Shown here: positions 1 through 64,000 of the stretch, piece after piece
Numbering within the stretch: position 1 is the stretch's first letter
Layout of the letters: the number at the start of each line of letters is the position of its first letter
From: Burkholderiales bacterium
GTDB taxonomy: Bacteria; Pseudomonadota; Gammaproteobacteria; Burkholderiales; SG8-39
Direction: 5' to 3'
Length of the DNA: 64,000 nucleotides
Assembly (NCBI GenBank): GCA_035632415.1
Contig: DASQGW010000187.1
Location: 246 to 64,245, forward strand
Translations under genes and position numbers: made by a program
The notes under the pieces: model-generated
Database searches by the model: none
The model's input: the letters and a program-made list of their open reading frames with translations, nothing else
Told to the model about the DNA's origin: nothing

Positions 1-591
1 GAGCACGTGGATCTGGCCGCCGAGCATGTCGGCGATCGCGGGCCCCATGCCCTTGTAGTGGACATAGGCGCTCACCTCGAGGCCGGCGGCGCCGCGGAAT
101 TGCTCGAGCGCGAGGTGATTCAGGAGGCCGATGCCGCCGGTGCCCCAGTTGACCTTCGTCGGATTCTGCCGTGCATAGTCGATGAAGCTCTTCAAGTCCT
201 TGGCCGGCACCGAAGGCGCCACCACGACGAGGTTCGGTGTGCCGCCCACCATCGCGATCGGCGTGAAATCGGCGATCGCGTCGTATTGCAGCTTGCGCAC
301 GGCCGGATTGGTGCCATGCGTGCCCACATACCCGACCATCAGCGTATAGCCGTCCGGCGCGGCGCGCACCGTGGCCATTGCGGCGAGGGTGCCGCCCGCG
401 CCACCCATGTTCTCGACGACGAACGATTGATCGAGCGCCCGCGAGAGCTGGTCGCCCATCGTACGGCCTACGAGGTCGAGCCCGCCACCGGGCTGCGCCG
501 GCACGATGATCTTGACCGGCTTGGATGGATAGGTTTGTGCTGCCGCCTGGACCGCGAACGCGGCCGCAAGCATCGCCAGTATGAATCGCAT
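1..591 (-). CDS. Bug/TctC-family tripartite tricarboxylate transporter substrate-binding protein (N-terminal 197 codons; 3' end runs off the left edge)
   Basis: Own minus-strand translation from ATG at 591: MRFILAMLAAAFAVQAAAQTYPSKPVKIIVPAQPGGGLDLVGR...VVENMGGAGG...APDGYTLMVGYVGTHGTNPAV...PAKDLKSFIDYARQNP. It has a signal peptide and Bug-like motifs, with GGAGGGAG just upstream of the ATG. The track ORF 7..618 (+) is its antisense shadow. Confidence 0.8.
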   Translation of the reverse strand, partial: MRFILAMLAAAFAVQAAAQTYPSKPVKIIVPAQPGGGLDLVGRTMGDQLSRALDQSFVVENMGGAGGTLAAMATVRAAPDGYTLMVGYVGTHGTNPAVRKLQYDAIADFTPIAMVGGTPNLVVVAPSVPAKDLKSFIDYARQNPTKVNWGTGGIGLLNHLALEQFRGAAGLEVSAYVHYKGMGPAIADMLGGQIHVL

Positions 592-614
592 CGACTCCCT
601 CCTCTGCCGAAAGT

Positions 615-1382
615 CTAGCGGAGGAAGTCGATCAGCGCGTCCAGGGTGGCATCCGGCGCCTCCGCCATGAGCGAATGGCCGGAAAAGTCGATCACTACGG
701 TCTTGGCGCCGGGAATCTTCTCCTGCAGCCCCTTCGCGGCGCGCGGCGGCGTCATGACGTCGCGCTTGCCGAGGATGAAGAGCACGGGACACTTCACCTC
801 CCCGGGCAAGGTGTAGTCGTTGCATGCCTTCAGGTCGGCGTACAGCACGCCAGGCCCCAGGCGCTCGAGGCGCGCCTGCGTGTCGCCGTACATCCACATG
901 CCCGGGTTCGGGTTGCCGCCGAGCGGCACCTGCGGCGCATGGCCCCAGATCGTGCTCATGTCGAAGGCATCGTAGGAATTGCGCTTCGCCGCATCGAGGA
1001 ACGCCTCGCCGACTTTCATCGGAAGTGCCGTCGCGATCAGCGCGATGCGCTCGACGCGCTGCGGATAGCGCGCCGCGCAATCGAGCGAGATGAGCGTGCC
1101 CATCGAATGGCCGACGAGGCTCGCACGCCCGACCTTCGCCGCGTCGAGCACCTTGATGACCCAGTCGGCCATCGCCGGCACCGTCGTGAGCGCCGGCCCC
1201 GCGGACTTGCCGTGCCCGGGCAGATCGAGCGCGAGCACGTTCCAGCCGTGATAGCCGAAGTAGCGGCTCTGCAATCCAAACCACGAGTGATCGAGGCCGG
1301 CGCCGTGGATGAAGACGACCGTGCGTTTCGCCGGGTCGACCTCGTGGTTCGCCGTATAGGCGAACGCCTCGCCGATCTTCAC
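615..1382 (-). CDS. alpha/beta-fold hydrolase
   Basis: C-terminal part of track ORF 615..1982. Motifs: VVFIHGAGLDHSWF, nucleophile elbow GHSMG, DFSGHSLMAE. I place the start at GTG 1382 (VKIGEAF), which overlaps the metY stop as GTGA. The upstream part of the track ORF is Arg/Pro-rich shadow sequence. Confidence 0.8.
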   Translation of the reverse strand: MKIGEAFAYTANHEVDPAKRTVVFIHGAGLDHSWFGLQSRYFGYHGWNVLALDLPGHGKSAGPALTTVPAMADWVIKVLDAAKVGRASLVGHSMGTLISLDCAARYPQRVERIALIATALPMKVGEAFLDAAKRNSYDAFDMSTIWGHAPQVPLGGNPNPGMWMYGDTQARLERLGPGVLYADLKACNDYTLPGEVKCPVLFILGKRDVMTPPRAAKGLQEKIPGAKTVVIDFSGHSLMAEAPDATLDALIDFLR

Positions 1383-2671
1383 TTCTGCGAGACCTTGAGC
1401 GACCGGTCCAGATCGTCGATCAGGTCCTGTGGATCCTCGAGGCCGATCGACAGTCGCACTGTGCCGGCGGTGATGCCCGCCTTCTTGAGATCCTCGTCGC
1501 TCATGCGGTAATGCGTCGTCGTCGCCGGATGGATGACGAGCGACTTCGCATCGCCGACGTTGGCGAGATGCGAAAAGATGCGCAGCGACTCGATGAAGGC
1601 CTTGCCCGCGGGGCGGCCGCCCTTGATCTCGAAGGAAAACACCGCGCCTGCGCCTTTGGGCAGGAGCTTCTTGCAGAGCTCGTAATCCGGATGCTCGGGC
1701 AGCTCCGGATAGATGACGCGCTCGACTGCCGCGTGCTTCGCCAGGAATGCGACCACCGTGCGAGTACTCTCGACGTGCCTCGGCATGCGCAGATGCAGCG
1801 TCTCCACGCCCTGGAGGATCTGGAAAGCGGTCATCGGCGCCATGCACGCGCCGAAATCGCGCAGGCCTTCGCGGCGCGCGCGCAGGAGGAAGGCGCGCGT
1901 GCCCGACTCCTCCGCGAAGTCCATGTTGTGGAAGCCGGCATAGGCCTCGGTGAGCGTCGCGAACTTGCCCGAGCCTTCCCAATCGAAGCGGCCCGAGTCG
2001 ACCAGCACGCCGCCGATCGCGATGCCATGGCCGCCGAGGAACTTGGTGGCCGAGTGATAGAGGAGATCGGCGCCGAGCTTGAAGGGCTGCATCAGGTACG
2101 GCGTGGTGAAGGTCGAATCGACGAGGAGCGGCACGCCTGCGGCGTGAGCGATCTCGGCGAGCGCGGGCACGTCCAGCACGTCGAGCCCCGGGTTGCCGAG
2201 CGTCTCGCCGAAGAGCAGTCGCGTCTGCGGACCGATCGCACGCTTCCAGGCATCGAGATCGCGCGGAGCGACGAAAGTTGTGGCGATGCCGAAGCGCTTA
2301 AGCGTGTACGCGAGCAGGTTATGCGACCCGCCATAGAGCGAGCCGGAGGCAACGATGTGGCTGCCGGCGTCCATGAGGGTCGCGATCGCAAGATGCAGCG
2401 CCGCCTGGCCCGAGGCCGTTGCGATCGCACCGACGCCGCCCTCGAGCGCCGCCATGCGCTCTTCGAGCACCGCTACGGTCGGATTCGATATGCGCGAATA
2501 GACGTGCCCCGCCCGCTCCATGTTGAAGAGCGACGCGGCGTGCTCGGTGTCGCGAAAGACGTAGGAAGTGGTCTGGTAGATCGGCACCGCGCGGCTGCCG
2601 GTCGCCGGGTCGGGCGACTGGCCCGCGTGCAGCGCGAGCGTGTCAAAACCGGGGTACTTGGGGCCAGCCAT
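1379..2671 (-). CDS. metY: O-acetylhomoserine sulfhydrylase / aminocarboxypropyltransferase (PLP-dependent)
   Basis: 430 aa: FDTLALHAGQ..., PIYQTTSYVF, ISNPT, PLP-lysine region SATKFLGGHG, and C-terminal GDAKSLVIHPATTTH. Confidence 0.9.
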   Translation of the reverse strand: MAGPKYPGFDTLALHAGQSPDPATGSRAVPIYQTTSYVFRDTEHAASLFNMERAGHVYSRISNPTVAVLEERMAALEGGVGAIATASGQAALHLAIATLMDAGSHIVASGSLYGGSHNLLAYTLKRFGIATTFVAPRDLDAWKRAIGPQTRLLFGETLGNPGLDVLDVPALAEIAHAAGVPLLVDSTFTTPYLMQPFKLGADLLYHSATKFLGGHGIAIGGVLVDSGRFDWEGSGKFATLTEAYAGFHNMDFAEESGTRAFLLRARREGLRDFGACMAPMTAFQILQGVETLHLRMPRHVESTRTVVAFLAKHAAVERVIYPELPEHPDYELCKKLLPKGAGAVFSFEIKGGRPAGKAFIESLRIFSHLANVGDAKSLVIHPATTTHYRMSDEDLKKAGITAGTVRLSIGLEDPQDLIDDLDRSLKVSQK

Positions 2672-2675
2672 CGGA

Positions 2676-2755
2676 AAAAGGGGTCAGAGCAATTTTCCTG
2701 TAACACCTAAGGCTGCACGCATACCTGTTACAGGAAAATTGCTCTGACCCCTTTT
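2676..2755. repeat. long-stem palindromic intergenic element, copy 1 (30-bp perfect arms, 20-nt loop)
   Basis: 2676-2705 AAAAGGGGTCAGAGCAATTTTCCTGTAACA is the exact reverse complement of 2726-2755. The same arms recur near 5.85 kb and 19.0 kb. Confidence 0.9.
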
Positions 2756-3309
2756 CAGTGCAGGTTCTTGCGCGACGGCCGCGTGTAGCTCTCGAACGCG
2801 CGCTCGGGTTTCTTCTGCTGCGAGGCCTTTTCCTTCCAGTCGCGGTCGAAGAGATCGTTCACGAGCGCCGTCACCTCGGCGACCTTTTCCTTCTCGAACT
2901 GGCGCGCGAGGATCGCGGCGACGTCCTCGATCATGCAGCGGCGCTGCGCCTCGTGGATCGCCTGCGGCGTGGGGCCGACGAAGAGAAGCTTCGACTCCTG
3001 CTCGCCGTTCTCGTGATGCACGGTGAGGTCGACCTCGACCGCTTCGTAGCAAAAGGGGCCGACCGCCTCGAGCGCTGCTTCGAGCGCGCCGTGGAAGCTG
3101 CGACCGACTTCGCCGGTCCAGCAGATGTAGAGGATGAGTTCCTTCTCGTCGTACTTGAAGCCGGGCTCGTCCTGCTCGAGGCTCTTGGCGTCGGCAAGAC
3201 TGTCGGCGTCGAGATACTCGAGCAGCGGGGCGAAGGCCTGCTCGAGCTGCCGGCGCGAGACGCCTTCGAGAATCGGGATGTCGGCGTGGAGATGCACTTC
3301 GTGCCGCAT
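2755..3309 (-). CDS. hypothetical protein (184 aa, acidic, no motif recognised)
   Basis: Balanced non-shadow composition (MRHEVHLHADIPILEGVSRRQLEQAF...). It fits the gene spacing and is divergent from the 3359 gene. Confidence 0.55.
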   Translation of the reverse strand: MRHEVHLHADIPILEGVSRRQLEQAFAPLLEYLDADSLADAKSLEQDEPGFKYDEKELILYICWTGEVGRSFHGALEAALEAVGPFCYEAVEVDLTVHHENGEQESKLLFVGPTPQAIHEAQRRCMIEDVAAILARQFEKEKVAEVTALVNDLFDRDWKEKASQQKKPERAFESYTRPSRKNLH

Positions 3310-3358
3310 GGCGAAAACCTCGGATGGGGATGCACGATTCTACCCCTAAAATCATCGC

Positions 3359-4495
3359 ATGCGACCCGACTATGAGGGCGGCAGCCTCGTCAATCTGGTC
3401 GCCTCGGTGGTCGCTTCGCGCGGCGGCAAGCCGCACCACGAAACGCTGCGGAATTTTTCGCTCACAGCAGATGCGAAGAACGTCGTGCTCTTCATCATCG
3501 ACGGTCTTGGCGACAACTATCTCGCGCGCCACGGCAAGGGGAGCGAGCTCGGCCGCCGTCGACGCAGATCGCTCACTTCGGTGTTTCCCTCCACCACCGC
3601 GTCGGCAATCACCACCTCGTACACCGGCCGCACGCCGCTCGAGCACGGCCTCACCGGCTGGTTCACCTATTTCGGTGAAGCCGGCTGCGTCTCTGCGTGC
3701 CTGCCTTTTCGCAGCCGCGGAGACATGGCGCCGCTTGCCGCGCGCGGCGTTACCGCCAACGGCATATTTACGGTGCGCTCCCTCTTTGGCGAGTTGCCGG
3801 TCAAGAGCATCGTGGTGACGCAAAGCGACATCATCGACTCGCAATACAACAGCGTGCATTGCCGCGGCGCCGAGCGCCTCGCTTACACGAACGCAGATGA
3901 GCTCGTCGCCCAGGTCGAAGCGGCGGTGAAGTCGAGCGACGAGCGCAAGTTCATCTACGCCTACTGGCCGCTGTACGATCAGATCTGCCATCGCTTCGGC
4001 TGCGAGAGCGTGCAGGCGGTGCGCGAGTTCGAGGTGATCGATGCCGCGTTCGGAGCGCTGCTTCGGCGCCTTCGCGGCACCGACACCATCGTGGTCGCAA
4101 CCGCGGACCACGGCTTCATCGACGTGGCGCCGGACGAATCGCTCGAGCTGCCGGCATCTTTCTATTCGCAACTGAGATTTCCCCTCTGCGGCGAGCGGCG
4201 TGTGGTCTATTGCCATGCGCACGCACCGGAGGACTTCGCGAAGCGGGCGCAAGACTGGCTGCAGGAGAAGGCCGACGTGATGCCAAGCCGCCGGCTTGTC
4301 GATGAAGGCTGGTTTGGCCCCGGCGAGCCGCATCCGAGGTTCGACGAGCGCATCGGCGACGTAGCGCTCGTCATGCGCAACCGCTATACCGTAAAGGACT
4401 GGATTACCGGCGAGTCGCGCCACCTGCACATCGGCAATCACGGCGGCACGCACGAGGACGAGATGTCGATTCCCCTTATCGTGGAGGAAGCATGA
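3359..4495 (+). CDS. alkaline-phosphatase-superfamily protein (type I phosphodiesterase / nucleotide pyrophosphatase-like)
   Basis: Motifs: VLFIIDGLGDNYL (metal Asp), FPSTTASAITT (nucleophile Thr region), ATADHGFIDV, GNHGG. Confidence 0.7.
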   Translation: MRPDYEGGSLVNLVASVVASRGGKPHHETLRNFSLTADAKNVVLFIIDGLGDNYLARHGKGSELGRRRRRSLTSVFPSTTASAITTSYTGRTPLEHGLTGWFTYFGEAGCVSACLPFRSRGDMAPLAARGVTANGIFTVRSLFGELPVKSIVVTQSDIIDSQYNSVHCRGAERLAYTNADELVAQVEAAVKSSDERKFIYAYWPLYDQICHRFGCESVQAVREFEVIDAAFGALLRRLRGTDTIVVATADHGFIDVAPDESLELPASFYSQLRFPLCGERRVVYCHAHAPEDFAKRAQDWLQEKADVMPSRRLVDEGWFGPGEPHPRFDERIGDVALVMRNRYTVKDWITGESRHLHIGNHGGTHEDEMSIPLIVEEA

Positions 4496-5259
4496 AAGCG
4501 AAAGTGAACGGCACCGAGCTCTATTACGAGGTCAACGGAAAGGAAGGCAGGCCGTGGCTCGTGCTCAGCCATTCTCTCGCCTGCACCGTGCGCATGTGGG
4601 ACCCGCAGGTCGCGGCGTTCCAGGACCGCTTCCGCACCCTCAACTACGACATGCGCGGCCATGGCGCGAGCGCAGCGCCGAATGGGCCTTACACGCTCGA
4701 CAGGCTCGCCGACGACGTGGTCGGACTGATGAAGGAGCTGAAGATCGAGCGCGCCACGTTCATCGGGCTTTCGATCGGCGGCATGATCGGCCAGACGCTT
4801 GCGCTCCGGCAGACGAAGCTCTTCGACAAGATGGTGCTGGCCGACACGAGCCACACGCAGCCCCCCGAGGCGATCAAGCAATGGGAAGACCGCATCAAGA
4901 CTGCGCAGTCGCAAGGTATGAAAGCGCTCGTACCTTCAACGATGGAGCGCTGGTTCACTCCAGCGTTTCGCGAGTCGCCGCCGGCGAAGCAGATCGCGAC
5001 GCTCATCGCGAATACGCCGGTCGCGGGCTACATCGGCTGCGGGCAGGCGATCATGAAGCTGAACACGACGCCGCGGCTGAAGGAGATCAAGCTGCCGGTG
5101 CTCGCGATCGCGGGCGAAGCCGATCCGTCGGCGCCGGGCACGAAGCACATCGGCGAGACGATACCCGGCGCGAAGCTGGTGATGATCAAGAACGCGGCCC
5201 ACATTGCGAACATCGAGCAGCCGGAGAAGTTCAATCAGGCGCTGCGGGATTTCCTTTGA
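4492..5259 (+). CDS. 3-oxoadipate enol-lactonase-like alpha/beta hydrolase
   Basis: Motifs: VNGTELYYEVNG, LSHSLACTVRMWDPQ, YDMRGHGAS, GLSIGGMIGQ, NAAHIANIEQPEKF. ATGA overlap with the upstream gene. Confidence 0.75.
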   Translation: MKAKVNGTELYYEVNGKEGRPWLVLSHSLACTVRMWDPQVAAFQDRFRTLNYDMRGHGASAAPNGPYTLDRLADDVVGLMKELKIERATFIGLSIGGMIGQTLALRQTKLFDKMVLADTSHTQPPEAIKQWEDRIKTAQSQGMKALVPSTMERWFTPAFRESPPAKQIATLIANTPVAGYIGCGQAIMKLNTTPRLKEIKLPVLAIAGEADPSAPGTKHIGETIPGAKLVMIKNAAHIANIEQPEKFNQALRDFL

Positions 5260-5821
5260 TGCCTGACCAGCGCTTGACCTTGGAGGTGCGCACGCCGAAG
5301 AGATCCAGGATGCGGCCCACGGTGTGCGCCACCAGATCGTCGAGCGTCTTCGGCATGGCATAGAACGCCGGCATGGGCGGCATGACGATGCCGCCCATCT
5401 CGGTGACCGCGACCATGTTGCGCAGGTGCGCCAGGTTGAGCGGCGTCTCGCGAGGCACGAGCACCAGCCGACGGCGTTCTTTCAGCACCACGTCGGCCGC
5501 GCGGGAGACGAGATCATCGGCGTGCGCGTGCGCCACGGCGGCGAGCGTCTTCATCGTGCACGGCGCGATCACCATGCCTTCGGTGATGAACGAGCCGCTC
5601 GCAATCGTCGCCGCGATGTCCTTCGGGTGATACGCGACATGCGCCAGGCGCTCGACCTCCTTGCGCTTCATCTTGTGCTCGTGCCACACGTTGAGCACGC
5701 CGGCGTCGGTCAGCACGAGGTGGCTTTCCCAGCCGCCCACGTCCTTCAGCGCTTTCAGCAGCGCGATTCCGTAGATTGCGCCGGTTGCGCCCGTGATGCC
5801 GACGATAAGCCGCTTCTTCAT
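5231..5821 (-). CDS. ubiX: flavin prenyltransferase UbiX
   Basis: Motifs: MKKRLIVGITGATGAIYG, APCTMKTLAAVA, LVLVPRETPL, MPPMPAFY. Its 3' end overlaps the convergent 4492..5259 gene by 29 nt. Confidence 0.9.
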   Translation of the reverse strand: MKKRLIVGITGATGAIYGIALLKALKDVGGWESHLVLTDAGVLNVWHEHKMKRKEVERLAHVAYHPKDIAATIASGSFITEGMVIAPCTMKTLAAVAHAHADDLVSRAADVVLKERRRLVLVPRETPLNLAHLRNMVAVTEMGGIVMPPMPAFYAMPKTLDDLVAHTVGRILDLFGVRTSKVKRWSGIKGNPAAPD

Positions 5822-5830
5822 CGCGAACCA

Positions 5831-5916
5831 AAAAAGGGGTCAGAGCAATTTTCTTGAAACATATCGCCCGTTAGCGGGGACGTCTTTGTTACAGGAAAAT
5901 TGCTCTGACCCCTTTC
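5831..5916. repeat. long-stem palindromic intergenic element, copy 2 (2 mismatches in the left arm)
   Basis: 5831-5861 AAAAAGGGGTCAGAGCAATTTTCTTGAAACA pairs with 5887-5916 TGTTACAGGAAAATTGCTCTGACCCCTTTC. The loop is unrelated to copy 1. Confidence 0.85.
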
Positions 5917-5929
5917 CGGGGGTGCTTCT

Positions 5930-6166
5930 TCAACCCTTCTTGTAGACGATCTTCTTCGAGCCACCGTCGCACGTGCCGACCACCTTGCCGTCGGCCTGCT
6001 TGTCGGCCTCGATAATGTCGAGCGTGAACTTGTCGACGCCGTTCTTCTTGATCTTGGCCTCGATCTCGGTTTTCAGCTCGTTGCAGTCCTTCTTCTGCGC
6101 CCAGGCCGTGCTTATCCCAAAGGTGGACAGGCCGAGCACCGCCGCCGCTACGATGACTTTCCCCAT
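5930..6166 (-). CDS. small secreted DUF1161-like protein
   Basis: Internal start MGKVIVAAAVLGLSTFGISTAWA (signal peptide), then KKDCNELKTEIEAKIKKNGV...VVGTCDGGSKKIVYKKG. The part of the track ORF upstream of this Met looks non-coding. Confidence 0.65.
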   Translation of the reverse strand: MGKVIVAAAVLGLSTFGISTAWAQKKDCNELKTEIEAKIKKNGVDKFTLDIIEADKQADGKVVGTCDGGSKKIVYKKG

Positions 6167-6552
6167 TTTCTCTCCCTCGCCGAAGACTCCCAGTTGGCTC
6201 CGTCGAACGCGTTGACCTGCATCCGCTTTACGGTTCCCGGATCCAGGCAACGCACGTTGACGCTATACCCGTCCGGGTGCGACCGCGGTACGTAGAATGA
6301 CTTTATTCCGCACACTTTGCAAAAGCGGTGCTGCGCGGCGCCGGTGTTGAAGCGGTAGGTCGTGAGTGCCTCCTCGCCCTTAAGGAGGCGGAAGCGCGAT
6401 TTCTCGACGACCAGGTGCAGATAGCCGGTTCTCCGGCAGATCGAGCAGTTGCAGTCCGTGACCGTGATCTCGGCCGGGGCGAGGACTTCGAAGCGCACGG
6501 CGCCGCAATGGCAGCCGCCGCTGTGCGTTACATCAGCGGGCGCAGCATCCAA
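6148..6552 (-). CDS. GFA-family (glutathione-dependent formaldehyde-activating / CENP-V-like) zinc protein
   Basis: Motifs: GGCHCGAVRF, CNCSIC, FCKVCG. Confidence 0.8.
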   Translation of the reverse strand: MDAAPADVTHSGGCHCGAVRFEVLAPAEITVTDCNCSICRRTGYLHLVVEKSRFRLLKGEEALTTYRFNTGAAQHRFCKVCGIKSFYVPRSHPDGYSVNVRCLDPGTVKRMQVNAFDGANWESSARERKWGKSS

Positions 6553-6764
6553 GCGATGGCGGCCGAGCCGACGAGCAACGTGAGGAACAGGCCGACGCGC
6601 CCGTAGCGGCGGAACGTACCGTTCGGCTTGAAGTAGAGGTTGCGGATGACGTCATCGCGCCCGCCCATCCAAAGCCAGTCCGGCCCGGCCTTGTTCACGA
6701 CGCGCGGGTCGATGATGCCGATCAAAAAGGACGCCAGCGCGCCCACCGTGCTGCAAAACACCAT
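6528..6764 (-). CDS. small membrane protein (78 aa, two hydrophobic segments)
   Basis: C-terminal piece of shadow ORF 6528..7778. ATG at 6764 is preceded by GGGAGG. Sequence: MVFCSTVGALASFLIGII...GLFLTLLVGSAAIAWML. Confidence 0.45.
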   Translation of the reverse strand: MVFCSTVGALASFLIGIIDPRVVNKAGPDWLWMGGRDDVIRNLYFKPNGTFRRYGRVGLFLTLLVGSAAIAWMLRPLM

Positions 6765-6869
6765 TTCAGGAATCCTCCCTACGACTTGTCGCATTATGAA
6801 CGATAGGAATGCAAAACGCAGCCGTCGCGGATCGGCGACGCCAGTACGATAACGACGGAGGAAATTGCA

Positions 6870-7889
6870 ATGCTGAAAACCACCATCGCCGGCAGCCTGC
6901 CGAAGCCTGCCTGGCTCGCCGAGCCGCAAAAGCTCTGGCCCGCGTGGCGCGCGGCCGGCGAGGAGCTCGAGCAGGCGAAGCGCGACGCGACGCTGCTCTG
7001 GCTCAAGGCGCAGGAAGACGCGGGACTCGACATCGTCACCGACGGCGAGCAATCGCGGCAGCACTTCGTGCATGGCTTCCTGGAATTCGTCGACGGCATC
7101 GATTTCAGCCGCAAGGTGAGGATGGGCATCCGCAACAACCGCTACGACGCGATGGTTCCGGTGGTCACCGGGCCGCTCAAGCTCAAGGGCCGCGTGCACC
7201 AGATAGAAGCTTCCCTGTCCAGGAAACATACCACCCGGCAGCTGAAGATCACGATGCCCGGGCCGATGACGATCGTCGATACGCTCGCCGACGAGCATTA
7301 CGGCGACAAGGTGAAGCTCGCCATGGCCTTCGCCGAGCTCCTCAACCAGGAGGCGCGTGCCCTCGAGAAAGACGGCGTCGACGTGATCCAGTTCGACGAG
7401 CCTGCGTTCAACGTGTACATGGAAGACGTAAAGCGCTGGGGCATCGCCACCCTCGAGCGCGCCGCCAAGGGCCTCAAGTGCAAGACCTGCGTGCACATCT
7501 GCTATGGCTACGGCATCCAGGCGAACATCGATTGGAAGAAGACGCTCGGATCCGAGTGGCGGCAGTACGAGGAGATCTTTCCCGCGCTCGCGAAGAGCAA
7601 GATCGACCAGTTGTCCCTCGAGTGCATCCACTCGAGGGTTCCCGTCGAGCTCCTCAGGCTGCTGAAAGGGAAAGACGTGCTCGTCGGCGTCATCGACGTC
7701 GCCAGCGACACGATCGAAACACCCGCCGAGGTCGCCGCGACAATCGCCAAGGCGGCGAAGTACGTTCCGGTGAAGCATCTTTATCCATGCACCAATTGCG
7801 GCATGGCGCCGATGGACCGCGAAGTGGCGCTGAAGAAGCTCGAAGCGCTCGTCGCGGGTACGCGCCTCGCGAGGAGAAAGCTCAAATAA
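6870..7889 (+). CDS. cobalamin-independent methionine synthase II (MetE C-terminal domain-like) family protein
   Basis: Motifs: TTIAGSLPKPAWL, DIVTDGEQSRQHF, IQFDEPAF, VHICYGY, and C-terminal YPCTNCGM zinc ligands. Confidence 0.8.
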   Translation: MLKTTIAGSLPKPAWLAEPQKLWPAWRAAGEELEQAKRDATLLWLKAQEDAGLDIVTDGEQSRQHFVHGFLEFVDGIDFSRKVRMGIRNNRYDAMVPVVTGPLKLKGRVHQIEASLSRKHTTRQLKITMPGPMTIVDTLADEHYGDKVKLAMAFAELLNQEARALEKDGVDVIQFDEPAFNVYMEDVKRWGIATLERAAKGLKCKTCVHICYGYGIQANIDWKKTLGSEWRQYEEIFPALAKSKIDQLSLECIHSRVPVELLRLLKGKDVLVGVIDVASDTIETPAEVAATIAKAAKYVPVKHLYPCTNCGMAPMDREVALKKLEALVAGTRLARRKLK

Positions 7890-7894
7890 AAGGA

Positions 7895-9424
7895 ATGGTG
7901 GCGTGCCCGCATGCGCTCGCCTCCAAGGCGGGCGTCGATGCGCTGCGCGCGGGCGGCTCGGCGATCGACGCGGCGCTCACCGCTGCAGCCGCGCTCGGCG
8001 TCATCTATCCGCACATGTGCGGCATCGGCGGCGATGCCTTCTGGCTGATTTACGACGCCCGGGCGCGCAAGGTCGTCCATCTCGACGGCGGCGGCCGCGC
8101 GGCCGCCTCGGCGGCTCTCGATCGCTTCACCGGGCAAGAGATCCCCTTCCGGGGCCTGGTTCCGGCGACATTGACGACACCCGGCGCCGTGGCGGCGTTT
8201 TGCGAAGCGCACGCACGCTATGGGAAGCTCCCGCTCGCGCAGTGCCTCGAGCCGGCGATCGGCTATGCGCGCGAGGGCTATCCGGTGAGCGATCGCCTGA
8301 AGCGCTGGATCGCAGAGGCGGCCGATGACCTGAAACGTGATCCGGCGTCGGCGGCGCTCTTCCTCGGCGGCGGTTCCCGATTCGCCAACCCCAACCTGGC
8401 GCGAACGCTGGAAGCGATCGCGTCCAATGGGCGCACGGGGTTCTATGAAGGCGAAGTGGCGTCGGCGCTAGCCAAGCTGGGCGGGTTTTTTACGGCGAGT
8501 GACCTCAAGGTGCAGACCGCGCGCTGGGGCGAGCCGATCAAGGGCACGTACAAGGGCGTCACCCTCTACGAGACGCCGCCGCCCACGCAGGGCTTCACGG
8601 TACTCGAGATGCTGAACCTGATCGAGCCGCTGGAGCTCGGCCCCTACCAGGGCGCTGATCACGCGCACCTCCTGGTGCAAGCCAAGCAGATCGCGTATCA
8701 CGATCGCGATGGCCTGCTCGCTGATCCGCGCTTCGCGGATGTGCCGATCGGCAAGCTGGTCTCCAAGGAATACGCGGCCCATCGGCGCAAGCTCGTCGAC
8801 CGCAAGCACGCGCTGCCGTGGGACAGGGTCCCTTCGTACGGCAGCCTCACCGGTGACACGGTGTATGTGGCCGCCGTCGATGGCGATGGCAATGCCGCCT
8901 CCCTGATCTTCAGCCTGTATGGCGTGTTCGGCGCGTGCGTCACTTCCGCCGAGACCGGCGTGGTGCTGCAGAACCGCAGCGCCTACTTTTCGCTGGATCC
9001 GGCGCATCCCAATCACCTGCAACCGGGGAAGACGCCGTTGCACACGTTGATCGCATCCATGGCGTTCAAGGACGAAAGGCTATGGGCAGTGCTCGGCTGC
9101 ATGGGTGCCGACGGGCAGCCGCAGATTCACCTGCAAGCCTACGTGGCGATGATCGACTACGGCCGCGACATCCAGGAGGCGGTCGGCGGCCCGCGCTGGC
9201 TCTCGGGACGCTTCGCGCTTGGCGAGGCGCGCGACACGCTGCACATCGAGGCGCGCTTTCCTCGCGCGACGATCGAGGAGCTCGAGCGCCGCGGCCACCT
9301 CGTCGATCGGTGGGGCGACTACAGCGAGCTGGCCGGCCACGCGCACGGCATCACCATCGCCGACGACGGCACGCTCGCCGGCGGCTATGATCCCCGCAGT
9401 GACGGCGCTGCTCTACCTGGCTGA
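7895..9424 (+). CDS. ggt: gamma-glutamyltransferase family protein
   Basis: Real part of track ORF 6809..9424 from MVACPHALASKAGVDALRAGGSAIDAA. Other motifs: MCGIGGDAF, autoprocessing Thr region GDTVYVAAVD, and PLHTL. Confidence 0.85.
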   Translation: MVACPHALASKAGVDALRAGGSAIDAALTAAAALGVIYPHMCGIGGDAFWLIYDARARKVVHLDGGGRAAASAALDRFTGQEIPFRGLVPATLTTPGAVAAFCEAHARYGKLPLAQCLEPAIGYAREGYPVSDRLKRWIAEAADDLKRDPASAALFLGGGSRFANPNLARTLEAIASNGRTGFYEGEVASALAKLGGFFTASDLKVQTARWGEPIKGTYKGVTLYETPPPTQGFTVLEMLNLIEPLELGPYQGADHAHLLVQAKQIAYHDRDGLLADPRFADVPIGKLVSKEYAAHRRKLVDRKHALPWDRVPSYGSLTGDTVYVAAVDGDGNAASLIFSLYGVFGACVTSAETGVVLQNRSAYFSLDPAHPNHLQPGKTPLHTLIASMAFKDERLWAVLGCMGADGQPQIHLQAYVAMIDYGRDIQEAVGGPRWLSGRFALGEARDTLHIEARFPRATIEELERRGHLVDRWGDYSELAGHAHGITIADDGTLAGGYDPRSDGAALPG

Positions 9425-9545
9425 GCGCAAGATCGAGGAAGCGATCGAGCGCGGCGAGTTCGACGACCCGAAGAGCTGCGCATGGCCTATCGCATCCTCA
9501 AGAACGCCGGCATCAGCGGCGCAGATGCCGTGGACGAAGGCGCGG
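9387..9545 (+). pseudogene. decayed DUF1992 (DnaJC28-like) gene remnant
   Basis: Frame 0 reads MIPAVTALLYLAERKIEEAIERGEFDDP. The family continuation EELRMAYRILKNAG follows directly, but in a different frame (from 9470). The LPGxGKPL segment is missing, and the rest is overrun by the convergent gene. Confidence 0.45.
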
Positions 9546-9546
9546 A

Positions 9547-10011
9547 CTACTGCTTGGCGGTCTTCGCCTCGTGCGCGGCGATGGCGGCCTTGAGCTCGTT
9601 GTACTCGCTGCAGCCGAAGAAACAGAGCTTGTCCAGCGCCGAGAGCTCGTCCTTTGCCTTGGCGACGTTGCCCACCATCAGGTAGGCCTCGCCGAGGTAC
9701 TCGTGCGCGCCCTTGTGGCGCGGATCGAGCCGCAACGCCTCGTTGTACTGCTTGAACACGATGTCCATGTCGGCCGTGCCGCCCTTGCGCAGCGAATAGG
9801 CGTAGAGGCTGTGGTAATCCGCATTGCTCGGGTCCTTGGCAATCGCGGCCTGCATGGTGGCGGCCGCGCCCTTCCAGTCCTGCCGGTCCACGGCAGCGTG
9901 GTACTGGTCCATCATGGGATCGGCGCGGGTGGACGAGCTCGGTGTGTCGGCGGCGAGCGCCGGGTTGATCGAAACGGCAAGCGCGAGGATGGTCAGTACG
10001 GCTTTCAGCAT
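9547..10011 (-). CDS. secreted TPR-like protein
   Basis: Start at MLKAVLTILALAVSINPALA (signal peptide; GGGAGAG upstream). TPR-like ADYHSLYAYSLRK...NEALRLDP...AHEYLGEAYLMVGN. Confidence 0.6.
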   Translation of the reverse strand: MLKAVLTILALAVSINPALAADTPSSSTRADPMMDQYHAAVDRQDWKGAAATMQAAIAKDPSNADYHSLYAYSLRKGGTADMDIVFKQYNEALRLDPRHKGAHEYLGEAYLMVGNVAKAKDELSALDKLCFFGCSEYNELKAAIAAHEAKTAKQ

Positions 10012-10090
10012 GGGGCTCTCCCTGGGTTCGATGGTGCTAACACGCATCGTAGCGGCCGCATTCCCGTAACCTGCTACCTCTGAGAATCCT

Positions 10091-13000
10091 TTAGCTTCGG
10101 ACGTCCTGGGCAGCGGTGTCCGCATCGGCCGGACGGCCGATCAGGTAGCCCTGCACGTAGTCGCAGCCGCAGCGCTTGAGGTAGTCGCGCTGCTTCTCGT
10201 CCTCGACGCCTTCGGCAATCACCTCGATGTTGAGCGCATGGGCGAGCGCGACGATGGCGGAGACGATCGCGCCGTGCTCGCGGTCGCCGGGGATCTCGGC
10301 GACGAAGGTGCGGTCGATCTTCACCTTGTCGACCGGGAAGCGCTTGAGATAGGCGAGGCTCGAGTAGCCCGTGCCGAAGTCGTCGATCGCGATCGAGACG
10401 CCGAGCTTCTTCAGCCGTTTGAGCGTGGTGAGCGTGATGTCGGTATGGCTCATCGCGAGCGACTCGGTGATCTCCAGCTCGAGAAGCTTGGGCGGGAGGC
10501 CGGATTGCTTCAGCGCCTGCGCCACCATCTGCGCGAGCTTGGGATCGTTGAACTGCCGCGGCGAGAGATTCACGGCAATCTGCAGCTCGCGGCCAAGGCT
10601 ATGCGCCCAGCGGCACGCCTCGCGCAGCACCCATTCGCCGATCTTGAGGATGAGGCCCGACTCCTCCGCGATCTGGATGAATTCGCCCGGCGGCACCAGG
10701 CCGCGCTCGGGATGCTGCCAGCGCACGAGCGCTTCGTGCCCGGTCAGCCTTCCGGTGTCGGCATCGACGATGCGCTGGTAATGCAGGCGCAGCTCGTCGC
10801 GGCCGAGCGCCCGGCGCAGATCCGCCTCGAGCGCGAGCCGGCGCGAGGCGGCCTGGTTCATCTGCTCGGTGAAGAACTGGTAGTTGGCGCGGCCGAGCTC
10901 TTTCGCGTGATACATCGCGGCGTCGGCGTTGCGGATGAGCGTTTCGGCGTCGCTGCCGTCCTCGGGAAAGACGGCGATGCCGATCGAGCAGCTCACGGCA
11001 AGCTCGCGCTCCTCCACCATCGCGGGCTGCGAAACCTGCTCGATCACCTTCTGCGCGACCTGCGCGACGTCCGATGATCGCTTCACTTCCGGCAGCACCA
11101 CGACGAACTCGTCGCCGCCGATGCGGCAGATCGTGTCGCCGACCCGCAGCTGGTTCACGAGGCGCTGCGACACCTCCTTCAGGAGCACGTCGCCGACGGC
11201 ATGTCCGAGCGAGTCGTTGATCGGCTTGAACCGATCGAGGTCGATGAACATCACCGCGGTCTGCTTTCGGTTGCGGTGGCTGAGCGCGAGCGCCTGCGTC
11301 AGGCGGTCTTCAAGGATGCGCCGGTTGGGCAGCCCGGTGAGCGCGTCGTGGTCGGCGAGGTGCTGGGCGCGGGCTTTCGCCTGCTCGAGCTCGGCGGTGC
11401 GCTCGGCCACCGCCTTTTCGAGCGAGGCCCGTGCGGCGTGCTCGACGCTGACGTCGTCATAGATCCAGATCGAGCCCTCGCCCGGGTGGGCCGGATCGAT
11501 CGCCTTCCCGACGATCTTGCACCAGAAGACGGCGCCGTCCTTGCGGCGGTACTCGCGCTCGGAAGAGACCGCGCGGCCGTCGCGCATCTCGTCGTACCAG
11601 GCGGCGTCGCGGTCGTATTCCGCCTGCGTGGAATAGATGGCGCGCGTGCCCTGGCCGATCAGCTCGCCGGGCCCATAGCCGAACATCTGCTCGAAGCGCG
11701 GATTGCAGCGCTGGAAGGCGCGGTTGCGCACGAAGGCGATGCCCACGGTGGCGTTGTCGAGGATCAGCTCCTGCTCGGCGAGCGCGCGCTGCACGCGCAG
11801 GTCGGCCACGCGCTCCGCGGTGACGTCTTCGAAGCTCCAGATCCATTCCTGGATCTCGTCGCCGACGTCGATGCGCCTGCCCCGCGTGCGGCAGCGGAAG
11901 GTGGAGCCGTCGCGACGCTTGAAGCGCCACTCGGCATCATGGGTCGCGCCCGGCGGCGTGGTCAGGAACGCGAGCGAGCCGGCGCGCTGCCAGTCGTCCG
12001 CGTCGGCGAAAAGCTCGGACGAGCTCTGGCCCACGAGCTCGCCGGGCCCCGTGCCGACCATCTCCTCGAGATAGCGGTTGCAGCGCTGGATGATGCGGTT
12101 CCTGACGAAGGCGATGCCCACGGTCGCGTTATCCAGGATGAGCTCCTGCTCGGCGAGCGCGCGCTCAATGCGCTCCTCGGCTTCACGCTCCTGCGTGATG
12201 TCTTCCCAGAGCCATACCGAGCCTTGCGACGGATCGCCCGGCTGCACCGCGCGTCCCGAGATCGAGCACCAGATGCGCGTGCCATCCTTGCGCACGTGCG
12301 AGCGCTCCAGGTGCTGCGTCTCGCCCCGCCAGATGGCCTCGTACACCGCGTCGCCGCCGGCTTCGAACGCCTCGTCGCTCTCGAACATGAAGCGCGTCGA
12401 GCGGCCGATGAGCTCATCCTGGCCGTAGCCGAAAATTTCCTCGAAGCGCCGGTTGCAGCGCAGGATCTTGCGCTCCTTCGAGAAGATGATCCCGATCAGC
12501 GCGTTTTGCAGGACGGCGTCCTGCTCGCGCACCAAGCGCTCGAGCGCCTCTTCGGCGCGCTTTCTCTCGGTGATGTCCTCGAGGAGCCAGACATAGCCCT
12601 TGGCCCGCTCGCCGGGATGCACGGCACGGCCGGTTACGCGGCACCAGAAGCCCGAGCCGTCCTGCCGGCGCAGCCACGCCTCGCGCGAGTGGGTGTGGCC
12701 TGCGTCGATCTCGGCGTAAGTCTCTCCGATACGCGCGTGCTCCTCCTCGGTGAAGTAGAGATCGCGGGTCGGCGAGCCGACGGCGGTGCCGGGCGCATAG
12801 CCGAACATCTCCTCGTAGCGCCGGTTGCAGCGCACGGTCTTGCGATCGCGCGTGAAATGGATGCCGACGACGACGGTATTGAGCAGCGCCTGCTGCTCGG
12901 CCAGCACCCGCTGCAGCTCCTCCGCCGCTTTCCTCTCCTCGGTGATGTCCTCCACGATCCACACCGATCCCTTGTGCGGGTCCTGCGGATCGACTGCGCG

Positions 13001-13762
13001 GCCGTCGGCGCGGTTCCAGAACGTGCTGCCGTCCTTGCGGCGGCGCAGCTCGATGCGCCGCGAGGTCTCGCCGCGGGCGAGCGTTTCGTAGACGCTGCCT
13101 CCGTGCTCGTAGGCCGCAGCGCCCGGGTACAGGATGGTGGTGGACTGACCGTCCATCTCGCCGGGGCCGAAGCCGTACATCTCTTCGTAGCGGCGGTTGC
13201 AGCGCACGATGCGCCGGTCGCGCACGAACACGATGCCGATCGACGCCGTGCCGAGGATCGCTTCCTGCTCGCGCGCGAGGCGCGCGACCTCGTCCGCCTG
13301 GCGCCGCCGCTCGGTGATGTCCTCCACGATCCAGACCGTGCCCTGTTGCGTGTTCTGCGGATCGATCGCCTTGGCGATGAGGCGGCAGAGGAAGCCCGAG
13401 CCGTCCTTCCTGCGCATCTCCCACTCGAGGTCGAGCTGGCGCCCGGCGGTGAGAATGGGCACTGCGATCTGTCCCAGTGCGGCGTAGCTTTCGGGACTGC
13501 GATAGACGATTTCGCCCGGTCTTCCGATCAGCTCATCGCGGCCGTAGCCGAACATCTCGGCGAACCTGGGGTTGCAGAGGAAGAAGCGCCGGTCGCGCGT
13601 GAAGGCGATGCCGATTGAAAGGTTGGCGAGCAGCGCCTCGTACTCGAGCTGCGTATAGCGGGTACGCCCGGAGTAGCTCGCCGGTTCATCGGCACGCCCT
13701 TCAGCGGGTCGCAGCGCGGCCTCCGCGGACTCGAGCCTCGGGCGCGGAGCGGGCTCGTTCAT
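10091..13762 (-). CDS. 6xPAS-GGDEF-EAL c-di-GMP turnover protein (1223 aa)
   Basis: Six repeats end in W(I/L)xEDIT(E/Q)(R/E), typical of PAS. Then HDALTGLPNR, RIGGDEF, EAL motifs EALVRW and ELEITES, and DDFGTGYSSL. Confidence 0.9.
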   Translation of the reverse strand: MNEPAPRPRLESAEAALRPAEGRADEPASYSGRTRYTQLEYEALLANLSIGIAFTRDRRFFLCNPRFAEMFGYGRDELIGRPGEIVYRSPESYAALGQIAVPILTAGRQLDLEWEMRRKDGSGFLCRLIAKAIDPQNTQQGTVWIVEDITERRRQADEVARLAREQEAILGTASIGIVFVRDRRIVRCNRRYEEMYGFGPGEMDGQSTTILYPGAAAYEHGGSVYETLARGETSRRIELRRRKDGSTFWNRADGRAVDPQDPHKGSVWIVEDITEERKAAEELQRVLAEQQALLNTVVVGIHFTRDRKTVRCNRRYEEMFGYAPGTAVGSPTRDLYFTEEEHARIGETYAEIDAGHTHSREAWLRRQDGSGFWCRVTGRAVHPGERAKGYVWLLEDITERKRAEEALERLVREQDAVLQNALIGIIFSKERKILRCNRRFEEIFGYGQDELIGRSTRFMFESDEAFEAGGDAVYEAIWRGETQHLERSHVRKDGTRIWCSISGRAVQPGDPSQGSVWLWEDITQEREAEERIERALAEQELILDNATVGIAFVRNRIIQRCNRYLEEMVGTGPGELVGQSSSELFADADDWQRAGSLAFLTTPPGATHDAEWRFKRRDGSTFRCRTRGRRIDVGDEIQEWIWSFEDVTAERVADLRVQRALAEQELILDNATVGIAFVRNRAFQRCNPRFEQMFGYGPGELIGQGTRAIYSTQAEYDRDAAWYDEMRDGRAVSSEREYRRKDGAVFWCKIVGKAIDPAHPGEGSIWIYDDVSVEHAARASLEKAVAERTAELEQAKARAQHLADHDALTGLPNRRILEDRLTQALALSHRNRKQTAVMFIDLDRFKPINDSLGHAVGDVLLKEVSQRLVNQLRVGDTICRIGGDEFVVVLPEVKRSSDVAQVAQKVIEQVSQPAMVEERELAVSCSIGIAVFPEDGSDAETLIRNADAAMYHAKELGRANYQFFTEQMNQAASRRLALEADLRRALGRDELRLHYQRIVDADTGRLTGHEALVRWQHPERGLVPPGEFIQIAEESGLILKIGEWVLREACRWAHSLGRELQIAVNLSPRQFNDPKLAQMVAQALKQSGLPPKLLELEITESLAMSHTDITLTTLKRLKKLGVSIAIDDFGTGYSSLAYLKRFPVDKVKIDRTFVAEIPGDREHGAIVSAIVALAHALNIEVIAEGVEDEKQRDYLKRCGCDYVQGYLIGRPADADTAAQDVRS

Positions 13763-14589
13763 GGGTGCGCGCGGGAAAGCGTGCGGAAGTCGTCCGCGTA
13801 GCGCCGCAGCTCGGCCATCGCCTTGGCGCGCTGCTGCACGGTGAGGCTGCGGTCGATGTCGAGGGCCATCGCGAAGTATTCCTTGCGCGACGCCTCGAAC
13901 GCGGCAACGTAGGCGGGGTCGCGCCCGCGCTGCCAGTTGACCGCCAGGTCGGGCAGGCGCTTCCTGGCCCCGTGCGCGCGCAGCATGGCGAGGAAGTCGG
14001 CCTGGATGCGCTTATGGTCGCGATCGCGGAAATCGTCCAGCAGCGGCGCGCGCTCGGAGTATTGCGCCACGCGATCGAGCTGCGCCTTCGTCAGCCTTCC
14101 CACCCAGTCCTCCAGCCGCTCCACGTTGCGCTCGGTGCGGCGCTTGCGGCGTTCCCGCTCGTCGCCCCGGAGGTTGTCCCGCGCGAAACGGCGGTTGTCG
14201 TCGGCAAACCGCCGCTCGAGGTTCGCGATCTGCTGCGGGCTCAGGCGATCGAGCAGCGGAGCCCCTTGCACCGCTGCCATGCGCAGGCTTTCTCGCGCCT
14301 GCGTCATGACGGCATCGTACCCCCAATCCAGGTCTGCGGGCGTGAGGTGCCGCTCGAAGCGGCGCGACGCTTCGTCGAGCAGCTGCGCATATTTCGGCAG
14401 CGCTTGTGCGCGGTGCCAGGCCATGAATGCTGCAATGCGCTCATCCAGCTCATCGGCCATCTCGCCGTCGAGGTCCAGGTAAATCGCAGCGCGCCAGCGC
14501 AGGTAGGTGTCGGCGTTGTCGTAGACGAGCCGCACCGTGCTGCAGCCCGTGAGAAACAGCACGAGCAAGAAAGTGCAAACGCGCTTCAC
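13759..14589 (-). CDS. lipoprotein (DUF6279-like)
   Basis: GTG 14589 start gives VKRVCTFLLVLFLTGCS (lipobox LTGC). GTGA overlap with the fpr stop, and ATGA overlap with the downstream PAS-GGDEF-EAL start. Confidence 0.6.
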   Translation of the reverse strand: MKRVCTFLLVLFLTGCSTVRLVYDNADTYLRWRAAIYLDLDGEMADELDERIAAFMAWHRAQALPKYAQLLDEASRRFERHLTPADLDWGYDAVMTQARESLRMAAVQGAPLLDRLSPQQIANLERRFADDNRRFARDNLRGDERERRKRRTERNVERLEDWVGRLTKAQLDRVAQYSERAPLLDDFRDRDHKRIQADFLAMLRAHGARKRLPDLAVNWQRGRDPAYVAAFEASRKEYFAMALDIDRSLTVQQRAKAMAELRRYADDFRTLSRAHP

Positions 14590-15314
14590 CAGAAGCTCTC
14601 GACCGTGATATGGCCAGGCGCGCGCCGCCGGTGCTTGCGCAGGCCGCGGTTCGCGAGCACCGCTGCGACGTCCTTGAGCATCTGCGGATTCCCGCACAGC
14701 ATCACGTGCGAGGTATCCGGCTCGAGCGCGATGCCCGCCGCCTTCTCCAGGCTTCCGTCTGCAATCGCGGCGGGGATGCGTCCCGCAAGCGAGCCCGGCG
14801 CCGACTCTCTGCTCACCAACGAGACATAGCGCGCGGCCGTCTTCCGGATGACGTCGCGATAGGTGAGCTCCTTCGCAAAGCGCACCGCGTGCACCACCAC
14901 CACGTTCCTGAACCGCTGCCACGGCGCCTCGGTCCGCAAGATCGAAAGGAAGGGCGCGAGGCCCGTTCCGGTCGAGATGAGCCAAAGCGTCTCGACATCC
15001 GGCACCTCCGACATCACGAGGAACCCCGCCGGATTGCCCGCCACATATAACGCGTCGCCTGCGCGCAGCTTTGCGAGGCGCGGCGACAGCGGCCCTTTGG
15101 GCACGATCACGCCGTAGAACTCGAGCACCGGGTCCTGCGGCGGATTGACGAACGAAAAGGCCCGCGCGACGCGCTCGCCATCGATATCCAGCGCGATGCG
15201 CACGAACTGGCCGGCCTGGAACGCAACCGCTGCACTCTGGACGCGGAGGGAGAAGAGCGTCTCGGTCCAGTGCCGATTCTCAATGACCTTCGCCGTGAGC
15301 CATTTCTCGCTCAT
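14586..15314 (-). CDS. fpr: ferredoxin-NADP+ reductase
   Basis: Motifs: RAFSFVN (FAD RxYS-like), LWLISTGTGLAPF (NADP), MLCGNPQM, and C-terminal ESFW. Confidence 0.85.
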   Translation of the reverse strand: MSEKWLTAKVIENRHWTETLFSLRVQSAAVAFQAGQFVRIALDIDGERVARAFSFVNPPQDPVLEFYGVIVPKGPLSPRLAKLRAGDALYVAGNPAGFLVMSEVPDVETLWLISTGTGLAPFLSILRTEAPWQRFRNVVVVHAVRFAKELTYRDVIRKTAARYVSLVSRESAPGSLAGRIPAAIADGSLEKAAGIALEPDTSHVMLCGNPQMLKDVAAVLANRGLRKHRRRAPGHITVESFW

Positions 15315-15619
15315 TGCATCCTGTAGGGCTCGAGATGCATGTCGGCCACGTCGCCGCCGAGCATGACGATCGCCCCATGGCGGCGGTTGTTTCCGGTGTC
15401 GGAAAATTCGAAGGTGTAGGTGCGCGAGATCTTGAGCTGCCCTTCCTCGTCGCGCGCAAGGCGCATGCGCGCGAAGGATACGGTGTCGTCGAGAAACTGG
15501 AGCTGGTAGCGCTCGCAGGCCGAGCGGCCCGCTCTCACCGCGCGCTCGCGCGCCTTCAGGCTATCGGCCCAGAGCAATGCACCGCCGACGATCAATACGA
15601 GGGCCAGACCTTCCCACAT
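15311..15619 (-). CDS. DUF3301-like small membrane-anchored protein
   Basis: N-terminal TM MWEGLALVLIVGGALLWA, then RERA...C.RY.LQFLDDTV. ATGA overlap with fpr. Confidence 0.6.
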   Translation of the reverse strand: MWEGLALVLIVGGALLWADSLKARERAVRAGRSACERYQLQFLDDTVSFARMRLARDEEGQLKISRTYTFEFSDTGNNRRHGAIVMLGGDVADMHLEPYRMQ

Positions 15620-15626
15620 CGCCCGA

Positions 15627-17168
15627 TTATGACTTGATGAGATCCGCGGCTTTCTCGGCGACCGCGATGACGGCGGCGTTGATATTCCCCGAAGGTACTG
15701 CGGGCATTACCGACGCATCGACGACGCGCAGGCGATCGATGCCGAGCACTTTGAGCTTGGCGTCCACGACGCGGCCCATGCTGCACGTCGAGGTCGGATG
15801 GAACACGGTCTCGCCGTAGTCGCGCACGAAGCCGAGCCAGTCGTCGTCGGTCTGCACCTTCGGGCCGGGCAGCTCCTCGCCGGCGACGTAACCGGAGAGC
15901 GGCTTCGCGTTGACGATGCGGCGCGCCATCTTCAGGCCATCGATCATCACGCGGCGGTCGTTCTCGGTGGCGAGATAGTTGTAGCGGATCGCCGGCGCCT
16001 CGCGCGGATCGGCCGAGCGGATCGAGACCGAGCCGCGCGACTGGACCTGGAGCTGCGACACCGAGCAGGTGAACGCCGAAAAGGGATGCAGCACGCCGCC
16101 CCGCCTCTCGCTTGCGAAATTGATGAAGTAGATCTGCGCGTCGGGCCGTTTGAGCTCCGGGCGCGTGCGCACGAAGGCAGCGGCGTAGCCGGCCGCGATG
16201 GTGAGCGGCCCTCGGCGGCCGAGCAGGTATTGCAGGCCGATGCGCGCCTGGCCGAACCAGGACGCCATATCGTCGTTCAGCGTGATCGGTTTCGTGCAGC
16301 GCCAGAAGGTGCGCGCATAGAAGTGGTCCTGCAGGCCTTCGCCCGCCGGCAGCTCGGCGATCACCGGGATGCCCTTCGACTGCAGGAGCGGCCCGGGCCC
16401 GATGCCCGAGAGCTGCAGGAGCTGCGGCGAATTGAATGCGCCGCCGGCAAGAATCACCTCGCCGGCGGACACCGTCCGATCGCCGACCCGCACGCCGGTC
16501 GCCCGGCGACCCTCCAGCACGATCTTAGTGACGAGCGCGTTGACCTCGACCTTGAGGTTCGGCCGTTTCTCCGCCTGCCTTAGATATCCGGTCGCGGTGC
16601 TGCAGCGCCGGCCGCGGCAGGTGCTCGCCTGGTAGTAGCCGGTGCCTTCCTGCCGCGCGCCGTTGAAGTCCGGATTACGCGGCAAACCGAGCGAGGCCGC
16701 CGAATCGATGAACGCGTCGCACAGCTCGTGACGCTCCAGGTCGCCCACCTCGAAGGGTCCGCCCACGCCATGCCACGGGTCCGCGCCGCGCGCCTGGTTC
16801 TCCGATTTGCGGAAGTACGGCAGGAGCGAGGCGAAATCCCAGCCGGGGATGCCCCAGCCGTCGTAGTCCTCCGGTTGTCCCCGGATGTAGACGAGGCCGT
16901 TGATCGACGAGGAGCCGCCCAGCACCCGGCCGCGCGGCGTGAAGATGCGCCGCCCGTTGAGCGTCGGCTCGGGTTCGGATTCATAGGCCCAGTTGATGTC
17001 GGTGCGCGCGAAAAGCTTGCCGTAGCCGAGCGGCACGTGGATCCAGACGTTGGTATCGCGCGGCCCCGCTTCGAGGAGCAGCACTCGCGTGCGCGGATCT
17101 TCGGTCAGCCGGTTGGCAAGCACGCAGCCGGCCGAGCCTGCACCCACGATGATGTAGTCGAAATTCAA
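15627..17168 (-). CDS. GMC-family FAD oxidoreductase (choline dehydrogenase-like)
   Basis: Motifs: FDYIIVGAGSAGCVLANRLTED, GGSSSINGLVY, HPTSTCSMG. The only sensible start is TTG 17168, forming TTGA with the SDR stop. The track ORF extension upstream is Arg-rich shadow. Confidence 0.85.
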   Translation of the reverse strand: MNFDYIIVGAGSAGCVLANRLTEDPRTRVLLLEAGPRDTNVWIHVPLGYGKLFARTDINWAYESEPEPTLNGRRIFTPRGRVLGGSSSINGLVYIRGQPEDYDGWGIPGWDFASLLPYFRKSENQARGADPWHGVGGPFEVGDLERHELCDAFIDSAASLGLPRNPDFNGARQEGTGYYQASTCRGRRCSTATGYLRQAEKRPNLKVEVNALVTKIVLEGRRATGVRVGDRTVSAGEVILAGGAFNSPQLLQLSGIGPGPLLQSKGIPVIAELPAGEGLQDHFYARTFWRCTKPITLNDDMASWFGQARIGLQYLLGRRGPLTIAAGYAAAFVRTRPELKRPDAQIYFINFASERRGGVLHPFSAFTCSVSQLQVQSRGSVSIRSADPREAPAIRYNYLATENDRRVMIDGLKMARRIVNAKPLSGYVAGEELPGPKVQTDDDWLGFVRDYGETVFHPTSTCSMGRVVDAKLKVLGIDRLRVVDASVMPAVPSGNINAAVIAVAEKAADLIKS

Positions 17169-17911
17169 CGGGGCGCGGCCACGTGCATCCCGCCGTCGAC
17201 GTAGATGACCTGGCCGGTCACGTTCCGCGCGCCCTCGATCAGCCAGACGATCGCGTCGGCCACATCCTCCGCCTGGGAAATCTGCCTGAGTGGAGCAATG
17301 GCCGAGTAGCGCTTCTCCACCTCGGCCGCGCGCTGCGGCCCGCGAACGGTGGGATGCCATGGAGTATTTGTATGGCCGGGTGCGACCGCGTTGACGCGGA
17401 TCTCCGGCGCGAGCGAGCGCGCAAGCGAGAGGGACATCGTCTCGAGCGCCGCCTTCGACGCCGCATAAGCGACCGATGAGCCGGTGCCGAGCACGGAAGC
17501 GACGGAAGAAACACTCACTATTGCGCCGCGGCTTGCCTTCAGCGCCTCACGGCAGGCGCGCACCATCTGGAAAGGGGCGATCACGTTCAGCGCGAAGATC
17601 CGCTGGAAGTCTTCCGCGCTCAATCCGTCGAGCTGGTCGTGGGGCACGAGCTTCGTCGTGCCGGCATTGTTGACGAGCGCGTCGATGGCGCCGAGCTTCT
17701 CCCGCACGCTGGTCGCTATGCGCCGGCAGTCTGCGTCCAGCGAGACGTCGCCCTGCACGGCAAATCCGTCGCCGCATTCCTTCGCCACGTTCTCCGCAGC
17801 GTCGGCGTTGTGCGCATAGTTGATGGCCACGCGCCAGCCGCGCTTTGAAAGCTCGCGGGCGGTGGCGGCGCCGATGCCCGATGAGCCGCCGGTGATGAGT
17901 GCGACTTTCAT
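17165..17911 (-). CDS. short-chain dehydrogenase/reductase
   Basis: Start MKVALITGGSSGIGAATA (TGxxxGxG). Other motifs: NNAG, YAASKAAL (YxxxK). ATGA overlap with the upstream gene. Confidence 0.85.
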   Translation of the reverse strand: MKVALITGGSSGIGAATARELSKRGWRVAINYAHNADAAENVAKECGDGFAVQGDVSLDADCRRIATSVREKLGAIDALVNNAGTTKLVPHDQLDGLSAEDFQRIFALNVIAPFQMVRACREALKASRGAIVSVSSVASVLGTGSSVAYAASKAALETMSLSLARSLAPEIRVNAVAPGHTNTPWHPTVRGPQRAAEVEKRYSAIAPLRQISQAEDVADAIVWLIEGARNVTGQVIYVDGGMHVAAPR

Positions 17912-18963
17912 ACGGTCGCGACAGGTGTCGCCGGGGAGCCCACCGCGCCCGGCAGGCGCAGCGGCGGCGCGGTGAGCAGGAAGCGGTTGCGGCCGTGCGA
18001 GCGCAGCCAGCGCGCGAGCTCGGTGAAGTACCAGAGCTCGCCCAGGTGGATGCCGTTCTTGAAGATGCAATGCTCGTGCAGCGGCATAGCGGCGTGCGGA
18101 CGCGGTTTTGTGATACTCGTGGGGATCAGCTCGACGGCGTAGTTATCGGCAAGGAGGCAAGCCGCGCCGCAGTCGGTGATCCACTGCAGGAGCCTCTCGT
18201 CGCGGCCTTCGAGGCCGCTGCACGTCCCGTGCAGGAGCTTGGGATCGGGGTTCTTGCGGAGCTCGAGGATCACGTCGGCGAAGCCGGTATAGAAGCACAC
18301 CATGTCGCCGCGCTCGATGACCACCTTGTCGCTTTCAAGCACGCGCATCATGTCGTCGTAGGTGACGGCGTGGCGGCTGCGGCCGAAGTGGTGATGCAGG
18401 TCGATCATCACGCCGCGCCCCTGCACGCCGTGCTCGGCGAGCTTCTCGATGCCAAGCGCCTTCGCCTGCGTGCCTTCGAAGCGGTCCCAGCCTTCGGTCT
18501 TCTTGTCCGGCGCCGGCACGATGTCCTCGCCGGCGCGATAGCCGTTGTAGAACACGATCTCGGCCTTGCCATCGCCGTCGGCGTCGAAGCGGCTGCCGAT
18601 ATGCGAGAACGAATCCCACTGCGTCGAGTACTGCAGCGTGAGCAGCGTGATGTCGTCGCAGACGACGTCGGTCAGGCCGGGACTGTCCTCGCCCAGCGGA
18701 AAGCAGAAGTTCTGCGCCCCCTTGCTCGCTCCGCTGTCGCGCCGCGTGGCGGCGATGCGCGGCGGGTTGCGTCGCGGATTGAGCGCGTTGCCGCCCGGAT
18801 AGTCGAGCGGCAATGAGCAGCAGAAGGTGATGCCTTCCTTCACCTCGGCGACGCCCTGCAGCACCTTCTCGCGGGTCACCCAGTTCATGCGGCCGCGCTG
18901 GTCGTCGGGGCCGAAGTCGCCCCAGTTCGATCCCGGCGGTCTCTGCTTCCAACGCTGACTCAT
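17908..18963 (-). CDS. cyclase-family protein (kynurenine-formamidase-like hydrolase fold; not a nucleotide cyclase)
   Basis: 351 aa: TQWDSFSHIG, GVMIDLHH, and overall resemblance to Pfam Cyclase-type proteins as I recall them. Confidence 0.65.
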   Translation of the reverse strand: MSQRWKQRPPGSNWGDFGPDDQRGRMNWVTREKVLQGVAEVKEGITFCCSLPLDYPGGNALNPRRNPPRIAATRRDSGASKGAQNFCFPLGEDSPGLTDVVCDDITLLTLQYSTQWDSFSHIGSRFDADGDGKAEIVFYNGYRAGEDIVPAPDKKTEGWDRFEGTQAKALGIEKLAEHGVQGRGVMIDLHHHFGRSRHAVTYDDMMRVLESDKVVIERGDMVCFYTGFADVILELRKNPDPKLLHGTCSGLEGRDERLLQWITDCGAACLLADNYAVELIPTSITKPRPHAAMPLHEHCIFKNGIHLGELWYFTELARWLRSHGRNRFLLTAPPLRLPGAVGSPATPVATV

Positions 18964-18975
18964 AACGGCTCCAGG

Positions 18976-19050
18976 AAAAGGGGTCAGAGCAATTTTTTTG
19001 TAACTACTGATGTACGCAGGTGTTACAGGAAAATTGCTCTGACCCCTTTT
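18976..19050. repeat. long-stem palindromic intergenic element, copy 3
   Basis: 18976-19004 AAAAGGGGTCAGAGCAATTTTTTTGTAAC pairs with 19021-19050 TGTTACAGGAAAATTGCTCTGACCCCTTTT. Confidence 0.85.
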
Positions 19051-19497
19051 TCAATAGTAGTGCCGGCCCAGCCACTCGGCGACGAGCGCGGGCTTTTCCT
19101 TGCCTTCGATCTCGACGGTGGTGGTCCACGTGACCTGCACGCCGCTCCCCTCGATGCGCTCGAACTTCTGCAGCGTGAAGCGCGCGCGCACGCGCGAGCC
19201 GACGGGAACCGGTGAAGTGAAGCGCACGCGGTTCAGGCCGTAGTTGATGCCCATCTTGCGGTCGCTGAAGGTGAAAGTCGCTTCCGATAGGTGCGAGAGA
19301 AGAGAAAGAGTCAGAAACCCGTGGGCGATCGTGCCGCCGAAGGGAGAATTCTTCGCGCGTGCCGGATCGACGTGGATCCACTGGAAGTCCTCGATCGCCT
19401 TGGCGAACGTATCGATGCGCGCCTGGGTGATCTCGACCCACGGCGAGACGCCGACTTCCTGCCCGACGCGCGCCTCGAGTTCGCGGATGGTCGTCAC
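19051..19497 (-). CDS. MaoC-like (R)-hydratase/dehydratase
   Basis: GTG 19497 start (VTTIRELEARVGQ). Hot-dog motifs: WIHVDPARA, GGTIAHGFLTLS. GTGA overlap with the upstream gene. Confidence 0.8.
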   Translation of the reverse strand: MTTIRELEARVGQEVGVSPWVEITQARIDTFAKAIEDFQWIHVDPARAKNSPFGGTIAHGFLTLSLLSHLSEATFTFSDRKMGINYGLNRVRFTSPVPVGSRVRARFTLQKFERIEGSGVQVTWTTTVEIEGKEKPALVAEWLGRHYY

Positions 19498-19976
19498 TTC
19501 GGCGGCGCAGGCGGCGCGGCGCTGAACTGCGCGGCAAATCCCTGCCGCAGCTTTTCGATCACGCTCGTCGATTCGGCGTTGCGGCGCGCGACGCCCGAGG
19601 GATCGAGGCGGTCGAGCTCGACGCGCACTGCGTCGTAGGCTGCCATCTGCTGCTTGAACCCCTCCGCACCCTTGCTGAAGTCCCGCGGCGTGAGCCCTGT
19701 GAGCTGTGTCATGAGCTCGGACCAGCGCGCTTGCAGCGCCTCGACCGTCTTCGCGGCGGGCTTGGCGGCGACCGCGGCCGTGACGGGCGGCTTCGGCGCC
19801 GCGGGAGCGCGATAAGGCACGACCTCGGCGCCGACCGTCGGATCGCTCGGCGGCATCGAGGAGAGCTTCACGGAGCCCGTCTCCGGATCGATCCAGCGAT
19901 AGAGGTCGGCATGCGCCGGAGCGGCGACGCACCATAGGAGCAGATGCGGCAGCAGGAGCAGCCTCACTTCAGGCAT
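19494..19976 (-). CDS. secreted DUF4124-like protein
   Basis: Signal peptide LLLLPHLLLWCVAAPAHA, then DLYRWIDPETGSVKLSSMPP, and a Pro/Ala-rich linker. Confidence 0.6.
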   Translation of the reverse strand: MPEVRLLLLPHLLLWCVAAPAHADLYRWIDPETGSVKLSSMPPSDPTVGAEVVPYRAPAAPKPPVTAAVAAKPAAKTVEALQARWSELMTQLTGLTPRDFSKGAEGFKQQMAAYDAVRVELDRLDPSGVARRNAESTSVIEKLRQGFAAQFSAAPPAPPK

Positions 19977-20617
19977 TCGCTCGCTCCGCGCGCAATGGCC
20001 GCGGCGATCGCGCGCCGCATGGAGGGCGCCGTGACCCGGCGCTCGTCCGTGGGGTTCACCACCACGCCGGCTTCGATCAGCACCGAAGCCATGCGCGGCG
20101 CGCGGCCCACGGCGAGGTTGTCGTAGTAATGCACGCCATTCTCTTCATCGGCGAAGGGCCGGTTCTCTCCCCGCACCCGGTCGGCATGATAGCGCGAGGT
20201 CTTGAGCCCGATGGCGCGCATCTGGGCGCCGATCGCCGAGGCGCAGCGCAGGCTCGCCTGCTCCTGCACGTTGTGGCGCGAGACGAAGAGCGAATAGCCG
20301 GAGAATTTCGACGCCTGCGGCAGCAGCCACTCGCGCACCGAATCGTGGTGCAGCGAGAGATACAGCGCGGCACCCTGCGCTTCGCGTGCACGCCGGCCGA
20401 AGGACTCGTACTGGCCGATCATGCGCACGGCGAAGCCCTTCGCCTCCAGCGCAGCCTTCACGTCGGCGGCGAGCGCGAGGTTGTACTCGAGCTCGGGCTT
20501 GCCGCTCGCCGAGATCACGCCTGGCTTCTCGGGGTAGTGGCCGACATCGACGGCGACGAGCGGCGCGGCGACCCCGGACGTGGCCCAGAGAAGGACGAGG
20601 CTAGAAGCGCGAAAAAT
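19964..20617 (-). CDS. N-acetylmuramoyl-L-alanine amidase (Amidase_3-like); start uncertain
   Basis: Motifs: VAVDVGH (Zn His), PELEYNLALA, LYLSLHHDS, VLIEAGVVVNPTDE. The signal peptide and first Zn ligand lie upstream of the first ATG/GTG/TTG (20518). The only start-like codon in the open frame is ATT 20617. Confidence 0.65.
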   Translation of the reverse strand: MFRASSLVLLWATSGVAAPLVAVDVGHYPEKPGVISASGKPELEYNLALAADVKAALEAKGFAVRMIGQYESFGRRAREAQGAALYLSLHHDSVREWLLPQASKFSGYSLFVSRHNVQEQASLRCASAIGAQMRAIGLKTSRYHADRVRGENRPFADEENGVHYYDNLAVGRAPRMASVLIEAGVVVNPTDERRVTAPSMRRAIAAAIARGASECLK

Positions 20618-21356
20618 CGGGCTTGCGCTTCTCGAGGAAGGCGCTCATCGCCTCTTTCGCCTCGGGCGAGGCGAGGCGCTCGACGAAGATGCGGCTCTCC
20701 TCGCCGATCTGCTTCTGCACCGCCGCGGCGTGCGGCGCCTTCATGAGGCGCTTGGCGAGGCGGATCGATTCCGGCGGCAGCGCGGCGAGCTTGCGCGCGG
20801 CTTCCTCGGCCGTCGCGATGAGCTCGTCCTGCCGCACGATCGCGTTGACGATGCCGGCTTCGCGCGCCTTCTCGGCCGTGAACGGCTCGCCGAGGAGCAG
20901 GAGCTCGGCCGCGCGCTGATAGCCGGCAAGGAGCGGCAGCAGATAAGTCGAGCCGAACTCCGGCACGATGCCGAGCGGCACGAACGGAAGCTGGAAGCGC
21001 GCGCCCGGCTCGGCATAGACGAGGTCGCAGTGAAGGAGCAGCGTCGTGCCGATGCCCACTGCCGGGCCTCCGACCGCCGCGACGATCGGCTTCTCGAGGG
21101 TGGGCAGCAGCTCGAAGAAGCGCCAGCTTGGCGAGCTCATGCCCGGCGAGCGGTTCAAGAAGTCGGCGATGTCGTTGCCGGCGGTGAAGCAGTCCATCGC
21201 GCCGTAGATGAGCACGGCGCGCACGTCGCGGCTTGCCTGCGCCGCGGCCAGCGCGTCGGCCATCTGCACATACATCTCGCTGGTGATCGCGTTTTTCTTG
21301 TCGAGCCGCGCGAGCTCGATGTGGGCTATGCGGTGCTCGGTCTTAGCCCGTACCAA
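20601..21356 (-). CDS. enoyl-CoA hydratase/isomerase family protein
   Basis: Motifs: KKNAIT, FTAGNDI, AAVGGPAVGIGTTLLLHCD, PEFGSTYLLP. Confidence 0.85.
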   Translation of the reverse strand: MVRAKTEHRIAHIELARLDKKNAITSEMYVQMADALAAAQASRDVRAVLIYGAMDCFTAGNDIADFLNRSPGMSSPSWRFFELLPTLEKPIVAAVGGPAVGIGTTLLLHCDLVYAEPGARFQLPFVPLGIVPEFGSTYLLPLLAGYQRAAELLLLGEPFTAEKAREAGIVNAIVRQDELIATAEEAARKLAALPPESIRLAKRLMKAPHAAAVQKQIGEESRIFVERLASPEAKEAMSAFLEKRKPDFSRF

Positions 21357-22929
21357 GCTTGTAGTCCTTCATGGTCTGCCGCAGCGTGAGCTTGGAAAGC
21401 TTCCCCGTCGCGGTGTGCGGCAGCTCCTTCACGAAGACCACGTCGTCGGGCATCCACCACTTGGCGATCTTGCCCTCGTAGAACTTGAGCAGATCCTCGC
21501 GCGAGACGTCCTGGCCCGGCCTCTTTACCGCCACCACGATCGGGCGCTCGTCCCACTTCGGGTGCTTGACGCCGATCACCGCCGCCTCGGCGATGGCCGG
21601 ATGCGCGATCGCGATGTTCTCGAGGTCGATCGAGCTGATCCACTCGCCGCCCGACTTGATCACGTCCTTCGAGCGGTCGGTGATCTGGATGTAGCCGTCG
21701 GGGTCGATGGTGCAGACGTCGCCGGTGGGGAACCAGCCCTCCTTCAGCGGATCGCCGCCCTCGCCCTTGAAGTAGCTCTTGATGATCCAGGGCCCCCGCA
21801 CCTGCAGGTCGCCGAAGGCTTTTCCGTCCCAGGGAAGCTCCTTGCCGTTCTCGTCCACGATGCGCAGGTCGACGCCGAAGATCGCGCGACCCGGCTTCCA
21901 CTGCAGCTTTTCGCGCTCCTCCTTGGGCATCTTCAGGTGCTTGCCCTTGAAGGTGCACACCGTGCCGAGCGGGCTCATCTCGGTCATGCCCCAGGCGTGC
22001 AGCACCGCGACGCCATATTCGTCCTGGAACATGCGCAGCATCGCGGGCGGACAGGCCGAGCCGCCGATGACGACGCGCTTCAGCGTCGTGAACCGCAGCT
22101 TCTGCTCCTTCATGTAGTTGAGGAGACCGAGCCACACGGTGGGCACGCCGGCGCTCACCGTCACTTCTTCCTTCTCGAAGAGCTCGTGCAGGCTCTTGCC
22201 GTCGAGGTGCTGGCTCGGGAACACGAGCTTCGCCCCTGTGAGCGCGCAGGCATACGGCAGCCCCCAGGCATTGACATGGAACATCGGCACGACCGGCAGC
22301 ACGGCGTCGCGCGCCGACAGATTGAGCGCATCGGGAAGCGCCGAGCCGTAGGCGTGGATGATGGTCGAGCGGTGGCTGTAGAGCGCGCCTTTCGGGTTGC
22401 CCGTCGTGCCCGAGGTGTAGCAGAGGCACGCCGCCGTGCGCTCGTCGAACGAAGGCCATTCGTAGCGCTCGCTCTCGGCGGCGAGCAGCTGCTCGTAGGG
22501 ATCGCTCATCGCGATCCAGTGCTGCACCGTCTTCAGCTGCGGCTTCAGCTTCTCCACCAGGGGCGCGAAGGTGGTGTCGAAGAACACCACCTTGTCCTCG
22601 GCGTGATTGCCGATGTAGGCGATCTGGTCGGGAAAAAGCCGCGGGTTGATGGTGTGGATGATGGCGCCGCTCCCTGCCACGGCGTAGTAGATCTCGAAGT
22701 GGCGGAAGTTGTTCCACGCGAGCGTCGCCACGCGGTCGCCGGCCTGCACGCCGAGGCGCTTCAGCGCGTTGGCGAGCTTCCGCGCGCGCGCGTGAGCCTC
22801 GTGGTACGTGTAGCGGTGGATCGCCCCCTCGACCGTCTTCGAGACGATCTCGGTCGCGCCGTGGTGGCGGTCCGCGTGCCTGATCAGCGAGCTGATCGAG
22901 AGCGGCATGTCCATCATCAGGCCCTGCAT
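21343..22929 (-). CDS. long-chain acyl-CoA synthetase (AMP-binding)
   Basis: Motifs: [43 protein letters not shown]. Confidence 0.9.
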
Positions 22930-22957
22930 TGCTTCCTCCTTTGCGTGGCGGGCGGCG

Positions 22958-24163
22958 CTACTGGTCCTTGCTCAGCACGTCGCCGAAGCGCACCCACTTC
23001 GTGCCGTCGAAGCGCGCGAGCTGCACGGCCTCGATGGGCGCAAAGTCGTTCGGCCCGGTGCTCACCGTGATGCCCGGCAGCAGCGTGTCGATCTGCACAT
23101 TCCTGAGGTTTGCCGCCTCGTGCATGACGTTCTGGTGCGTGAGGTTGTCGCCGCACTGCTTGAGCACCTGCTGCAGCGTCTGCGCGACGCCGTAGCCGTA
23201 GACGTTGAAGTCGTCATCGAGGTTCGCCTCCGGCATGTATTTCTTCATGAAGGCGCGCCACTTGTTCATGCCGGGGTCGTTCGCCCACTGCGGGTCGCTG
23301 TTCTCCTTGGTATAGCGGGCGGTGATGAGCCCGACCGACTTGTCGAGGCCCGCGGGCTTCAGCACCGCGCCGATCGAGATCGACACGTTGTTGAGGTAAT
23401 GCACCGGCTTCCAGCCGATATCGTAGGCCTTGCGGATCGCCTGCGCCGCGAACTTCGGCGTGGTGAAGTTGAAGAGCACATCGGCGCCCGAGCTCTGCAG
23501 CTGCACGATCTGCGAATCGACGGTCGGATCGGTGACCTCGTAGGACGCCTTGCCGACGATCATCGTGGCGGCCTTGGCGCCGAGCGCGTCTTCCAGCCCC
23601 TTCAGGTAATCCTTGCCGTAGTCGTCGTTCTGGTAGAGGACGGCGATCTTCGCGTTCGGCTTGGTGGCGAGGAGATGGCGCACGTAGACGTGCGACTCGG
23701 TCTGGTAGTTCGGCTGCCAGCCCATGGTCCAGGGGAAATTCTTCGGGTCGTTCCACTTCGTCGCGCCGGTCGCCACGAAGAGCTGCGGCACCCGCTTGCC
23801 GTTCATGTACTTGTGGATCGCGGTGTTCGAGGGCGTGCCGAGGCTCTGGAAGAGCAAGAGGACCTGGTCCTGCTCGACGAGCTTGCGCGCCATCTCGACC
23901 GTCTTCGGCGGGCTGTAGCTGTCGTCGTAGCTGATGAAGTTGATCTTGCGGCCGTTGATGCCGCCCTGGTCGTTCACCATCTTGAAATAGGCGGCGATCG
24001 CCTTGCCGATCTGCCCGTAGGCCGACGCCGGGCCGCTGTAGGGATTCGTATTGCCGATCTTGATCTCGGTATCGCTCGCGCCCGGGTCGTACTTCTTCTG
24101 GGCGGCTGCCGGCAGGCTCAGGGCCAGCGCGGCGAAGGCGACGGCTAGGGTGCGGACGTTCAT
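22958..24163 (-). CDS. ABC transporter substrate-binding protein (LivK/branched-chain amino acid type)
   Basis: Signal peptide, then IKIGNTNPYSGPASAYG, GGINGRKINFISYDD. Confidence 0.85.
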   Translation of the reverse strand: MNVRTLAVAFAALALSLPAAAQKKYDPGASDTEIKIGNTNPYSGPASAYGQIGKAIAAYFKMVNDQGGINGRKINFISYDDSYSPPKTVEMARKLVEQDQVLLLFQSLGTPSNTAIHKYMNGKRVPQLFVATGATKWNDPKNFPWTMGWQPNYQTESHVYVRHLLATKPNAKIAVLYQNDDYGKDYLKGLEDALGAKAATMIVGKASYEVTDPTVDSQIVQLQSSGADVLFNFTTPKFAAQAIRKAYDIGWKPVHYLNNVSISIGAVLKPAGLDKSVGLITARYTKENSDPQWANDPGMNKWRAFMKKYMPEANLDDDFNVYGYGVAQTLQQVLKQCGDNLTHQNVMHEAANLRNVQIDTLLPGITVSTGPNDFAPIEAVQLARFDGTKWVRFGDVLSKDQ

Positions 24164-25116
24164 GGGGCTCTCCTCCTCGAGGTGATCAGGCGCACTGCGC
24201 CTGCGACGCCGGTCGGCATCAGGTAAACGAAGACGATCATAAACAAGCCGAAGATGGCCCAGGGGGCGGCCTTCGAGATCTCGTCGGCGATGTTGGGCAC
24301 GAACTGGATGAAGAGCGCGCCGTAGAGCGCGCCGGAAATGGATGCGAGCCCGCCGACCACGATGCCGACGAGGAACACGATCGAGAGAAAGATGTTGAAG
24401 CTGTCCGGCGCGACGAACTGTACCGCGACGGCGCCGAGCGCGCCGGCCACGCCCGTGAACATGGCCGACACGCCGAAAGCGAGCGACTTGTAGAGCGCGT
24501 TATGGATCCCCATGGCCTCGGCCGCGATGTGCTGGTCCCGGATGGCGACGAGCGCACGACCGATGCGCCCGCGGATCAGGTTCCACCCGAGGATAAACAT
24601 GAGCGCGGCAATCGCCAAGGTGAAGAAGTAGAGCCATTGATCCTGATTAAGCGGCAGTCCGAAAGGCGGGTCGGGTTTCGTGATCACGATACCCTGCACC
24701 CCGCCCGTCCACTTCTCCAGCAGGTGGTGCTTCAATAGCTGCGGCGTTGCAACACCCAGCGCAAAGGTGGCGAGCGCCAGGTAAAGCCCCTCTAATCTCA
24801 ACGCCGGCAGGCCGAAAAGGAAGCCGGCGACGAGGCACACCGCCCCCGCCACCGGCACCGTCGCCCAGTACGGCACACCCCAGTGGTCCATCAATACCGC
24901 AGCGCAATACGCGCCGATCGCGTAGAACGCCCCATGGCCCAGCGAAATCTGGCCGTTGTACCCGGTGAGGATGTTGAGGCCGAGGAGCGCGATGGCGTAG
25001 ACCAGCACGAGCGTCAGCTGGAACGTACGGTAGTTGCTCACGATGAAGGGCAGCGCGCAGGCCACGACCACCACCGCGAGAGCGAGCACCAGTGCCTTCT
25101 TGGACACCGATTTCAT
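24160..25116 (-). CDS. branched-chain-type ABC permease (LivM-like)
   Basis: Polytopic; GYNGQISLGHGAFYAIGAY. 4-nt overlaps on both sides. Confidence 0.85.
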   Translation of the reverse strand: MKSVSKKALVLALAVVVVACALPFIVSNYRTFQLTLVLVYAIALLGLNILTGYNGQISLGHGAFYAIGAYCAAVLMDHWGVPYWATVPVAGAVCLVAGFLFGLPALRLEGLYLALATFALGVATPQLLKHHLLEKWTGGVQGIVITKPDPPFGLPLNQDQWLYFFTLAIAALMFILGWNLIRGRIGRALVAIRDQHIAAEAMGIHNALYKSLAFGVSAMFTGVAGALGAVAVQFVAPDSFNIFLSIVFLVGIVVGGLASISGALYGALFIQFVPNIADEISKAAPWAIFGLFMIVFVYLMPTGVAGAVRLITSRRRAP

Positions 25117-25985
25117 ACCCTGGTGACCTGCACCCGGCCGAAGAACCCGCTCGGTCTTACGAGCAGCACGCCGATGATGATGACGAGCGCCACCGAGAGC
25201 TTGAGCTCGTTGCCGATCACGAACGCGCCGAGCACGTTCTCCAGCACGCCGACGAGGAAGCCGCCGAACACGGCGCCCATCGGATTGTCGATGCCGCCGA
25301 CGAGCGCCGCCGCGAAGGCGTAGAGGAGCACCCCGCCCATCATGTTCGGGTCGAGATACACGATCGGCGCGACCATCATCCCGGCGACCGAGCCGACGGC
25401 GGCGGCGAGGCCCCAGCCGAGCGCGAGCATCCAGCCGACGCGGATGCCGACGAGGCGGCTCGACTCCGGGTTCTGCGCCGCCGCGCGCATGGCGAGGCCG
25501 AGGGGCGTGAAGCGGAAAAACCCGTAGAGCAGCGCGAGCACGACCAGGGTGACGAGGATCGCGCCAAGCTCGTGTGACGAGAGGTAGCGCCCGAAGATCG
25601 GCTGCGCCGGGAAAGGGCTCGGGAACGTCTTGATGGTGTAGGTGTAGATCCAGCCGGTGACGCTGTTGAAGATGAGGAGCAGCGCGATGAACACGACCAC
25701 CACCGCCAGCACCGGCGCCTGCTCCACCGGCCGGATGACGATGCGCTCGATCAGCACCCCGAGCACGAAAGCGACGAGCACCGTGAGGAAGAACGCCGCC
25801 CAGTAGGGCATCCCCGCATCGATCAGCGACCAGGCGATGTAGGTCGTGAACATCGCCATCTCGCCTTGCGCGAAGTTCACGAGGTGCGTCGCCTGATAGA
25901 TCATCACCAGCGCGAGCGCGAGGCTCGCATAGATGCCGCCGGTGGCGAGCCCCGCGAGCACTTGGTGGAGTAGCGCGTCCATCAC
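25113..25985 (-). CDS. branched-chain-type ABC permease (LivH-like)
   Basis: Polytopic; NFAQGEMAMF, GGIDNPMGA. Confidence 0.85.
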   Translation of the reverse strand: MMDALLHQVLAGLATGGIYASLALALVMIYQATHLVNFAQGEMAMFTTYIAWSLIDAGMPYWAAFFLTVLVAFVLGVLIERIVIRPVEQAPVLAVVVVFIALLLIFNSVTGWIYTYTIKTFPSPFPAQPIFGRYLSSHELGAILVTLVVLALLYGFFRFTPLGLAMRAAAQNPESSRLVGIRVGWMLALGWGLAAAVGSVAGMMVAPIVYLDPNMMGGVLLYAFAAALVGGIDNPMGAVFGGFLVGVLENVLGAFVIGNELKLSVALVIIIGVLLVRPSGFFGRVQVTRV

Positions 25986-25992
25986 GCTTTTT

Positions 25993-26700
25993 TCAATAGC
26001 CCAGGTACGAGCGGCGCACGGCGTCGTCCTTCTTGAGATCTGCCGCCGTCCCCGAAAGGACGACGCGGCCGGTTTCGATCACGCACGCATGGTCGGCGAG
26101 CTCGAGCGCCATCGCCGCGTTCTGCTCCACCACCAGCATGCTCACCCGCTCCTCCGTATTGATCGTGCGCAGGATCTCGAAGAGCTCGCGTACCACGAGC
26201 GGCGCGAGACCGAAGGAAGGCTCGTCGAGCAGCATCAGCTTCGGCGCGAGCATCAGCGCGCGCGACACCGCCAGCATCTGCTGCTCGCCGCCGGACAGCG
26301 TGCCGGCCTGCTGGTGCGAGCGCTCCCTCAAGCGCGGGAAGTACGCATACATCCGGTCGAGGTCGCGCGCGACGTTCGCGCGATCCTTGCGCGCATAGGC
26401 GCCCAGGCGCAGGTTCTCCTCGGTCGTGAGATGGAGGAACGTGCCGCGTCCATCGGGCACATGCGCAATGCCGAGACGCACGATGTCCTCGGTGCGCTTC
26501 GCGTTGATCGATTCGCCGGAAAACCGGATTTCGCCCTCGGTCCTCACCATGCCGCAGATCGCGCGCAACGTGGTGGTCTTGCCGGCCCCGTTGGCGCCGA
26601 GGAGCGCCGTGATGGATTTTTCCTCCATCCTGAAATCGATGCCGTGGAGCACGCGCGTCGCCCCGTAGGCGGCTTTCAGTCCCGCGAGCTCGAGGATCAA
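25993..26700 (-). CDS. ABC transporter ATP-binding protein (LivF-like)
   Basis: Motifs: GANGAGKTT, LSGGEQQML, LMLLDEPS. Confidence 0.9.
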   Translation of the reverse strand: MILELAGLKAAYGATRVLHGIDFRMEEKSITALLGANGAGKTTTLRAICGMVRTEGEIRFSGESINAKRTEDIVRLGIAHVPDGRGTFLHLTTEENLRLGAYARKDRANVARDLDRMYAYFPRLRERSHQQAGTLSGGEQQMLAVSRALMLAPKLMLLDEPSFGLAPLVVRELFEILRTINTEERVSMLVVEQNAAMALELADHACVIETGRVVLSGTAADLKKDDAVRRSYLGY

Positions 26701-27479
26701 GCGGCGCTCCCCAGGTAGGCTTTGATGAGCTCGGGGTGCTCGCGCACTTCGGCGGGCGTGCCCTCGGCGATGCGCCTGCCGAAGTTGAGCGCCACCACCC
26801 AGTCGGAGAGGCTCATGAGGAGCTGCATGTGGTGCTCGACGAGGAGCACCGTGAGCTTCAGCCGCTCGCGCAGCAAGCGGATCAGCGCGCCGATTGCGCC
26901 GACCTCTTCATGGTTGAGTCCGCTCGCCGGCTCGTCGAGCAGCAGGAGTTTCGGCTCGGCAGCGAGCGCCCGGGCGAGCTCGACGCGCTTTTGCGTGCCG
27001 AACGGCAGCGCCGCGACCGGCGTGTCCGCGAAGCGCTCGAGCTCGAGAAGCGCGAGCAGGTCGCGCGCCTTCTGCCTCGATTCACTGTCCGACAAGACCG
27101 CGCCGGGCAAGCGCAGCGCGTTGGCGAAGAAGCCGCCGCGCGAGCGGCAGTGGCGCCCGACCATGACGTTGTCGAGCACGCTCATGGTGCGAAAGAGCGC
27201 CAGGTTCTGGAACGTCCGGCCGATGCCGAGCTCCGCCATGCGGTGGCGCGGCAGCGCGGTGAGCGACTGGCCGTCGAACGTGATGTCGCCGCGATCGCAG
27301 TCGTAGAGACGCGAGATGCAGTTGAAAAGCGTGGTCTTGCCGGCGCCGTTGGGCCCGATCAGGCCGACGATGCGCCCCGGGGCGACGTCGAACGACACGC
27401 CGTCGAGGGCGACGATGCCGCCGAAGTGGACAGCAACATCCTGCACGCGCAGCAGCGCCTGCGCCGCGTCTGCCGTCAA
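26697..27479 (-). CDS. ABC transporter ATP-binding protein (LivG-like)
   Basis: Motifs: GPNGAGKTT, LLLLDEPASGLN. TTG start at 27479 is preceded by GAGGAGGAGG. Confidence 0.9.
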   Translation of the reverse strand: MTADAAQALLRVQDVAVHFGGIVALDGVSFDVAPGRIVGLIGPNGAGKTTLFNCISRLYDCDRGDITFDGQSLTALPRHRMAELGIGRTFQNLALFRTMSVLDNVMVGRHCRSRGGFFANALRLPGAVLSDSESRQKARDLLALLELERFADTPVAALPFGTQKRVELARALAAEPKLLLLDEPASGLNHEEVGAIGALIRLLRERLKLTVLLVEHHMQLLMSLSDWVVALNFGRRIAEGTPAEVREHPELIKAYLGSAA

Positions 27480-27545
27480 GGGACCTCCTCCTCGTTCAAT
27501 TCTACAGAGTTAAAATTTGCATTCCCTCCCGACCCCGGACCCGCC

Positions 27546-29621
27546 ATGACTGAAGTCGCCGCATACGCCGTCCGCGACGGCGTGGCCGTCATCACGCTGA
27601 ACAACCCGCCGGTCAACGGCCTAGGCAACGCGCTGCGCGCCGGCATCCTCAAGGCGCTCGAGCGCGCCGAGTCCGATCCGCAAGTGAGGGCCGCAATCCT
27701 CATCGGCGCCGGAAAAGCGTTCTCCGGCGGCGCGGACATCCGCGAGTTCGGAAGACCGCGCGAGAAACCCGATCTCTGGGAAGTGAACGAGGTGCAGGAC
27801 GCGATGAAGAAGCCGCTGGTCGCCGCCATCACCGGCTTCGCGCTCGGCGGCGGGCTCGAGCTCGCGCTCGCCTGCCATTACAGGATCGCTTCTCCTAAAG
27901 CGCAGCTCGGCCTTCCTGAAGTCAAGCTCGGCATCCTGCCGGGCTCGGGCGGCACGCAACGCCTGCCGCGCATCATCCCGGTTTCGAAGGCGGTGCAGAT
28001 GATGACGACCGGCAACCCGATCGGCGCCGAGGAGGCGATGCAGCTCGGCCTGGTCGACGAAGTGGTGCCGGGCGAGCTGCTCGAGGCCGCGGTCGCGTAC
28101 GCCAACCGGCTGGTGAAGGAGAAGAAGCCGCTCAAGCGCATCCGCGACATCCAGGCGAAGGCCGATGTGGACTTCAAGAAAGTGCGCGAGGAAGTCGCGA
28201 AGAGCTCGCGCGGCTATCCGGCCCCGCTCGAGATCGTCACGTGCGTCGAGGCTGCGGTCACCAAGCCCTTCGAAGAGGGACGCAAAGTCGAGCGCGAACG
28301 GTTCGCTCATCTCGTGCAGACCCCCGAATCGGCGGCGCTGCGCCATGCGTTCTTCGCCGAGCGCCAGACGACCAAGATCCCGGACGTGCCCGAATCGACC
28401 GCGACGCGCGAGATCGGAAAAGCCGCCGTCATCGGCGCCGGCACGATGGGTGGCGGCATCACGATGAGCTTCGCCAACGCCGGCATCCCGGTGACGATGA
28501 TCGACACCACCGAGGAGGCGCTCAACCGCGGCATGGAAACCATCCGGAAGAACTACGCCGCCACGGTCTCCAAGGGCCGGCTCGCCCAGTCGGAGATGGA
28601 CAAGCGCATGAAGCTCATCCATCCCAACCTGAACCTCGGAAAGAGCGCCGACGCCGACATCGTCATCGAGGCGGTGTTCGAGCGCATGGACATCAAGCAG
28701 GACCTGTTCCGCAAGCTGGACGGCATCGTGCAGCAGGGTGCGATCCTCGCGACGAACACCTCCACGCTCGACGTCGACAAGATCGCGGCCGCGACGCATC
28801 GGCCGCAGGACGTGATCGGCACGCATTTCTTCTCGCCGGCGAACGTGATGCGCCTCCTGGAAGTCGTGCGCGGCAAGAAGACCGCCAAGGACGTGCTGGC
28901 GACGACGATGAAGCTCGGCAAAGCGCTGAAGAAGGTGCCCGTGGTCTCGGGCGTCTGCGACGGCTTCATCGGCAACCGCATGCTCGAGAAGTACGTCCAG
29001 CAATCGCTCTTCCTGCTGGATGAGGGCGCCTCGCCCCAGCAAATCGACGGCGCGCTCCAGAAGTGGGGCCTCGCCATGGGGCCGTTCACGATGTACGACA
29101 TGGCGGGCAACGACATCGGCTTCGAGATCCGGAAGCGCCGCGCAAAGGAGCGCCCGGATTTTGTCTACGGAAAATTCGCCGACCGCATCGCCGAGAAAGG
29201 CTGGTTCGGCCAGAAGACGGGGCGCGGCTGGTACCGCTACGAGCCGGGCAACCGCAAACCCATTCCCGATGCCGAGGTCGACCAGATGCTCGCCGCCTAC
29301 CGGAAGGAAATGGGCTTCAAGACTCGCCCGATCGCCGACGACGAGATCATCGAGCGCTGCATCTACGCGCTTGCCAACGAAGGCGCGCACATCCTCGAGG
29401 AAGGCATCGCGCTGCGAGCGTCAGACATCGACATGGTCTATCTCACCGGCTACGGCTTTCCGCCCTACCGCGGCGGGCCGATGTTCTACGCCGACACGGT
29501 GGGCCTTGCCAAGGTGCTCGCCGCGATCGAGCGCTTCCAGAAGGGCTACCACGGCGAGCAGTGGAAGCCGGCAGCGCTGCTCGTCAAACTCGCAAAGGAA
29601 GGCAGGAGGTTCAATGACTGA
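27546..29621 (+). CDS. bifunctional enoyl-CoA hydratase / 3-hydroxyacyl-CoA dehydrogenase (FadB/FadJ-like)
   Basis: Real part of track ORF 26736..29621 from [22 protein letters not shown]. Motifs: [29 protein letters not shown] (Rossmann), NRML. Confidence 0.9.
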
Positions 29622-30795
29622 AGCAGTGATCGTTTCGACCGCACGCACGGCGCTGTGCAAAAGCTGGAAGGGCGCGCTCAACAACACGCATGGCGCCAAG
29701 ATGGGCGGCCACGTAGTGCACGCCGCGCTCGAGCGGGCGAAAGTCGACCCGCAGGAAGTGGACGACGTGATCATCGGCTGCGCGAATCCCGAAGGCGCGA
29801 CCGGCTGGAACATCGCCCGCCAGATCGCGGTGCGCGCGGGGCTGCCGCAGACGGTGCCGGGGATGACGGTGAACCGGTTCTGCTCCTCGGGCCTGCAGAC
29901 CATCGCGCTCGCCTCGCAGCGCATCCTCGCGGGCGAAGGCGACATCTACATCGCGGGCGGCGTCGAGTCGATCTCGCTCGTGCAGAACGAGATGAACAAG
30001 CACCACTTCCAGGATGAATGGCTGCACCGCCACCACGCCGAGATCTACTGGCCGATGCTGCAGACCGCGGAGTACGTGGCTCGCAAGTACGAGATCACGC
30101 GCGAGGACCAGGACCGCTACGGCGTGCAAAGCCAGAACCGCGCGGCGAAAGCGCGCGCCGAGGGAAAGTTCAAGGACGAGATCGTGCCGCTCACCACCAA
30201 GATGAAGGTGGTCGACAAGGCGACCGGCACGGAAACGATGAAGGAAGTGACCGCAGCGGAAGACGAAGGCATCCGCCCGGACACGACCTATGAAGGCGTC
30301 TCGCAGATCAAGCCGGCGATCGAAGGCGGCTGCATCGCCGCCGGCAACGCGAGCCAGTTCTCCGACGGCGCCTCCGCCGCGGTCGTCATGAGCGACAGCG
30401 AGGCGGCGCGCCATGGCCTCAAGCCCCTCGGCATCTTCCGCGGCTTCGCCGTCGCCGGCTGCGATCCGCGCGAGATGGGCATCGGCCCGGTCTTCGCCGT
30501 CCCCAAATTGCTGGAACACACCGGGAAGAAAGTGAGCGACATCGACCTCTGGGAGCTGAACGAGGCCTTCGCGGTGCAGGTGATCTACTGCCGCGACCGC
30601 ATCGGCATCCCGGACGAGCGGCTGAATGTGAACGGCGGCGCGATCGCCGTGGGGCACCCCTACGGCATGTCGGGCGCGCGCCTCGTCGGCCACGCCCTCA
30701 TCGAAGGGCGCCGGCGCCGCGCCAAACACGTCGTCGTCACCATGTGTATCGGCGGCGGCATGGGCGCCGCCGGGCTCTTCGAGGTGGTGAACTAG
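29614..30795 (+). CDS. acetyl-CoA C-acyltransferase (thiolase)
   Basis: From [13 protein letters not shown]. Motifs: NRFCSSGLQ (active Cys), [22 protein letters not shown] 29614 overlaps the fadB-like stop by 8 nt. Confidence 0.9.
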
Positions 30796-30801
30796 TAGTC
30801 A

Positions 30802-30818
30802 GGCCGGACTCTCCGGCC
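30802..30818 (+). terminator. possible hairpin after the thiolase gene (no U-run)
   Basis: GGCCGGA-CTC-TCCGGCC, 7-bp stem, 7 nt after the stop codon. Confidence 0.25.
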
Positions 30819-30880
30819 CGCGCCGTCCGCGTAACACTTCGGTACGCACAATGCCCCTCATCACGAACGAGGGGATTGCG

Positions 30881-31030
30881 ATGCAACCCGAAGAGCTGCT
30901 CGAGGACGAGATCGATTTCGAGGACGCGGACTACGCCGACGGCGAGGACTGGGACGAGGAAGCGCTCGGCCTCGACGGCGCCGAGCTCGACTCCGACTCC
31001 ATAGCCAGGGAAATCGGCGTCCGGCCTTAA
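30881..31030 (+). CDS. candidate small highly acidic protein (49 aa)
   Basis: Own translation: MQPEELLEDEIDFEDADYADGEDWDEEALGLDGAELDSDSIAREIGVRP. GC3-rich codons; GAGGGG lies 7 nt upstream. Below the ORF-track length cut-off. Confidence 0.35.
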   Translation: MQPEELLEDEIDFEDADYADGEDWDEEALGLDGAELDSDSIAREIGVRP

Positions 31031-31051
31031 TTCCGGACAACGTCCTTAATT
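31028..31051. repeat. 24-nt AT-rich imperfect palindrome, copy A (exact reverse complement of 53034..53057)
   Basis: TAATTCCGGACAACGTCCTTAATT. It contains the TAA stop of the small ORF and ends 1 nt before the stop of the kinase gene. Confidence 0.9.
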
Positions 31052-31052
31052 C

Positions 31053-35273
<4,221 letters not shown>

Positions 35274-35280
35274 CGCCGCT

Positions 35281-35651
35281 TTACGCCTCGGGAAGGATCT
35301 TGCGTATCAACGCAAGGAGGTCGCGCGGGCTGTAGGGCTTCGCGAGATAGGCGGTCGCACCGGCCTCCTTCGCCTTCACGTCGTCGCCCGAAAGCGCGAA
35401 CGAAGTGATCGTGACGATCGGCGTCGTGGCCGTAGCCGCTTCCGCGCGCAGCTTGCGCGTGGCGTCCAGGCCGGACATCTTGGGGAGCTGGATATCCATG
35501 AGGATGAGATCGGGTCGCGCCTCGAGCGCCTTCGCCACGCCCGCTTCGCCGTCGTAAGCTTCGATGAGCTTGTAGGTCGTGCGCTTCAGGAGGTCGCGCA
35601 CGATCTGGCGGTTCATCTCGTTGTCCTCGACATAGAGGATCGTCTTTCCGC

Positions 35652-35655
<4 letters not shown>
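35281..35655 (-). CDS. single-domain CheY-like response regulator
   Basis: [43 protein letters not shown] overlap with the upstream kinase stop. Confidence 0.9.
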
Positions 35656-41729
<6,074 letters not shown>

Positions 41730-41750
41730 TGCGAGTTTGGGCTCCGTCCC

Positions 41751-42776
41751 CTAGCGATTTTTCAGGACGAAGCCGGGCACGGGCTTGGAGAAGCCCTTGA
41801 GCTCGAACGGGCCGACGGGATCGAACTCGAAGACGCCGTCGAGCGCGGCCATGGTCTTGCGGTCGGCGAGGATCTGGCCGGCCTTCGCCTCGGCGCAAAG
41901 GCGCGCGGCGAGGTTGGTGACGTTGCCGATGGCGGCGTAGTCCCAGCGGCCCTCGAAGCCGATGGCGCCGAGCGTGGCGTAGCCCTGCGCGATGCCGACG
42001 CCGAGGCCGAGCTCGAAGCCGCTGCGCTTGTGCCAGTGCTTGCCGATCGGGACGAAGGCTTCCTGCACGGCGAGCGCGGTCTGCATGGCGTGCTCGGCGG
42101 GCTTCTCGATCGGCAGCGGGTCGTTGAAAAACACCATCACGGCGTCGCCGGCGAAGCGCTCGATCGTGCCCTGGTGCTCGAGGGCGATCTTGCCGAGCGC
42201 GCCGTGGAACGAGCGCAGGAGCTCCATTACCTCCTCGGGCTCGGCGTTGTCGGTGAAGGCGGTGAAGCCGCGCATGTCGAAGAACTCCACCGTGATCTCG
42301 CGGCGATGGGTCTTCAGCACCTCGTCGCCTTTTCCGGCCGCGATGGCTTCGGCAAGCGCGGGGGAGAAGAAGCTCTTCAGGCGCGTCAGCCGCTCATCCT
42401 GCAGCGCCTTGATGCGCAGGAGCGACCTCACGCGGGCAAAGAGCTCCGGCTGGTTGACCGGCTTCGAGAGGAAGTCGTCGGCGCCGGCCTCGATGCCCTT
42501 GATGCGCTCCTGGTGCGGATCGAGCGAGGTGCACATGACGACGGGCAGCAGCGCGGTGGCCGGGTTCTCGCGGATCTTGCGGCACACCTCGTAGCCGTTC
42601 AGGCCCGGCATCATCACGTCGAGAAGCACGAGATCCGGAGGCCGCTTCGCGATGCTCTCCAACGCGAGCTCGCCGTTCGCGGCGGTGGTCACCTCGTAGC
42701 CTTTGGCCGTGAGGAGATCGCCGAGCAGCTTGATGTTGGCCGGCGTGTCGTCGACAACCAGGATCTTCTGCGCCAT
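41751..42776 (-). CDS. response-regulator receiver fused to a class III nucleotidyl cyclase
   Basis: REC: ILVVDDTPANI, DLVLLDVMMPGLNG, DDFLSKP. Cyclase: EFFDMRGFT, RFAGDAVMVFF, IGNVTNLAARL. Confidence 0.9.
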   Translation of the reverse strand: MAQKILVVDDTPANIKLLGDLLTAKGYEVTTAANGELALESIAKRPPDLVLLDVMMPGLNGYEVCRKIRENPATALLPVVMCTSLDPHQERIKGIEAGADDFLSKPVNQPELFARVRSLLRIKALQDERLTRLKSFFSPALAEAIAAGKGDEVLKTHRREITVEFFDMRGFTAFTDNAEPEEVMELLRSFHGALGKIALEHQGTIERFAGDAVMVFFNDPLPIEKPAEHAMQTALAVQEAFVPIGKHWHKRSGFELGLGVGIAQGYATLGAIGFEGRWDYAAIGNVTNLAARLCAEAKAGQILADRKTMAALDGVFEFDPVGPFELKGFSKPVPGFVLKNR

Positions 42777-43150
42777 TACTTTTTCGCTCCCTCGACGAGC
42801 CGCTTCACGGTATCGAGGAACTCCTTCAGGTTGATCGGCTTGCTGACGAAGGCATCGAAGCCGGCGGCGGTGATGGCGCTGCGATCGGTCGGCGTCACCG
42901 ACGCCGTAAGCGCGACCACGGGGACCTTTGCCGTGCTTGCCTCTGCGCGGATTTGCCTGAAAGCCTCGATGCCGTTGATGCCGGGAAGCTGGATGTCCAT
43001 CAGCACGAGATCGGGGACATGTTGCTTGGCGAGCGACACGCCTTCCTCGCCGGTCACGGCTTCGAGCGTCTTGTAGCCCTTCGCCTGCAGCACGTCGCGC
43101 GCAAGCTTCATGTTCTTTTCGTTGTCTTCGACGATGAGGACTGTGCTCAT
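42776..43150 (-). CDS. single-domain CheY-like response regulator
   Basis: MSTVLIVEDNEKN, DLVLMDIQLPGING, LTASV, FVSKP. Its TAA stop overlaps the next ATG by 1 nt (TAATG). Confidence 0.9.
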   Translation of the reverse strand: MSTVLIVEDNEKNMKLARDVLQAKGYKTLEAVTGEEGVSLAKQHVPDLVLMDIQLPGINGIEAFRQIRAEASTAKVPVVALTASVTPTDRSAITAAGFDAFVSKPINLKEFLDTVKRLVEGAKK

Positions 43151-43158
43151 GGGCCGCC

Positions 43159-46041
43159 TTAATGCCTGATAGGAAGGGTGATGGTGAAGGTGGAACCTTT
43201 GCCGGGCGTGCTGGCGAGGCTGATCTCGCCGCCGTGCAGCTCGACGAAGCGCTTGGTGAGCGCGAGGCCGAGGCCCGTGCCTTCGGCCTTGCGCGTGTAG
43301 TCGCGCCCGACCTGCTTGAATTCCTCGAACACCGCTGCCTGGTCCTCCGGCGCGATGCCGATGCCGGTGTCTTGCACAGCGATCGCGACCTTGGTGGTGT
43401 CCAGCTTTGCGATCACGTCCACGCGTCCGCCGTCGGGCGTGAACTTCACGGCGTTGGAGAGGAGGTTGAGCAGGATCTGCTTCACCTTGCGCTCGTCGGC
43501 CTGGAACTCGCCAAGGCGCGAGTCGACGTCGAGCCCGAGCTGGATGCCGTGGCGCTGCGCGCGCTCGCGGATCAGCGTCATCGCGTTGGAGAGCGCCGTC
43601 GGCAGATGGAAGGTCGAGAGATCCAGGTCCATGCGCCCGGCCTCGATCTTCGAAAGGTCGAGGATGTCGTTGATGAGCGAGAGCAAATGCTTGCCCGACT
43701 CGTGGATGTCCTTCAGGTAGTCGGCCTGCTTCTCGTTCAGCTCGCCGAACATCTTGTCCATCAGCACTTCCGAGAAGCCGATGATCGCGTTCAACGGCGT
43801 GCGCAGCTCGTGCGACATGTTGGCGAGGAAGTCCGACTTGTGCTTGTTCGCCACCTCGAGCTGCGCGCTCTTCTCCTGGATCTCGCGGAAGAGCCGCGCA
43901 TTCTGGATCGCGATCACCGCCTGGTCGGCGAAAGTCTTGAGCAGCGCGATCTGCTTTTCCGTGAAGGCGCCGGCGGCGGCGCGGGCGACCCAGATCGCGC
44001 CAATACCACGCCCCTCGAAGAGCATCGGCGCAAAGATGATGGACCGAAAGTCGGTCGTACGCGAGCCGCGCACGACCTGCGGCGGGGCGCTGCCTTCCCT
44101 TACGTCGGGGAAATGCTGGACCTTTTGATCGAGGATCGCGCAGCCGGTGCCGCTCTCGCGCGATAACGGCATCGGGTACATGCGCAACGTTTCCTCTTTG
44201 TGCTCGCCCTCGTACGCCGCGAGCACCACCTGATCGTCCGGCGTGGCGAGAGTGACTCCCACCTTGTTGCCTTCGAACAGGCGCTGGCAGCTCTCGAGGA
44301 TTTTTTCGAACACCGGCTTCGTATCGGCGATGGAACTCGAGATCGCGCCGAGCACCTCGCCCGACGCCTTCTGCTGCTCGAGCGCCTCCTTGGTCTCGTT
44401 GAACAGGCGCACGTTCTCGATCGCGATCGCCGCCTGGTTGGCGAAGGTCGTGGCGAGCGCGATCTGCTTGTCGCTGAACGGTCGCACTTCTGTGCGGCGC
44501 AGGAACATGGTGCCGAACGGGCGTCCCTCGCGCATGAGCGGCACGGCGAGCATCGACTGCTCGCGCCCGAATTTCTGCGCGAGCTCCCAGGTCATCGGGA
44601 ACTCGGTCTGCGCGCGCTCCACGTCTCCGATGTGGATCGCCTTGCCTTCCTCGATGGCGCGGCCGGTCAGCGTCCCGGAGCTGAAGGGCAGGCTGTCGGC
44701 GCCTTGCAGCTCTTCCGGCCCGTTGAAGGCCATGCGGTGCAGCAGCGCGCCCTCGAGCACATAGATGGCCGCTGCGTTCGCCTCGCACAGCCGCGTCGCG
44801 CGCTCGGCCACGGCGTCCAGGACGGGCTTCACGTCGCTCTGCGAGTTCGAAATGACCCTCAGGATCTCCGAGGTGGCGGTCTGCTGGTCGAGCGTCTCCT
44901 GCAGCTCGGCGGTACGCTCCTCGACCTTGCGCTCGAGGCCGGCGTACGACTCGCGCAGCTGCGCAGTCATGCGGTTGAACTGGTCGGCGAGCGCTTCGAG
45001 CTCGTCGCCGGTCTTGACCGAGATCTGCGACTCGAGGTCGCCGGCGCCGATCCTCTGCGCGCCTTCCTGCAGGACGCTGATCGGGCGCGCCATGCTCCGC
45101 GCAAGCCACATGGCGACGAGGGCCGAGAAGAGCAGACCCGCCACGAGGAGCGCGACGGTGCGGAGGACGGTGGCATCGAGCGCCTGGTAGACCTCGGACA
45201 CGGGCTGCTCGACGAACACTTTCCAGCCGAGCGGCGTCGGTTTCGTTCCGGCAAGCGGCTGTTCTCGCGCCGGCTCGATTGGCGCGAACGCGGTGAGGAC
45301 ATACTTGCCGTTGAGATCCTTGGCGAGCATCGCGAGCGAGTCTTCGGAATCCGGAGCGAGCGCAGCCTTCACCTGCTCGAGGCCTCCCATGTCGGTCTTG
45401 CGCAGCACGAGGCCGATGTCGGGATCCGCTACAAGATGGCCGCTGCTGTCGACGACGTAGGCCTTGCCTTTCTGGCCGACCTTGATGCGCGTGACCACAT
45501 CCCAGATGAACTTCAGGTTCACTTCCGCGACCGTCACCGCCCCTGCCTCGCCACCCGAGCGCACCGCGATCGACATGTACGGCTCGGTCTCTTTGCGGAA
45601 GTACACCGGCCCATACCAGGTCTGGCCCGGCCGCGCGTTCTTGAACGCCGGCTCGCCTGACCAGTCGCGCTCCGTGCCCGCCTCGTCCATCTTCAGGCGC
45701 GAGACGGAGAGCTGCTCCCGACCTTTGCCGTCGATCTGCGTGATGTCCGTGACGGCGTGCACGACGCGCAGCAGCTTGAGGAACTCGATGCGGCGCTGCT
45801 CCAGTCCTTCGACGCCGAGCTGCGGCAGCGCCGCGTAGGCGAGCTGCTGCTCGATCTGAAGCACGAACTGCTCGATGCGCGCGGCGGCCGAGAGCGCCTT
45901 CTCGTGCTGCAGGCTCGCCAGCGCGACCTTGTTCTCCTGGTATGAGAAGTAGAGCCCGATGCCGCCGGAAATAAGGAGCGCCCCGCATACCAGCGCGAGG
46001 ATCAGCAGGAAGTAGCGGCGGAAGAGTCTCCCGCGCTGCAC
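43159..46041 (-). CDS. membrane sensor histidine kinase: TM-Cache-like periplasmic domain-TM-HAMP-2 GAF-HisKA-HATPase (960 aa)
   Basis: TM1 YFLLILALVCGALLISGGIGLYF; TM2 VALLVAGLLFSALVAMWLA; HAMP GAGDLESQISVKTGDELEALADQFNRM. Two GAFs of the same subfamily. The kinase core is about 88% identical to that of 31053..35273. GTG start. Confidence 0.9.
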   Translation of the reverse strand: MQRGRLFRRYFLLILALVCGALLISGGIGLYFSYQENKVALASLQHEKALSAAARIEQFVLQIEQQLAYAALPQLGVEGLEQRRIEFLKLLRVVHAVTDITQIDGKGREQLSVSRLKMDEAGTERDWSGEPAFKNARPGQTWYGPVYFRKETEPYMSIAVRSGGEAGAVTVAEVNLKFIWDVVTRIKVGQKGKAYVVDSSGHLVADPDIGLVLRKTDMGGLEQVKAALAPDSEDSLAMLAKDLNGKYVLTAFAPIEPAREQPLAGTKPTPLGWKVFVEQPVSEVYQALDATVLRTVALLVAGLLFSALVAMWLARSMARPISVLQEGAQRIGAGDLESQISVKTGDELEALADQFNRMTAQLRESYAGLERKVEERTAELQETLDQQTATSEILRVISNSQSDVKPVLDAVAERATRLCEANAAAIYVLEGALLHRMAFNGPEELQGADSLPFSSGTLTGRAIEEGKAIHIGDVERAQTEFPMTWELAQKFGREQSMLAVPLMREGRPFGTMFLRRTEVRPFSDKQIALATTFANQAAIAIENVRLFNETKEALEQQKASGEVLGAISSSIADTKPVFEKILESCQRLFEGNKVGVTLATPDDQVVLAAYEGEHKEETLRMYPMPLSRESGTGCAILDQKVQHFPDVREGSAPPQVVRGSRTTDFRSIIFAPMLFEGRGIGAIWVARAAAGAFTEKQIALLKTFADQAVIAIQNARLFREIQEKSAQLEVANKHKSDFLANMSHELRTPLNAIIGFSEVLMDKMFGELNEKQADYLKDIHESGKHLLSLINDILDLSKIEAGRMDLDLSTFHLPTALSNAMTLIRERAQRHGIQLGLDVDSRLGEFQADERKVKQILLNLLSNAVKFTPDGGRVDVIAKLDTTKVAIAVQDTGIGIAPEDQAAVFEEFKQVGRDYTRKAEGTGLGLALTKRFVELHGGEISLASTPGKGSTFTITLPIRH

Positions 46042-46158
46042 CCGCGTGATATCCGCGTGCTGCTCCTTGATGGCTTCAACGGGCTTCAGAGAGCCCTCCC
46101 CTGCGGCTCACTCTATCACCGCAGTGCGCCGGGGGAAGGCCGGGAACTTAACGTCCGG

Positions 46159-46374
46159 TCAGGGACCGTTGTCGCCGTTGTCCCAGAGGCAGGCCTCGCA
46201 GGCCGGCGCCGTCTGCACCTGCGCCTGGACGGCGATGGTGGGGTCCGGGCGGGTCAGCGAGACGGCGACGGCCGCGAGGAGGACGAAAGTCGGAAGAAGC
46301 AGCGCTACGAACAGGAGATGCTCGGCAAACCCCGTCAGCGGCGGCAGGCTGAGCTCGGTCTTGGTGATGGTCAT
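46159..46374 (-). CDS. candidate small single-TM protein with C-terminal CxxC (71 aa)
   Basis: ATG 46374 is preceded by GGGAGGG. Sequence: MTITKTELSLPPLTGFAEHLLFVALLLPTFVLLAAVAVSL...APACEACLWDNGDNGP. GC3-rich. Directly upstream of and co-directional with the Cache kinase. Confidence 0.4.
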   Translation of the reverse strand: MTITKTELSLPPLTGFAEHLLFVALLLPTFVLLAAVAVSLTRPDPTIAVQAQVQTAPACEACLWDNGDNGP

Positions 46375-46450
46375 GGTGCCCTCCCAGTTCATGCCCACTA
46401 GCGTAGGCACTGAGCGCGTTCCGCTCAGCGAACTATGGCTTTCAAGTGAT

Positions 46451-46463
46451 GTGACGAATTCAC
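46451..46463. promoter_or_regulatory. 13-bp palindrome GTGACGAATTCAC upstream of the Crp-like gene (candidate operator)
   Basis: GTGA-N5-TCAC, 33 nt upstream of the GTG start. Its reverse complement matches 47139..47151 at 12 of 13 positions. Confidence 0.3.
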
Positions 46464-46495
46464 CCCCGCGTTGACATCCGTGCAGAATCCACTAC

Positions 46496-47131
46496 GTGAA
46501 GGACCGTTCCGCCGAGGTGTTGCCGCCGCCGCTTCTCGAGGCTGTCGCCAAGGGCGCCATGGTGCGTCCCTTCCCGAAGAACGCGATCATCGTCAGCGAG
46601 GGAGATGAGACCGATTCCCTCTATGTGATCCTCAGCGGCCGTGCCCGGGTGTATGTATCGAGCCCTCAAGGTCGCGAGGTCCAGCTCAACATGATCGGTC
46701 CGGGCGAATACTTCGGCGAGGTGACGCTCGACGGGGGGCCGCGCTCGGCGTCGGTGATGGCGACAGAGGATTCCAAGTGCGCGGTGATCAAGCGCACCGA
46801 GCTCCTCACCCTGGTCGAAAAGGAACCGCAGTTCGCGCTTCATATGGTGCGCAAGCTCGCAAGCCGCGTGCGCGACCTGACCGAGAACGTGCGCAGCCTC
46901 GCGCTGATGGATGTCTATGGGCGCGTGGCGCGGCTGCTCCTCGACCTGGCGGAGGAGCGCGATGGCCGCCTCGTCGTGGACGAGCCGCTCACGCACAAGG
47001 ACATTGCCTCCCGTGTCGGGGCCTCGCGCGAGATGATCAGCCGGATCTTCTCCGACCTCACCCAGGGCGGGTACGTCGGCAAGGAGAGCGGCAAGCTGGT
47101 CATCATGCGGAAACCTCCGCCGCGCTGGTAA
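46496..47131 (+). CDS. Crp/Fnr-family cyclic-nucleotide-binding transcriptional regulator
   Basis: cNMP domain with phosphate-binding cassette FGEVTLDGGPRSASV (G-E...R-S-A). C-terminal HTH THKDIASRVGASREMISRIFSDL. GTG start with no obvious SD; an alternative ATG 21 codons downstream would truncate the domain. Confidence 0.85.
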   Translation: MKDRSAEVLPPPLLEAVAKGAMVRPFPKNAIIVSEGDETDSLYVILSGRARVYVSSPQGREVQLNMIGPGEYFGEVTLDGGPRSASVMATEDSKCAVIKRTELLTLVEKEPQFALHMVRKLASRVRDLTENVRSLALMDVYGRVARLLLDLAEERDGRLVVDEPLTHKDIASRVGASREMISRIFSDLTQGGYVGKESGKLVIMRKPPPRW

Positions 47132-47138
47132 TTGACGG

Positions 47139-47151
47139 GTGAATTAGTCAC
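47139..47151. promoter_or_regulatory. 13-bp palindrome GTGAATTAGTCAC downstream of the Crp-like gene (candidate operator)
   Basis: GTGA-N5-TCAC, 8 nt after the crp-like stop and upstream of the next plus-strand small ORFs. Confidence 0.3.
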
Positions 47152-47210
47152 AACCGGGTAGCGCACGAGTTACTCGGTGCTCCGCGGTGCGCCGCGTAGC
47201 TTGTGCGCCC

Positions 47211-47555
47211 ATGGACCGCCTCGAAGACCTGCTGCGCCGCATCCGCGATCCGCGTGAGTGCACCGAACTCCTCCTCGATGCGCCCCGCGCCGGCGCGCGC
47301 GGCGTGGCGCGCCAGCTCGCCGCGGTCCTTTCTTCTTTACCTGCCGTGCATCGTGAGCTGGGTACGGAACCCGGCCGCCTGGCGGCGGTGGGAGCGCTCG
47401 TGCGTCATGTCGGCGGGCTGGAGCTCCTGCTCCTCAGCCTGGCCGAGCAACAAAGGAAGGAGTCGCGTCATGGATTTCTGGGTCGGGGGGCTCGTGGCCG
47501 TCGTCCAGCTCGTGCTCGCGGGGTTCGTGATGTGGGGCGGCTGGCTGTGCCTTAG
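47211..47555 (+). CDS. candidate hypothetical helical protein (uncertain 3' end)
   Basis: MDRLEDLLRRIRDPRECTELLLDAP... has high GC3 for about 85 codons. GC3 then collapses where the next ORF (frame +1) begins. Confidence 0.25.
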   Translation: MDRLEDLLRRIRDPRECTELLLDAPRAGARGVARQLAAVLSSLPAVHRELGTEPGRLAAVGALVRHVGGLELLLLSLAEQQRKESRHGFLGRGARGRRPARARGVRDVGRLAVP

Positions 47556-47685
47556 CACCTGGCTGAGGGGAGATGCCCCTGAAACGGGCGCCGCGGCTTC
47601 GATGCCGAAGCCGCAAACTTTCGAGCGGGTAGCTACTCTGGTGCTGCTCGCTCTCTTGTGCAGCACGTACGCCGGGCTGCTATGA
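47470..47685 (+). CDS. candidate small two-TM membrane protein (71 aa)
   Basis: ATG 47470 is preceded by AAGGAAGGAG. Sequence: MDFWVGGLVAVVQLVLAGFVMWGGWLCL...VATLVLLALLCSTYAGLL. Confidence 0.4.
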   Translation: MDFWVGGLVAVVQLVLAGFVMWGGWLCLSTWLRGDAPETGAAASMPKPQTFERVATLVLLALLCSTYAGLL

Positions 47686-47704
47686 ACTCCGTCCGGCGTG
47701 CTCT

Positions 47705-48790
47705 TCAGTGGCGAAGCTTCTTCAGGCGAAAAGCGGCAACCGGCTGGGCGAACCCTCGGAGGGTGAGCGGACCGACCTGATCGGTGTCCGCCAGGTGCGC
47801 GACGTCATGCTCGGCCTGGGCATCGAGGATGATCTCGCCGGCACGCGCGGCCCCGCATAACCGCGCCGCCAGGTTCGGCACGTTGCCGATCGCGGCGTAT
47901 TCCCAGCGCTGCTCGAAGCCGATGACGCCGAGCGTGGCTTCGCCCTGCGCGATGCCGATGCCGAGGCCGACGTCGTGGCCGAGCTTCGCCCACGCCTGCG
48001 AGATCGGCGTGAAGGCCTCCTGCAGCGAGAGCGACATGCGTACCGCGCGCTCCGCGGGCCGGTCGATCGGCAGCGGATCGCTGAAGAAGATCATGACGCC
48101 GTCGCCTGCGAAGTGCTCGAGCGTGCCGCCGTATTCGTCGACCGTGCGGCCGAGCGTCACGTGATACGTGCGCAGGAGATCCATCACCTCGTCCGGATCG
48201 GCGCGGTCGGTGAAGGCGGTGAAGCCGCGCAGGTCGAGGAACACTGCGGTGATCTCGCGCCGGTGCGGCTCGAGGATCTCCTCGCCGCCCGCAACGATGG
48301 CCTCGGCGACCGGCTTGGAGAAGAAACGCTTCAACCTGGAAAGGCGCTCGAGCTGCGCCACCTGGTCGCGCACGCGTTCGGCGAGCTTCTCGTTCAAATC
48401 TTTTAGCTCGTCCTGCAGCGCCTTCACGCGGAGCAGCGATCGCACTCGCGCGAAGAGCTCTTCCCAATTGATCGGCTTGGAAAGGAAATCGTCCGCACCG
48501 GCTTCCAGGCCCTTGATGCGCTCGCCTTGCGCATCGAGCGACGTGACGAGGATCACCGGCAGGAGCGCCGTTTCCGGCGCGGCGCGCAGGCGCCGGCAAA
48601 GGTCGTAGCCGTCGACCCCGGGCATCAGGATGTCCGAGACCACGAGATCCGGATGCACCTCGCGCACCAGCTCGAGCGCCTGCTGGCCATCGAGTGCGGT
48701 GTGGACCGCATAGCCGCGCGCCTTCAGCACGCCGGCGAGCATCTCGACGTTCGAGCGCTGATCGTCGACGATCAGGATGCGCGCCGCCAT
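47705..48790 (-). CDS. response-regulator receiver fused to a class III nucleotidyl cyclase (paralog of 41751..42776)
   Basis: REC: ILIVDDQRSNV, DLVVSDILMPGVDG, DDFLSKP. Cyclase: VFLDLRGFT, HFAGDGVMIFF, IGNVPNLAARL. Confidence 0.9.
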   Translation of the reverse strand: MAARILIVDDQRSNVEMLAGVLKARGYAVHTALDGQQALELVREVHPDLVVSDILMPGVDGYDLCRRLRAAPETALLPVILVTSLDAQGERIKGLEAGADDFLSKPINWEELFARVRSLLRVKALQDELKDLNEKLAERVRDQVAQLERLSRLKRFFSKPVAEAIVAGGEEILEPHRREITAVFLDLRGFTAFTDRADPDEVMDLLRTYHVTLGRTVDEYGGTLEHFAGDGVMIFFSDPLPIDRPAERAVRMSLSLQEAFTPISQAWAKLGHDVGLGIGIAQGEATLGVIGFEQRWEYAAIGNVPNLAARLCGAARAGEIILDAQAEHDVAHLADTDQVGPLTLRGFAQPVAAFRLKKLRH

Positions 48791-48806
48791 TACCTGGGAA
48801 ACCGCC

Positions 48807-49910
48807 TCAAAAGACGATCACGCCGCGGGCGTTGCGGCCGGACTCCAGATCGGTAAACGCCTGCGCCGCCTCGGCGACGTTGTAGCGCCGGGTGATGAGC
48901 TCTTCGAGCTTCAGCTCGCCCTTCATGTAGAGCCCAAGCATGCGAGGGAAATCCACTCGCGGCACGCAGGAGCCGAAGTAGCTGCCGGTGATGGTCTTCT
49001 CTTCGAAGGGCAGCGTCATCGTACGGAGCGACGTCGAATCGCCCGGCTTCGCCACGCCCACCACGACCGCGAGCCCGCCGCGGCGGATCGCGCGATAGGC
49101 TGTGGCGGCGAGCTCGCCCGAGCCGACGCATTCGAAAGCGTAGTCGGGACCGCCGCCGGTGAGCTTCTTCAGCGCCTTGGTCGGATCTTCCTTGGCGGCG
49201 AGCAGCACGTCGGTGGCACCGAATCGCTTGGCCATCGCGAGCTTGGGCTCGAGCGTGTCGATGGCGATGATGCGCTCCGCGCCGGCGATGCGCGCACCCT
49301 GGATCACCGAAAGCCCGACGCCGCCGCAGCCGAAGACTGCGACGCTCGAGCCCGGTTGCACCTTGGCGGTGTTGAATACGGCGCCGACGCCGGTCGTCAC
49401 GCCGCAGCCGACGAGCGCGGCGACCTCGAACGGGATCTTCGGGTCGACCTTGACCAGGTTCTCGGCCGAGACCGTGGCGTATTCGGCCATCGCGCCGCAG
49501 CCCGAGAAGATGTTCAGCGGCTGTCCTTTGGCATCGCGCACGCGCGGCGTGCCCTCGAGGGGCGTGGTGAGCGCCTTGCCCTGCTCCAGGCACAGCACCG
49601 GACGGCCCGAGACGCAGAAGCGGCATTTCCCGCACATGTAGATGAAGGAGAAGATGACGTGATCGCCTTTGGCGAACTCGGCGACGCCTTCGCCCACCTC
49701 TTCCACCACGCCCGCCCCTTCGTGCCCGAGCACGAGAGGCAGCGGCAGCGCGATCGTGCCGGTGATCGCGGAGAGGTCCGAATGGCACACGCCGCAGGCG
49801 CCGAGGCGCACGAGCACCTCGCCGCGTTTCGGCGCGTCGACGGTGATTTCTTCGACCAGGACCGGCTTATTGTGCTCGCGGCAGAGAACCGCTTTCGCTT
49901 TGCGTGCCAT
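48807..49910 (-). CDS. zinc-dependent alcohol dehydrogenase (class III/mycothiol-type-like)
   Basis: Start MARKAKAVLCREHNKPV. Motifs: GACGVCHSD, GHEGAGVVEEVG, CGKCRFC, VFGCGGVGLS. The upstream part of the track ORF is shadow. Confidence 0.9.
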   Translation of the reverse strand: MARKAKAVLCREHNKPVLVEEITVDAPKRGEVLVRLGACGVCHSDLSAITGTIALPLPLVLGHEGAGVVEEVGEGVAEFAKGDHVIFSFIYMCGKCRFCVSGRPVLCLEQGKALTTPLEGTPRVRDAKGQPLNIFSGCGAMAEYATVSAENLVKVDPKIPFEVAALVGCGVTTGVGAVFNTAKVQPGSSVAVFGCGGVGLSVIQGARIAGAERIIAIDTLEPKLAMAKRFGATDVLLAAKEDPTKALKKLTGGGPDYAFECVGSGELAATAYRAIRRGGLAVVVGVAKPGDSTSLRTMTLPFEEKTITGSYFGSCVPRVDFPRMLGLYMKGELKLEELITRRYNVAEAAQAFTDLESGRNARGVIVF

Positions 49911-49961
49911 AGCGCGGCCAGTATAGCTGGATAAAATATTCGCTCCTGCTCGGAGACCCCC

Positions 49962-51389
49962 ATGTTGATGAAAGACAAACTGTTCATCGGCGGCCAATGG
50001 ATCGCGCCCGCCGGCCGCGAAACGATCGACGTGCATAACGCGGGCAACGGCGAGGTCATGGGGCGTATTCCCGCCGCGGGCGAGAAGGAAGTGGACGCTG
50101 CGGTGCGCGCGGCGCGCAGCGCCTTCGACGCATGGGCGGCGACGCCGCCGGCGACGCGCGCCGACTACCTGCAGAAGATCTCCGACGGCCTGAAAGCGCG
50201 CTCCGACGAGCTCGCGAAGACGATCGCCCAGGAAGTGGGCATGCCGCTCAAGATGGCGGGCCGCATCCAGGCAGGGCTGCCGATCGCGAACTTTGCCAAC
50301 TACGCGAAACTCGTGCGCGAGTTCCAGTGGGAGCAGAAAGTCGGCAATTCGCTCGTCGTGCGCGAGCCGGTCGGCGTCGTCGCGGCGATCACGCCGTGGA
50401 ACTATCCGCTGCACCAGATCACGCTCAAGCTCGCCCCGGCGCTCGGCGCCGGCTGCACGGTGGTGCTCAAGCCCTCCGAGGTGGCGCCGTTCAACGCGTT
50501 CATCCTCGCCGAGGTGATCGAGCAGGCCGGCCTGCCGAAAGGCGTCTTCAATCTCGTGACGGGCTACGGGGCGAGCGCGGGCGAAGCGCTGGTCAAGCAT
50601 GCCGGCGTCGACATGATTTCATTCACGGGCTCGACCCGCGCAGGCAAGCGCATTTCAGAACTGGCTTCGCAGTCAATCAAGCGCGTGGCGCTGGAGCTCG
50701 GCGGCAAGAGCGCCTCGGTCATCCTCGACGATGCGGACCTGCCGACCGCGGTGAAGAGCACGGTCAACGGCTGCTATCTCAACTCGGGGCAGACGTGCAC
50801 CGCGCTCACGCGAATGCTGGTGCCCGCGTCGAAGTACGACGAAGCGGCGAAGCTCGCTGCCGACGTCGCCAAAGGCTTTACCGTGGGCGATCCACTGGCC
50901 GAGACGACCAAGCTCGGGCCGCTCAGCTCCCAGGCGCAGCTCGAGCGGGTGCGCTCGTACATCAAGAAAGGCCAGGCCGAAGGCGCCGAGCTCGTCGCGG
51001 GCGGCGCCGAGGCGCCGGAGGGCGTGCCGCAGGGCGGCTACTACGTCCGCCCCACGGTGTTTGGCAAGGTCAAGAACAGCATGACCATCGCCCAGGAAGA
51101 GATTTTTGGGCCGGTGCTTTCCATCATTCCCTACGGCGACGAGGACGAGGCGGTGCGCATCGCGAACGACACCGTCTATGGCCTCGCCGGCGCGGTATGG
51201 TCGAAGGACGAGGCCCGCGCGCAGCGCGTCGCGCGCCGCATTCGCGCCGGCCAGATCGACATCAACGGCGGCGCCTTCAACATGAATGCGCCGTTCGGCG
51301 GCTTCAAGCAGTCGGGCCATGGGCGCGAGGCGGGCGTCTACGGGCTGGAGGAATTCCTGGAGTACAAGTCGCTACAGCTCAAAGGATGA
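49962..51389 (+). CDS. NAD(P)-dependent aldehyde dehydrogenase
   Basis: Motifs: [31 protein letters not shown] (catalytic Cys), [18 protein letters not shown]. Confidence 0.9.
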
Positions 51390-53039
51390 ATGCGCCAGCT
51401 TGAGCGGCGGCTGAGGCTCGCCACGGGCCTCATCATTGCCTGCTTCGTCGTCGGGCATTTCCTGAATCACTCGCTCGGCGTCGTGTCGATCGACGCCATG
51501 GACCGGTTGCGCGCGGTGCTCGCGGCATGGTGGCGCAGCGCGCCGGGCACCGTCCTCCTGTATGGCTCGCTGCTCACTCATTTCGCGCTGGCGCTCGTCT
51601 CGCTCTACCGTAGGACGACGCTGCGCATGCCGGCCTGGGAAGCAACCCAGCTCGTCCTCGGCCTCGCGATTCCACCGCTTCTCATCGCGCACATCGTCGG
51701 AACGCGGTTCTACTGGCTGCTCCTCGGGCACAACATCAACTACGAGCGCATGGTCGGCGTGCTGTGGTCGGACCCATGGTCGGCCGCGCGGCAGTCGATC
51801 CTGCTTCTCATCGCCTGGACGCATTTCTGCTTCGGCATGCATTACTGGCTGCGATTGAAGCGCTGGTACGAGACGGCGCTGCCTTCGCTCTTCGCCGCGG
51901 CGCTGTTAATCCCGGCGCTCGCGCTCGCCGGCTTTGCCGCCGCCGGCAACGAGCTCTGGCCGGCGGTGGAGCGCGTGGGCGGCATGCAGAAATACAACCT
52001 CGACCTCGCCGGCATGAAGCCGATCGAGCGCGAGCGGATGCTCGAGTGGCGCCAGGGGCTCGAGCTCGCGTTCTGGGCGCTCCTCGGCGCGACGCTCCTC
52101 GCTCGCTGGCTGCGCACGCGCATCGGCGGCACCTATGAGCTGCGCCACGCCTCGGGGCGCGTGATCACCGCGCCGATCGGCCGCAGCATCCTGGAGGCGG
52201 TGCGCGACGCGGGGCTGCCGCATGCTTCGGTATGCGGCGGCCGGGCCCGCTGCACGACCTGCCGCGTGCGCATTGGCGACGGTCTTGCGGCGCTCGCGCC
52301 GCCGGCCGCGATGGAAGCACAGGCGCTCGCGCGCATCGAGGCCCCGCCGAACGTGCGGCTCGCCTGCCAGACGCGGCCGCGCCACGACGTCTCGGTCATT
52401 CCGCTCCTGCCTCCAGGCGCCGACGCAACCGCGGCGCGTCGGCCGGGCACGGCGCGCGAACGCGAACGCCAGGTGGTGGCGATGTTCGTCGACCTGCGCG
52501 GCTCGACGCGCATCGCCGAATCGCGCCTGCCCTACGACGTCGTCTTCATCATGAACCAGTTCTTCGCCGAGATGTATGCGGCGCTGCGCGCGACGAACGG
52601 CTACTACGCCCAGTTCCGAGGCGATGGCCTGCTCGCGCTGTACGGGCTGGAAGGCGACCTCGCCTCGGCGTGCCGCGACGCGATGCGCGGCGCCGCCGAG
52701 ATGCAACGCCGCATCGAGCGGCTCTCGAAGAGCCTCAGCGCGGAGCTCGCCGAGCCGCTCAAGATCGGCATCGGCGCGCACGCCGGCGTGGCGATCGTCG
52801 GCACCATGGGCCCGCCGGAGGCGCCGATCTACTCGGCGATCGGCGACAACGTCAACATCGCCGCGCGCTTCGAGGGTATGACCAAGGCATACGGCTGCGT
52901 CATGGTGGTCTCCGCCGACACGCTTGCGCAGGCAGGACTCGATCCCCGCGGCGCGCCGGTGCATCGGGTAAGAGTGCGCGGCCGCAACGAGCGGGTGACC
53001 GTCTACGCCGTCGCCGATCCCCGCCAGCTCTTTAATTAA
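51390..53039 (+). CDS. membrane-anchored 2Fe-2S ferredoxin-domain class III nucleotidyl cyclase
   Basis: About 230 aa with 4-5 hydrophobic helices. Ferredoxin motif CGGRARCTTCRV...LACQ. Cyclase motifs MFVDLRGST, QFRGDGLLALY, IGDNVNIAARF. ATG immediately follows the ALDH stop (TGAATG). Confidence 0.85.
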   Translation: MRQLERRLRLATGLIIACFVVGHFLNHSLGVVSIDAMDRLRAVLAAWWRSAPGTVLLYGSLLTHFALALVSLYRRTTLRMPAWEATQLVLGLAIPPLLIAHIVGTRFYWLLLGHNINYERMVGVLWSDPWSAARQSILLLIAWTHFCFGMHYWLRLKRWYETALPSLFAAALLIPALALAGFAAAGNELWPAVERVGGMQKYNLDLAGMKPIERERMLEWRQGLELAFWALLGATLLARWLRTRIGGTYELRHASGRVITAPIGRSILEAVRDAGLPHASVCGGRARCTTCRVRIGDGLAALAPPAAMEAQALARIEAPPNVRLACQTRPRHDVSVIPLLPPGADATAARRPGTARERERQVVAMFVDLRGSTRIAESRLPYDVVFIMNQFFAEMYAALRATNGYYAQFRGDGLLALYGLEGDLASACRDAMRGAAEMQRRIERLSKSLSAELAEPLKIGIGAHAGVAIVGTMGPPEAPIYSAIGDNVNIAARFEGMTKAYGCVMVVSADTLAQAGLDPRGAPVHRVRVRGRNERVTVYAVADPRQLFN

Positions 53040-53057
53040 GGACGTTGTCCGGAATTA
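53034..53057. repeat. 24-nt AT-rich imperfect palindrome, copy B (exact reverse complement of 31028..31051)
   Basis: AATTAAGGACGTTGTCCGGAATTA. It contains the stop codons of both convergent flanking genes (TAA 53037-39, and TTA 53055-57 on the minus strand). Confidence 0.9.
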
Positions 53058-54557
53058 CCGGGGACCTTCGCGGTACGGGCGGCCGGCGGCGTAGAGCGCG
53101 AGGCGATCGCGGGCTTCTTTGCCGAAGCGCTTGTCGAACTCCGGCGAGTCGAGAGCCTTTTGCTGCAAGCGGATCGCCTCTGCGAATTCGCCGGCCTCGG
53201 CGTGCGCCGCCGCAAGCGTGTCGACGAAGTTGGGCTCCTGGTAGCGCGTGAGCTCGCACGCGGTCAACGCGAGCTCCTTCGCGCGCGGCGCGTTGCGCAG
53301 CGCGTCCTGGGTCGACGTGGCGAGGATCCAGGCGAGCGTGTTGTAGACCTCGGCGTCGCGGCTGCCGGAGGCAAGCGCCCGGTCGAGATCCTCCACGGCC
53401 GCCTGGTGCGCGCCGATCGCGCTGTAGAGCTCGCCGCGGGTCGCATAGGCGGTGGCGAGCTCGGGGCCGGAGAGCTTTCCGGCGACGATCGCGCTCGAGC
53501 AGGCCGCAAGGCGGCGCTCGAACGCGAGGCCGCGCGAGGCGCAGCGATCGAAGTCGGTCTCCGCCGCGAGCGCGCGCTCGATGCGCGCCGCCGTCACCGG
53601 ATGCGTGGAGAAATAATCCTGCGTTTTGCCGCTGGCGGCCGGCGGATGGCTGCGCTCCAGCAGCGTCAGCATGTCGGCGAAGGCGCGCGGCGAGATGCCC
53701 GCTTGCCGCATGCGCTGCAGGGCAAAGGCGTCGGCCTCGTCTTCGAACTTGCGCGAATAGCCCGTCTGGAGAAGCACGCTGGGGAGCGCGACCGCGAGGC
53801 TCGTGATCGAGCTCGCGTCGCCGGCGAGCGTCGTGACGAGCCCGAGCACACCTGCGCCTTGCAGCGCGGTGCGCAAGCCGTGCCGCGCGCGCAAGTGCCC
53901 CATCTCATGCGCCAGCACCGCGGCGATCTGGTCGTCGTTTTGCGCGAGCCTCACCAGCTCGTCGGTCATGACGATCGTGCCGCCGGGAAGGGCGAAGGCA
54001 TTCGGGCCGATGCGAGGACAGGCGCGGAGCTCGAGCCGGTATGCGTGATTATCGGCGAGGGCTTCGAGGCGCCGACGCAGCGCGGCCTGGCGGCGCGCCT
54101 CGACCGTACTGGGACCGCAGCCCGTACTTTCGAGGATCTGGAGCGTGCGTGAGCCGAGCGCTGCTTCCGCCTCCGCGGGCACGGCCGCGGCGATGTACTC
54201 GGCGGCGAGCGGCACGCCATGGACGATCGCCCACCACGTGGCTATCGCGACCAGCACCAATGCCGCGACGGCGTAGGGCCAGCGGCGCTCGAAGGTGTGG
54301 ATGCGCGACTCAAGCAGCGCCGCCTCGGGAAACAGCATTCGCACCGCTGCATCGTCCGCCGTGCGAAGCTGCGCGCCGTCCGGCAGCCGCAGGATGCGCG
54401 GCGTGTCGGCGATCGGCGGCTCGACTTTCACGGCCTCGCGCGGAACTCGCACATCGACGCCTTCACCCGTGAGCGTGAGCTCGCTCGTGAAGGCGCGCAC
54501 CCGCACCGCCCTGCTCGCCGAGCTGCGGCCGTCGTAATAGAGCGCGTCGAATTCCAT
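53055..54557 (-). CDS. M48-family zinc metallopeptidase with N-terminal beta-rich/TM region and C-terminal TPR repeats
   Basis: Motifs: AVLAHEMGHLRARH (HExxH), FEDEADAFA. TPR-like C-terminus (AYATRGELYSAIG..., YNTLAWILAT...). Confidence 0.85.
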   Translation of the reverse strand: MEFDALYYDGRSSASRAVRVRAFTSELTLTGEGVDVRVPREAVKVEPPIADTPRILRLPDGAQLRTADDAAVRMLFPEAALLESRIHTFERRWPYAVAALVLVAIATWWAIVHGVPLAAEYIAAAVPAEAEAALGSRTLQILESTGCGPSTVEARRQAALRRRLEALADNHAYRLELRACPRIGPNAFALPGGTIVMTDELVRLAQNDDQIAAVLAHEMGHLRARHGLRTALQGAGVLGLVTTLAGDASSITSLAVALPSVLLQTGYSRKFEDEADAFALQRMRQAGISPRAFADMLTLLERSHPPAASGKTQDYFSTHPVTAARIERALAAETDFDRCASRGLAFERRLAACSSAIVAGKLSGPELATAYATRGELYSAIGAHQAAVEDLDRALASGSRDAEVYNTLAWILATSTQDALRNAPRAKELALTACELTRYQEPNFVDTLAAAHAEAGEFAEAIRLQQKALDSPEFDKRFGKEARDRLALYAAGRPYREGPR

Positions 54558-54560
54558 CCG

Positions 54561-55619
54561 CTAAATGCTGAAGTCGAGCCCGAACATCTCGCCCACTTCT
54601 TCGCCGCTCGCGCTCACTTCGGCCGAGCGCTCGGCGACGAACTGGTCGAGCCCGCCGGCGACGATCGCCGTCGTCTTCTCGGCGCGATAGCGCATAGTCC
54701 GCACCACGGCCCACGGCGTGGCAAGCCCGAGCGTGAAGACGATGGCGAGAATGTTCACGAGATAAAGCAAGGCGAGATCGCGCGCGCGCAGACCGCTCTC
54801 GAAGCGCACCGCGTTCTCGCCGATCGATAGATGGTTCCAGATGGCGTTCGCGAACCGCGCGCGCACGTAGGCGAAGCCAGAGAGGTAGAAGGCGAGGACG
54901 CCGAGCGGCATCACCAGGATGCCCGTGATGGCGCCGGCGGCGCGGGCATTCGCGCCGGACATGCCGACCAACAGGCCGATCAGCATGCCGCACAGGAAAA
55001 AGAGCACGACGAGCAGCAGGACGAGCCCCAGGAACCGCAGGTAGATCCCGTAGAAAGCGCGCGCCAGGCTGGGCAGCGCGCACTGCGCGGTGCCATAGCG
55101 GTGATGGTCGGCGGTGTACTTCGTCAGGCGCGCCTGCGCATACGGGTAGGCGAAACCGATGGTCACGATGACGAACGCGGCGAGCCACGCGAAGAGCTTG
55201 AGCGCGCCGAGGTATTCGCCGTCGAAATGGAAGCGGATGTTGCGATAGGCGGTGTTATGCGCGTTGAACGCAAATGAGCGCACGAGCAGCCATGGAAAAG
55301 CGATCGCGAAGGCGATGGCGACGACGATCTGCAGCGTCACGGAAACATGGCCGGCAGCGCCGTAGAGGACGAAGATGACGACAGCGATGACGCGACCCCT
55401 CAGGATCGCGACCGGATCGCCGCGGTACTCGAAGCCCTCTCCGGCGAGAAGCGTGCTCGCATAGAAGTAGCGCTTCTTGCGCACCTTGGCCCACGGCGAG
55501 TAGATGCCGAGGGTGAGAACGGTCAGCGCGAGGTTGACGATCCAGATGCGGAAGTACTCGCCCGCCCTCGCCGTGAATTCGACCCGATGGCGTTCCGACG
55601 ATCCAGGAACGGCAGCCAT
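54561..55619 (-). CDS. DUF898/YjgN-family polytopic membrane protein
   Basis: FTARAGEYFRIWIVNLALTVLTLGIYSPWAKVR, with a repeat of the same motif near the C-terminus (LVNILAIVFTLGLATPWAVVR). Confidence 0.8.
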   Translation of the reverse strand: MAAVPGSSERHRVEFTARAGEYFRIWIVNLALTVLTLGIYSPWAKVRKKRYFYASTLLAGEGFEYRGDPVAILRGRVIAVVIFVLYGAAGHVSVTLQIVVAIAFAIAFPWLLVRSFAFNAHNTAYRNIRFHFDGEYLGALKLFAWLAAFVIVTIGFAYPYAQARLTKYTADHHRYGTAQCALPSLARAFYGIYLRFLGLVLLLVVLFFLCGMLIGLLVGMSGANARAAGAITGILVMPLGVLAFYLSGFAYVRARFANAIWNHLSIGENAVRFESGLRARDLALLYLVNILAIVFTLGLATPWAVVRTMRYRAEKTTAIVAGGLDQFVAERSAEVSASGEEVGEMFGLDFSI

Positions 55620-55671
55620 GATCCCCTCCCCTAGGACATGCTGACGGAATAATTACGTACTTGGTACGGAA

Positions 55672-56124
55672 TTATCTCTGGCCGCTGCGGGTGCGCGTGA
55701 GCTGGGTGGTGGTGCTGGCGAGGCGCGAAGCGAGGATCCTGATGAGCTCGATCGCCGCGTCCGGGTTCTCGCGGATGATCTTCATGAAGAGCTCCTTGGA
55801 AATCTTGAGCGTCTCGAGCTTGGTCAGCGCCTTGGCGGTCGCGGTGCGCGGCACCTCGCCGACGATGGCGATCTCGCCGAGGAGGTCGTTCTTCCCCATG
55901 TTGTTGATGACGATCGGGCCCGACGGCGTCGGCACCGAGATCTCGACGGTGCCGTCGATGATGACGTAGGCCGAGTCGCCGACGTCCCCGGCGTTGAAGA
56001 TCACCTGGCCGGAGTCGTACTTCAGGCGCTCCGCCGAGAAGCACAGCAGCTTCTGCATGGCCGGCTGGATCTTGCTGAAGATCGGGAACTGGCGGATGAG
56101 TTCGACTTCCTGCTCAAGGCTCAT
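55672..56124 (-). CDS. stand-alone cyclic-nucleotide-binding (CAP_ED) protein, 150 aa
   Basis: Motifs: FPIFSKI, GDSAYVIIDGTVEI. Phosphate-binding cassette LGEIAIVGEVPRTATAKA (G-E...R-T-A). No output domain. Confidence 0.85.
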   Translation of the reverse strand: MSLEQEVELIRQFPIFSKIQPAMQKLLCFSAERLKYDSGQVIFNAGDVGDSAYVIIDGTVEISVPTPSGPIVINNMGKNDLLGEIAIVGEVPRTATAKALTKLETLKISKELFMKIIRENPDAAIELIRILASRLASTTTQLTRTRSGQR

Positions 56125-56139
56125 GGGGCTTTTCTTTCG

Positions 56140-58800
56140 TTACGCTGCAACCAGTAATTTCTGGAGCGGCCCGCCGTTCGATTTCAGCTCGGCGAAGGCG
56201 CCCTTCTCGGCGAGCTTGCCGCGCTCCATGACCAGCACCACGTTGAAGCGCTCCGCCAGGTCGGGCCGCGAGAGCACCCAGGCGACGCCGCGCCCCTTGC
56301 GCTCGGCAAGGATGCCCTCCAGCACGCGCTGCTGCGAGTTCGGATCGAGCGGCCCGAGCGCCTGGTCGACCACCAGCAGCGCCGGCCGCTTGAGGAGCGC
56401 GCGCACCAGCGCGACCTTTTGCCGGTCGGCCACCGGCAGGCGCGCGCCGCCGACGCCGACCTGGTAGTCGAGGCCGATCGTGACGACAAGCGGCCGCAGG
56501 CCGAGCTCGTCGAGGAGCTCGCGCACGAGCGCCGTGATGCGCGTGGCCGCCTCGGCCTGCGCCGTGACGATCTTGCCGAAAAGGATGTTGTCCTGCAGCG
56601 TGGCGGCGCTGTTGTACGTCGCGGCGTCGAAGAATTCGATCGAGCGCTTGAGCTCCGCCGGCAGGCGCGCCGCGAAATGGCGCCGCGCCTCGACGACTCG
56701 CGCCTCGAAGCTTTCGTCGATGAGGCCCAGGCGGTGGCGGGCGGCGATCAGCTTGAAGGGCAGCGAGATCAGCGCGCGCTGCTCCGCAGCCTCCATCTCC
56801 TTCAGCCCCACGTCCTTCGCGCGCTGCAGGATCGCCTCGAACTGCGGCAGGTCCTCCTGGCGGATGAAGCTGTATTGCGCGAAGAATTCATGGCCCGGCG
56901 GCAAGCCGCTGAAGAGCTCGACCATCGTCTCGGCCACCTTGTGGCCGGTGCGGAGCAGGAGCTCATAGAGCCCCGTGTCGTTCAGCACCTGCCGCACGTA
57001 GGCATTCGCCGCCAGGTTGTCGAGGTCGAACGCTTTTCCCACCGGGGTGCCGAAGAGCAGGTTCTCGGCGAGCGTGGCGTTGCGGATGTATTTCTCCGGA
57101 TCGAAGCGCTCGACCCAGTCCTGGATGCCGAGCGACGCAAGGCGCTCGTGCATGCGCAGGCGCGCATCGAGCACGCGCGGGCCGAGCATCGCCGCGCGCC
57201 GCGAGTCGGCGGCGCTGCGCAAGCCCAGCTCGAAGATCGCTTCATCGAGATCCACCACGGAAAGGAGCTCGACGATGCGCCGGTCCATCTCATCGTGATT
57301 CGAGACGCCGGCGGCGGCGTAGTCGATCCAGTCGGCGTTGATATCGAGCGTGCTGTTGCCGGTGCGGGCCGCCTCCTTCAGCTCCGCTTCGCGCTGCTGG
57401 CGCACGTCATCGGTGTATCCCGCGTCCCGCACCGGTTCATGCTTCAGTCCATAGACGATGTTCTCCCGCACGCTCGTCGGGAAGAGATAGGCGGGCGCGC
57501 CAACGTAGGCGAGCGAGCGGCCGGTGACCGCCTCCGGGGCGCGCGTCATGTCGATGCCGCCCATCTCGATCGTGCCGTTGGTCGGCGGCACGAGGCGCGC
57601 GAGCATCTGCGCGAGCTCGCTCGCCCCGCCCGCCTGGCGGCCGACGATGGCGATGTGGTCGCTCATGCTGCATTCGAACGAGGCGTCTTCCACCACGCGG
57701 CTGCCGGCATCGTCCACCAGCGACAGGCGCGCCGCCTTCAGGCGACCCTCCTGCGGCATCGGCGGCGACTTGACCAACGCCTGCAGCTCGGCCGGCGCTA
57801 CTTCCTCCGCGGTGAATTGCTCGACGACCTGGTTGTACTTGATCTCGACGTCCATCCTCTGCTGGTCCCAGTCGATCAGCTCCTTCACCGGCCCCGGCAG
57901 GTCCTTGTACGCGGCGATCACGGCGACGAGCGCGCCGATGTCGAGCTTGCCGACGATGACGAGGTAGCCGCCGAGCGTGTAGAAGAGGAACGGGGTCACC
58001 TGCGCGAGGAAGTTATTCAGGAACTTGACCATGAACTTCCGCTGGTAGAGCTCGAAGCGGATGTTGAAGATCCTTCCCAGCCGGTCCGAAATTTCCGCCC
58101 GTTCATAGTTGGACGTGTCGTGGGCGTGGATCTCGGCGGCGCCTTCGACGCACTCGGCGATGCGCCCGGCGAGCGCGCGCGCGGTGAGCTGGCGCTCGCG
58201 GCCGAGCACCAGCTGGCGCCTGCGCAGGCGCGGGATGATGAACGCCTGCACGCCGACGATGCCGAGCGCGATCAGGCCGAGCACCCAGTGCTGGTACATG
58301 ATGAAGAACATCGCCGTGAGCGCCTGGCCGCCGAGGAAGAGCGGCGTGATGAGCGCGTCGCCGATGAAGCCGCCCAGGGGCTCCACCTCGTCCTTGACCA
58401 TCGTCGCCATCTCGGCGGGCTTCACGCGCCGGAAGCGCGTGAGCGGAAAGCGCAGGATGAAGTCGAAGAGCGAGAAGCGCAGGCGCCTCAGCATGCGCTC
58501 GCCCATCCAGCCCTTCATGGTGTTGATCTGGAACTTGAGCCAGCCGTTGAGGACGATCAGGCCGAGAAACAGGATCGAGAGCGCGAAGAGATACGGGATG
58601 CGGTGCAGGTCGAAGCCGAGCAGGCGCCTCACCGAGTCGGCGGTCGGGAAGGAGATGCCCTGGATCGCCTGGTTGATGATCGTCTTCGGCAGGTCGAGGG
58701 ACAGGTAATAGACCACCATCGACGCGACGACGAGCGGCACGATCAGCAGCTGATCGCGCTTGCTGTACTTCAGGATGAAGCCGAAGAGGCTGCGTTCCAA
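56140..58800 (-). CDS. ABC-exporter-like protein (TMD + NBD) with degenerate ATPase motifs and expanded NBD (886 aa)
   Basis: N-terminal 6-TM-type domain. Walker A-like GRQAGGAS (no Lys), signature-like LPVAD, Walker B-like LLVVDQ, H-loop position VLSRP. About 395 aa lie between Walker A and the signature. Confidence 0.75.
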   Translation of the reverse strand: MERSLFGFILKYSKRDQLLIVPLVVASMVVYYLSLDLPKTIINQAIQGISFPTADSVRRLLGFDLHRIPYLFALSILFLGLIVLNGWLKFQINTMKGWMGERMLRRLRFSLFDFILRFPLTRFRRVKPAEMATMVKDEVEPLGGFIGDALITPLFLGGQALTAMFFIMYQHWVLGLIALGIVGVQAFIIPRLRRRQLVLGRERQLTARALAGRIAECVEGAAEIHAHDTSNYERAEISDRLGRIFNIRFELYQRKFMVKFLNNFLAQVTPFLFYTLGGYLVIVGKLDIGALVAVIAAYKDLPGPVKELIDWDQQRMDVEIKYNQVVEQFTAEEVAPAELQALVKSPPMPQEGRLKAARLSLVDDAGSRVVEDASFECSMSDHIAIVGRQAGGASELAQMLARLVPPTNGTIEMGGIDMTRAPEAVTGRSLAYVGAPAYLFPTSVRENIVYGLKHEPVRDAGYTDDVRQQREAELKEAARTGNSTLDINADWIDYAAAGVSNHDEMDRRIVELLSVVDLDEAIFELGLRSAADSRRAAMLGPRVLDARLRMHERLASLGIQDWVERFDPEKYIRNATLAENLLFGTPVGKAFDLDNLAANAYVRQVLNDTGLYELLLRTGHKVAETMVELFSGLPPGHEFFAQYSFIRQEDLPQFEAILQRAKDVGLKEMEAAEQRALISLPFKLIAARHRLGLIDESFEARVVEARRHFAARLPAELKRSIEFFDAATYNSAATLQDNILFGKIVTAQAEAATRITALVRELLDELGLRPLVVTIGLDYQVGVGGARLPVADRQKVALVRALLKRPALLVVDQALGPLDPNSQQRVLEGILAERKGRGVAWVLSRPDLAERFNVVLVMERGKLAEKGAFAELKSNGGPLQKLLVAA

Positions 58801-58831
58801 GAGCGGAAATTCCCCGCTACCATTCTAGTGC

Positions 58832-59662
58832 ATGGGGGGTAAGGCACCTTTTACCGTTCGCTTCTGGGGCGTGCGCGGCTCGATCGCGTGCTCCGGTCCT
58901 CGCACGGCGCGCTATGGCGGCAACACTTCGTCGCTCGAAGTGCGCTGCGGCGACCGTCTTCTCCTTTTCGATGCGGGCACCGGCATCCGCTATCTCGGCA
59001 AGACCCTCACCGGCTCGCGCATCGACGGCGATATCTACTTCACGCATACACATTTTGACCATGTGTGCGGCCTGCCCTTTTTCGGGCCGCTCTTTCAGCC
59101 GCAGAACAAGTTCCGCCTCTGGGCCGGCCACTTGAGCGGCGCGATGACGCTGAAGCGGGTGCTGGCGGAATTCATGATGTCGCCGCTCTTCCCCGTGCCG
59201 CCGGAAGTGTTCCGCTCGACGCTCGAGTACCGCGATTTCAAGGCGGGCGAGACGCTATCCGCAGCAAGCAACGTCACCGTGCGCACGGCGCCGCTCAACC
59301 ATCCCGACGGAGCGACCGGCTACCGCGTCGAGTTCGACGGGCGCGCCATCTGCTACGTCACCGACACCGAGCACGTCCCCGGCAGCCTCGACCGCAACGT
59401 GCTCGGGCTCATCGCCAGGGCGGACCTCGTCGTCTACGACTGCATGTACACCGATGACGAATACCGGCGCTACGTCGGCTGGGGCCACTCGACCTGGCAG
59501 GAAGGCGTGCGCCTGTGCAAGGAGGCCGGCGTGAAGCGCATGGTGGTGTTCCACCACGATCCCGACCACGACGACGAAATGCTCGACGGCATCGCGCGCG
59601 AGATCGGAAAGCAGATGCCCGGTTGCGTGGTCGCGCACGAAGGGCTCGTCCTCGAGCCTTGA
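58832..59662 (+). CDS. MBL-fold metallo-hydrolase
   Basis: Motifs: RFWGVRGS, FDAGTG, THTHFDHVCGLPFF (HxHxDH), HHDPDHDD. Confidence 0.8.
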   Translation: MGGKAPFTVRFWGVRGSIACSGPRTARYGGNTSSLEVRCGDRLLLFDAGTGIRYLGKTLTGSRIDGDIYFTHTHFDHVCGLPFFGPLFQPQNKFRLWAGHLSGAMTLKRVLAEFMMSPLFPVPPEVFRSTLEYRDFKAGETLSAASNVTVRTAPLNHPDGATGYRVEFDGRAICYVTDTEHVPGSLDRNVLGLIARADLVVYDCMYTDDEYRRYVGWGHSTWQEGVRLCKEAGVKRMVVFHHDPDHDDEMLDGIAREIGKQMPGCVVAHEGLVLEP

Positions 59663-60315
59663 GCTTTGTCATCAGCATCGAGTCGTACGCGGCCGAGCTC
59701 GACGCGATAGGAAAGGACGCACCTCCGCCCGCGCCTCGCTGGAACCAGGACTGGTTTCCGCGGCTCGATGCCGCCGCCGCCTACGCGATGGTGCGCACGC
59801 TGCGTCCGAAGCGCATCGTGGAAATCGGCTCGGGCCACTCGACGCGCTTTCTCGCCCGCGCGGTGGCCGACGGCGGTCTGGATACGCACATCAGCGCCAT
59901 CGACCCGCAACCGCGCGCGAGCCTCGAGGGGCTGAAGGTTCATTGGCTGAAGCAGCCGGTGCAGACGACTGCGCTGGATGTCTTCCAGGCGCTCGAGGCG
60001 CGCGACATCCTCTTCATCGACTCGAGCCACCAGATGAAGCCGGGCAGCGATGTCGAATTCCTGCTGGAGAAGGTGCTGCCGCGCCTTGCCAAGGATGTGC
60101 GCGTGCACTTCCACGATATCTTCCTGCCTGACCCTTATCCGGCGGCATGGGCCTGGCGGCGCTACAACGAGCAGGAAGTCGTCGCGCCGCTCATCGGGCA
60201 GGGCTACGCCATGGAGTTCTCCAGTCACCAGACGAGGCAACGGGACGGCGTCCTCTCCCGGCTGCCGCTCAAGCGAGGCGCGATCGAGTCGAGCTTATGG
60301 CTGCGCAAGTCCTAG
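59659..60315 (+). CDS. class I SAM-dependent methyltransferase-like protein (start uncertain)
   Basis: Motifs: IVEIGSGHSTRFLA (motif I-like), ILFIDSSH. I place the start at TTG 59659 (TTGA with the MBL stop). The earlier part of track ORF 59515.. overlaps the MBL gene. Confidence 0.55.
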   Translation: MSFVISIESYAAELDAIGKDAPPPAPRWNQDWFPRLDAAAAYAMVRTLRPKRIVEIGSGHSTRFLARAVADGGLDTHISAIDPQPRASLEGLKVHWLKQPVQTTALDVFQALEARDILFIDSSHQMKPGSDVEFLLEKVLPRLAKDVRVHFHDIFLPDPYPAAWAWRRYNEQEVVAPLIGQGYAMEFSSHQTRQRDGVLSRLPLKRGAIESSLWLRKS

Positions 60316-61481
60316 ACACTTCTTCCGTCCAGGAGTGGCTCGATGCGGGCGCGCAGCCGGCCGAGCGCCCCCAGGACGTGCTGCAGCACCTGTGCCGGCG
60401 CCTCGTCGGCCTGGGCATGCCGCTCTACCGGGTTGCCGTATTCGTGCGCACGCTGCATCCGAACGTCGCCGGCCGCGCGTTCATCTGGCACGAGCCGCAG
60501 GACGCGGTCGAGATCGTCACCGCCGAGCTCGGCATCCAGGAGACGGATACCTACCTGAAGAGCCCGGTGCGCGTCGTGTTTACCGAGCACGTCGAGGTGC
60601 GGCGGCGCATCGGTCCCGGCGCGCTCGATTTCCCGATCCTCGAGGACCTGCGCAAGGAGGGCGCGACCGATTTCTTCGCGGTACCGATGCGCTTCATCAA
60701 CGGCGAGGTCCACGGGGCGAGCTTCGTCACGCGCCGCGCCGGCGGCTTCGCCGATGCCGAGCTCGAAGCGCTGCGGCGCATCATGCCCGCCTTTTCCCGC
60801 GTGGCGGAGATCTACGCCTGGAAGCGCACGGCACGGAATATCCTCGATGCATATCTCGGCGAGCAGACCGGCGAGAAGGTGCTCGCCGGGAGAATCCGCC
60901 GCGGCGACGGCGAGGACATCCGCGCGGTGATCTGGTTCTGCGACCTGCGCGACTCGACGCCGCTCGCCGATTCGATGAGCCGGGTCGAATTCCTGCGCCT
61001 CCTGAACGAGTTCTTCGAATGCGTGCTCGGCCCGGTGCTCGAGCAGAAGGGCGAAGTGCTGCGGTTCATCGGCGACGCTGCGCTCGCTATCTTTCCCATC
61101 CCGCAGGGCGATGTCGCCGAGCGGGCCGGAGCGGCGCGCCGGGCGGTCCAGGCCGCCCAGGCGGCGGTCGAGCGCATGGCGGCGTTCAATGCCCGGCGCG
61201 AGCGCAAGCTCCGCTTCGGCATCGGCCTGCATCTCGGGCATGTGCTGTACGGCAACATCGGCACGCCGACCCGGATCGAATTCACCGTCATCGGCGCAGC
61301 CGCCAATGAAGCGGCCCGGATCGAGGGGTTCTGCAAGACGCTGGACGTTCCGCTGGTGCTCTCCGAGCCTGTGGCGCGCCATGTCGCGGACTGCGTGTCG
61401 CTCGGCAGCCATCGCCTGCGCGGCGTCGAGGAGCCGATCGAGCTTTTCACATTGAAAGCAATTCGCCCGCATCAGCCGTAA
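60297..61481 (+). CDS. class III nucleotidyl cyclase with ~190-aa N-terminal sensor domain
   Basis: From MAAQVLDTSSVQEW. Cyclase motifs: IWFCDLRDST, RFIGDAALAIF, IGAAANEAARI. Confidence 0.85.
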   Translation: MAAQVLDTSSVQEWLDAGAQPAERPQDVLQHLCRRLVGLGMPLYRVAVFVRTLHPNVAGRAFIWHEPQDAVEIVTAELGIQETDTYLKSPVRVVFTEHVEVRRRIGPGALDFPILEDLRKEGATDFFAVPMRFINGEVHGASFVTRRAGGFADAELEALRRIMPAFSRVAEIYAWKRTARNILDAYLGEQTGEKVLAGRIRRGDGEDIRAVIWFCDLRDSTPLADSMSRVEFLRLLNEFFECVLGPVLEQKGEVLRFIGDAALAIFPIPQGDVAERAGAARRAVQAAQAAVERMAAFNARRERKLRFGIGLHLGHVLYGNIGTPTRIEFTVIGAAANEAARIEGFCKTLDVPLVLSEPVARHVADCVSLGSHRLRGVEEPIELFTLKAIRPHQP

Positions 61482-61501
61482 TCGGTGTAAATTGCCGCGC
61501 A

Positions 61502-63334
61502 GTGCGAAGCATGGCGATCCCGAACACCGCGTCGGACGGTCCCGCCCCGCAGGAGCGCCCTCCCGCTTCGCTCGTCCACCTTCTTTCCGACTGGTACTGG
61601 GAGCAGGACGCGGAGTTCCGCTTCACCGTCGTCTCGACCAGGCGCCCGGAAAATTCCGCCGATCCGTTCCCCTATGTCGGCCGCAGGCACTGGGAACAGC
61701 CGGCGCTCAACCTGACCGACGCCGACTGGGAACGCCATCGCGCGCAGCTCGAGTGGCACCAGCCGTTCCGCGACTTCGAGGTGCAGCACGCCACCGAGGA
61801 CGGCCGCATCGTGTGGCTTTCGCTCTCGGGCGAGCCGATGTTCGACGACGCCGGCACGTTCAAGGGCTATCGCGGCATCGGACGCGATATCACGGCCCAG
61901 AAACGCGCCGAGGAGCTCTCCCGGCTCGAGCACGCCATCGCGCGGGAGCTCGCGCAGGCGGCGAGCGCCAGCGAAGGCGTGCGCGCCGCGCTGCGCCTCA
62001 TCTGCGACGTGGAGGGATGGGATGCCGGGCGTTGCTTTCGCGTCGATGCGGCGAGCGGCGATGTCGCCTATACCGAGGGCTGGTTCACCCGCGAAGGCGA
62101 CATCGAGCAGCTCCTGCGCGGATCGCGCGTGCTGTGGCAGGCCGGCAAGCCGGTCTGGTCGACCGATCTGCCGCGCGCGCAGGGCGGACGCTTCGGCGCC
62201 TTCGCCATCCCGGTCGTCGCGCAGCAGCACACGATCGCGATGCTCGCCTTCTCCGGCCATACGACGCGCGAGCCGGACAATGCTTTCGTCGATGCGGCGC
62301 CCGCCATCGGCAGCCTCTTCGGCCAGTTCCTGCAGCGCAAGGACGCCGAGGAAGCGCTGCGGGCGAGCGAGGCTCGCTTCAGGAGCCTCACGCAGCTCTC
62401 GAGCGACTTCTTCTGGGAGACGGACACGCAGCATCGCCTGTCGAGCGTCGTGCACGGCCCGAGCGCGGCGGCGGCGCGGGTCGGCTACGCCGCGGTCGGA
62501 AAAACGCCGTGGGAGATCCCGGCCGTTCGCCCGGACCCTTCCGGCTGGCAAGCGCACAAGGCGACGCTCGAGAGCCGGCTGCCTTTCCGCGACTTCGAGG
62601 TGGCGCGCACCGCGCCCGACGGCGGCACCCGCTACTTCGCCGTGAGCGGCCAGCCGCACTACGACGCGCGCGGCAATTTCCTCGGTTACCGGGGCGTCGG
62701 CCGCGACGTCACCGAGATCGCGCTCGCGCGCGAGCGCATAGCTTCGCTCGCTTACAGCGATCCGCTCACCGGGCTCGCCAACCGCGTGAGTCTCGCGCCG
62801 GCGCTCGACCAGGCGATCGAGCGTGCCAAGCGCCACGGCGGCAAGATCGCGGGCGTGTTCATCGATCTGGACGGCTTCAAGCAGATCAACGACCGGCATG
62901 GCCATGCCGCAGGCGACGCCTTCCTCGTCGAAGTGGCGCACCGCCTGCGCCGCCATGTGCGCGCGAGCGACCTCGTCGCGCGCTTCGGCGGCGACGAGTT
63001 CTTCGTCATGCTGGATGGCGTGCAGGACCTGGTCGGCGTCGAGCGCGTGGTGGTGAAGCTGATCGACGCGCTGCGCAAGCCCTACACGGGCTTCGGCGAC
63101 GCCCAGCGCCGCGTCTCCGCCACGCTGGGCGTCAGCCTTTTCCCCGATGACGCGCCGGATGCGGTCACGCTTGTCCAGCACGCCGACGAAGCGATGTACA
63201 CCGCCAAGCAGGCCGGCAAGAACGCCTACTGCCTTTTCTCCACCGGCAAGAAGCCCATACCGCCCGCCCCCAACGGGGCCGATGCGGCCGTCCGGCCGGC
63301 GGAAGCGCATCCGACCGTCGCGCGGCCGGAATAG
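61502..63334 (+). CDS. PAS-GAF-like-PAS-GGDEF diguanylate cyclase
   Basis: Two PAS units (YRGIGRDIT, YRGVGRDVT). Then DPLTGLANR, RFGGDEF, and A-site region HADEAMYTAK. Start is GTG 61502 or ATG 61511. Confidence 0.85.
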   Translation: MRSMAIPNTASDGPAPQERPPASLVHLLSDWYWEQDAEFRFTVVSTRRPENSADPFPYVGRRHWEQPALNLTDADWERHRAQLEWHQPFRDFEVQHATEDGRIVWLSLSGEPMFDDAGTFKGYRGIGRDITAQKRAEELSRLEHAIARELAQAASASEGVRAALRLICDVEGWDAGRCFRVDAASGDVAYTEGWFTREGDIEQLLRGSRVLWQAGKPVWSTDLPRAQGGRFGAFAIPVVAQQHTIAMLAFSGHTTREPDNAFVDAAPAIGSLFGQFLQRKDAEEALRASEARFRSLTQLSSDFFWETDTQHRLSSVVHGPSAAAARVGYAAVGKTPWEIPAVRPDPSGWQAHKATLESRLPFRDFEVARTAPDGGTRYFAVSGQPHYDARGNFLGYRGVGRDVTEIALARERIASLAYSDPLTGLANRVSLAPALDQAIERAKRHGGKIAGVFIDLDGFKQINDRHGHAAGDAFLVEVAHRLRRHVRASDLVARFGGDEFFVMLDGVQDLVGVERVVVKLIDALRKPYTGFGDAQRRVSATLGVSLFPDDAPDAVTLVQHADEAMYTAKQAGKNAYCLFSTGKKPIPPAPNGADAAVRPAEAHPTVARPE

Positions 63335-63706
63335 CTACTGGTCCTTGACGATGTGCTCGATGCGCTTGAGGAAGTCGAGCTCCATCAGCGGCTTCACGAT
63401 GTAGTCGTTGGCGCCGAGGTCGCGACCGCGCTGCGCGTCCTTGTCGCGCGAGAAGCTCGTCACCATGACGACCGGCAGGGTCTTGGTCTGCGGATTGGAG
63501 CGGATCAGGCGCAGCAGCTCGAAGCCGTCGATCTTCGGCAGCATGACGTCGAGCAGCACGAGCGCGGGCAGCGGCTTGTTCCTGAGGAGCGTCAGCGCGG
63601 CCTGGCCGTCGGCCGCGTGCTCCACCGCGTAGCCCGCGCGCTCGAGCCAGTGCGTGGCGAGATTGACGAGGTCGTCGTCGTCTTCCACGATCAGGATGCG
63701 CGCCAT
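63335..63706 (-). CDS. single-domain response regulator receiver
   Basis: MARILIVEDDDD, LVLLDVMLPKIDG, VTSFS, YIVKP. Start overlaps the channel gene stop by 1 nt (TGATG). Confidence 0.85.
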   Translation of the reverse strand: MARILIVEDDDDLVNLATHWLERAGYAVEHAADGQAALTLLRNKPLPALVLLDVMLPKIDGFELLRLIRSNPQTKTLPVVMVTSFSRDKDAQRGRDLGANDYIVKPLMELDFLKRIEHIVKDQ

Positions 63707-64000
63707 CAGCGGTACATGATCTTCTTCGTCACCGAGGCGATCAGCAGCCCGAAGGTCGCGATGCCCGAGGCCGCACAAACGACCGAGATGAGGCGCGCCA
63801 CCGGCGCGTGCGGCGCGAGGTCGCCGTAGCCGACGGTGAGGTAGGTGATGCCGCTGAAGTAGACGTGCTCCCAGAAGCTCTTGCCCGGCAGCGGATCGAG
63901 CACGTGGAACAGCGTGCCGAAGAAGACGATGTTGAATGCCATCGCGACCGCCAGACGGGCCGGCTTCTCGCCGTAGCCCCAGAGGATGTCCTGCAGGAAC
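63706..64000 (-). CDS. potassium-channel pore-domain protein (3' part; 5' end beyond the right edge)
   Basis: Selectivity filter TVGYGD flanked by two hydrophobic helices. The frame stays open to the window edge (FLQDILWGYGEKPARLAVAMAFNIVFFG...). Confidence 0.7.
   Translation of the reverse strand, partial: FLQDILWGYGEKPARLAVAMAFNIVFFGTLFHVLDPLPGKSFWEHVYFSGITYLTVGYGDLAPHAPVARLISVVCAASGIATFGLLIASVTKKIMYR

Follow-up and report, generated by a model that had tools for sequence, protein, structure and literature searches.

In enterobacteria, cAMP-CRP controls alcohol and aldehyde dehydrogenase genes, and in Pseudomonas aeruginosa ethanol oxidation is subject to two-component control. In these systems, the genes for the cyclase or kinases lie elsewhere, and their products act on the promoters of the dehydrogenase genes. 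The locus described here resembles both in that second-messenger or phosphorelay signalling is linked to alcohol/aldehyde oxidation genes; unlike them, it has its cyclases within putative dehydrogenase operons, and a palindrome search found no regulator site in the promoter region. A relative of one of these cyclases has been described in Sinorhizobium meliloti. CyaC (SMc01818) is an adenylate cyclase with six transmembrane helices, a 2Fe-2S cluster, and two haems b, and it is activated when quinones oxidize it (Wissig et al. 2019, as summarized in PMC10463352). It works together with the CRP-like protein Clr (Klein et al. 2023, PMC10463352), and its gene is located between LysR and TetR regulator genes (PMC10463352).

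The window, a stretch of 64,000 nucleotides, originates from an uncultured soil Burkholderiales bacterium. The first-pass annotation had described a mirror image in which an alcohol dehydrogenase (ADH) gene, followed after 16 nt by a receiver-cyclase (REC-cyclase) gene, and an aldehyde dehydrogenase (ALDH) gene, joined by TGAATG to a membrane 2Fe-2S cyclase gene, diverge from a 51-bp spacer. Re-reading of the sequence confirmed every coordinate and junction of both pairs:

47705-48790, minus strand: REC-cyclase, 361 aa (Pfam Response_reg, E 1.5e-29, and Guanylate_cyc, E 5e-16), distal gene of the putative ADH operon
48791-48806, minus strand: 16-nt junction from the ADH stop to the REC-cyclase ATG
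48807-49910, minus strand: Zn-ADH, 367 aa (Pfam ADH_N and ADH_zinc_N)
49911-49961, no strand: divergent spacer of 51 bp between ADH and ALDH
49962-51389, plus strand: NAD(P)-dependent ALDH, 475 aa (Pfam Aldedh, E 1.4e-167)
51390-53039, plus strand: CyaC-type membrane cyclase, 549 aa (Pfam Fer2 and Guanylate_cyc after a hydrophobic N-terminus)

The Zn-ADH is a medium-chain, class III-like enzyme with an NAD-type Rossmann fold and the sole copy of its type in the genome. The motifs CHSD, GHE, CxxCxxCx7C, and GCGGVG represent the catalytic and structural zinc ligands and the GxGxxG element of the NAD fold, and the protein matches a class III ADH in the PDB (E 1.6e-76). Its top NCBIfam models, TIGR03989 (365.7 bits) and class III ADH (323.2 bits), both scored under their cut-offs, and no substrate-level equivalog was found at cut-off. 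The ALDH contains the catalytic motifs of its superfamily, GQTC with the catalytic Cys279 and ELGGK with the general base Glu245; its top PDB matches are 6x9l, 3i44, 3ty7, and 3b4w, and no NCBIfam equivalog was found for it at cut-off either.

Two -10-like boxes stand back to back in the spacer: TATACT (minus strand, complement of 49920-49925), located 9 nt upstream of the ADH start codon, and TAAAAT on the plus strand at 49932-49937. Thirteen species of the genus retain both boxes, as do three other genera, and a GGAG precedes the ALDH ATG by 6 nt. No full -35/-10 promoter was recognized in the spacer by a sigma-70 scan, which was also negative for promoter-like sites across 10 kb. Downstream of the spacer, each dehydrogenase gene shares its strand with the cyclase gene that follows, and this layout is conserved across species. 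The ALDH TGA (51387-51389) abuts the cyclase ATG (51390-51392), and in 10 other species the two genes overlap by ATGA or GTGA. Between ADH and REC-cyclase, the gap ranges from 0 to about 30 nt within the genus; in seven other genera it is at most 25 nt or is replaced by a TGATG overlap. For both pairs, the junction sequence varies by species (ATGA, GTGA, TGATG, TAGATG) yet remains tight or overlapping. Such junctions leave no space for a terminator or promoter, so both dehydrogenase/cyclase pairs look like operons, and the co-transcription proposed in the first-pass annotation is thus supported at the level of gene layout.

Separate transcription of the cyclase genes from promoters inside the 3' portions of ADH and ALDH is very improbable. 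A weak 5-bp hairpin with a T-rich stretch covers the last ADH codons (48832-48820), and high-GC genomes often have no recognizable promoters, which weakens the negative scan. Against this stand the stop/start overlaps in most species and the terminator-like matches in 10 kb, which are near the number expected by chance (8 versus 5.0 +/- 2.5). Moreover, one relative (G015) has lost almost the whole ALDH by an in-frame deletion and has retained the promoter region, the start and stop codons, and the TGATG that joins ALDH to the cyclase, with no junction newly made. Only two soil metatranscriptomes contained related words, on contigs that were short, mostly 85-90% alike, and mostly from other organisms.

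The REC-cyclase consists of a PleD-like receiver, a coiled segment, and a class III catalytic domain (CHD). Its PDB matches are the PleD receiver (E 1e-50) and the CHD of CyaB from P. aeruginosa (E 2e-27). Like the first receiver of PleD from Caulobacter, it has all phospho-acceptor features: by alignment to PleD D1, Asp53 is the phospho-acceptor, it is invariant in 51 orthologues, and the acidic pair D9/D10, T83, and K105 can be read from the translation. Unlike PleD, its output domain is a CHD cyclase and not a GGDEF domain. As in CyaB (PDB 3r5g), the catalytic domain has both metal-binding Asp residues (Asp186/Asp230) and the transition-state residues Asn306 and Arg310, all located by alignment to Cya2 (PDB 2w01) and invariant in the 51 orthologues. 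The base-specifying pair of CyaB is Lys/Thr; the REC-cyclase differs from it by an unusual His226/Ala299, which is also invariant in the 51 orthologues. A further difference from PleD and CyaB is genomic: in nine genera, the REC-cyclase gene has a fixed place after an alcohol dehydrogenase gene.

This position was found in 33 of 89 ADH-bearing genomes and in 9 of the 19 genera of the family: in g1 (9/10 genomes), g145 (9/9), g163 (5/5), g26 (5/8), and also in g147, g159, g164, g171, and g172. In the remaining 10 of the 19 genera that carry this ADH, no REC-cyclase follows the orthologue. Within the genus of the window organism, synteny extends over the entire 14-kb block and takes in convergent, non-operonic junctions as well, and therefore conservation within the genus alone is no proof of selection. 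Across the nine genera, the pairing is retained at 65-80% protein identity, and no gene insertion between ADH and REC-cyclase was ever found, whereas all other junctions of the locus are interrupted somewhere. Because of this conservation in 33 genomes and nine genera, the ADH half is not a chance juxtaposition, and gene order shows ADH and REC-cyclase as an apparently old, conserved two-gene operon.

The membrane 2Fe-2S cyclase shares 42% full-length identity with a Sinorhizobium protein whose gene is preceded by a LysR gene, and by sequence it is a member of the Sinorhizobium CyaC family. Like S. meliloti CyaC, it combines about six transmembrane helices carrying conserved His residues with a 2Fe-2S ferredoxin and a class III cyclase domain. 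Five of the helices are clear hydropathy peaks (about 10-31, 53-71, 84-105, 160-183, and 223-241); the sixth (about 130-153, rich in His and Trp) lies under the hydropathy threshold and was assigned by eye, and the helix count is from hydropathy alone. H64, H101, and H145 are His in all 76 family members, as is H23 in each of the 50 sequences long enough to include it; these four residues are predicted to ligate two haems b. The ferredoxin domain (Fer2, E 2.2e-9, Pfam) has C282, C288, C291, and C326, invariant in 76/76. In the cyclase domain, alignment to Cya2 (PDB 2w01) identified the metal-binding D368/D412, N489, and R493 as the catalytic set, which is conserved in orthologues; D368, D412, and R493 are invariant among the 76 family members.

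The haems, the Fe-S cluster, and the quinone response of the window cyclase are predictions, and two differences from CyaC are evident. Its gene shows translational coupling to ALDH, unlike the LysR/TetR-flanked cyaC, and its base-specifying residues are Gln408/Ser482 instead of Lys/Thr, with Lys in the Sinorhizobium orthologue at the position of Gln408. Neither His/Ala in the REC-cyclase nor Gln/Ser in the CyaC-type cyclase corresponds to a canonical purine-specifying pair (Lys with Asp/Thr in adenylate cyclases, Glu with Cys/Ser/Gly in guanylate cyclases). The catalytic and sensory residues are intact in both proteins, which are predicted to be competent class III cyclases. Membership in the CyaC family makes a redox link mechanistically plausible, and the first-pass idea of signalling in response to redox load may gain a mechanism through this kinship.

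The ALDH half has a much narrower distribution. The cyclase gene follows ALDH directly in 16 orthologous loci, and in three a single co-directional UDP-glucose dehydrogenase gene lies between them. This pairing is confined to one subclade of the window organism's own genus; it is missing in the second clade of the genus, where an SDR gene follows ALDH, and from genera g26, g27, and g28. The slot after ALDH is occupied in relatives by an SDR, an acyl-CoA synthetase, or a UDP-glucose dehydrogenase gene, and the divergent partner of the ADH operon is not always ALDH. CyaC-type orthologues in g143 and g147 have no ALDH upstream, and none of 75 wider homologues of this cyclase has an ALDH or ADH neighbour. 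On this distribution, ALDH-cyclase adjacency is a young, local joining of two pre-existing blocks. Both pairings recur in relatives, and neither adjacency is peculiar to this genome. The geometry of the proposed mirror-image design is real, but the design as a single unit did not hold up, with one half in nine genera and the other in one subclade. Since the two pairings arose separately, the mirror symmetry is most readily read as a by-product of two separate events inside a cyclic-nucleotide/two-component island.

The island and its surroundings contain the following genes, assigned by Pfam:

41751 to about 42770, minus strand: second REC-cyclase, a 56% identical paralogue of the ADH-linked one (paralogy by tblastn)
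42776-43162, minus strand: single REC protein
43159-46041, minus strand: dCache-HAMP-GAF kinase
46496-47131, plus strand: Crp/Fnr-type regulator (cNMP_binding and HTH_Crp_2), convergent with the REC-cyclase gene
53055-55619, minus strand: M48-TPR peptidase and DUF898, between the cyclase and the cNMP-binding gene
55672-56124, minus strand: stand-alone cNMP-binding protein
56140-58800, minus strand: ABC-like protein
58829-59662, plus strand: MBL-fold protein

The Crp/Fnr-type regulator is a candidate reader of the cyclic nucleotide, and a CRP-like regulator in the signalling context is a further likeness to S. meliloti CyaC. The regulator gene adjoins the ADH operon in one clade of genus g1 and in genus g26. 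GTGA-N5-TCAC palindromes are located at 46451-46463 and 47139-47151, the upstream copy recurring in at least eight species; the ADH/ALDH spacer has no such box, and the palindrome search found no site common to the Crp-like gene and the ADH/ALDH promoter region. The block of cNMP-binding, ABC, and MBL genes (55672-59662) travels with the CyaC-type cyclase, downstream of which it is found in g1, g143, and g147. In most relatives, no more than a few dozen nt separate the cyclase gene from the cNMP-binding gene downstream, and other inserts, about 0.8-1 kb long, occur at this place in some. An M48 gene beside the cyclase occurs only in the window genome and in one other (G006), and it is regarded as a lineage-specific insertion outside the module on the basis of this distribution.

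On the other side, kinases of the two-component cluster (41751-46041) are candidate phosphodonors for the REC-cyclase. With a dCache sensor kinase 3 kb away, the dehydrogenases could themselves serve signalling, by making or removing a signal alcohol or aldehyde for the Cache/GAF kinases or as a dedicated NADH source for the redox input of the CyaC-type cyclase. In keeping with this, the ADH has no substrate-defined equivalog, its best NCBIfam match being a nicotinoprotein-type family under cut-off, and a third NAD-dependent dehydrogenase lies between ALDH and cyclase in at least three species. However, the sister-genus ADH/ALDH pair, followed by an acyl-CoA synthetase or SDR gene, is arranged as is usual for alcohol-to-acyl-CoA catabolism and has no signalling genes near it, and in the second clade of the genus the kinase cluster is unlinked to the pair. 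A signalling role of the dehydrogenases is therefore improbable.

A more serious alternative, still on the unlikely side, is neutral hitch-hiking: the ADH/ALDH pair lies beside a signalling island, and abundant, often duplicated cyclase genes landed at the operon ends, where they are expressed by read-through with no functional tie to alcohol/aldehyde oxidation. The genome (4.08 Mb) encodes 19 cyclase domains, four of which are inside 20 kb at this locus, so that the proper null is a dehydrogenase pair within a signalling island and not two independent coincidences. The 56% identical paralogue in the neighbouring kinase operon suggests local duplication of the REC-cyclase, and the absence of ALDH beside the CyaC-type cyclase and its block in g143 and g147, the variable post-ALDH slot, and the lack of a common regulator motif in the palindrome search agree with such a history. 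Further cyclase genes in the genome stand behind unrelated metabolic genes, namely bicupin and MTHFR, the first of these pairings not being conserved. Hitch-hiking is at odds with a tight ADH/REC-cyclase junction in nine genera while neighbouring junctions were repeatedly broken, with the invariance of the catalytic residues and the odd His/Ala pair, and with translational coupling re-created through differing junction sequences.

The reading preferred here, with a probability of roughly 0.55, is a divergent, catabolic-type NAD-dependent Zn-ADH/ALDH pair in which each transcript ends in a translationally coupled class III cyclase gene that reports on the pathway and on the signalling or redox state. 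Because the cyclase genes have no room for promoters of their own, cyclase dosage would follow the dehydrogenase, and each cyclase would be made in proportion to it. The REC-cyclase would have its second input in the phosphorylation of Asp53, with the neighbouring GAF/Cache kinases as probable donors, and the CyaC-type cyclase in the redox state of the quinone pool, sensed as in S. meliloti CyaC via two haems b and the 2Fe-2S cluster; this pool would be fed by NADH from ADH and ALDH. Both the adjacent Crp-like regulator and the stand-alone cNMP-binding protein may sense the cyclic nucleotide. The locus would thereby report that the oxidation pathway is on, together with the signalling/redox state of the cell, and from this we infer a tie of the cyclases to alcohol/aldehyde flux, as first proposed.

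A more far-reaching interpretation, which is doubtful, takes the ADH/REC-cyclase pair of at least nine genera as an undescribed metabolic-state module. Here, a phosphorylation-gated His/Ala cyclase, with a product other than plain cAMP/cGMP or a mixed one, would be made only when the alcohol-oxidation promoter fires, and a quinone-sensing CyaC-type cyclase would have been recruited behind ALDH in one lineage. If this were true, a single second-messenger pool with a dedicated Crp-like reader would integrate the respiratory redox state, the kinase input, and the expression of the pathway.

The four open reading frames, their junction lengths and the 51-bp spacer between the divergent ADH and ALDH genes, as described in the first-pass annotation, were all confirmed by reading of the sequence. 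The locus comprises the following genes:

47705-48790, minus strand, REC-cyclase with a receiver domain and a class III cyclase domain
48807-49910, minus strand, Zn-dependent medium-chain alcohol dehydrogenase (ADH)
49962-51389, plus strand, aldehyde dehydrogenase (ALDH)
51390-53039, plus strand, second cyclase with a hydrophobic N-terminus, a 2Fe-2S ferredoxin domain and a class III cyclase domain (CyaC-type cyclase)

The ATG of the REC-cyclase is separated from the ADH stop codon by 16 nt, and the ATG of the CyaC-type cyclase abuts the TGA of the ALDH gene. The operon structure of both dehydrogenase-cyclase pairs is well supported. The catalytic motifs of ADH and ALDH are intact, neither protein reaches the cut-off of an NCBIfam substrate-defined model, and the genome holds a single gene of this ADH type. 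An Rfam search (E <= 0.1) of positions 45900-56300 gave no match.

The assembly (4.08 Mb, 228 contigs) encodes 19 cyclase domains, four of which are found inside 20 kb at this locus. The region from 31 to 64 kb of the window is a signalling island encoding two kinases with 5 and 10 GAF domains, a dCache-HAMP-GAF kinase, a single receiver, a second REC-cyclase (56% identical to the ADH-linked one), a Crp-like regulator followed by the four genes under study, an M48 peptidase with a DUF898 protein, a stand-alone cNMP-binding protein, an ABC-like protein, an MBL-fold protein, and a fourth cyclase with a PAS-GGDEF protein. The M48-TPR peptidase and DUF898 pair (53055-55619) is an insertion separating the otherwise adjoining cyclase and cNMP-binding genes, and an M48 gene next to the CyaC-type cyclase occurs only in this genome and in one other (G006). 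Because it splits these two genes, the M48/DUF898 pair probably does not belong to a single functional operon with the ABC-like and cNMP-binding genes. The cyclases of the genome do not generally follow dehydrogenases, their neighbours being bicupin, MTHFR, binding protein and GNAT genes. A tight preceding bicupin dioxygenase-like gene and MTHFR are among the neighbours of cyclases on three other contigs (C224:20807-23534, C214:5608-8267 and C18:460-3475), and the pairing of the bicupin gene with a CyaC paralogue is not conserved. An MBL-fold protein encoded after one of these cyclases matches class II cAMP phosphodiesterase (PF02112, E 1e-13).

The two pairs had been read as one mirror-image design. 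Gene neighbourhoods indicate instead the sum of an old event, which produced the ADH half, and a young event, which produced the ALDH half; conservation of adjacency was found for the former and, outside one clade of the genus, not for the latter. In a family sample of 151 genomes from 34 genera, an ADH orthologue (>= 63% identity) is present in 89 genomes of 19 genera, and in 33 of these 89, belonging to nine genera, ADH is immediately followed by a REC-cyclase gene in the same orientation. The start codon of the latter is always at most about 25 nt from the ADH stop codon or overlaps it. A cyclase behind ADH is absent in ten of the ADH-bearing genera. The supposition that ADH has cyclase-free surroundings in sister genera was overturned by this family-wide search and holds only for some genomes.

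REC-cyclase directly after ADH, by genus (g1 is the genus of the window)
g1: 9/10, the tenth being cut by a contig end
g145: 9/9
g163: 5/5
g26: 5/8
g147: 1/1
g159: 1/1
g164: 1/1
g171: 1/2
g172: 1/2

The sequences of the ADH/REC-cyclase junction vary among species, as do the lengths of N-terminal extensions. Whole genes have been inserted between ADH and ALDH, between ALDH and its cyclase and past both cyclases, but in the loci compared never between ADH and REC-cyclase; the sole insert at that junction, found in a single species, is a palindromic element of 80 nt. ALDH is the usual but not the universal divergent partner of ADH: genera g159 and g145 lack it, and in g163 and g164 it is about 1.1 kb distant. 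In several species, insertions of the DUF2339/DUF3999 and DUF2157/GDYXXLXY types disrupt the divergent promoter arrangement and leave ADH and REC-cyclase together. Neutral hitch-hiking, in which abundant cyclase genes come to rest at operon ends beside a signalling island, accounts poorly for this half of the locus.

Two side observations concern these insertions. The membrane-protein pairs (DUF2339 + DUF3999, DUF2157 + GDYXXLXY) lie between ADH and ALDH in loci L033 (12181-16403) and L041, and L160 (6589-9486). REP/MITE-like palindromes some 80 nt long, with GGGGTCAGACCCC-type cores, sit exactly in junctions that are otherwise tight, namely ALDH/cyclase in L038 (genome G017) and ADH/REC-cyclase in L033 (genome G026).

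Orthologues of the 2Fe-2S cyclase (70-86% identity) are found in 20 of 36 other species of the window's genus. ALDH is directly upstream in 16 orthologous loci, a co-directional gene lies between the two in three, and ALDH is deleted in one. In most species of this clade, stop and start codons overlap as ATGA or GTGA. Synteny in the clade extends from the Crp gene over REC-cyclase <- ADH, ALDH -> cyclase and cNMP-binding <- ABC to MBL -> cyclase 4 -> GGDEF; since this block includes convergent junctions, synteny inside the genus by itself argues only weakly for selection. In eight further species of the genus, ADH -> REC-cyclase and a divergent ALDH occur without the ALDH-cyclase pairing, and an SDR gene follows ALDH in both annotated loci among them. 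ALDH is followed by an acyl-CoA synthetase gene in genus g26 and by an SDR gene in g28. Conversely, cyclase orthologues in g143 and g147 (67-68% identity) retain the cNMP-binding/ABC/MBL block downstream and are preceded by a cNMP-GGDEF-EAL protein or OsmC, not by ALDH. Among 75 wider cyclase homologues (40-61% identity, many phyla), no ALDH or ADH was found within 6 kb except two unrelated, distant ALDH matches. As the pairing is absent outside the clade and both blocks are found apart, the ALDH-cyclase junction is a young fusion of two pre-existing blocks, a history that neutral hitch-hiking would explain well; for the locus as a whole we regard that explanation as the main rival of our preferred reading, and as clearly less likely than it. 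In a tree of ADH and ALDH, 15 loci bearing the CyaC-type cyclase form one clade (support 99) and a further bearer, L032, branches outside; one gain with one loss and two gains fit this tree alike.

In L032, a co-directional insert of about 1.3 kb (7664-9157) between ALDH and the CyaC-type cyclase carries a UDP-glucose/GDP-mannose dehydrogenase gene, the third NAD-dependent dehydrogenase of the operon; inserts of the same size and position occur in L034, L007, L014 and L017. In L209 of genus g143 (G390:C74, 4546-8112), the stop codon of the cNMP-binding-GGDEF-EAL gene abuts the start of the CyaC-type orthologue, which, judged from gene order, would tie cyclic mononucleotide to c-di-GMP signalling. 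In L035 (G015:C24, ~10640-10790 and 9028-10669), an in-frame internal deletion has removed nearly all of ALDH, leaving a mini-ORF of 28 codons in which 24 N-terminal codons are joined to the last four. The divergent promoter boxes and a TGATG junction to the cyclase are retained, and the cyclase contains a 1-nt frameshift at residue 444/445 that could be decay or a MAG error. This single case from a MAG is compatible with a reliance of the cyclase on ALDH expression signals.

In the spacer (49911-49961) and its orthologues, the only elements conserved across species and genera are two back-to-back -10-like boxes, TATACT for ADH and TAAAAT or TAGAAT for ALDH. In the window's genus the ADH ATG follows 6-9 nt past its box, a proximity suggesting a leaderless or nearly leaderless ADH mRNA, whereas in other genera the ADH leader is longer and includes a Shine-Dalgarno sequence. 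The ALDH ATG likewise follows its box after just ~6 nt in the shortest spacers (L040, L042, L045). A sigma-70 promoter scan returned no promoter-like site and no convincing -35, and a terminator scan gave matches at chance level. The locus was found only in DNA metagenomes; two metatranscriptomes share 6-7% of words, and their contigs on the region are short and mostly foreign, one stopping exactly at the ALDH stop codon and then diverging.

GTGA-N5-TCAC palindromes, with a spacing one base shorter than that of the E. coli CRP site, flank the Crp-like gene at 46451-46463 and 47139-47151. The upstream copy recurs 30-50 nt before this gene in at least eight species and is a candidate autoregulatory operator. 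With 0 and with 1 mismatch, the palindrome was found only beside the Crp-like gene and never in the ADH/ALDH spacer; a direct Crp link to the dehydrogenase promoters is therefore not supported by the sequence.

The REC-cyclase combines a PleD-like receiver with a CyaB-like catalytic domain. Across 51 orthologues there is no variation in its phospho-acceptor Asp, the two metal Asp, Asn or Arg, nor in its unusual His/Ala specificity pair. The CyaC-type cyclase has about six transmembrane helices (by hydropathy, one of them by eye). All 76 family members share H64, H101 and H145, four Cys, the two metal Asp and the Arg, and H23 is His wherever the alignment reaches it. From these conserved residues, both cyclases appear to be active. 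The purine-specifying position of the CyaC-type family is Gln in 46 members and Lys in 23. Over its full length, the CyaC-type cyclase of the window shares 42% identity with a Sinorhizobium protein whose gene is preceded by a LysR gene, matching what is reported for cyaC/smc01817 of S. meliloti; the specificity pair is Gln/Ser in the window, whereas the Sinorhizobium protein has Lys. In all four cyclases of the window (41760-61352) the canonical Lys/Glu is missing at the first base-specifying position, which holds His, Arg, Gln and Arg. S. meliloti CyaC is reported to carry two haems b along with a 2Fe-2S cluster, to become active on oxidation by quinones and to signal together with the CRP-like protein Clr (PMC10463352).

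Our preferred reading, with a probability of roughly 55%, is that both pairs are genuine operons: a dehydrogenase promoter controls the cyclase, a second input gates its activity and neighbours read its output. The dehydrogenase promoter would set cyclase expression in each operon. The activity of the REC-cyclase would be gated by phosphorylation and, by analogy with CyaC, that of the CyaC-type cyclase by the redox state of the quinone pool. The readers of the cyclic nucleotide may then be the Crp-like and cNMP-binding proteins encoded nearby. It is the physiological link of the cyclases to the dehydrogenases that we infer.

The component proteins belong to known families, and a limited literature search yielded no earlier account of ADH genes with a cyclase fixed behind them, nor of ALDH coupled to a CyaC-type cyclase. 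All members compared are soil Burkholderiales, and one of the two halves of the apparent design is both young and local. Many bacteria possess dozens of class III cyclases, and to our knowledge hardly any of these enzymes has a known physiological context. The REC-cyclase, with its gene tied to one particular dehydrogenase gene in nine genera, gives a receiver-regulated cyclase a concrete context that can be tested, and its invariant non-canonical His/Ala pair defines a subfamily of cyclases whose product deserves to be identified. What redox-sensing cyclases of the CyaC type report on could be studied where one of them was recruited behind the partner ALDH, a natural case for that question.

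Follow-up and report, generated by a model that had tools for sequence, protein, structure and literature searches.

Gene layout of the block

The window, namely the whole 64,000-nucleotide stretch analyzed here, contains four minus-strand open reading frames at positions 56140–58800, 55672–56124, 54561–55619, and 53055–54557, which are separated by gaps of 15, 52, and 3 nt. The first starts with TTG and encodes an ABC-like protein of 886 residues, and the second encodes a stand-alone cNMP-binding protein of 150 residues (CNB), to which Pfam assigns PF00027 alone. The third gene product is a DUF898 (YjgN-like) protein of 352 residues (PF05987, E = 4e-107), which is polytopic by hydropathy, and the fourth is a 500-residue metallopeptidase composed of DUF7092 (PF23368), a transmembrane (TM) helix, M48 (PF01435), and TPR parts. 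The reading frames and Pfam matches agree with a preliminary description of this DNA, which had listed four co-directional genes with the same gaps and domains. The block is flanked by a divergent gene for an MBL-fold hydrolase (58832–59662, plus strand) at a distance of 31 nt and by a convergent gene for a membrane Fer2-class III cyclase (51390–53039, plus strand) at 15 nt. A GGDEF protein gene is also located in these surroundings, and no glycosyltransferase gene was found inside the window.

The four genes are predicted from their spacing alone to form an operon. The 52-nt spacer (55620–55671, minus strand) between the CNB and DUF898 genes is AT-rich and contains a weak hairpin, CGTACcaaGTACG, and a ribosome-binding site, GGGGAGGGG; a sigma-70-like promoter was looked for in this spacer and not found. 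As detailed below, we consider this spacer to be the junction of two evolutionarily independent two-gene cassettes arranged head to tail. The explanation taken as a whole, which comprises the two cassettes, a mechanism for the ABC-like protein with CNB, and a single insertion, is judged to be probable.

The ABC-like protein and its cNMP-binding partner

The ABC-like protein matched PF00664 (ABC_membrane) at residues 73–296 (57913–58584, minus strand) and PF00005 in a split form. Its AF2 model (pLDDT 81.8, pTM 0.76) gave TM287/288, MsbA, PCAT1, and TmrAB as the top half-transporter matches in Foldseek, from which a type IV ABC exporter fold consisting of a transmembrane domain and a pseudo-NBD is predicted. 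The transmembrane and NBD folds resemble those of the type IV, ABCB-like proteins MsbA, TM287/288, TmrAB, the PCAT1 core, and Sav1866, with target-normalised TM-scores of approximately 0.55–0.62 and profile E-values of 1e-41 or better. Unlike these half-transporters, the ABC-like protein has replacements of the Walker A Lys, Q-loop Gln, signature, Walker B Glu, and H-loop His, a 280-residue insert between Walker A and the signature, and an obligate cNMP-receptor partner. Its Walker A motif is GRQAGGAS (57619–57642, minus strand), without Lys, located in a region that has a 2-residue deletion in some relatives. The signature (LPVAD) and Walker B (LLVVDQ, a Glu to Gln change) lie within 56362–56439 of the same strand, while the Q-loop is missing its Gln and the H-loop (WVLSRP) its His. 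The earlier statement that all ATPase motifs are degenerate was hence confirmed for each of these motifs.

Such motif loss spans the whole family in differing forms, which are GAS/GGS, D-Q, and LPxxD in the betaproteobacterial members and GKD/E, N-E, and LSxxQ in many alphaproteobacterial ones. Judging from their motifs, some alphaproteobacterial members that keep the Walker A Lys could still bind nucleotide. The family is nevertheless strongly conserved, with a mean column identity of 65% (40 sequences) and dN/dS of 0.14–0.18. The ABC-like protein might still be ATP-driven, either by forming a heterodimer with a canonical half-transporter encoded elsewhere or by non-canonical nucleotide binding. 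Heterodimeric exporters in which one site is degenerate, such as TM287/288, TmrAB, and BmrCD, are well established and are also found among its structural neighbors, and many alphaproteobacterial members retain both the Walker A Lys and the Walker B Glu. However, Walker A and the signature are both degenerate in the protein of the window, so that any dimer would have two badly impaired composite sites; in the alphaproteobacterial forms, neither the Mg-coordinating Ser/Thr nor the Asp of Walker B is retained; and no second exporter half is conserved near the ABC-like gene in any of 80 neighborhoods. These observations make ATP-driven transport very unlikely.

The family-specific insert covers residues 455–735 (approximately 280 residues; 56596–57438, minus strand) and is built of repeated Q-loop-to-helical-subdomain segments, with motif copies at residues 442, 574, and 732. 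Residues 561–620 were aligned with residues 719–777 by hhalign at a probability of 97% (E = 1.2e-10), and the first copy gave only a weak match. An internal duplication is supported by this self-comparison. The insert was matched by 579 clusters (50% identity) at E ≤ 1e-10.

CNB contains the phosphate-binding cassette G83-E84...R93-T94-A95 (55840–55878, minus strand), which was correctly recognized as intact in the preliminary description. Across 77 orthologues, the Gly, Arg, and Ala of this cassette are invariant, and the Glu and Thr are at least 90% conserved. We surveyed 80 genomes of Beta- and Alphaproteobacteria that encode the ABC-like protein at 49–86% identity. The CNB gene was located directly 3' of the ABC-like gene in 77/77 loci with room for it, and this adjacency spans Burkholderiales, Rhodoferax, Nitrosomonadales, Kiloniellales, Reyranella, Dongiaceae, and Hyphomicrobiales. 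Furthermore, distant family members of 1044–1061 residues carry PF00027 at their own C-terminus. The conserved adjacency and the fused form indicate that CNB serves the ATPase-dead ABC-like protein as a dedicated partner, and this pair is the more interesting unit of the block. Stand-alone or fused cNMP-binding domains also accompany bacteriocin-type ABC exporters (TIGR03896 'cyc_nuc_ocin' and HetC-type exporters), in which the ATPase motifs remain active and a C39 peptidase is part of the context. Assignment to TIGR03896 was rejected, as the NCBIfam score of 31 bits fell far below the cut-off of 161.

A convergent cyclase gene follows CNB immediately in approximately two-thirds of the Burkholderiales loci. 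The cyclases at this position have three architectures, of which the catalytic domain is the sole common part, and the Fer2-class III type is the ancestral immediate neighbor of the CNB gene. The chance expectation for a cyclase at this position is approximately 0.01 per locus, on the basis of 18 class III cyclase domains in the whole 4.08-Mb genome. Four of these domains lie in the contig, in line with the four cyclase genes noted earlier beside the block, and the association of cyclases with the ABC-like and CNB genes in Burkholderiales is non-random. The divergent MBL-fold gene also recurs beside the pair, in 30 Burkholderiales loci, and its product is a possible cNMP phosphodiesterase. Relatives of this hydrolase bear a precomputed Apyc1-family label, which a separate scan did not reproduce; its nearest solved relatives are RNase Z/ElaC.

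The DUF898 and M48 genes and their arrival behind CNB

The metallopeptidase gene encodes, in order on the minus strand, a DUF7092 domain (54327–54551), a single TM helix (54213–54269), an M48 domain (53568–54095) with an intact HEMGH at residue 217 (53895–53909) and EDEAD at residue 272, and a TPR tail (53058–53540), for which the TPR matches are weak and under the Pfam cut-offs. In our survey of 300 Pseudomonadota genomes, which yielded 29 DUF898 loci, an M48 gene directly followed DUF898 in 27 of them. The recurrent pairing noted in the preliminary description is therefore real and very broad, and no published function was found for the DUF898 and DUF7092-M48 pair, as had also been stated there. 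The window's genes share the families, their order, and a 3-nt gap with this pair, whose DUF898 member belongs to the E. coli YjgN family. They differ from the usual pair in lying behind a cNMP module and in the 160-residue TPR tail, which is found in one sub-family only, and accordingly represent a TPR-tailed sub-type of a widespread membrane-protease pair. The best-characterised solved relative of the metallopeptidase is BepA (YfgC; E = 2e-10), a periplasmic M48-TPR protease/chaperone of E. coli that participates in outer-membrane-protein assembly. TPR repeats follow the M48 catalytic domain in both proteins, whereas the window's protein has no signal peptide and possesses a DUF7092 domain, one TM anchor, and a DUF898 partner. 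It is not a BepA member by NCBIfam (score 57, cut-off 570). The DUF7092 domain is probably cytoplasmic, and the BepA-like M48-TPR part that follows the TM helix is probably periplasmic.

The preliminary description proposed that all four proteins assemble into a single membrane complex under cNMP control, with M48-TPR proteolysis as its output. Such a complex, whether general or confined to a clade, would be consistent with the tight co-directional genes between divergent and convergent neighbors, with a spacer that has a weak hairpin only and no promoter-like site, and with the maintenance of the arrangement in several species-level relatives. The two pairs also co-occur at the genome level more often than expected (11 genomes versus 4.1; odds ratio 4.9, Fisher p = 5.5e-4, with kinship ignored). 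However, DUF898 and M48 genes follow the ABC-like and CNB genes in only 1/77 loci, neither CNB nor the ABC-like gene lies upstream of DUF898 in any of the 29 DUF898 loci, and 10/10 other sampled genomes that hold both pairs hold them unlinked. Linkage of DUF898-M48 to the other two genes was thus not found outside one narrow clade, which, by the refutation criterion of the preliminary description, counts against the module.

According to the ABC-protein tree, the DUF898-M48-TPR cassette was gained once, and its bearers form one clade (support 100/98) inside cassette-free relatives. The slot it occupies, with CNB on one side and the convergent cyclase gene on the other, is variable; in relatives it is empty or contains either an ABC_sub_bind or an IS200-like gene. 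In the locus L124, an ABC_sub_bind gene is interposed between CNB and DUF898. The same cassette was found in an unrelated context, away from the ABC-like and CNB genes, in L122, L123, and L125. In addition, CNB would reside in the cytoplasm, on the opposite side of the membrane from the probable location of the M48-TPR part. One sub-lineage later lost DUF898 and the DUF7092 domain in a single deletion, and its M48-TPR gene remains 32 nt after CNB under purifying selection (dN/dS 0.20), a point in favor of a four-protein complex. The association is stable within the cassette-bearing clade, which would agree with a functional link confined to this clade. Overall, the four genes are not a conserved four-part machine and were joined by one insertion in a restricted set of soil Burkholderiales. 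The comparisons offer no grounds for assuming that DUF898-M48 cooperates with the ABC-like protein and CNB, and a single complex is quite unlikely. What is supported in the original proposal is the DUF898-M48 pairing, the partnership of CNB with the ABC-like protein, and the association of cyclases with the latter pair in Burkholderiales, not the four proteins as one module.

It can also be asked if the cassette is a decaying, functionless passenger in this clade. Within the block, DUF898 evolves fastest, showing 44–51% amino-acid identity where the flanking genes hold 86–96%, and its dN/dS reached 0.62 against L124. The M48 genes left in the DUF898-less sub-lineage have ragged 5' ends and encode 317–380 residues, some without the TM helix. 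Against such decay, all examined copies of the cassette are intact reading frames with HEXXH, the TPR tail is nearly invariant, and dN/dS for both genes was 0.20–0.23 between the window and L113, L119, and L120. A passenger role is hence highly improbable.

Probable link to envelope glycans and a possible mechanism

The ABC-like protein aligns along 100% of its length, at 46% identity, with RL_RS29995 of R. johnstonii 3841 plasmid pRL11, which is probably pRL110047. The family is also present on S. meliloti pSymB, with full-length homology that includes the insert. The pSymB homologue coincides with SMb21269 and is followed by a CNB gene that is probably SMb21270. SMb21269 (842345–844435) is listed as 'PPP-biosynthesis; ABC exporter', where PPP denotes the phazolicin-protecting polysaccharide, an envelope polysaccharide assigned to the cluster smb21252–smb21271 (PMC10128002). 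In Tn-seq under phazolicin, its log2 changes are given as −4.0 to −5.4, similar to the values for the adjoining glycosyltransferases, and cyaA is depleted too (PMC10128002). A study of R. leguminosarum includes pRL110047 among the genes required in nodules. As far as these sources describe it, the genetic output of the family is thus envelope polysaccharide, together with nodule fitness, and not the proteolysis suggested in the preliminary description. These publications label the protein an ordinary 'ABC exporter', and the dead ATPase, the insert, and the cNMP receptor go unmentioned in the passages searched.

Both rhizobial systems have a stand-alone CNB gene directly downstream, similar to the window, and the S. 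meliloti locus has an Opp-type importer upstream and a cyclase close by. Rhodoferax, R. johnstonii pRL11, and S. meliloti pSymB all encode an Opp-type importer together with a GT28-type glycosyltransferase on the upstream side. In contrast, the window has no adjoining glycosyltransferase genes; cyclases, the MBL hydrolase, and the GGDEF protein are encoded instead, along with the DUF898-M48 insertion. The glycan link of its ABC-like protein is suggested by homology at approximately 46% identity and by synteny in relatives.

On this basis, the ABC-like protein and CNB probably constitute a cNMP-controlled, ATP-independent device for glycan export. The adjoining cyclases would supply cAMP or cGMP, which would bind to CNB and which the divergent MBL hydrolase might clear. 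The loaded CNB may then dock on the platform formed by the pseudo-NBD and its insert and switch the exporter-type transmembrane domain, which would export or flip an envelope glycan or its lipid-linked precursor with no power stroke from ATP. The NBD has lost its Mg-ATP binding and hydrolysis residues family-wide and has gained the conserved insert of repeated helical-subdomain segments. DUF898-M48 was inserted once, in the ancestor of the clade, and is probably transcribed there by read-through from the promoter of the ABC-like and CNB genes.

The same features could instead describe a non-transporting, cNMP-dependent membrane scaffold or regulator, for example of the neighboring glycosyltransferases or of the Opp-type importer that many relatives encode upstream. 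The family-wide loss of ATP-handling residues and the large new cytoplasmic platform would suit a scaffold, as would the upstream importer, which in Rhodoferax and rhizobia is complete, has its own fused ATPase, and lies 11–14 nt away. The transmembrane domain is, however, strongly conserved and modeled as a complete exporter half, and no direct evidence favors regulation over transport. The reported S. meliloti disruption phenocopies the loss of the glycan synthesis genes, an outcome that agrees with export and with regulation alike, and a scaffold is considered unlikely.

Organization of the four-gene block

The block comprises four minus-strand genes separated by gaps of 15, 52 and 3 nt. 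The first (56140–58800, minus strand) starts with TTG and encodes the 886-aa ATPase-dead, ABC-like membrane protein ABC*, in which Pfam detected ABC_membrane (PF00664, the six-helix exporter transmembrane domain; E 4.5e-14) and an ABC_tran match split in two. The stand-alone cNMP-binding protein CNB is encoded 15 nt further on (55672–56124, minus strand; 150 aa; Pfam cNMP_binding only), and we refer to these two genes as cassette 1. Cassette 2 consists of a DUF898 gene (54561–55619, minus strand; 352 aa; Pfam DUF898, E 4e-107) and an M48 peptidase gene (53055–54557, minus strand; 500 aa; Pfam DUF7092, Peptidase_M48 and weak TPR matches). No NCBIfam model reached its cut-off for any of the four proteins. 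The block is flanked on its upstream side, at a distance of 31 nt, by a divergent MBL-fold gene and on its downstream side, at 15 nt, by a convergent Fer2-cyclase gene.

ABC* possesses the transmembrane domain of a type IV exporter, but every catalytic motif of a competent one is replaced. The Walker A position reads GRQAGGAS, without the Lys of GxxGxGK[ST] (two residues are missing here in some relatives), the Q-loop (YVGAPAY) has lost its Gln, the signature is LPVAD instead of LSGGQ, Walker B (LLVVDQ) carries Gln in place of the Glu of hhhhDE, and the H-loop (WVLSRP) has lost its His. The phosphate-binding cassette of CNB is intact (G83-E84...R93-T94-A95). Unlike the CRP/FNR transcription factors, CNB has only 150 aa, matches positions 11–137 of the 214-position CRP profile at a score well below the cut-off, and lacks their C-terminal helix-turn-helix DNA-binding domain. 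Because the ORFs, domains and motif states are as the preliminary description had them, namely four minus-strand genes with these gaps and domains, wholly degenerate ATPase motifs, and a lone cNMP-binding domain with an intact G-E...R-T-A cassette, the four-gene observation is confirmed.

The M48 peptidase carries HEMGH at residue 217 and EDEAD at residue 272, and its nearest solved relatives are the Geobacter M48 protein 3C37 and BepA. It differs from BepA in scoring 57 bits against a cut-off of 570 (M48_BAM_BepA, NF052400), and in having an N-terminus composed of DUF7092 and a transmembrane anchor instead of a signal peptide. A single transmembrane helix (residues 97–115) follows the DUF7092 domain, and a weak charge bias favors an N-terminus in the cytoplasm and an M48-TPR part in the periplasm, which is the topology we infer from the sequence.

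A promoter and terminator scan found no sigma-70-like site, and the hairpins it returned were weak and at chance level. Cassette 2 in this clade would probably ride on the upstream promoter, since the 52-nt spacer between CNB and DUF898 has no promoter-like site and one weak hairpin. The block sequence was found in DNA metagenome runs, and no RNA run gave a match.

Separate distribution and single junction of the two cassettes

The four genes had been proposed to form one cNMP-controlled complex with a proteolytic output, and the two cassettes were examined for co-occurrence. Database relatives of ABC* equal in length number in the thousands. A scan with ABC* of one genome per species gave at least 582 loci, of which 80 with 49–86% identity were kept, belonging to Burkholderiales, Rhodoferax, Nitrosomonadales, Kiloniellales, Reyranella, Enhydrobacter, Vineibacter, Pelagibius, Dongiaceae, and Hyphomicrobiales. 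When these were searched by tblastn with the four window proteins, a same-strand CNB gene was located directly 3' of ABC* in every one of the 77 loci with room for it; DUF898 and M48 stood behind ABC*-CNB in one of the 77, L057, which is the closest relative among the 80.

On the DUF898 side, 49 genomes in an even sample of 301 from Pseudomonadota had the gene. Among the best 29 loci from genomes other than that of the window, a same-strand M48 gene with HEXXH followed DUF898 in 27, usually overlapping it or lying a few bases away, which bears out the earlier statement that the pair recurs in proteobacteria. The window genes show the same arrangement, PF05987 being followed by a same-strand PF23368+PF01435 protein with HEXXH. 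The M48 partners of DUF898 in the sampled loci have 330–400 aa and no TPR tail. The TPR-tailed form constitutes a sub-family. Long open frames in three loci, considered as DUF898-M48 single-protein fusions, were rejected as stop-free alternative frames in GC-rich DNA. Neither CNB nor ABC* was detected within 1.5 kb upstream of DUF898 in any of the 29 loci.

The family-specific insert of ABC* was found in 25 of the same 301 genomes. Both pairs were present in 11 genomes where 4.1 would be expected (odds ratio 4.9 and p 5.5e-4, genomes being counted irrespective of phylogeny), and in all ten besides that of the window they were unlinked, residing on separate contigs or with 300 kb or more between them. 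Because adjacency is rare on the ABC* side and nil on the DUF898 side, and the pairs are unlinked elsewhere, a four-gene module extending beyond the DUF898-M48 pair is refuted outside the clade of the window. The junction itself has a single, monophyletic origin.

The slot between the CNB and the convergent Fer2-cyclase genes (window 53040–55671) varies in content among close relatives, the closer ones compared being metagenomic. It holds DUF898 and M48 in L113 and L057, where all four genes are present, and ABC_sub_bind, DUF898 and M48 in L124. In L119, L120 and L121, and apparently also in L114 and L115, it holds an M48-TPR gene of 317–380 aa alone, without DUF898 or the DUF7092 domain. Among more distant relatives, the slot is empty in L003–L009 and L018, contains an ABC_sub_bind gene in L001 and L050, and contains an IS200-like Y1 transposase gene in L010. 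In the maximum-likelihood tree of ABC*, all rows bearing cassette 2 fall in one clade (support 100/98) in which L057 branches first, and those lacking DUF898 are nested within it as a sub-clade (94/91). A single gain of cassette 2 followed by one partial loss is the simplest history. A TPR-tailed DUF898-M48 cassette also occurs elsewhere in an unrelated context, adjoining glutaredoxin and DUF6627 genes. The best-supported reading of the block is that of two independent cassettes joined by one insertion.

A stretch of 22 nt starting from the CNB stop codon (TAATTCCGTACCAAGTACGTAA, window 55653–55674) is identical at 17 of 22 positions to that from the M48 stop codon (TAATTCCGGACAACGTCCTTAA, 53036–53057), and each contains a small hairpin. 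This likeness was considered as an insertion scar and dropped, as none of L113, L057 and L124 has the motif.

All genes are under purifying selection (dN/dS 0.04–0.23 versus the closest relatives). DUF898 of L057 (9659–10672) and L124 (2335–3399) shares 44–51% amino-acid identity with the window gene, far below the 86–96% of the CNB, ABC* and cyclase flanks in the same loci, and its dN/dS versus L124 is 0.62. Both DUF898 and M48 are more diverged than the flanks, at synonymous sites too; together with the fast change of DUF898, this points to allelic exchange or to diversifying selection acting on cassette 2.

In an abundant sub-lineage, a truncated M48-TPR gene lies right after CNB (L119 6001–6954, L120 6001–7143, L121 4406–5548; proteins P0151–P0173). 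Its products of 317–394 aa have no DUF7092 and have partly or wholly lost the transmembrane helix, while HEXXH is intact and the TPR tail is near-invariant. The main point against full independence of the cassettes is that M48-TPR still stands directly behind CNB after the loss of DUF898, with a dN/dS of 0.20. Because of this retention, we leave a small chance to a clade-specific functional link between the cassettes, which we otherwise consider improbable.

The four-gene module is not worth pursuing as a unit, and guilt by association between cNMP signaling and DUF898-M48 would hang on a single insertion event. A literature search found no functional study of DUF898, YjgN or the pair, in line with the earlier remark that the pair has no established function. 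The clade of the window provides a natural experiment on this unstudied pair, which was gained once, has a fast-evolving DUF898, and lost DUF898 and DUF7092 once with the protease kept.

The ABC*-CNB family and its rhizobial homologues

The ATPase motifs are lost throughout the family, though in differing forms: GAS/GGS, D-Q and LPxxD in betaproteobacterial members, and GKD/E, N-E and LSxxQ in many of the alphaproteobacterial ones. The mean column identity of ABC* is 65% over 40 sequences of both classes, and on this conservation and on dN/dS a pseudogene reading was rejected. A single internal stop at about codon 739 was seen in the ABC* gene of a Denitrobaculum MAG (L054 8001–10688), where either the sequence is in error or the gene was inactivated recently.

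An insert of approximately 280 residues separates the Walker A position from the signature. Its segments 561–620 and 719–777 are homologous (hhalign probability 97%, E 1.2e-10), and a first copy at about residue 430 gave a weak match, which confirms a triplication in part only. A search with the insert alone returned 579 clusters at 50% identity (E ≤ 1e-10). The AF2 model of ABC* (pTM 0.76; pLDDT 81.8, and about 90 across the NBD and the insert) resembles halves of the type IV exporters TM287/288, MsbA, PCAT1 and TmrAB according to Foldseek, as does the sequence profile. The phosphate-binding cassette of CNB is conserved across 77 orthologues, and in distant members of 1044–1061 aa a cNMP-binding domain is fused to the C-terminus, which is independent evidence that ABC* and CNB work together. 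Two fused members, L116 (G176:C1, 1982–6068) and L117 (G132:C1, 503–5280), have new neighbors; one is followed by an Rce1-like (CPBP) intramembrane protease gene, and the other is preceded by an HlyD-family adaptor gene. For a described cNMP-linked degenerate ABC exporter, the literature search returned general ABC reviews only.

Rhizobial replicons and plasmids encode ABC* homologues with about 46% identity over 100% of the query, the ~280-aa insert included. The window pair resembles the SMb21269/pRL110047 type in this full-length homology and in the cNMP-binding domain encoded directly downstream. On pRL11 of R. johnstonii 3841 the gene order is Opp ATPase, SBP, two permeases, three glycosyltransferases, ABC* and CNB, and it is repeated on pSymB of S. 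meliloti with the addition of an upstream cyclase. The S. meliloti homologue was matched to SMb21269 via coordinates in the supplement of PMC10128002, where the entry at 842345–844435 reads "PPP-biosynthesis; ABC exporter", PPP being the phazolicin-protecting envelope polysaccharide. In that paper, SMb21269 shows a Tn-seq depletion of −4.0 to −5.4 with phazolicin, matching the adjoining glycosyltransferase genes redA and redB; the adenylate cyclase gene cyaA is also depleted, and cAMP control of these genes is cited (PMC10128002). The pRL11 homologue of ABC*, RL_RS29995, is probably pRL110047, which is listed as required in pea nodules.

On pSymB of S. meliloti 1021 (L112 13598–16250), the ABC* gene aligns as two segments that differ in frame, and the annotation of SMb21269 does not start until 842345. 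The homologue of strain 2011 (NC_020560) aligns in one piece (residues 1–904), which points to a frameshift or a sequencing error in the 1021 reference.

Genomic neighborhood and proposed role of ABC*-CNB

In Burkholderiales, a convergent class III cyclase gene lies right after CNB in approximately two-thirds of the loci, and these cyclases are of three architectures with the catalytic domain alone in common. The genome holds 18 class III cyclase domains, four of them on this contig and within 20 kb (41760–42305, 47753–48259, 52458–53000 and 60927–61352), in accordance with the four cyclase genes noticed earlier. This cyclase-rich stretch of the window is a dense second-messenger island.

A divergent MBL hydrolase gene is found near ABC*-CNB in 30 Burkholderiales loci. 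For the MBL hydrolase (window 58832–59662), the gene tables of the relatives L113, L114, L119 and L120 give PF23023 (Anti-Pycsar Apyc1), a cyclic-nucleotide phosphodiesterase family by its Pfam label. An Apyc1-type cNMP phosphodiesterase role is kept at possible, because hmmscan against Pfam returned Lactamase_B_2 and Lactamase_B only, and no PF23023, for the window protein, whose nearest solved sequences are RNase Z/ElaC.

An Opp-type importer is encoded upstream of ABC* in Burkholderiales. In Rhodoferax, this importer has its own fused ATPase and ends 11–14 nt before ABC*, with a GT28 gene preceding it. The alphaproteobacterial neighbors of ABC* are GT28 and GT4 glycosyltransferase genes, a Methyltransf_17 gene and an EEP-family gene. 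The glycosyltransferase/Opp-type importer locus is not inside the window, whose contig ends about 0.5 kb beyond; OppC is located 5.8 kb upstream in close relatives, and in L015, L016 and L044 the Opp genes are preceded by GT28.

Most probably, cassette 1 acts on an envelope glycan as a device controlled by cNMP and independent of ATP, and we infer its steps from cNMP binding through gating. A fuller proposal is speculative, and we rate it rather doubtful: ABC*-CNB might be an ABC-exporter-fold machine in which a cyclic nucleotide on a dedicated receptor replaces the ATP cycle as the conformational switch, with a complete local circuit of cyclase, receptor and probable phosphodiesterase gating envelope-glycan export in Burkholderiales, and with the inserted M48-TPR perhaps recruited as a periplasmic partner. 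Such recruitment would explain the retention of M48-TPR behind CNB after the loss of DUF898.

ABC*-CNB is the real lead of this block. The pair would represent a bacterial effector of cyclic nucleotides that works directly on a membrane transport scaffold, not on transcription, and ABC* would have kept the ABC fold while giving up ATP hydrolysis. Independent support comes from the Burkholderiales version, next to which cyclases of three architectures have been recruited, as has a candidate phosphodiesterase. Tractable family members are SMb21269 of S. meliloti (PPP, phazolicin tolerance) and, in R. leguminosarum, probably pRL110047 (nodule fitness). The single-origin junction, the variable slot, the partial loss, and the cyclase and hydrolase context in Burkholderiales are new here.

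The cyclase stretch of the window also contains a Crp-like gene, a GGDEF protein and response regulators. In the close relatives L113 (1261–1995) and L114 (1107–2024), the Opp permease genes are separated from the GGDEF-cyclase-MTase-MBL block by genes for a single-domain response regulator and a pentapeptide-repeat protein, which in one case carries an Ion_trans_2 domain.

Follow-up and report, generated by a model that had tools for sequence, protein, structure and literature searches.

The closest described systems, homodimeric bacterial exporters and flippases of type IV (ABCB-like), namely MsbA, NdvA/ChvA (cyclic glucan), PglK, TmrAB, TM287/288 and the core of PCAT1, share with the protein analyzed here a common fold, a six-helix transmembrane domain (TMD) followed by the NBD. 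ABC exporters are defined by ATP-driven dimerization of their NBDs. ABC folds with a non-hydrolyzing site, used in gating or regulation, are also known, and include TM287/288, TmrAB and BmrCD (one degenerate site), CFTR and SUR. In another group of systems, BcsA-PilZ, Alg44 and PelD, the second messenger c-di-GMP acts post-translationally on a glycan-moving membrane machine. The known bacterial targets of cAMP and cGMP form a short list, consisting mostly of CRP-type transcription factors.

Two rhizobial proteins, SMb21269 of Sinorhizobium meliloti 1021 and pRL110047 (= RL_RS29995) of Rhizobium johnstonii 3841, share the architecture of the locus described below, and with it the downstream cNMP-binding gene. 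In print both have been handled as unremarkable ABC exporters or permeases (Travin et al. 2023, PMC10128002; Wheatley et al. 2020, doi 10.1101/2020.05.07.082560), and the degenerate NBD, the triplication and the cNMP partner go unmentioned in both papers. A literature search for this architecture found no description of it, and there is no curated model for the cNMP-partnered degenerate ABC family that we refer to as the SMb21269/pRL110047 group.

An intact gene with a type IV exporter fold

The window, meaning the whole stretch of 64,000 nucleotides that was analyzed, carries on its minus strand a gene for an ABC-exporter-fold protein with a degenerate NBD (56140..58800; 886 aa, TTG start, TAA stop). 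The frame runs through 886 codons without interruption, and more than 120 homologue clusters (at least 72% identity) share the start position, opening with MERSLF or MDRSLF. This ORF is a real gene. The plus-strand ORF at 56419-58842 (807 aa) was dismissed: its amino-acid composition, rich in R, A, E and D, marks it as a shadow frame in DNA of 65-70% GC. Scanning for a promoter and a terminator gave no signal above chance.

The protein meets the two structural expectations of an ABC exporter, a six-helix ABC_membrane domain (PF00664, 53.2 bits against a cut-off of 28, residues 73-296) and an ABC_tran NBD fold (PF00005, 48.6 bits against a cut-off of 25). The TMD (residues 1-330; 57811..58800, minus strand) has six long helices in the type IV exporter fold, as assigned from PF00664, the AlphaFold model and Foldseek. 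The single-stretch match to PF00005 covers only profile positions 2-80 of 137 (residues 371-479), and NCBIfam exporter models resume on the remaining NBD from residue ~723 or ~773, reaching ~885. The AlphaFold model of the 886-aa protein (pLDDT 92.8, pTM 0.90) shows a RecA-like beta core, whose N-terminal half (residues 353-428; 57517..57744, minus strand) and C-terminal half (residues 804-886; 56143..56391, minus strand; placed from the alignment and family columns) flank the rest of the NBD. Foldseek retrieved TmrAB, MsbA and TM287/288, each with a probability of 1.00, together with PCAT1, at target-normalised TM-scores of 0.60-0.65 (5mkk, 9bd6, 6quz, 8vox); an insert of ~310 aa was covered by no PDB chain in this comparison.

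At the sequence level, the best models were MsbA, HepA, NdvA and type I secretion ABC proteins. The cut-offs were not reached for MsbA (TIGR02203, 165 vs 602 bits), NdvA-ChvA (NF010178, 105 vs 733 bits; TIGR01192, 104 vs 585 bits) or HepA (NF045513, 132 vs 725 bits). The best-conserved part of the family is the TMD, coupling-helix regions included: 78 of its 330 columns are at least 80% conserved, a level reached by only 1 of 63 columns in the NBD half that contains Walker A. In normal ABC exporters the opposite holds, the NBD being more conserved than the TMD. These data demonstrate retention of the membrane domain and of the NBD fold as a whole. The gene is intact and strongly conserved, and its family derives from homodimeric type IV ABC exporters of the MsbA/NdvA/PglK kind.

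Loss of the canonical catalytic residues

Motifs were assigned by residue-by-residue alignment to ABCB4 and ABCB1. An earlier note on this DNA, made from the letters alone, had read every catalytic motif as degenerate and had listed three repeats of a further motif; each string that it quoted is present (at residues 387, 432, 442, 575, 733, 788, 808 and 842), in agreement with the positions that it gave for Walker A and the signature, and its readings of the Q-loop, the signature, the Walker B Glu and the H-loop are upheld by the alignment, which puts these strings, like that of Walker A, on the canonical motifs. In Walker A, GSSGCGKS of ABCB4/ABCB1 corresponds to GRQAGGAS (residue 387, nt 57619-57642, in the N-terminal half of the RecA-like core). 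The Lys has become Ala, as the note had it, but its claim that the Ser/Thr was also missing fails, Ser394 still being at this position. The Q-loop VSQEP corresponds to VGAPA within YVGAPAYLF (residue 432, nt 57481-57507; Gln to Ala435), the signature LSGGQ to LPVAD (residue 788, nt 56425-56439), the Walker B LLDEA to VVDQA in LLVVDQ (residue 808, nt 56362-56379; Glu to Gln, Asp kept) and the H-loop IAHRL to VLSRP (residue 842, nt 56263-56277; His to Ser844), all on the minus strand. The protein consequently lacks the Walker A Lys, the Q-loop Gln, the LSGGQ signature, the catalytic Glu and the H-loop His. A D-loop, GPLD, is found on the same strand in the C-terminal RecA-like half (residues 804-886). 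Walker A and the signature are indeed far apart, by 401 aa rather than the ~395 aa first estimated, with ~310 additional residues between the Q-loop and the signature.

Family columns were counted over 101 representatives at 31-48% identity. The Walker A Lys column holds Arg in 34, Lys in 30 and Ala in 18 of the 101; the Q-loop Gln is present in 7 and the H-loop His in ~4. The signature column reads L-[SPT]-x-x-Q, with the Gly-Gly pair in none, while in Walker B 52 of 101 have Asn in place of the Asp and 25 have the Glu. P-loop indels occur even among relatives at 72-90% identity. A few members (e.g. P0138, P0145 and P0232) keep an intact Walker A (GxxGxGK[ST]) and Walker B (hhhhDE), so that ATP binding may persist in some lineages. 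A survey of homologues, suggested in the earlier note, thus confirmed over these 101 representatives that the degeneracy is family-wide and not a local accident.

Judged from sequence, the residues needed for canonical ATP hydrolysis have been lost. That the protein runs no canonical ATP-hydrolysis cycle, which the note had considered very likely, is inferred from motif degeneracy common to the whole family; it is supported by motifs only, without ATPase data, and there are no biochemical data on any member. Retention of Ser394 and of the Walker B Asp in this protein is counter-evidence to loss of ATPase activity. In canonical ABCs, a Glu-to-Gln change still permits ATP binding. Because its single NBD is degenerate on both faces, a homodimer of the protein would have no canonical site; in contrast, TM287/288, TmrAB, BmrCD, CFTR and SUR keep at least one competent site or ATP binding.

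Triplication of the helical subdomain

Comparison by hhalign of sub-alignments of the 101 family representatives revealed internal repeats in the NBD. Segment 561-718 matched segment 719-886 (probability 98.3%, E 1.4e-14), and segment 425-560 matched both 719-886 (95.3%, E 2.4e-8) and 561-718 (92.3%, E 5.4e-7). Profile-profile comparison was needed because pairwise self-alignment found similarity only between copies 2 and 3 (z = 4.3) and left copy 1 not significant. At the level of sequence profiles, these matches establish three tandem copies of the NBD helical subdomain, an internal triplication that the note had anticipated.

Copy 1 (residues 429-555; 57136..57516) contains YVGAPAYLF and TSVRENIVYG (residue 442) and bears an additional segment of ~40 aa at 455-495. 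Copy 2 (residues 561-715; 56656..57120; pLDDT 96-98) contains ATLAENLLFG (residue 575), and copy 3 (residues 719-803; 56392..56646), which occupies the canonical position, contains ATLQDNILFG (residue 733) and LPVAD; all three are supported by the hhalign matches and lie on the minus strand. The three motif copies are as first described, although their spacing is 133 and 158 aa and not a uniform ~150 aa. Similarly, a subdomain is repeated, but the repeat takes in the entire helical subdomain, from the Q-loop strand to the signature helix, and occupies nt 56392-57516 rather than nt ~56440-57640. The residues N447/N580/N738 and R547/R706/R800 are equivalent across the copies. In the set of 101 sequences, three of these residues (R547, N580 and N738) never vary, R706 and R800 reach at least 90% conservation, and position 447 holds Asn in 78. 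An insert of 280-370 aa is universal among the representatives, and in the AlphaFold model it has a pLDDT of at least 96 over most of its length.

A dedicated cNMP-binding partner

A gene for a stand-alone cNMP-binding protein of 150 aa (55672..56124, minus strand; PF00027, 71.5 bits) begins 15 nt past the stop codon of the ABC-like gene. Of 77 informative loci, 75 have a cNMP-binding gene as the next gene downstream, and all nine long family members tested (9/9) carry a C-terminal cNMP fusion. Fused forms, judged by length, make up about a quarter of representatives (40 of the top 150), and two fused members have a further C-terminal GGDEF output domain. The phosphate-binding cassette is intact in the protein encoded here, and across 76 partners the cassette sequence GEIxIxxDVPRTAT shows at least 80% conservation. 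The cNMP-binding protein is a dedicated partner of the ABC-like protein. The partnership proposed in the note is borne out by adjacency and fusion, while cNMP control itself remains without test. A modelled natural ABC-cNMP fusion (pTM 0.74, linker pLDDT <50) gave no confident docking of the cNMP domain.

The protein differs from MsbA-type exporters by five substituted motifs, a triplicated helical subdomain (+310 aa) and an obligatory cNMP partner. Compared with CFTR, SUR and similar proteins, the regulatory ligand here would be a cyclic nucleotide bound to a separate CAP-type domain. A bacteriocin ABC exporter represented by TIGR03797 (NHLM_micro_ABC2) and TIGR03896 (cyc_nuc_ocin) is likewise associated with a cNMP-domain protein. 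Matches to both models were weak and far below the cut-offs (96 bits against 709 for TIGR03797; E 1.4e-7, with a cut-off of 161 bits, for TIGR03896), and to our knowledge those systems have canonical NBDs, export peptides and show no helical-subdomain triplication. BcsA-PilZ, Alg44 and PelD are analogues in concept only, since they use a different messenger, receptor domain and membrane fold and are not homologous, and control in the present family is inferred.

Family distribution and association with glycan biosynthesis

Related loci were searched with a 15-sequence alignment as query. This large family, which is under selection, comprises 857 representative clusters at E<=1e-30 from Alpha- and Betaproteobacteria. 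Of the genomes sampled in the phylum, ~8% carry it, with Sinorhizobium, Rhizobium, Azospirillum, Reyranella and Kiloniella among its hosts. The protein of the window matches the copies on pSymB and on a Rhizobium plasmid along its full length, insert included (46% identity over 98-100% of the length), and, like them, has an adjoining cNMP gene; it therefore belongs with the SMb21269/pRL110047 group on both counts.

In ~50 alphaproteobacterial loci the ABC-like gene adjoins a conserved cluster of four glycosyltransferases (GTs), two GT28-C-like and two GT4, an arrangement typical of the members from that class, and no other obvious exporter adjoins the glycan cluster in the loci examined. NdvA, PglK and MsbA are likewise associated with glycan or glycolipid genes. 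Whereas the rhizobial gene sits inside the GT cluster, the window gene is unlinked from it: no GT genes lie near the ABC-like gene within the window. The GT genes of SMb21269 and pRL110047 are nevertheless found in this genome too, in a cluster on another contig (C135:7764-12978, 44-69% identity to Kiloniella genes). Across 401 genomes, 28 have both the ABC-like gene and the GT cluster, 4 the ABC-like gene only and 4 the GT cluster only (Fisher p ~1e-34), so that the cluster is present in 28 of the 32 genomes with the family; co-occurrence persists where the two are unlinked. The p value overstates independence because the tested genomes are phylogenetically related.

The pSymB match (841723-844375) overlaps SMb21269, which in the S. 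meliloti 1021 reference is divided into two ORFs. Under phazolicin, transposon insertions in SMb21269 showed log2 fold changes of -4.8, -5.4 and -4.0, similar to those in the cluster glycosyltransferases, and cyaA was likewise depleted (PMC10128002). Because of this common phenotype, the authors of the screen placed the gene with the biosynthesis/export genes, under the label 'PPP-biosynthesis; ABC exporter' (Travin et al. 2023, PMC10128002). The Rhizobium orthologue pRL110047 is required in pea nodules (Wheatley et al. 2020, doi 10.1101/2020.05.07.082560). The rhizobial orthologues are, on this evidence, genetically needed for phenotypes attributed to envelope polysaccharide. Transposon phenotypes demonstrate a requirement and are not proof of transport.

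Genomic neighborhood of the window copy

The gene is surrounded in the window by cyclases (several of class III), a PAS-GGDEF protein, a response regulator and an MBL-fold hydrolase. Being unlinked to GTs and placed among cyclase, GGDEF and MBL genes, it could have a role different from that of the rhizobial orthologues. The MBL gene (58832..59662, plus strand; Lactamase_B_2, E 1.7e-23) is divergently transcribed; as a conserved neighbor it is confined to the betaproteobacterial clade, where 16 of 21 informative loci have it upstream. A cNMP phosphodiesterase of the Apyc1-like or class II kind was considered for its product, but with negligible direct HMM scores (E only 0.28 and 0.16) such a role is unproven. 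A close homologue bears a precomputed Apyc1-like/class II phosphodiesterase label.

Downstream, Pfam identifies a DUF898 protein (54561-55619) and an M48/TPR peptidase (53055-54557), both on the minus strand. They were rejected as core components and are considered a local addition, since they are downstream only in the closest relatives (loci L001 and L039). Minus-strand ORFs at 59470-60240, 60312-61472 and 61472-63310 had no Pfam match and were discarded in favor of the plus-strand frames, which are the real genes. Neither this locus nor any of 80 related loci has a second ABC half-transporter alongside. Only three further ABC_membrane genes were counted in the genome, each on a contig other than this one. 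A TMD-only paralogue without an NBD is present in the same genome.

Proposed function and alternative explanations

The degenerate motor, the constant pairing or fusion with a cNMP protein and the glycan-cluster link together point, probably, to switching by a second messenger rather than power from ATP. With moderate confidence, we favor a role in glycan export for the protein, as a component with the ABC fold that does not hydrolyze ATP and is controlled by cNMP, a reading whose biochemistry is without test. Its part in the membrane would be to translocate the glycan, or the lipid-linked precursor, made by the GT cluster, or to gate its passage. Its conformational switching would be set by cAMP or cGMP bound to the partner protein, which may dock on the enlarged pseudo-NBD, and directionality could come from downstream substrate consumption or membrane potential instead of ATP. 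As neither ATPase activity nor cNMP control has been tested, this mechanism is an inference. The note had left the function as a scaffold, receptor or channel-like partner; the GT-cluster link and the rhizobial phenotypes allow the more specific statement of a glycan-export component under cNMP control. A bolder form can be offered only tentatively, in which an ABC-exporter scaffold has ATP replaced by cAMP/cGMP, acting through a CAP-type receptor on a platform of three helical subdomains, and gates an ATP-independent glycan flippase or channel. Receptor binding would then close or open the pseudo-NBD dimer.

A protein that moves no substrate is less probable but cannot be set aside. In a signaling scaffold or receptor of this kind, the TMD would act as a sensor of an envelope or lipid-linked intermediate, or as the anchor of the complex, and the pseudo-NBD with its cNMP receptor would regulate GTs or other outputs. 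ABC-fold proteins turned regulators are known, namely the SUR subunits of KATP channels, and the GGDEF domain of two fused members, the cNMP and c-di-GMP signaling neighborhood of the window copy and the TMD-only paralogue all fit such a role. It is harder to reconcile with a type IV exporter TMD that is, down to its coupling-helix regions, the most conserved part of the protein, with the lack of another obvious exporter beside the glycan cluster in the loci examined, and with the grouping of the S. meliloti gene with biosynthesis/export by the authors of that screen (PMC10128002).

We regard it as unlikely that the protein is still an ATP-dependent exporter, whether through non-canonical residues or by heterodimerizing with a canonical half-transporter whose gene lies elsewhere. 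In favor of this reading, there is ample precedent for heterodimeric exporters in which one of the sites is degenerate, the protein keeps Ser394, the Walker B Asp and the RecA-like fold, and some relatives retain GxxGxGK[ST] and hhhhDE. Such a subunit would, however, cripple both composite sites, because the Walker A/B/H-loop side and the signature side are both degenerate, and the survey of 80 related loci and of this one gave no adjacent partner ABC gene. Furthermore, the Lys, Gln, Gly-Gly and His are lost family-wide, with P-loop indels in close relatives.

A Pycsar-like anti-phage module, in which an infection-triggered cyclase would lead the cNMP protein to activate a membrane-disrupting ABC-like effector, is very improbable. 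PADLOC matched the cNMP protein weakly to PycTIR cNMP domains (E 1e-12) and the neighboring cyclases to PycC (E 1e-24 to 1e-16), and several class III cyclases are in the window. These matches are generic and domain-level, no specific match to PycC together with PycTM or PycTIR models in a defense-island context emerged, and the reading was rejected on this basis. The pair is also chromosomal and conserved across many families with a housekeeping-like glycan cluster, without a patchy defense-island distribution; orthologues have envelope and symbiosis phenotypes, and the MBL neighbor has no Apyc1 match (E 0.28). Finally, a decaying pseudogene or an assembly or annotation artifact, to which the substitution of all catalytic motifs and the long shadow ORF on the opposite strand might point, is effectively refuted by the conservation data, with an uninterrupted reading frame, hundreds of full-length homologues and a conserved insert and TMD, as well as by the very confident fold prediction and the orthologue phenotypes.

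Significance

The family has shed its ATPase residues, enlarged its NBD and gained an obligatory cNMP receptor. If control of glycan export by a cyclic nucleotide is true, this would be a new mode of operating the ABC-exporter fold, and a membrane-machine effector, acting directly and post-translationally in envelope biogenesis, would be added to the bacterial targets of cAMP and cGMP. The hypothesis is directly testable, since orthologues exist in cultivable, genetically tractable species. It would also provide a mechanistic handle on an uncharacterized envelope polysaccharide that affects both sensitivity to antibiotic peptides and legume symbiosis.

Degenerate catalytic motifs in an ABC-like protein

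Two long ORFs overlap at 56.1-58.8 kb of the window, whose GC content is 65-70%. The minus-strand ORF at 56140-58800, which encodes an ABC-like protein of 886 aa from a TTG start, is the genuine coding frame; the plus-strand ORF at 56419-58842, with its Arg/Ala/Glu/Asp-rich translation, was rejected as a shadow ORF. Pfam ABC_membrane matches residues 73-296 of the ABC-like protein (53 bits), and ABC_tran matches residues 371-479 (48.6 bits) through positions 2-80 only of its 137-position profile. The NCBIfam exporter models (MsbA, HepA, NdvA/ChvA, type I secretion and CydDC) align in two stretches, ∼50-455 and 723/773-885, with scores 3-7-fold under the curated cut-offs.

Motifs were placed by HMMER alignment to ABCB4 and ABCB1, and the canonical catalytic residues have been lost. 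Walker A reads GRQAGGAS (residue 387) in place of the canonical GSSGCGKS, with the Lys replaced by Ala and the Ser retained. The Q-loop is VGAPA for VSQEP (Gln to Ala), the signature is LPVAD (788) for LSGGQ, with the Gly-Gly and Gln gone, and Walker B is VVDQA (808) for LLDEA (Glu to Gln, Asp retained). The D-loop is GPLD for SALD, and the H-loop is VLSRP (842) for IAHRL (His to Ser). An earlier note, made from the translation alone, had quoted these motifs as degenerate; every string was found at the residue it gave and falls on the canonical motif, and its readings of the Q-loop, signature, Walker B and H-loop were borne out. Its Walker A claim held for the missing Lys but not for the missing Ser/Thr, and the wide Walker A-to-signature separation that it described measures 401 residues.

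Family-wide degeneracy and fold

More than 120 homologue clusters at 72-90% identity, all ∼875-890 aa, derive from soil Burkholderiales metagenome-assembled genomes. An exhaustive representative search with the ABC-like protein returned 857 clusters (50% identity) at E ≤ 1e-30, and almost all of the best 150 match over the full length, at 32-48% identity. AlphaFold2, run with the representatives as alignment, gave a confident model (mean pLDDT 92.8, pTM 0.90), including the helical-subdomain insert, for most of which pLDDT is 96 or more. The fold is that of the type IV exporters: Foldseek against the PDB retrieved TmrAB (5mkk), P. aeruginosa MsbA (9bd6), TM287/288 and PCAT1 with target-normalised TM-scores of 0.60-0.65, and no PDB match in that search covered the insert. 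A pseudogene reading was excluded by the many full-length homologues and the confident fold.

An alignment of 101 family representatives established the degeneracy as a family trait. The insert (280-370 aa) is present in all of them. The Q-loop Gln is retained in 7/101 and the H-loop His is found in ∼4/101, and the family signature is L-[S/P/T]-x-x-Q, with the Gly-Gly retained in none. The Walker A Lys position is occupied by Arg (34), Lys (30) or Ala (18), the Walker B Asp position by Asn (52) or Asp (33), and the catalytic Walker B position is Glu in 25 representatives. Only a handful (P0138, P0145, P0232) retain both GxxGxGK[ST] and hhhhDE. Among the 72-90% relatives of the ABC-like protein, the P-loop is variable, with two-residue deletions (VGRQGASE, VGRLGASE), and the signature appears as LPVAD, LAVAD, LTVAD, LAGAD or LALGD.

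The transmembrane domain (TMD, residues 1-330) is the best-conserved part, with 78 of 330 columns at least 80% conserved, whereas the Walker A half of the nucleotide-binding domain (NBD) has 1 such column in 63, a pattern opposite to that of ordinary ABC exporters. Since the TMD and the triplicated helical region are conserved and the ATP motifs vary, it is the former two, rather than the ATP site, that are under selection. A paralogue on another contig of the same genome (C87:34757-35929) consists of a TMD without an NBD; it is 37% identical to residues 3-329, shares the family's conserved motifs and is directly followed by a P-type ATPase gene (C87:35931-38231). On Roseobacter-group plasmids (Phaeobacter, Sulfitobacter, Leisingera), matches are confined to residues 1-360. 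The TMD may have an NBD-independent function.

Triplication of the helical subdomain

The earlier note had also inferred an internal triplication of the helical subdomain. In a plain pairwise self-alignment, only copies 2 and 3 were recognizably similar (z = 4.3). The 101-sequence alignment was split into three segments, and comparison of their profiles with hhalign recovered all three relationships: 561-718 versus 719-886 (probability 98.3%, E 1.4e-14), 425-560 versus 719-886 (95.3%, E 2.4e-8) and 425-560 versus 561-718 (92.3%, E 5.4e-7). The second of these alignments extends from the Q-loop strand to the helix after the signature, and the repeat unit is therefore the whole helical subdomain. 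All on the minus strand, the copies span residues 429-555 (nt 57136-57516), 561-715 (nt 56656-57120) and 719-803 (nt 56392-56646), and the AlphaFold secondary structure shows a pattern of strand, short helix, two helices and long helix three times. Positions equivalent between copies rank among the family's most conserved; R547, N580 and N738 are invariant in the 101 sequences, R706 and R800 are kept in at least 90%, and the N447 position is Asn in 78.

A dedicated cNMP receptor

The ABC-like protein is accompanied by a dedicated cNMP receptor, encoded at 55672-56124 on the minus strand. This gene begins 15 nt past the ABC-like stop codon and specifies a 150-aa protein with a single cNMP_binding domain (71.5 bits). 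Among 80 related loci in named genomes, including Burkholderiales, Nitrosomonadales, Rhodoferax, Reyranella massiliensis, Kiloniella spongiae, Azospirillum soli, A. aestuarii, Dongia, Tistlia and Pelagibius, tblastn placed the cNMP gene immediately downstream in 75 of the 77 that reach far enough. Across 76 partners, the phosphate-binding cassette GEIxIxxDVPRTAT is at least 80% conserved. Its PRTAT segment places a Thr after the Arg, family-wide.

Forty of the best 150 representatives are ∼1000-1200 aa long. The nine long members scanned all have a cNMP_binding domain in their C-terminal part; in two of them, P0154 and P0165, a GGDEF domain comes after it (ABC-like, cNMP, GGDEF), which suggests output to c-di-GMP in some lineages. 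The cassette Gly-Glu/Asp and Arg are retained in 36 of 38 aligned long members (∼1000-1085 aa). Adjacency and gene fusion together are strong evidence for the physical and functional partnership that the earlier note had raised. A model of one fusion protein (pTM 0.74, linker pLDDT <50) did not place the cNMP domain with confidence.

Co-inheritance with a glycosyltransferase cluster

The ABC-like gene is co-inherited with a glycosyltransferase cluster. Glycosyltransferases flank it in Kiloniella and Reyranella, and tblastn found a conserved cluster in ∼50 alphaproteobacterial loci, in the order GT28-C-like, GT4, GT4, GT28-C-like, ABC-like, cNMP, Methyltransf_17, EEP. The Methyltransf_17 gene (PF12692) follows the cNMP gene in L043, L048 and ∼40 other alphaproteobacterial loci, with an EEP-family phosphatase/nuclease gene beside it in most; about half of the loci have a peptidase C26 gene next, and a few a fatty-acid hydroxylase gene. 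The window contains no genes of this cluster. All four glycosyltransferases are encoded on another contig of the same genome (C135:7764-12978), 44-69% identical to the Kiloniella proteins and unlinked from the ABC-like/cNMP pair.

When 401 genomes of the phylum were searched with the insert and with the GT28-like protein, each was found in 32. Both occur in 28 genomes, the ABC-like gene alone in 4 and the glycosyltransferase alone in 4 (Fisher p 1e-34); the four glycosyltransferase-only genomes give weaker matches (35-46% identity). In ∼10 of the 28, the two loci are either on separate contigs or 14-80 kb from each other. The p value is inflated because the genomes are not phylogenetically independent; the pattern covers about a dozen families.

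Genetics of rhizobial orthologues

Orthologues are required for envelope-related phenotypes. The ABC-like protein is 46% identical over 98% of its length to Sinorhizobium meliloti 1021 pSymB 841723-844375. SMb21269 (842345-844435) is listed as 'PPP-biosynthesis; ABC exporter', with log2 fold changes under phazolicin of -4.77, -5.38 and -4.03 that resemble those of the cluster glycosyltransferases redA/redB (SMb21264/65) and of SMb21252; the adenylate cyclase gene cyaA was strongly depleted too, and an uncharacterised 'phazolicin-protecting polysaccharide' was inferred (Travin et al. 2023, Data Set S1, PMC10128002). The strain 1021 orthologue (L095:11962-14713, pSymB 841684-844435) is broken into two ORFs, of 237 and 762 aa, that overlap, and annotated SMb21269 begins only at 842345; in other S. 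meliloti strains the orthologue aligns as a single piece. The split comes from a frameshift or else from an old error in sequencing the reference strain; the gene has a strong Tn-seq phenotype even so.

On pRL11 of Rhizobium johnstonii 3841, RL_RS29995 ('ABC transporter transmembrane domain-containing protein') is preceded by two glycosyltransferases and followed by a cNMP-binding gene. As the 47th CDS of pRL11, it fits pRL110047, listed as required in nodules under the description 'permease of ABC exporter' (Wheatley et al. 2020, doi 10.1101/2020.05.07.082560). The degenerate NBD, the triplication and the cNMP partner are absent from both papers, and no literature description of the family's architecture was found.

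Genomic neighborhood

In the window, the pair lies apart from the glycosyltransferase cluster, amid dense cyclic-nucleotide and c-di-GMP signaling genes; class III cyclases are numerous in the window, which also encodes a PAS-GGDEF protein and a receiver. Plus-strand genes at 51390-53039, 60147-61481 and 61502-63334 bracket the ABC-like operon and encode a membrane 2Fe-2S-ferredoxin-cyclase fusion, a second class III cyclase and a PAS-GGDEF protein, an arrangement kept in the closest relatives (L001, L015-L020, L034, L039). PADLOC returned only generic domain matches. A divergent MBL-fold gene (58832-59662, plus strand), with Lactamase_B_2 as its sole significant match, recurs in 16 of 21 informative loci of the betaproteobacterial clade. 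A close homologue bears the precomputed label 'Anti-Pycsar Apyc1'; direct HMM scores of the MBL protein are negligible (Apyc1 E 0.28, class II cAMP phosphodiesterase E 0.16), and a phosphodiesterase function is only a guess. Downstream of the cNMP gene, and set off from it by a weak hairpin (55656-55668), lie a DUF898 gene and an M48/DUF7092/TPR peptidase gene (53055-55619, minus strand). The two share a few bases, which gives them the look of a coupled pair; they occur there only in the closest relatives and are outside the conserved core.

This signaling neighborhood fits the reading of the pair as a cNMP effector. One of the main rival readings, that the ABC-like protein is a signaling scaffold that transports nothing, is considered unlikely. 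With the pair apart from the cluster, a glycan role rests on the orthologues and on genome-level co-occurrence, not on local context.

Proposed mechanism

We lean towards a component that translocates or gates glycans under cNMP control and without ATP hydrolysis, its biochemistry being inferred. With both faces of its single NBD degenerate, the ABC-like protein would form a homodimer that has no competent ATP site. The enlarged helical region may serve as a platform for the cNMP receptor, whose docking site is unknown. Cyclic-nucleotide binding rather than ATP hydrolysis would switch the membrane domain, and this domain may move or gate a glycan or a lipid-linked precursor. Wzx and MurJ are precedents for flipping that needs no ATP, and BcsA-PilZ is one for a polysaccharide machine gated by a second messenger. 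The strong form, a translocator switched by cNMP instead of ATP, is held only tentatively. It is improbable that the protein still depends on ATP in a non-canonical way or that it has a hidden heterodimer partner, the other main rival; against a heterodimer, no ABC gene is adjacent to the ABC-like gene, and the genome has only three other ABC_membrane genes.

The interpretation in the earlier note is supported overall, with loss of ATPase activity and control by cNMP remaining inferences. The family is genuine and large, a variant of the ABC exporter whose biochemistry has yet to be studied, and the window supplies a betaproteobacterial example in which the ABC-like/cNMP pair is unlinked from the glycosyltransferase cluster.
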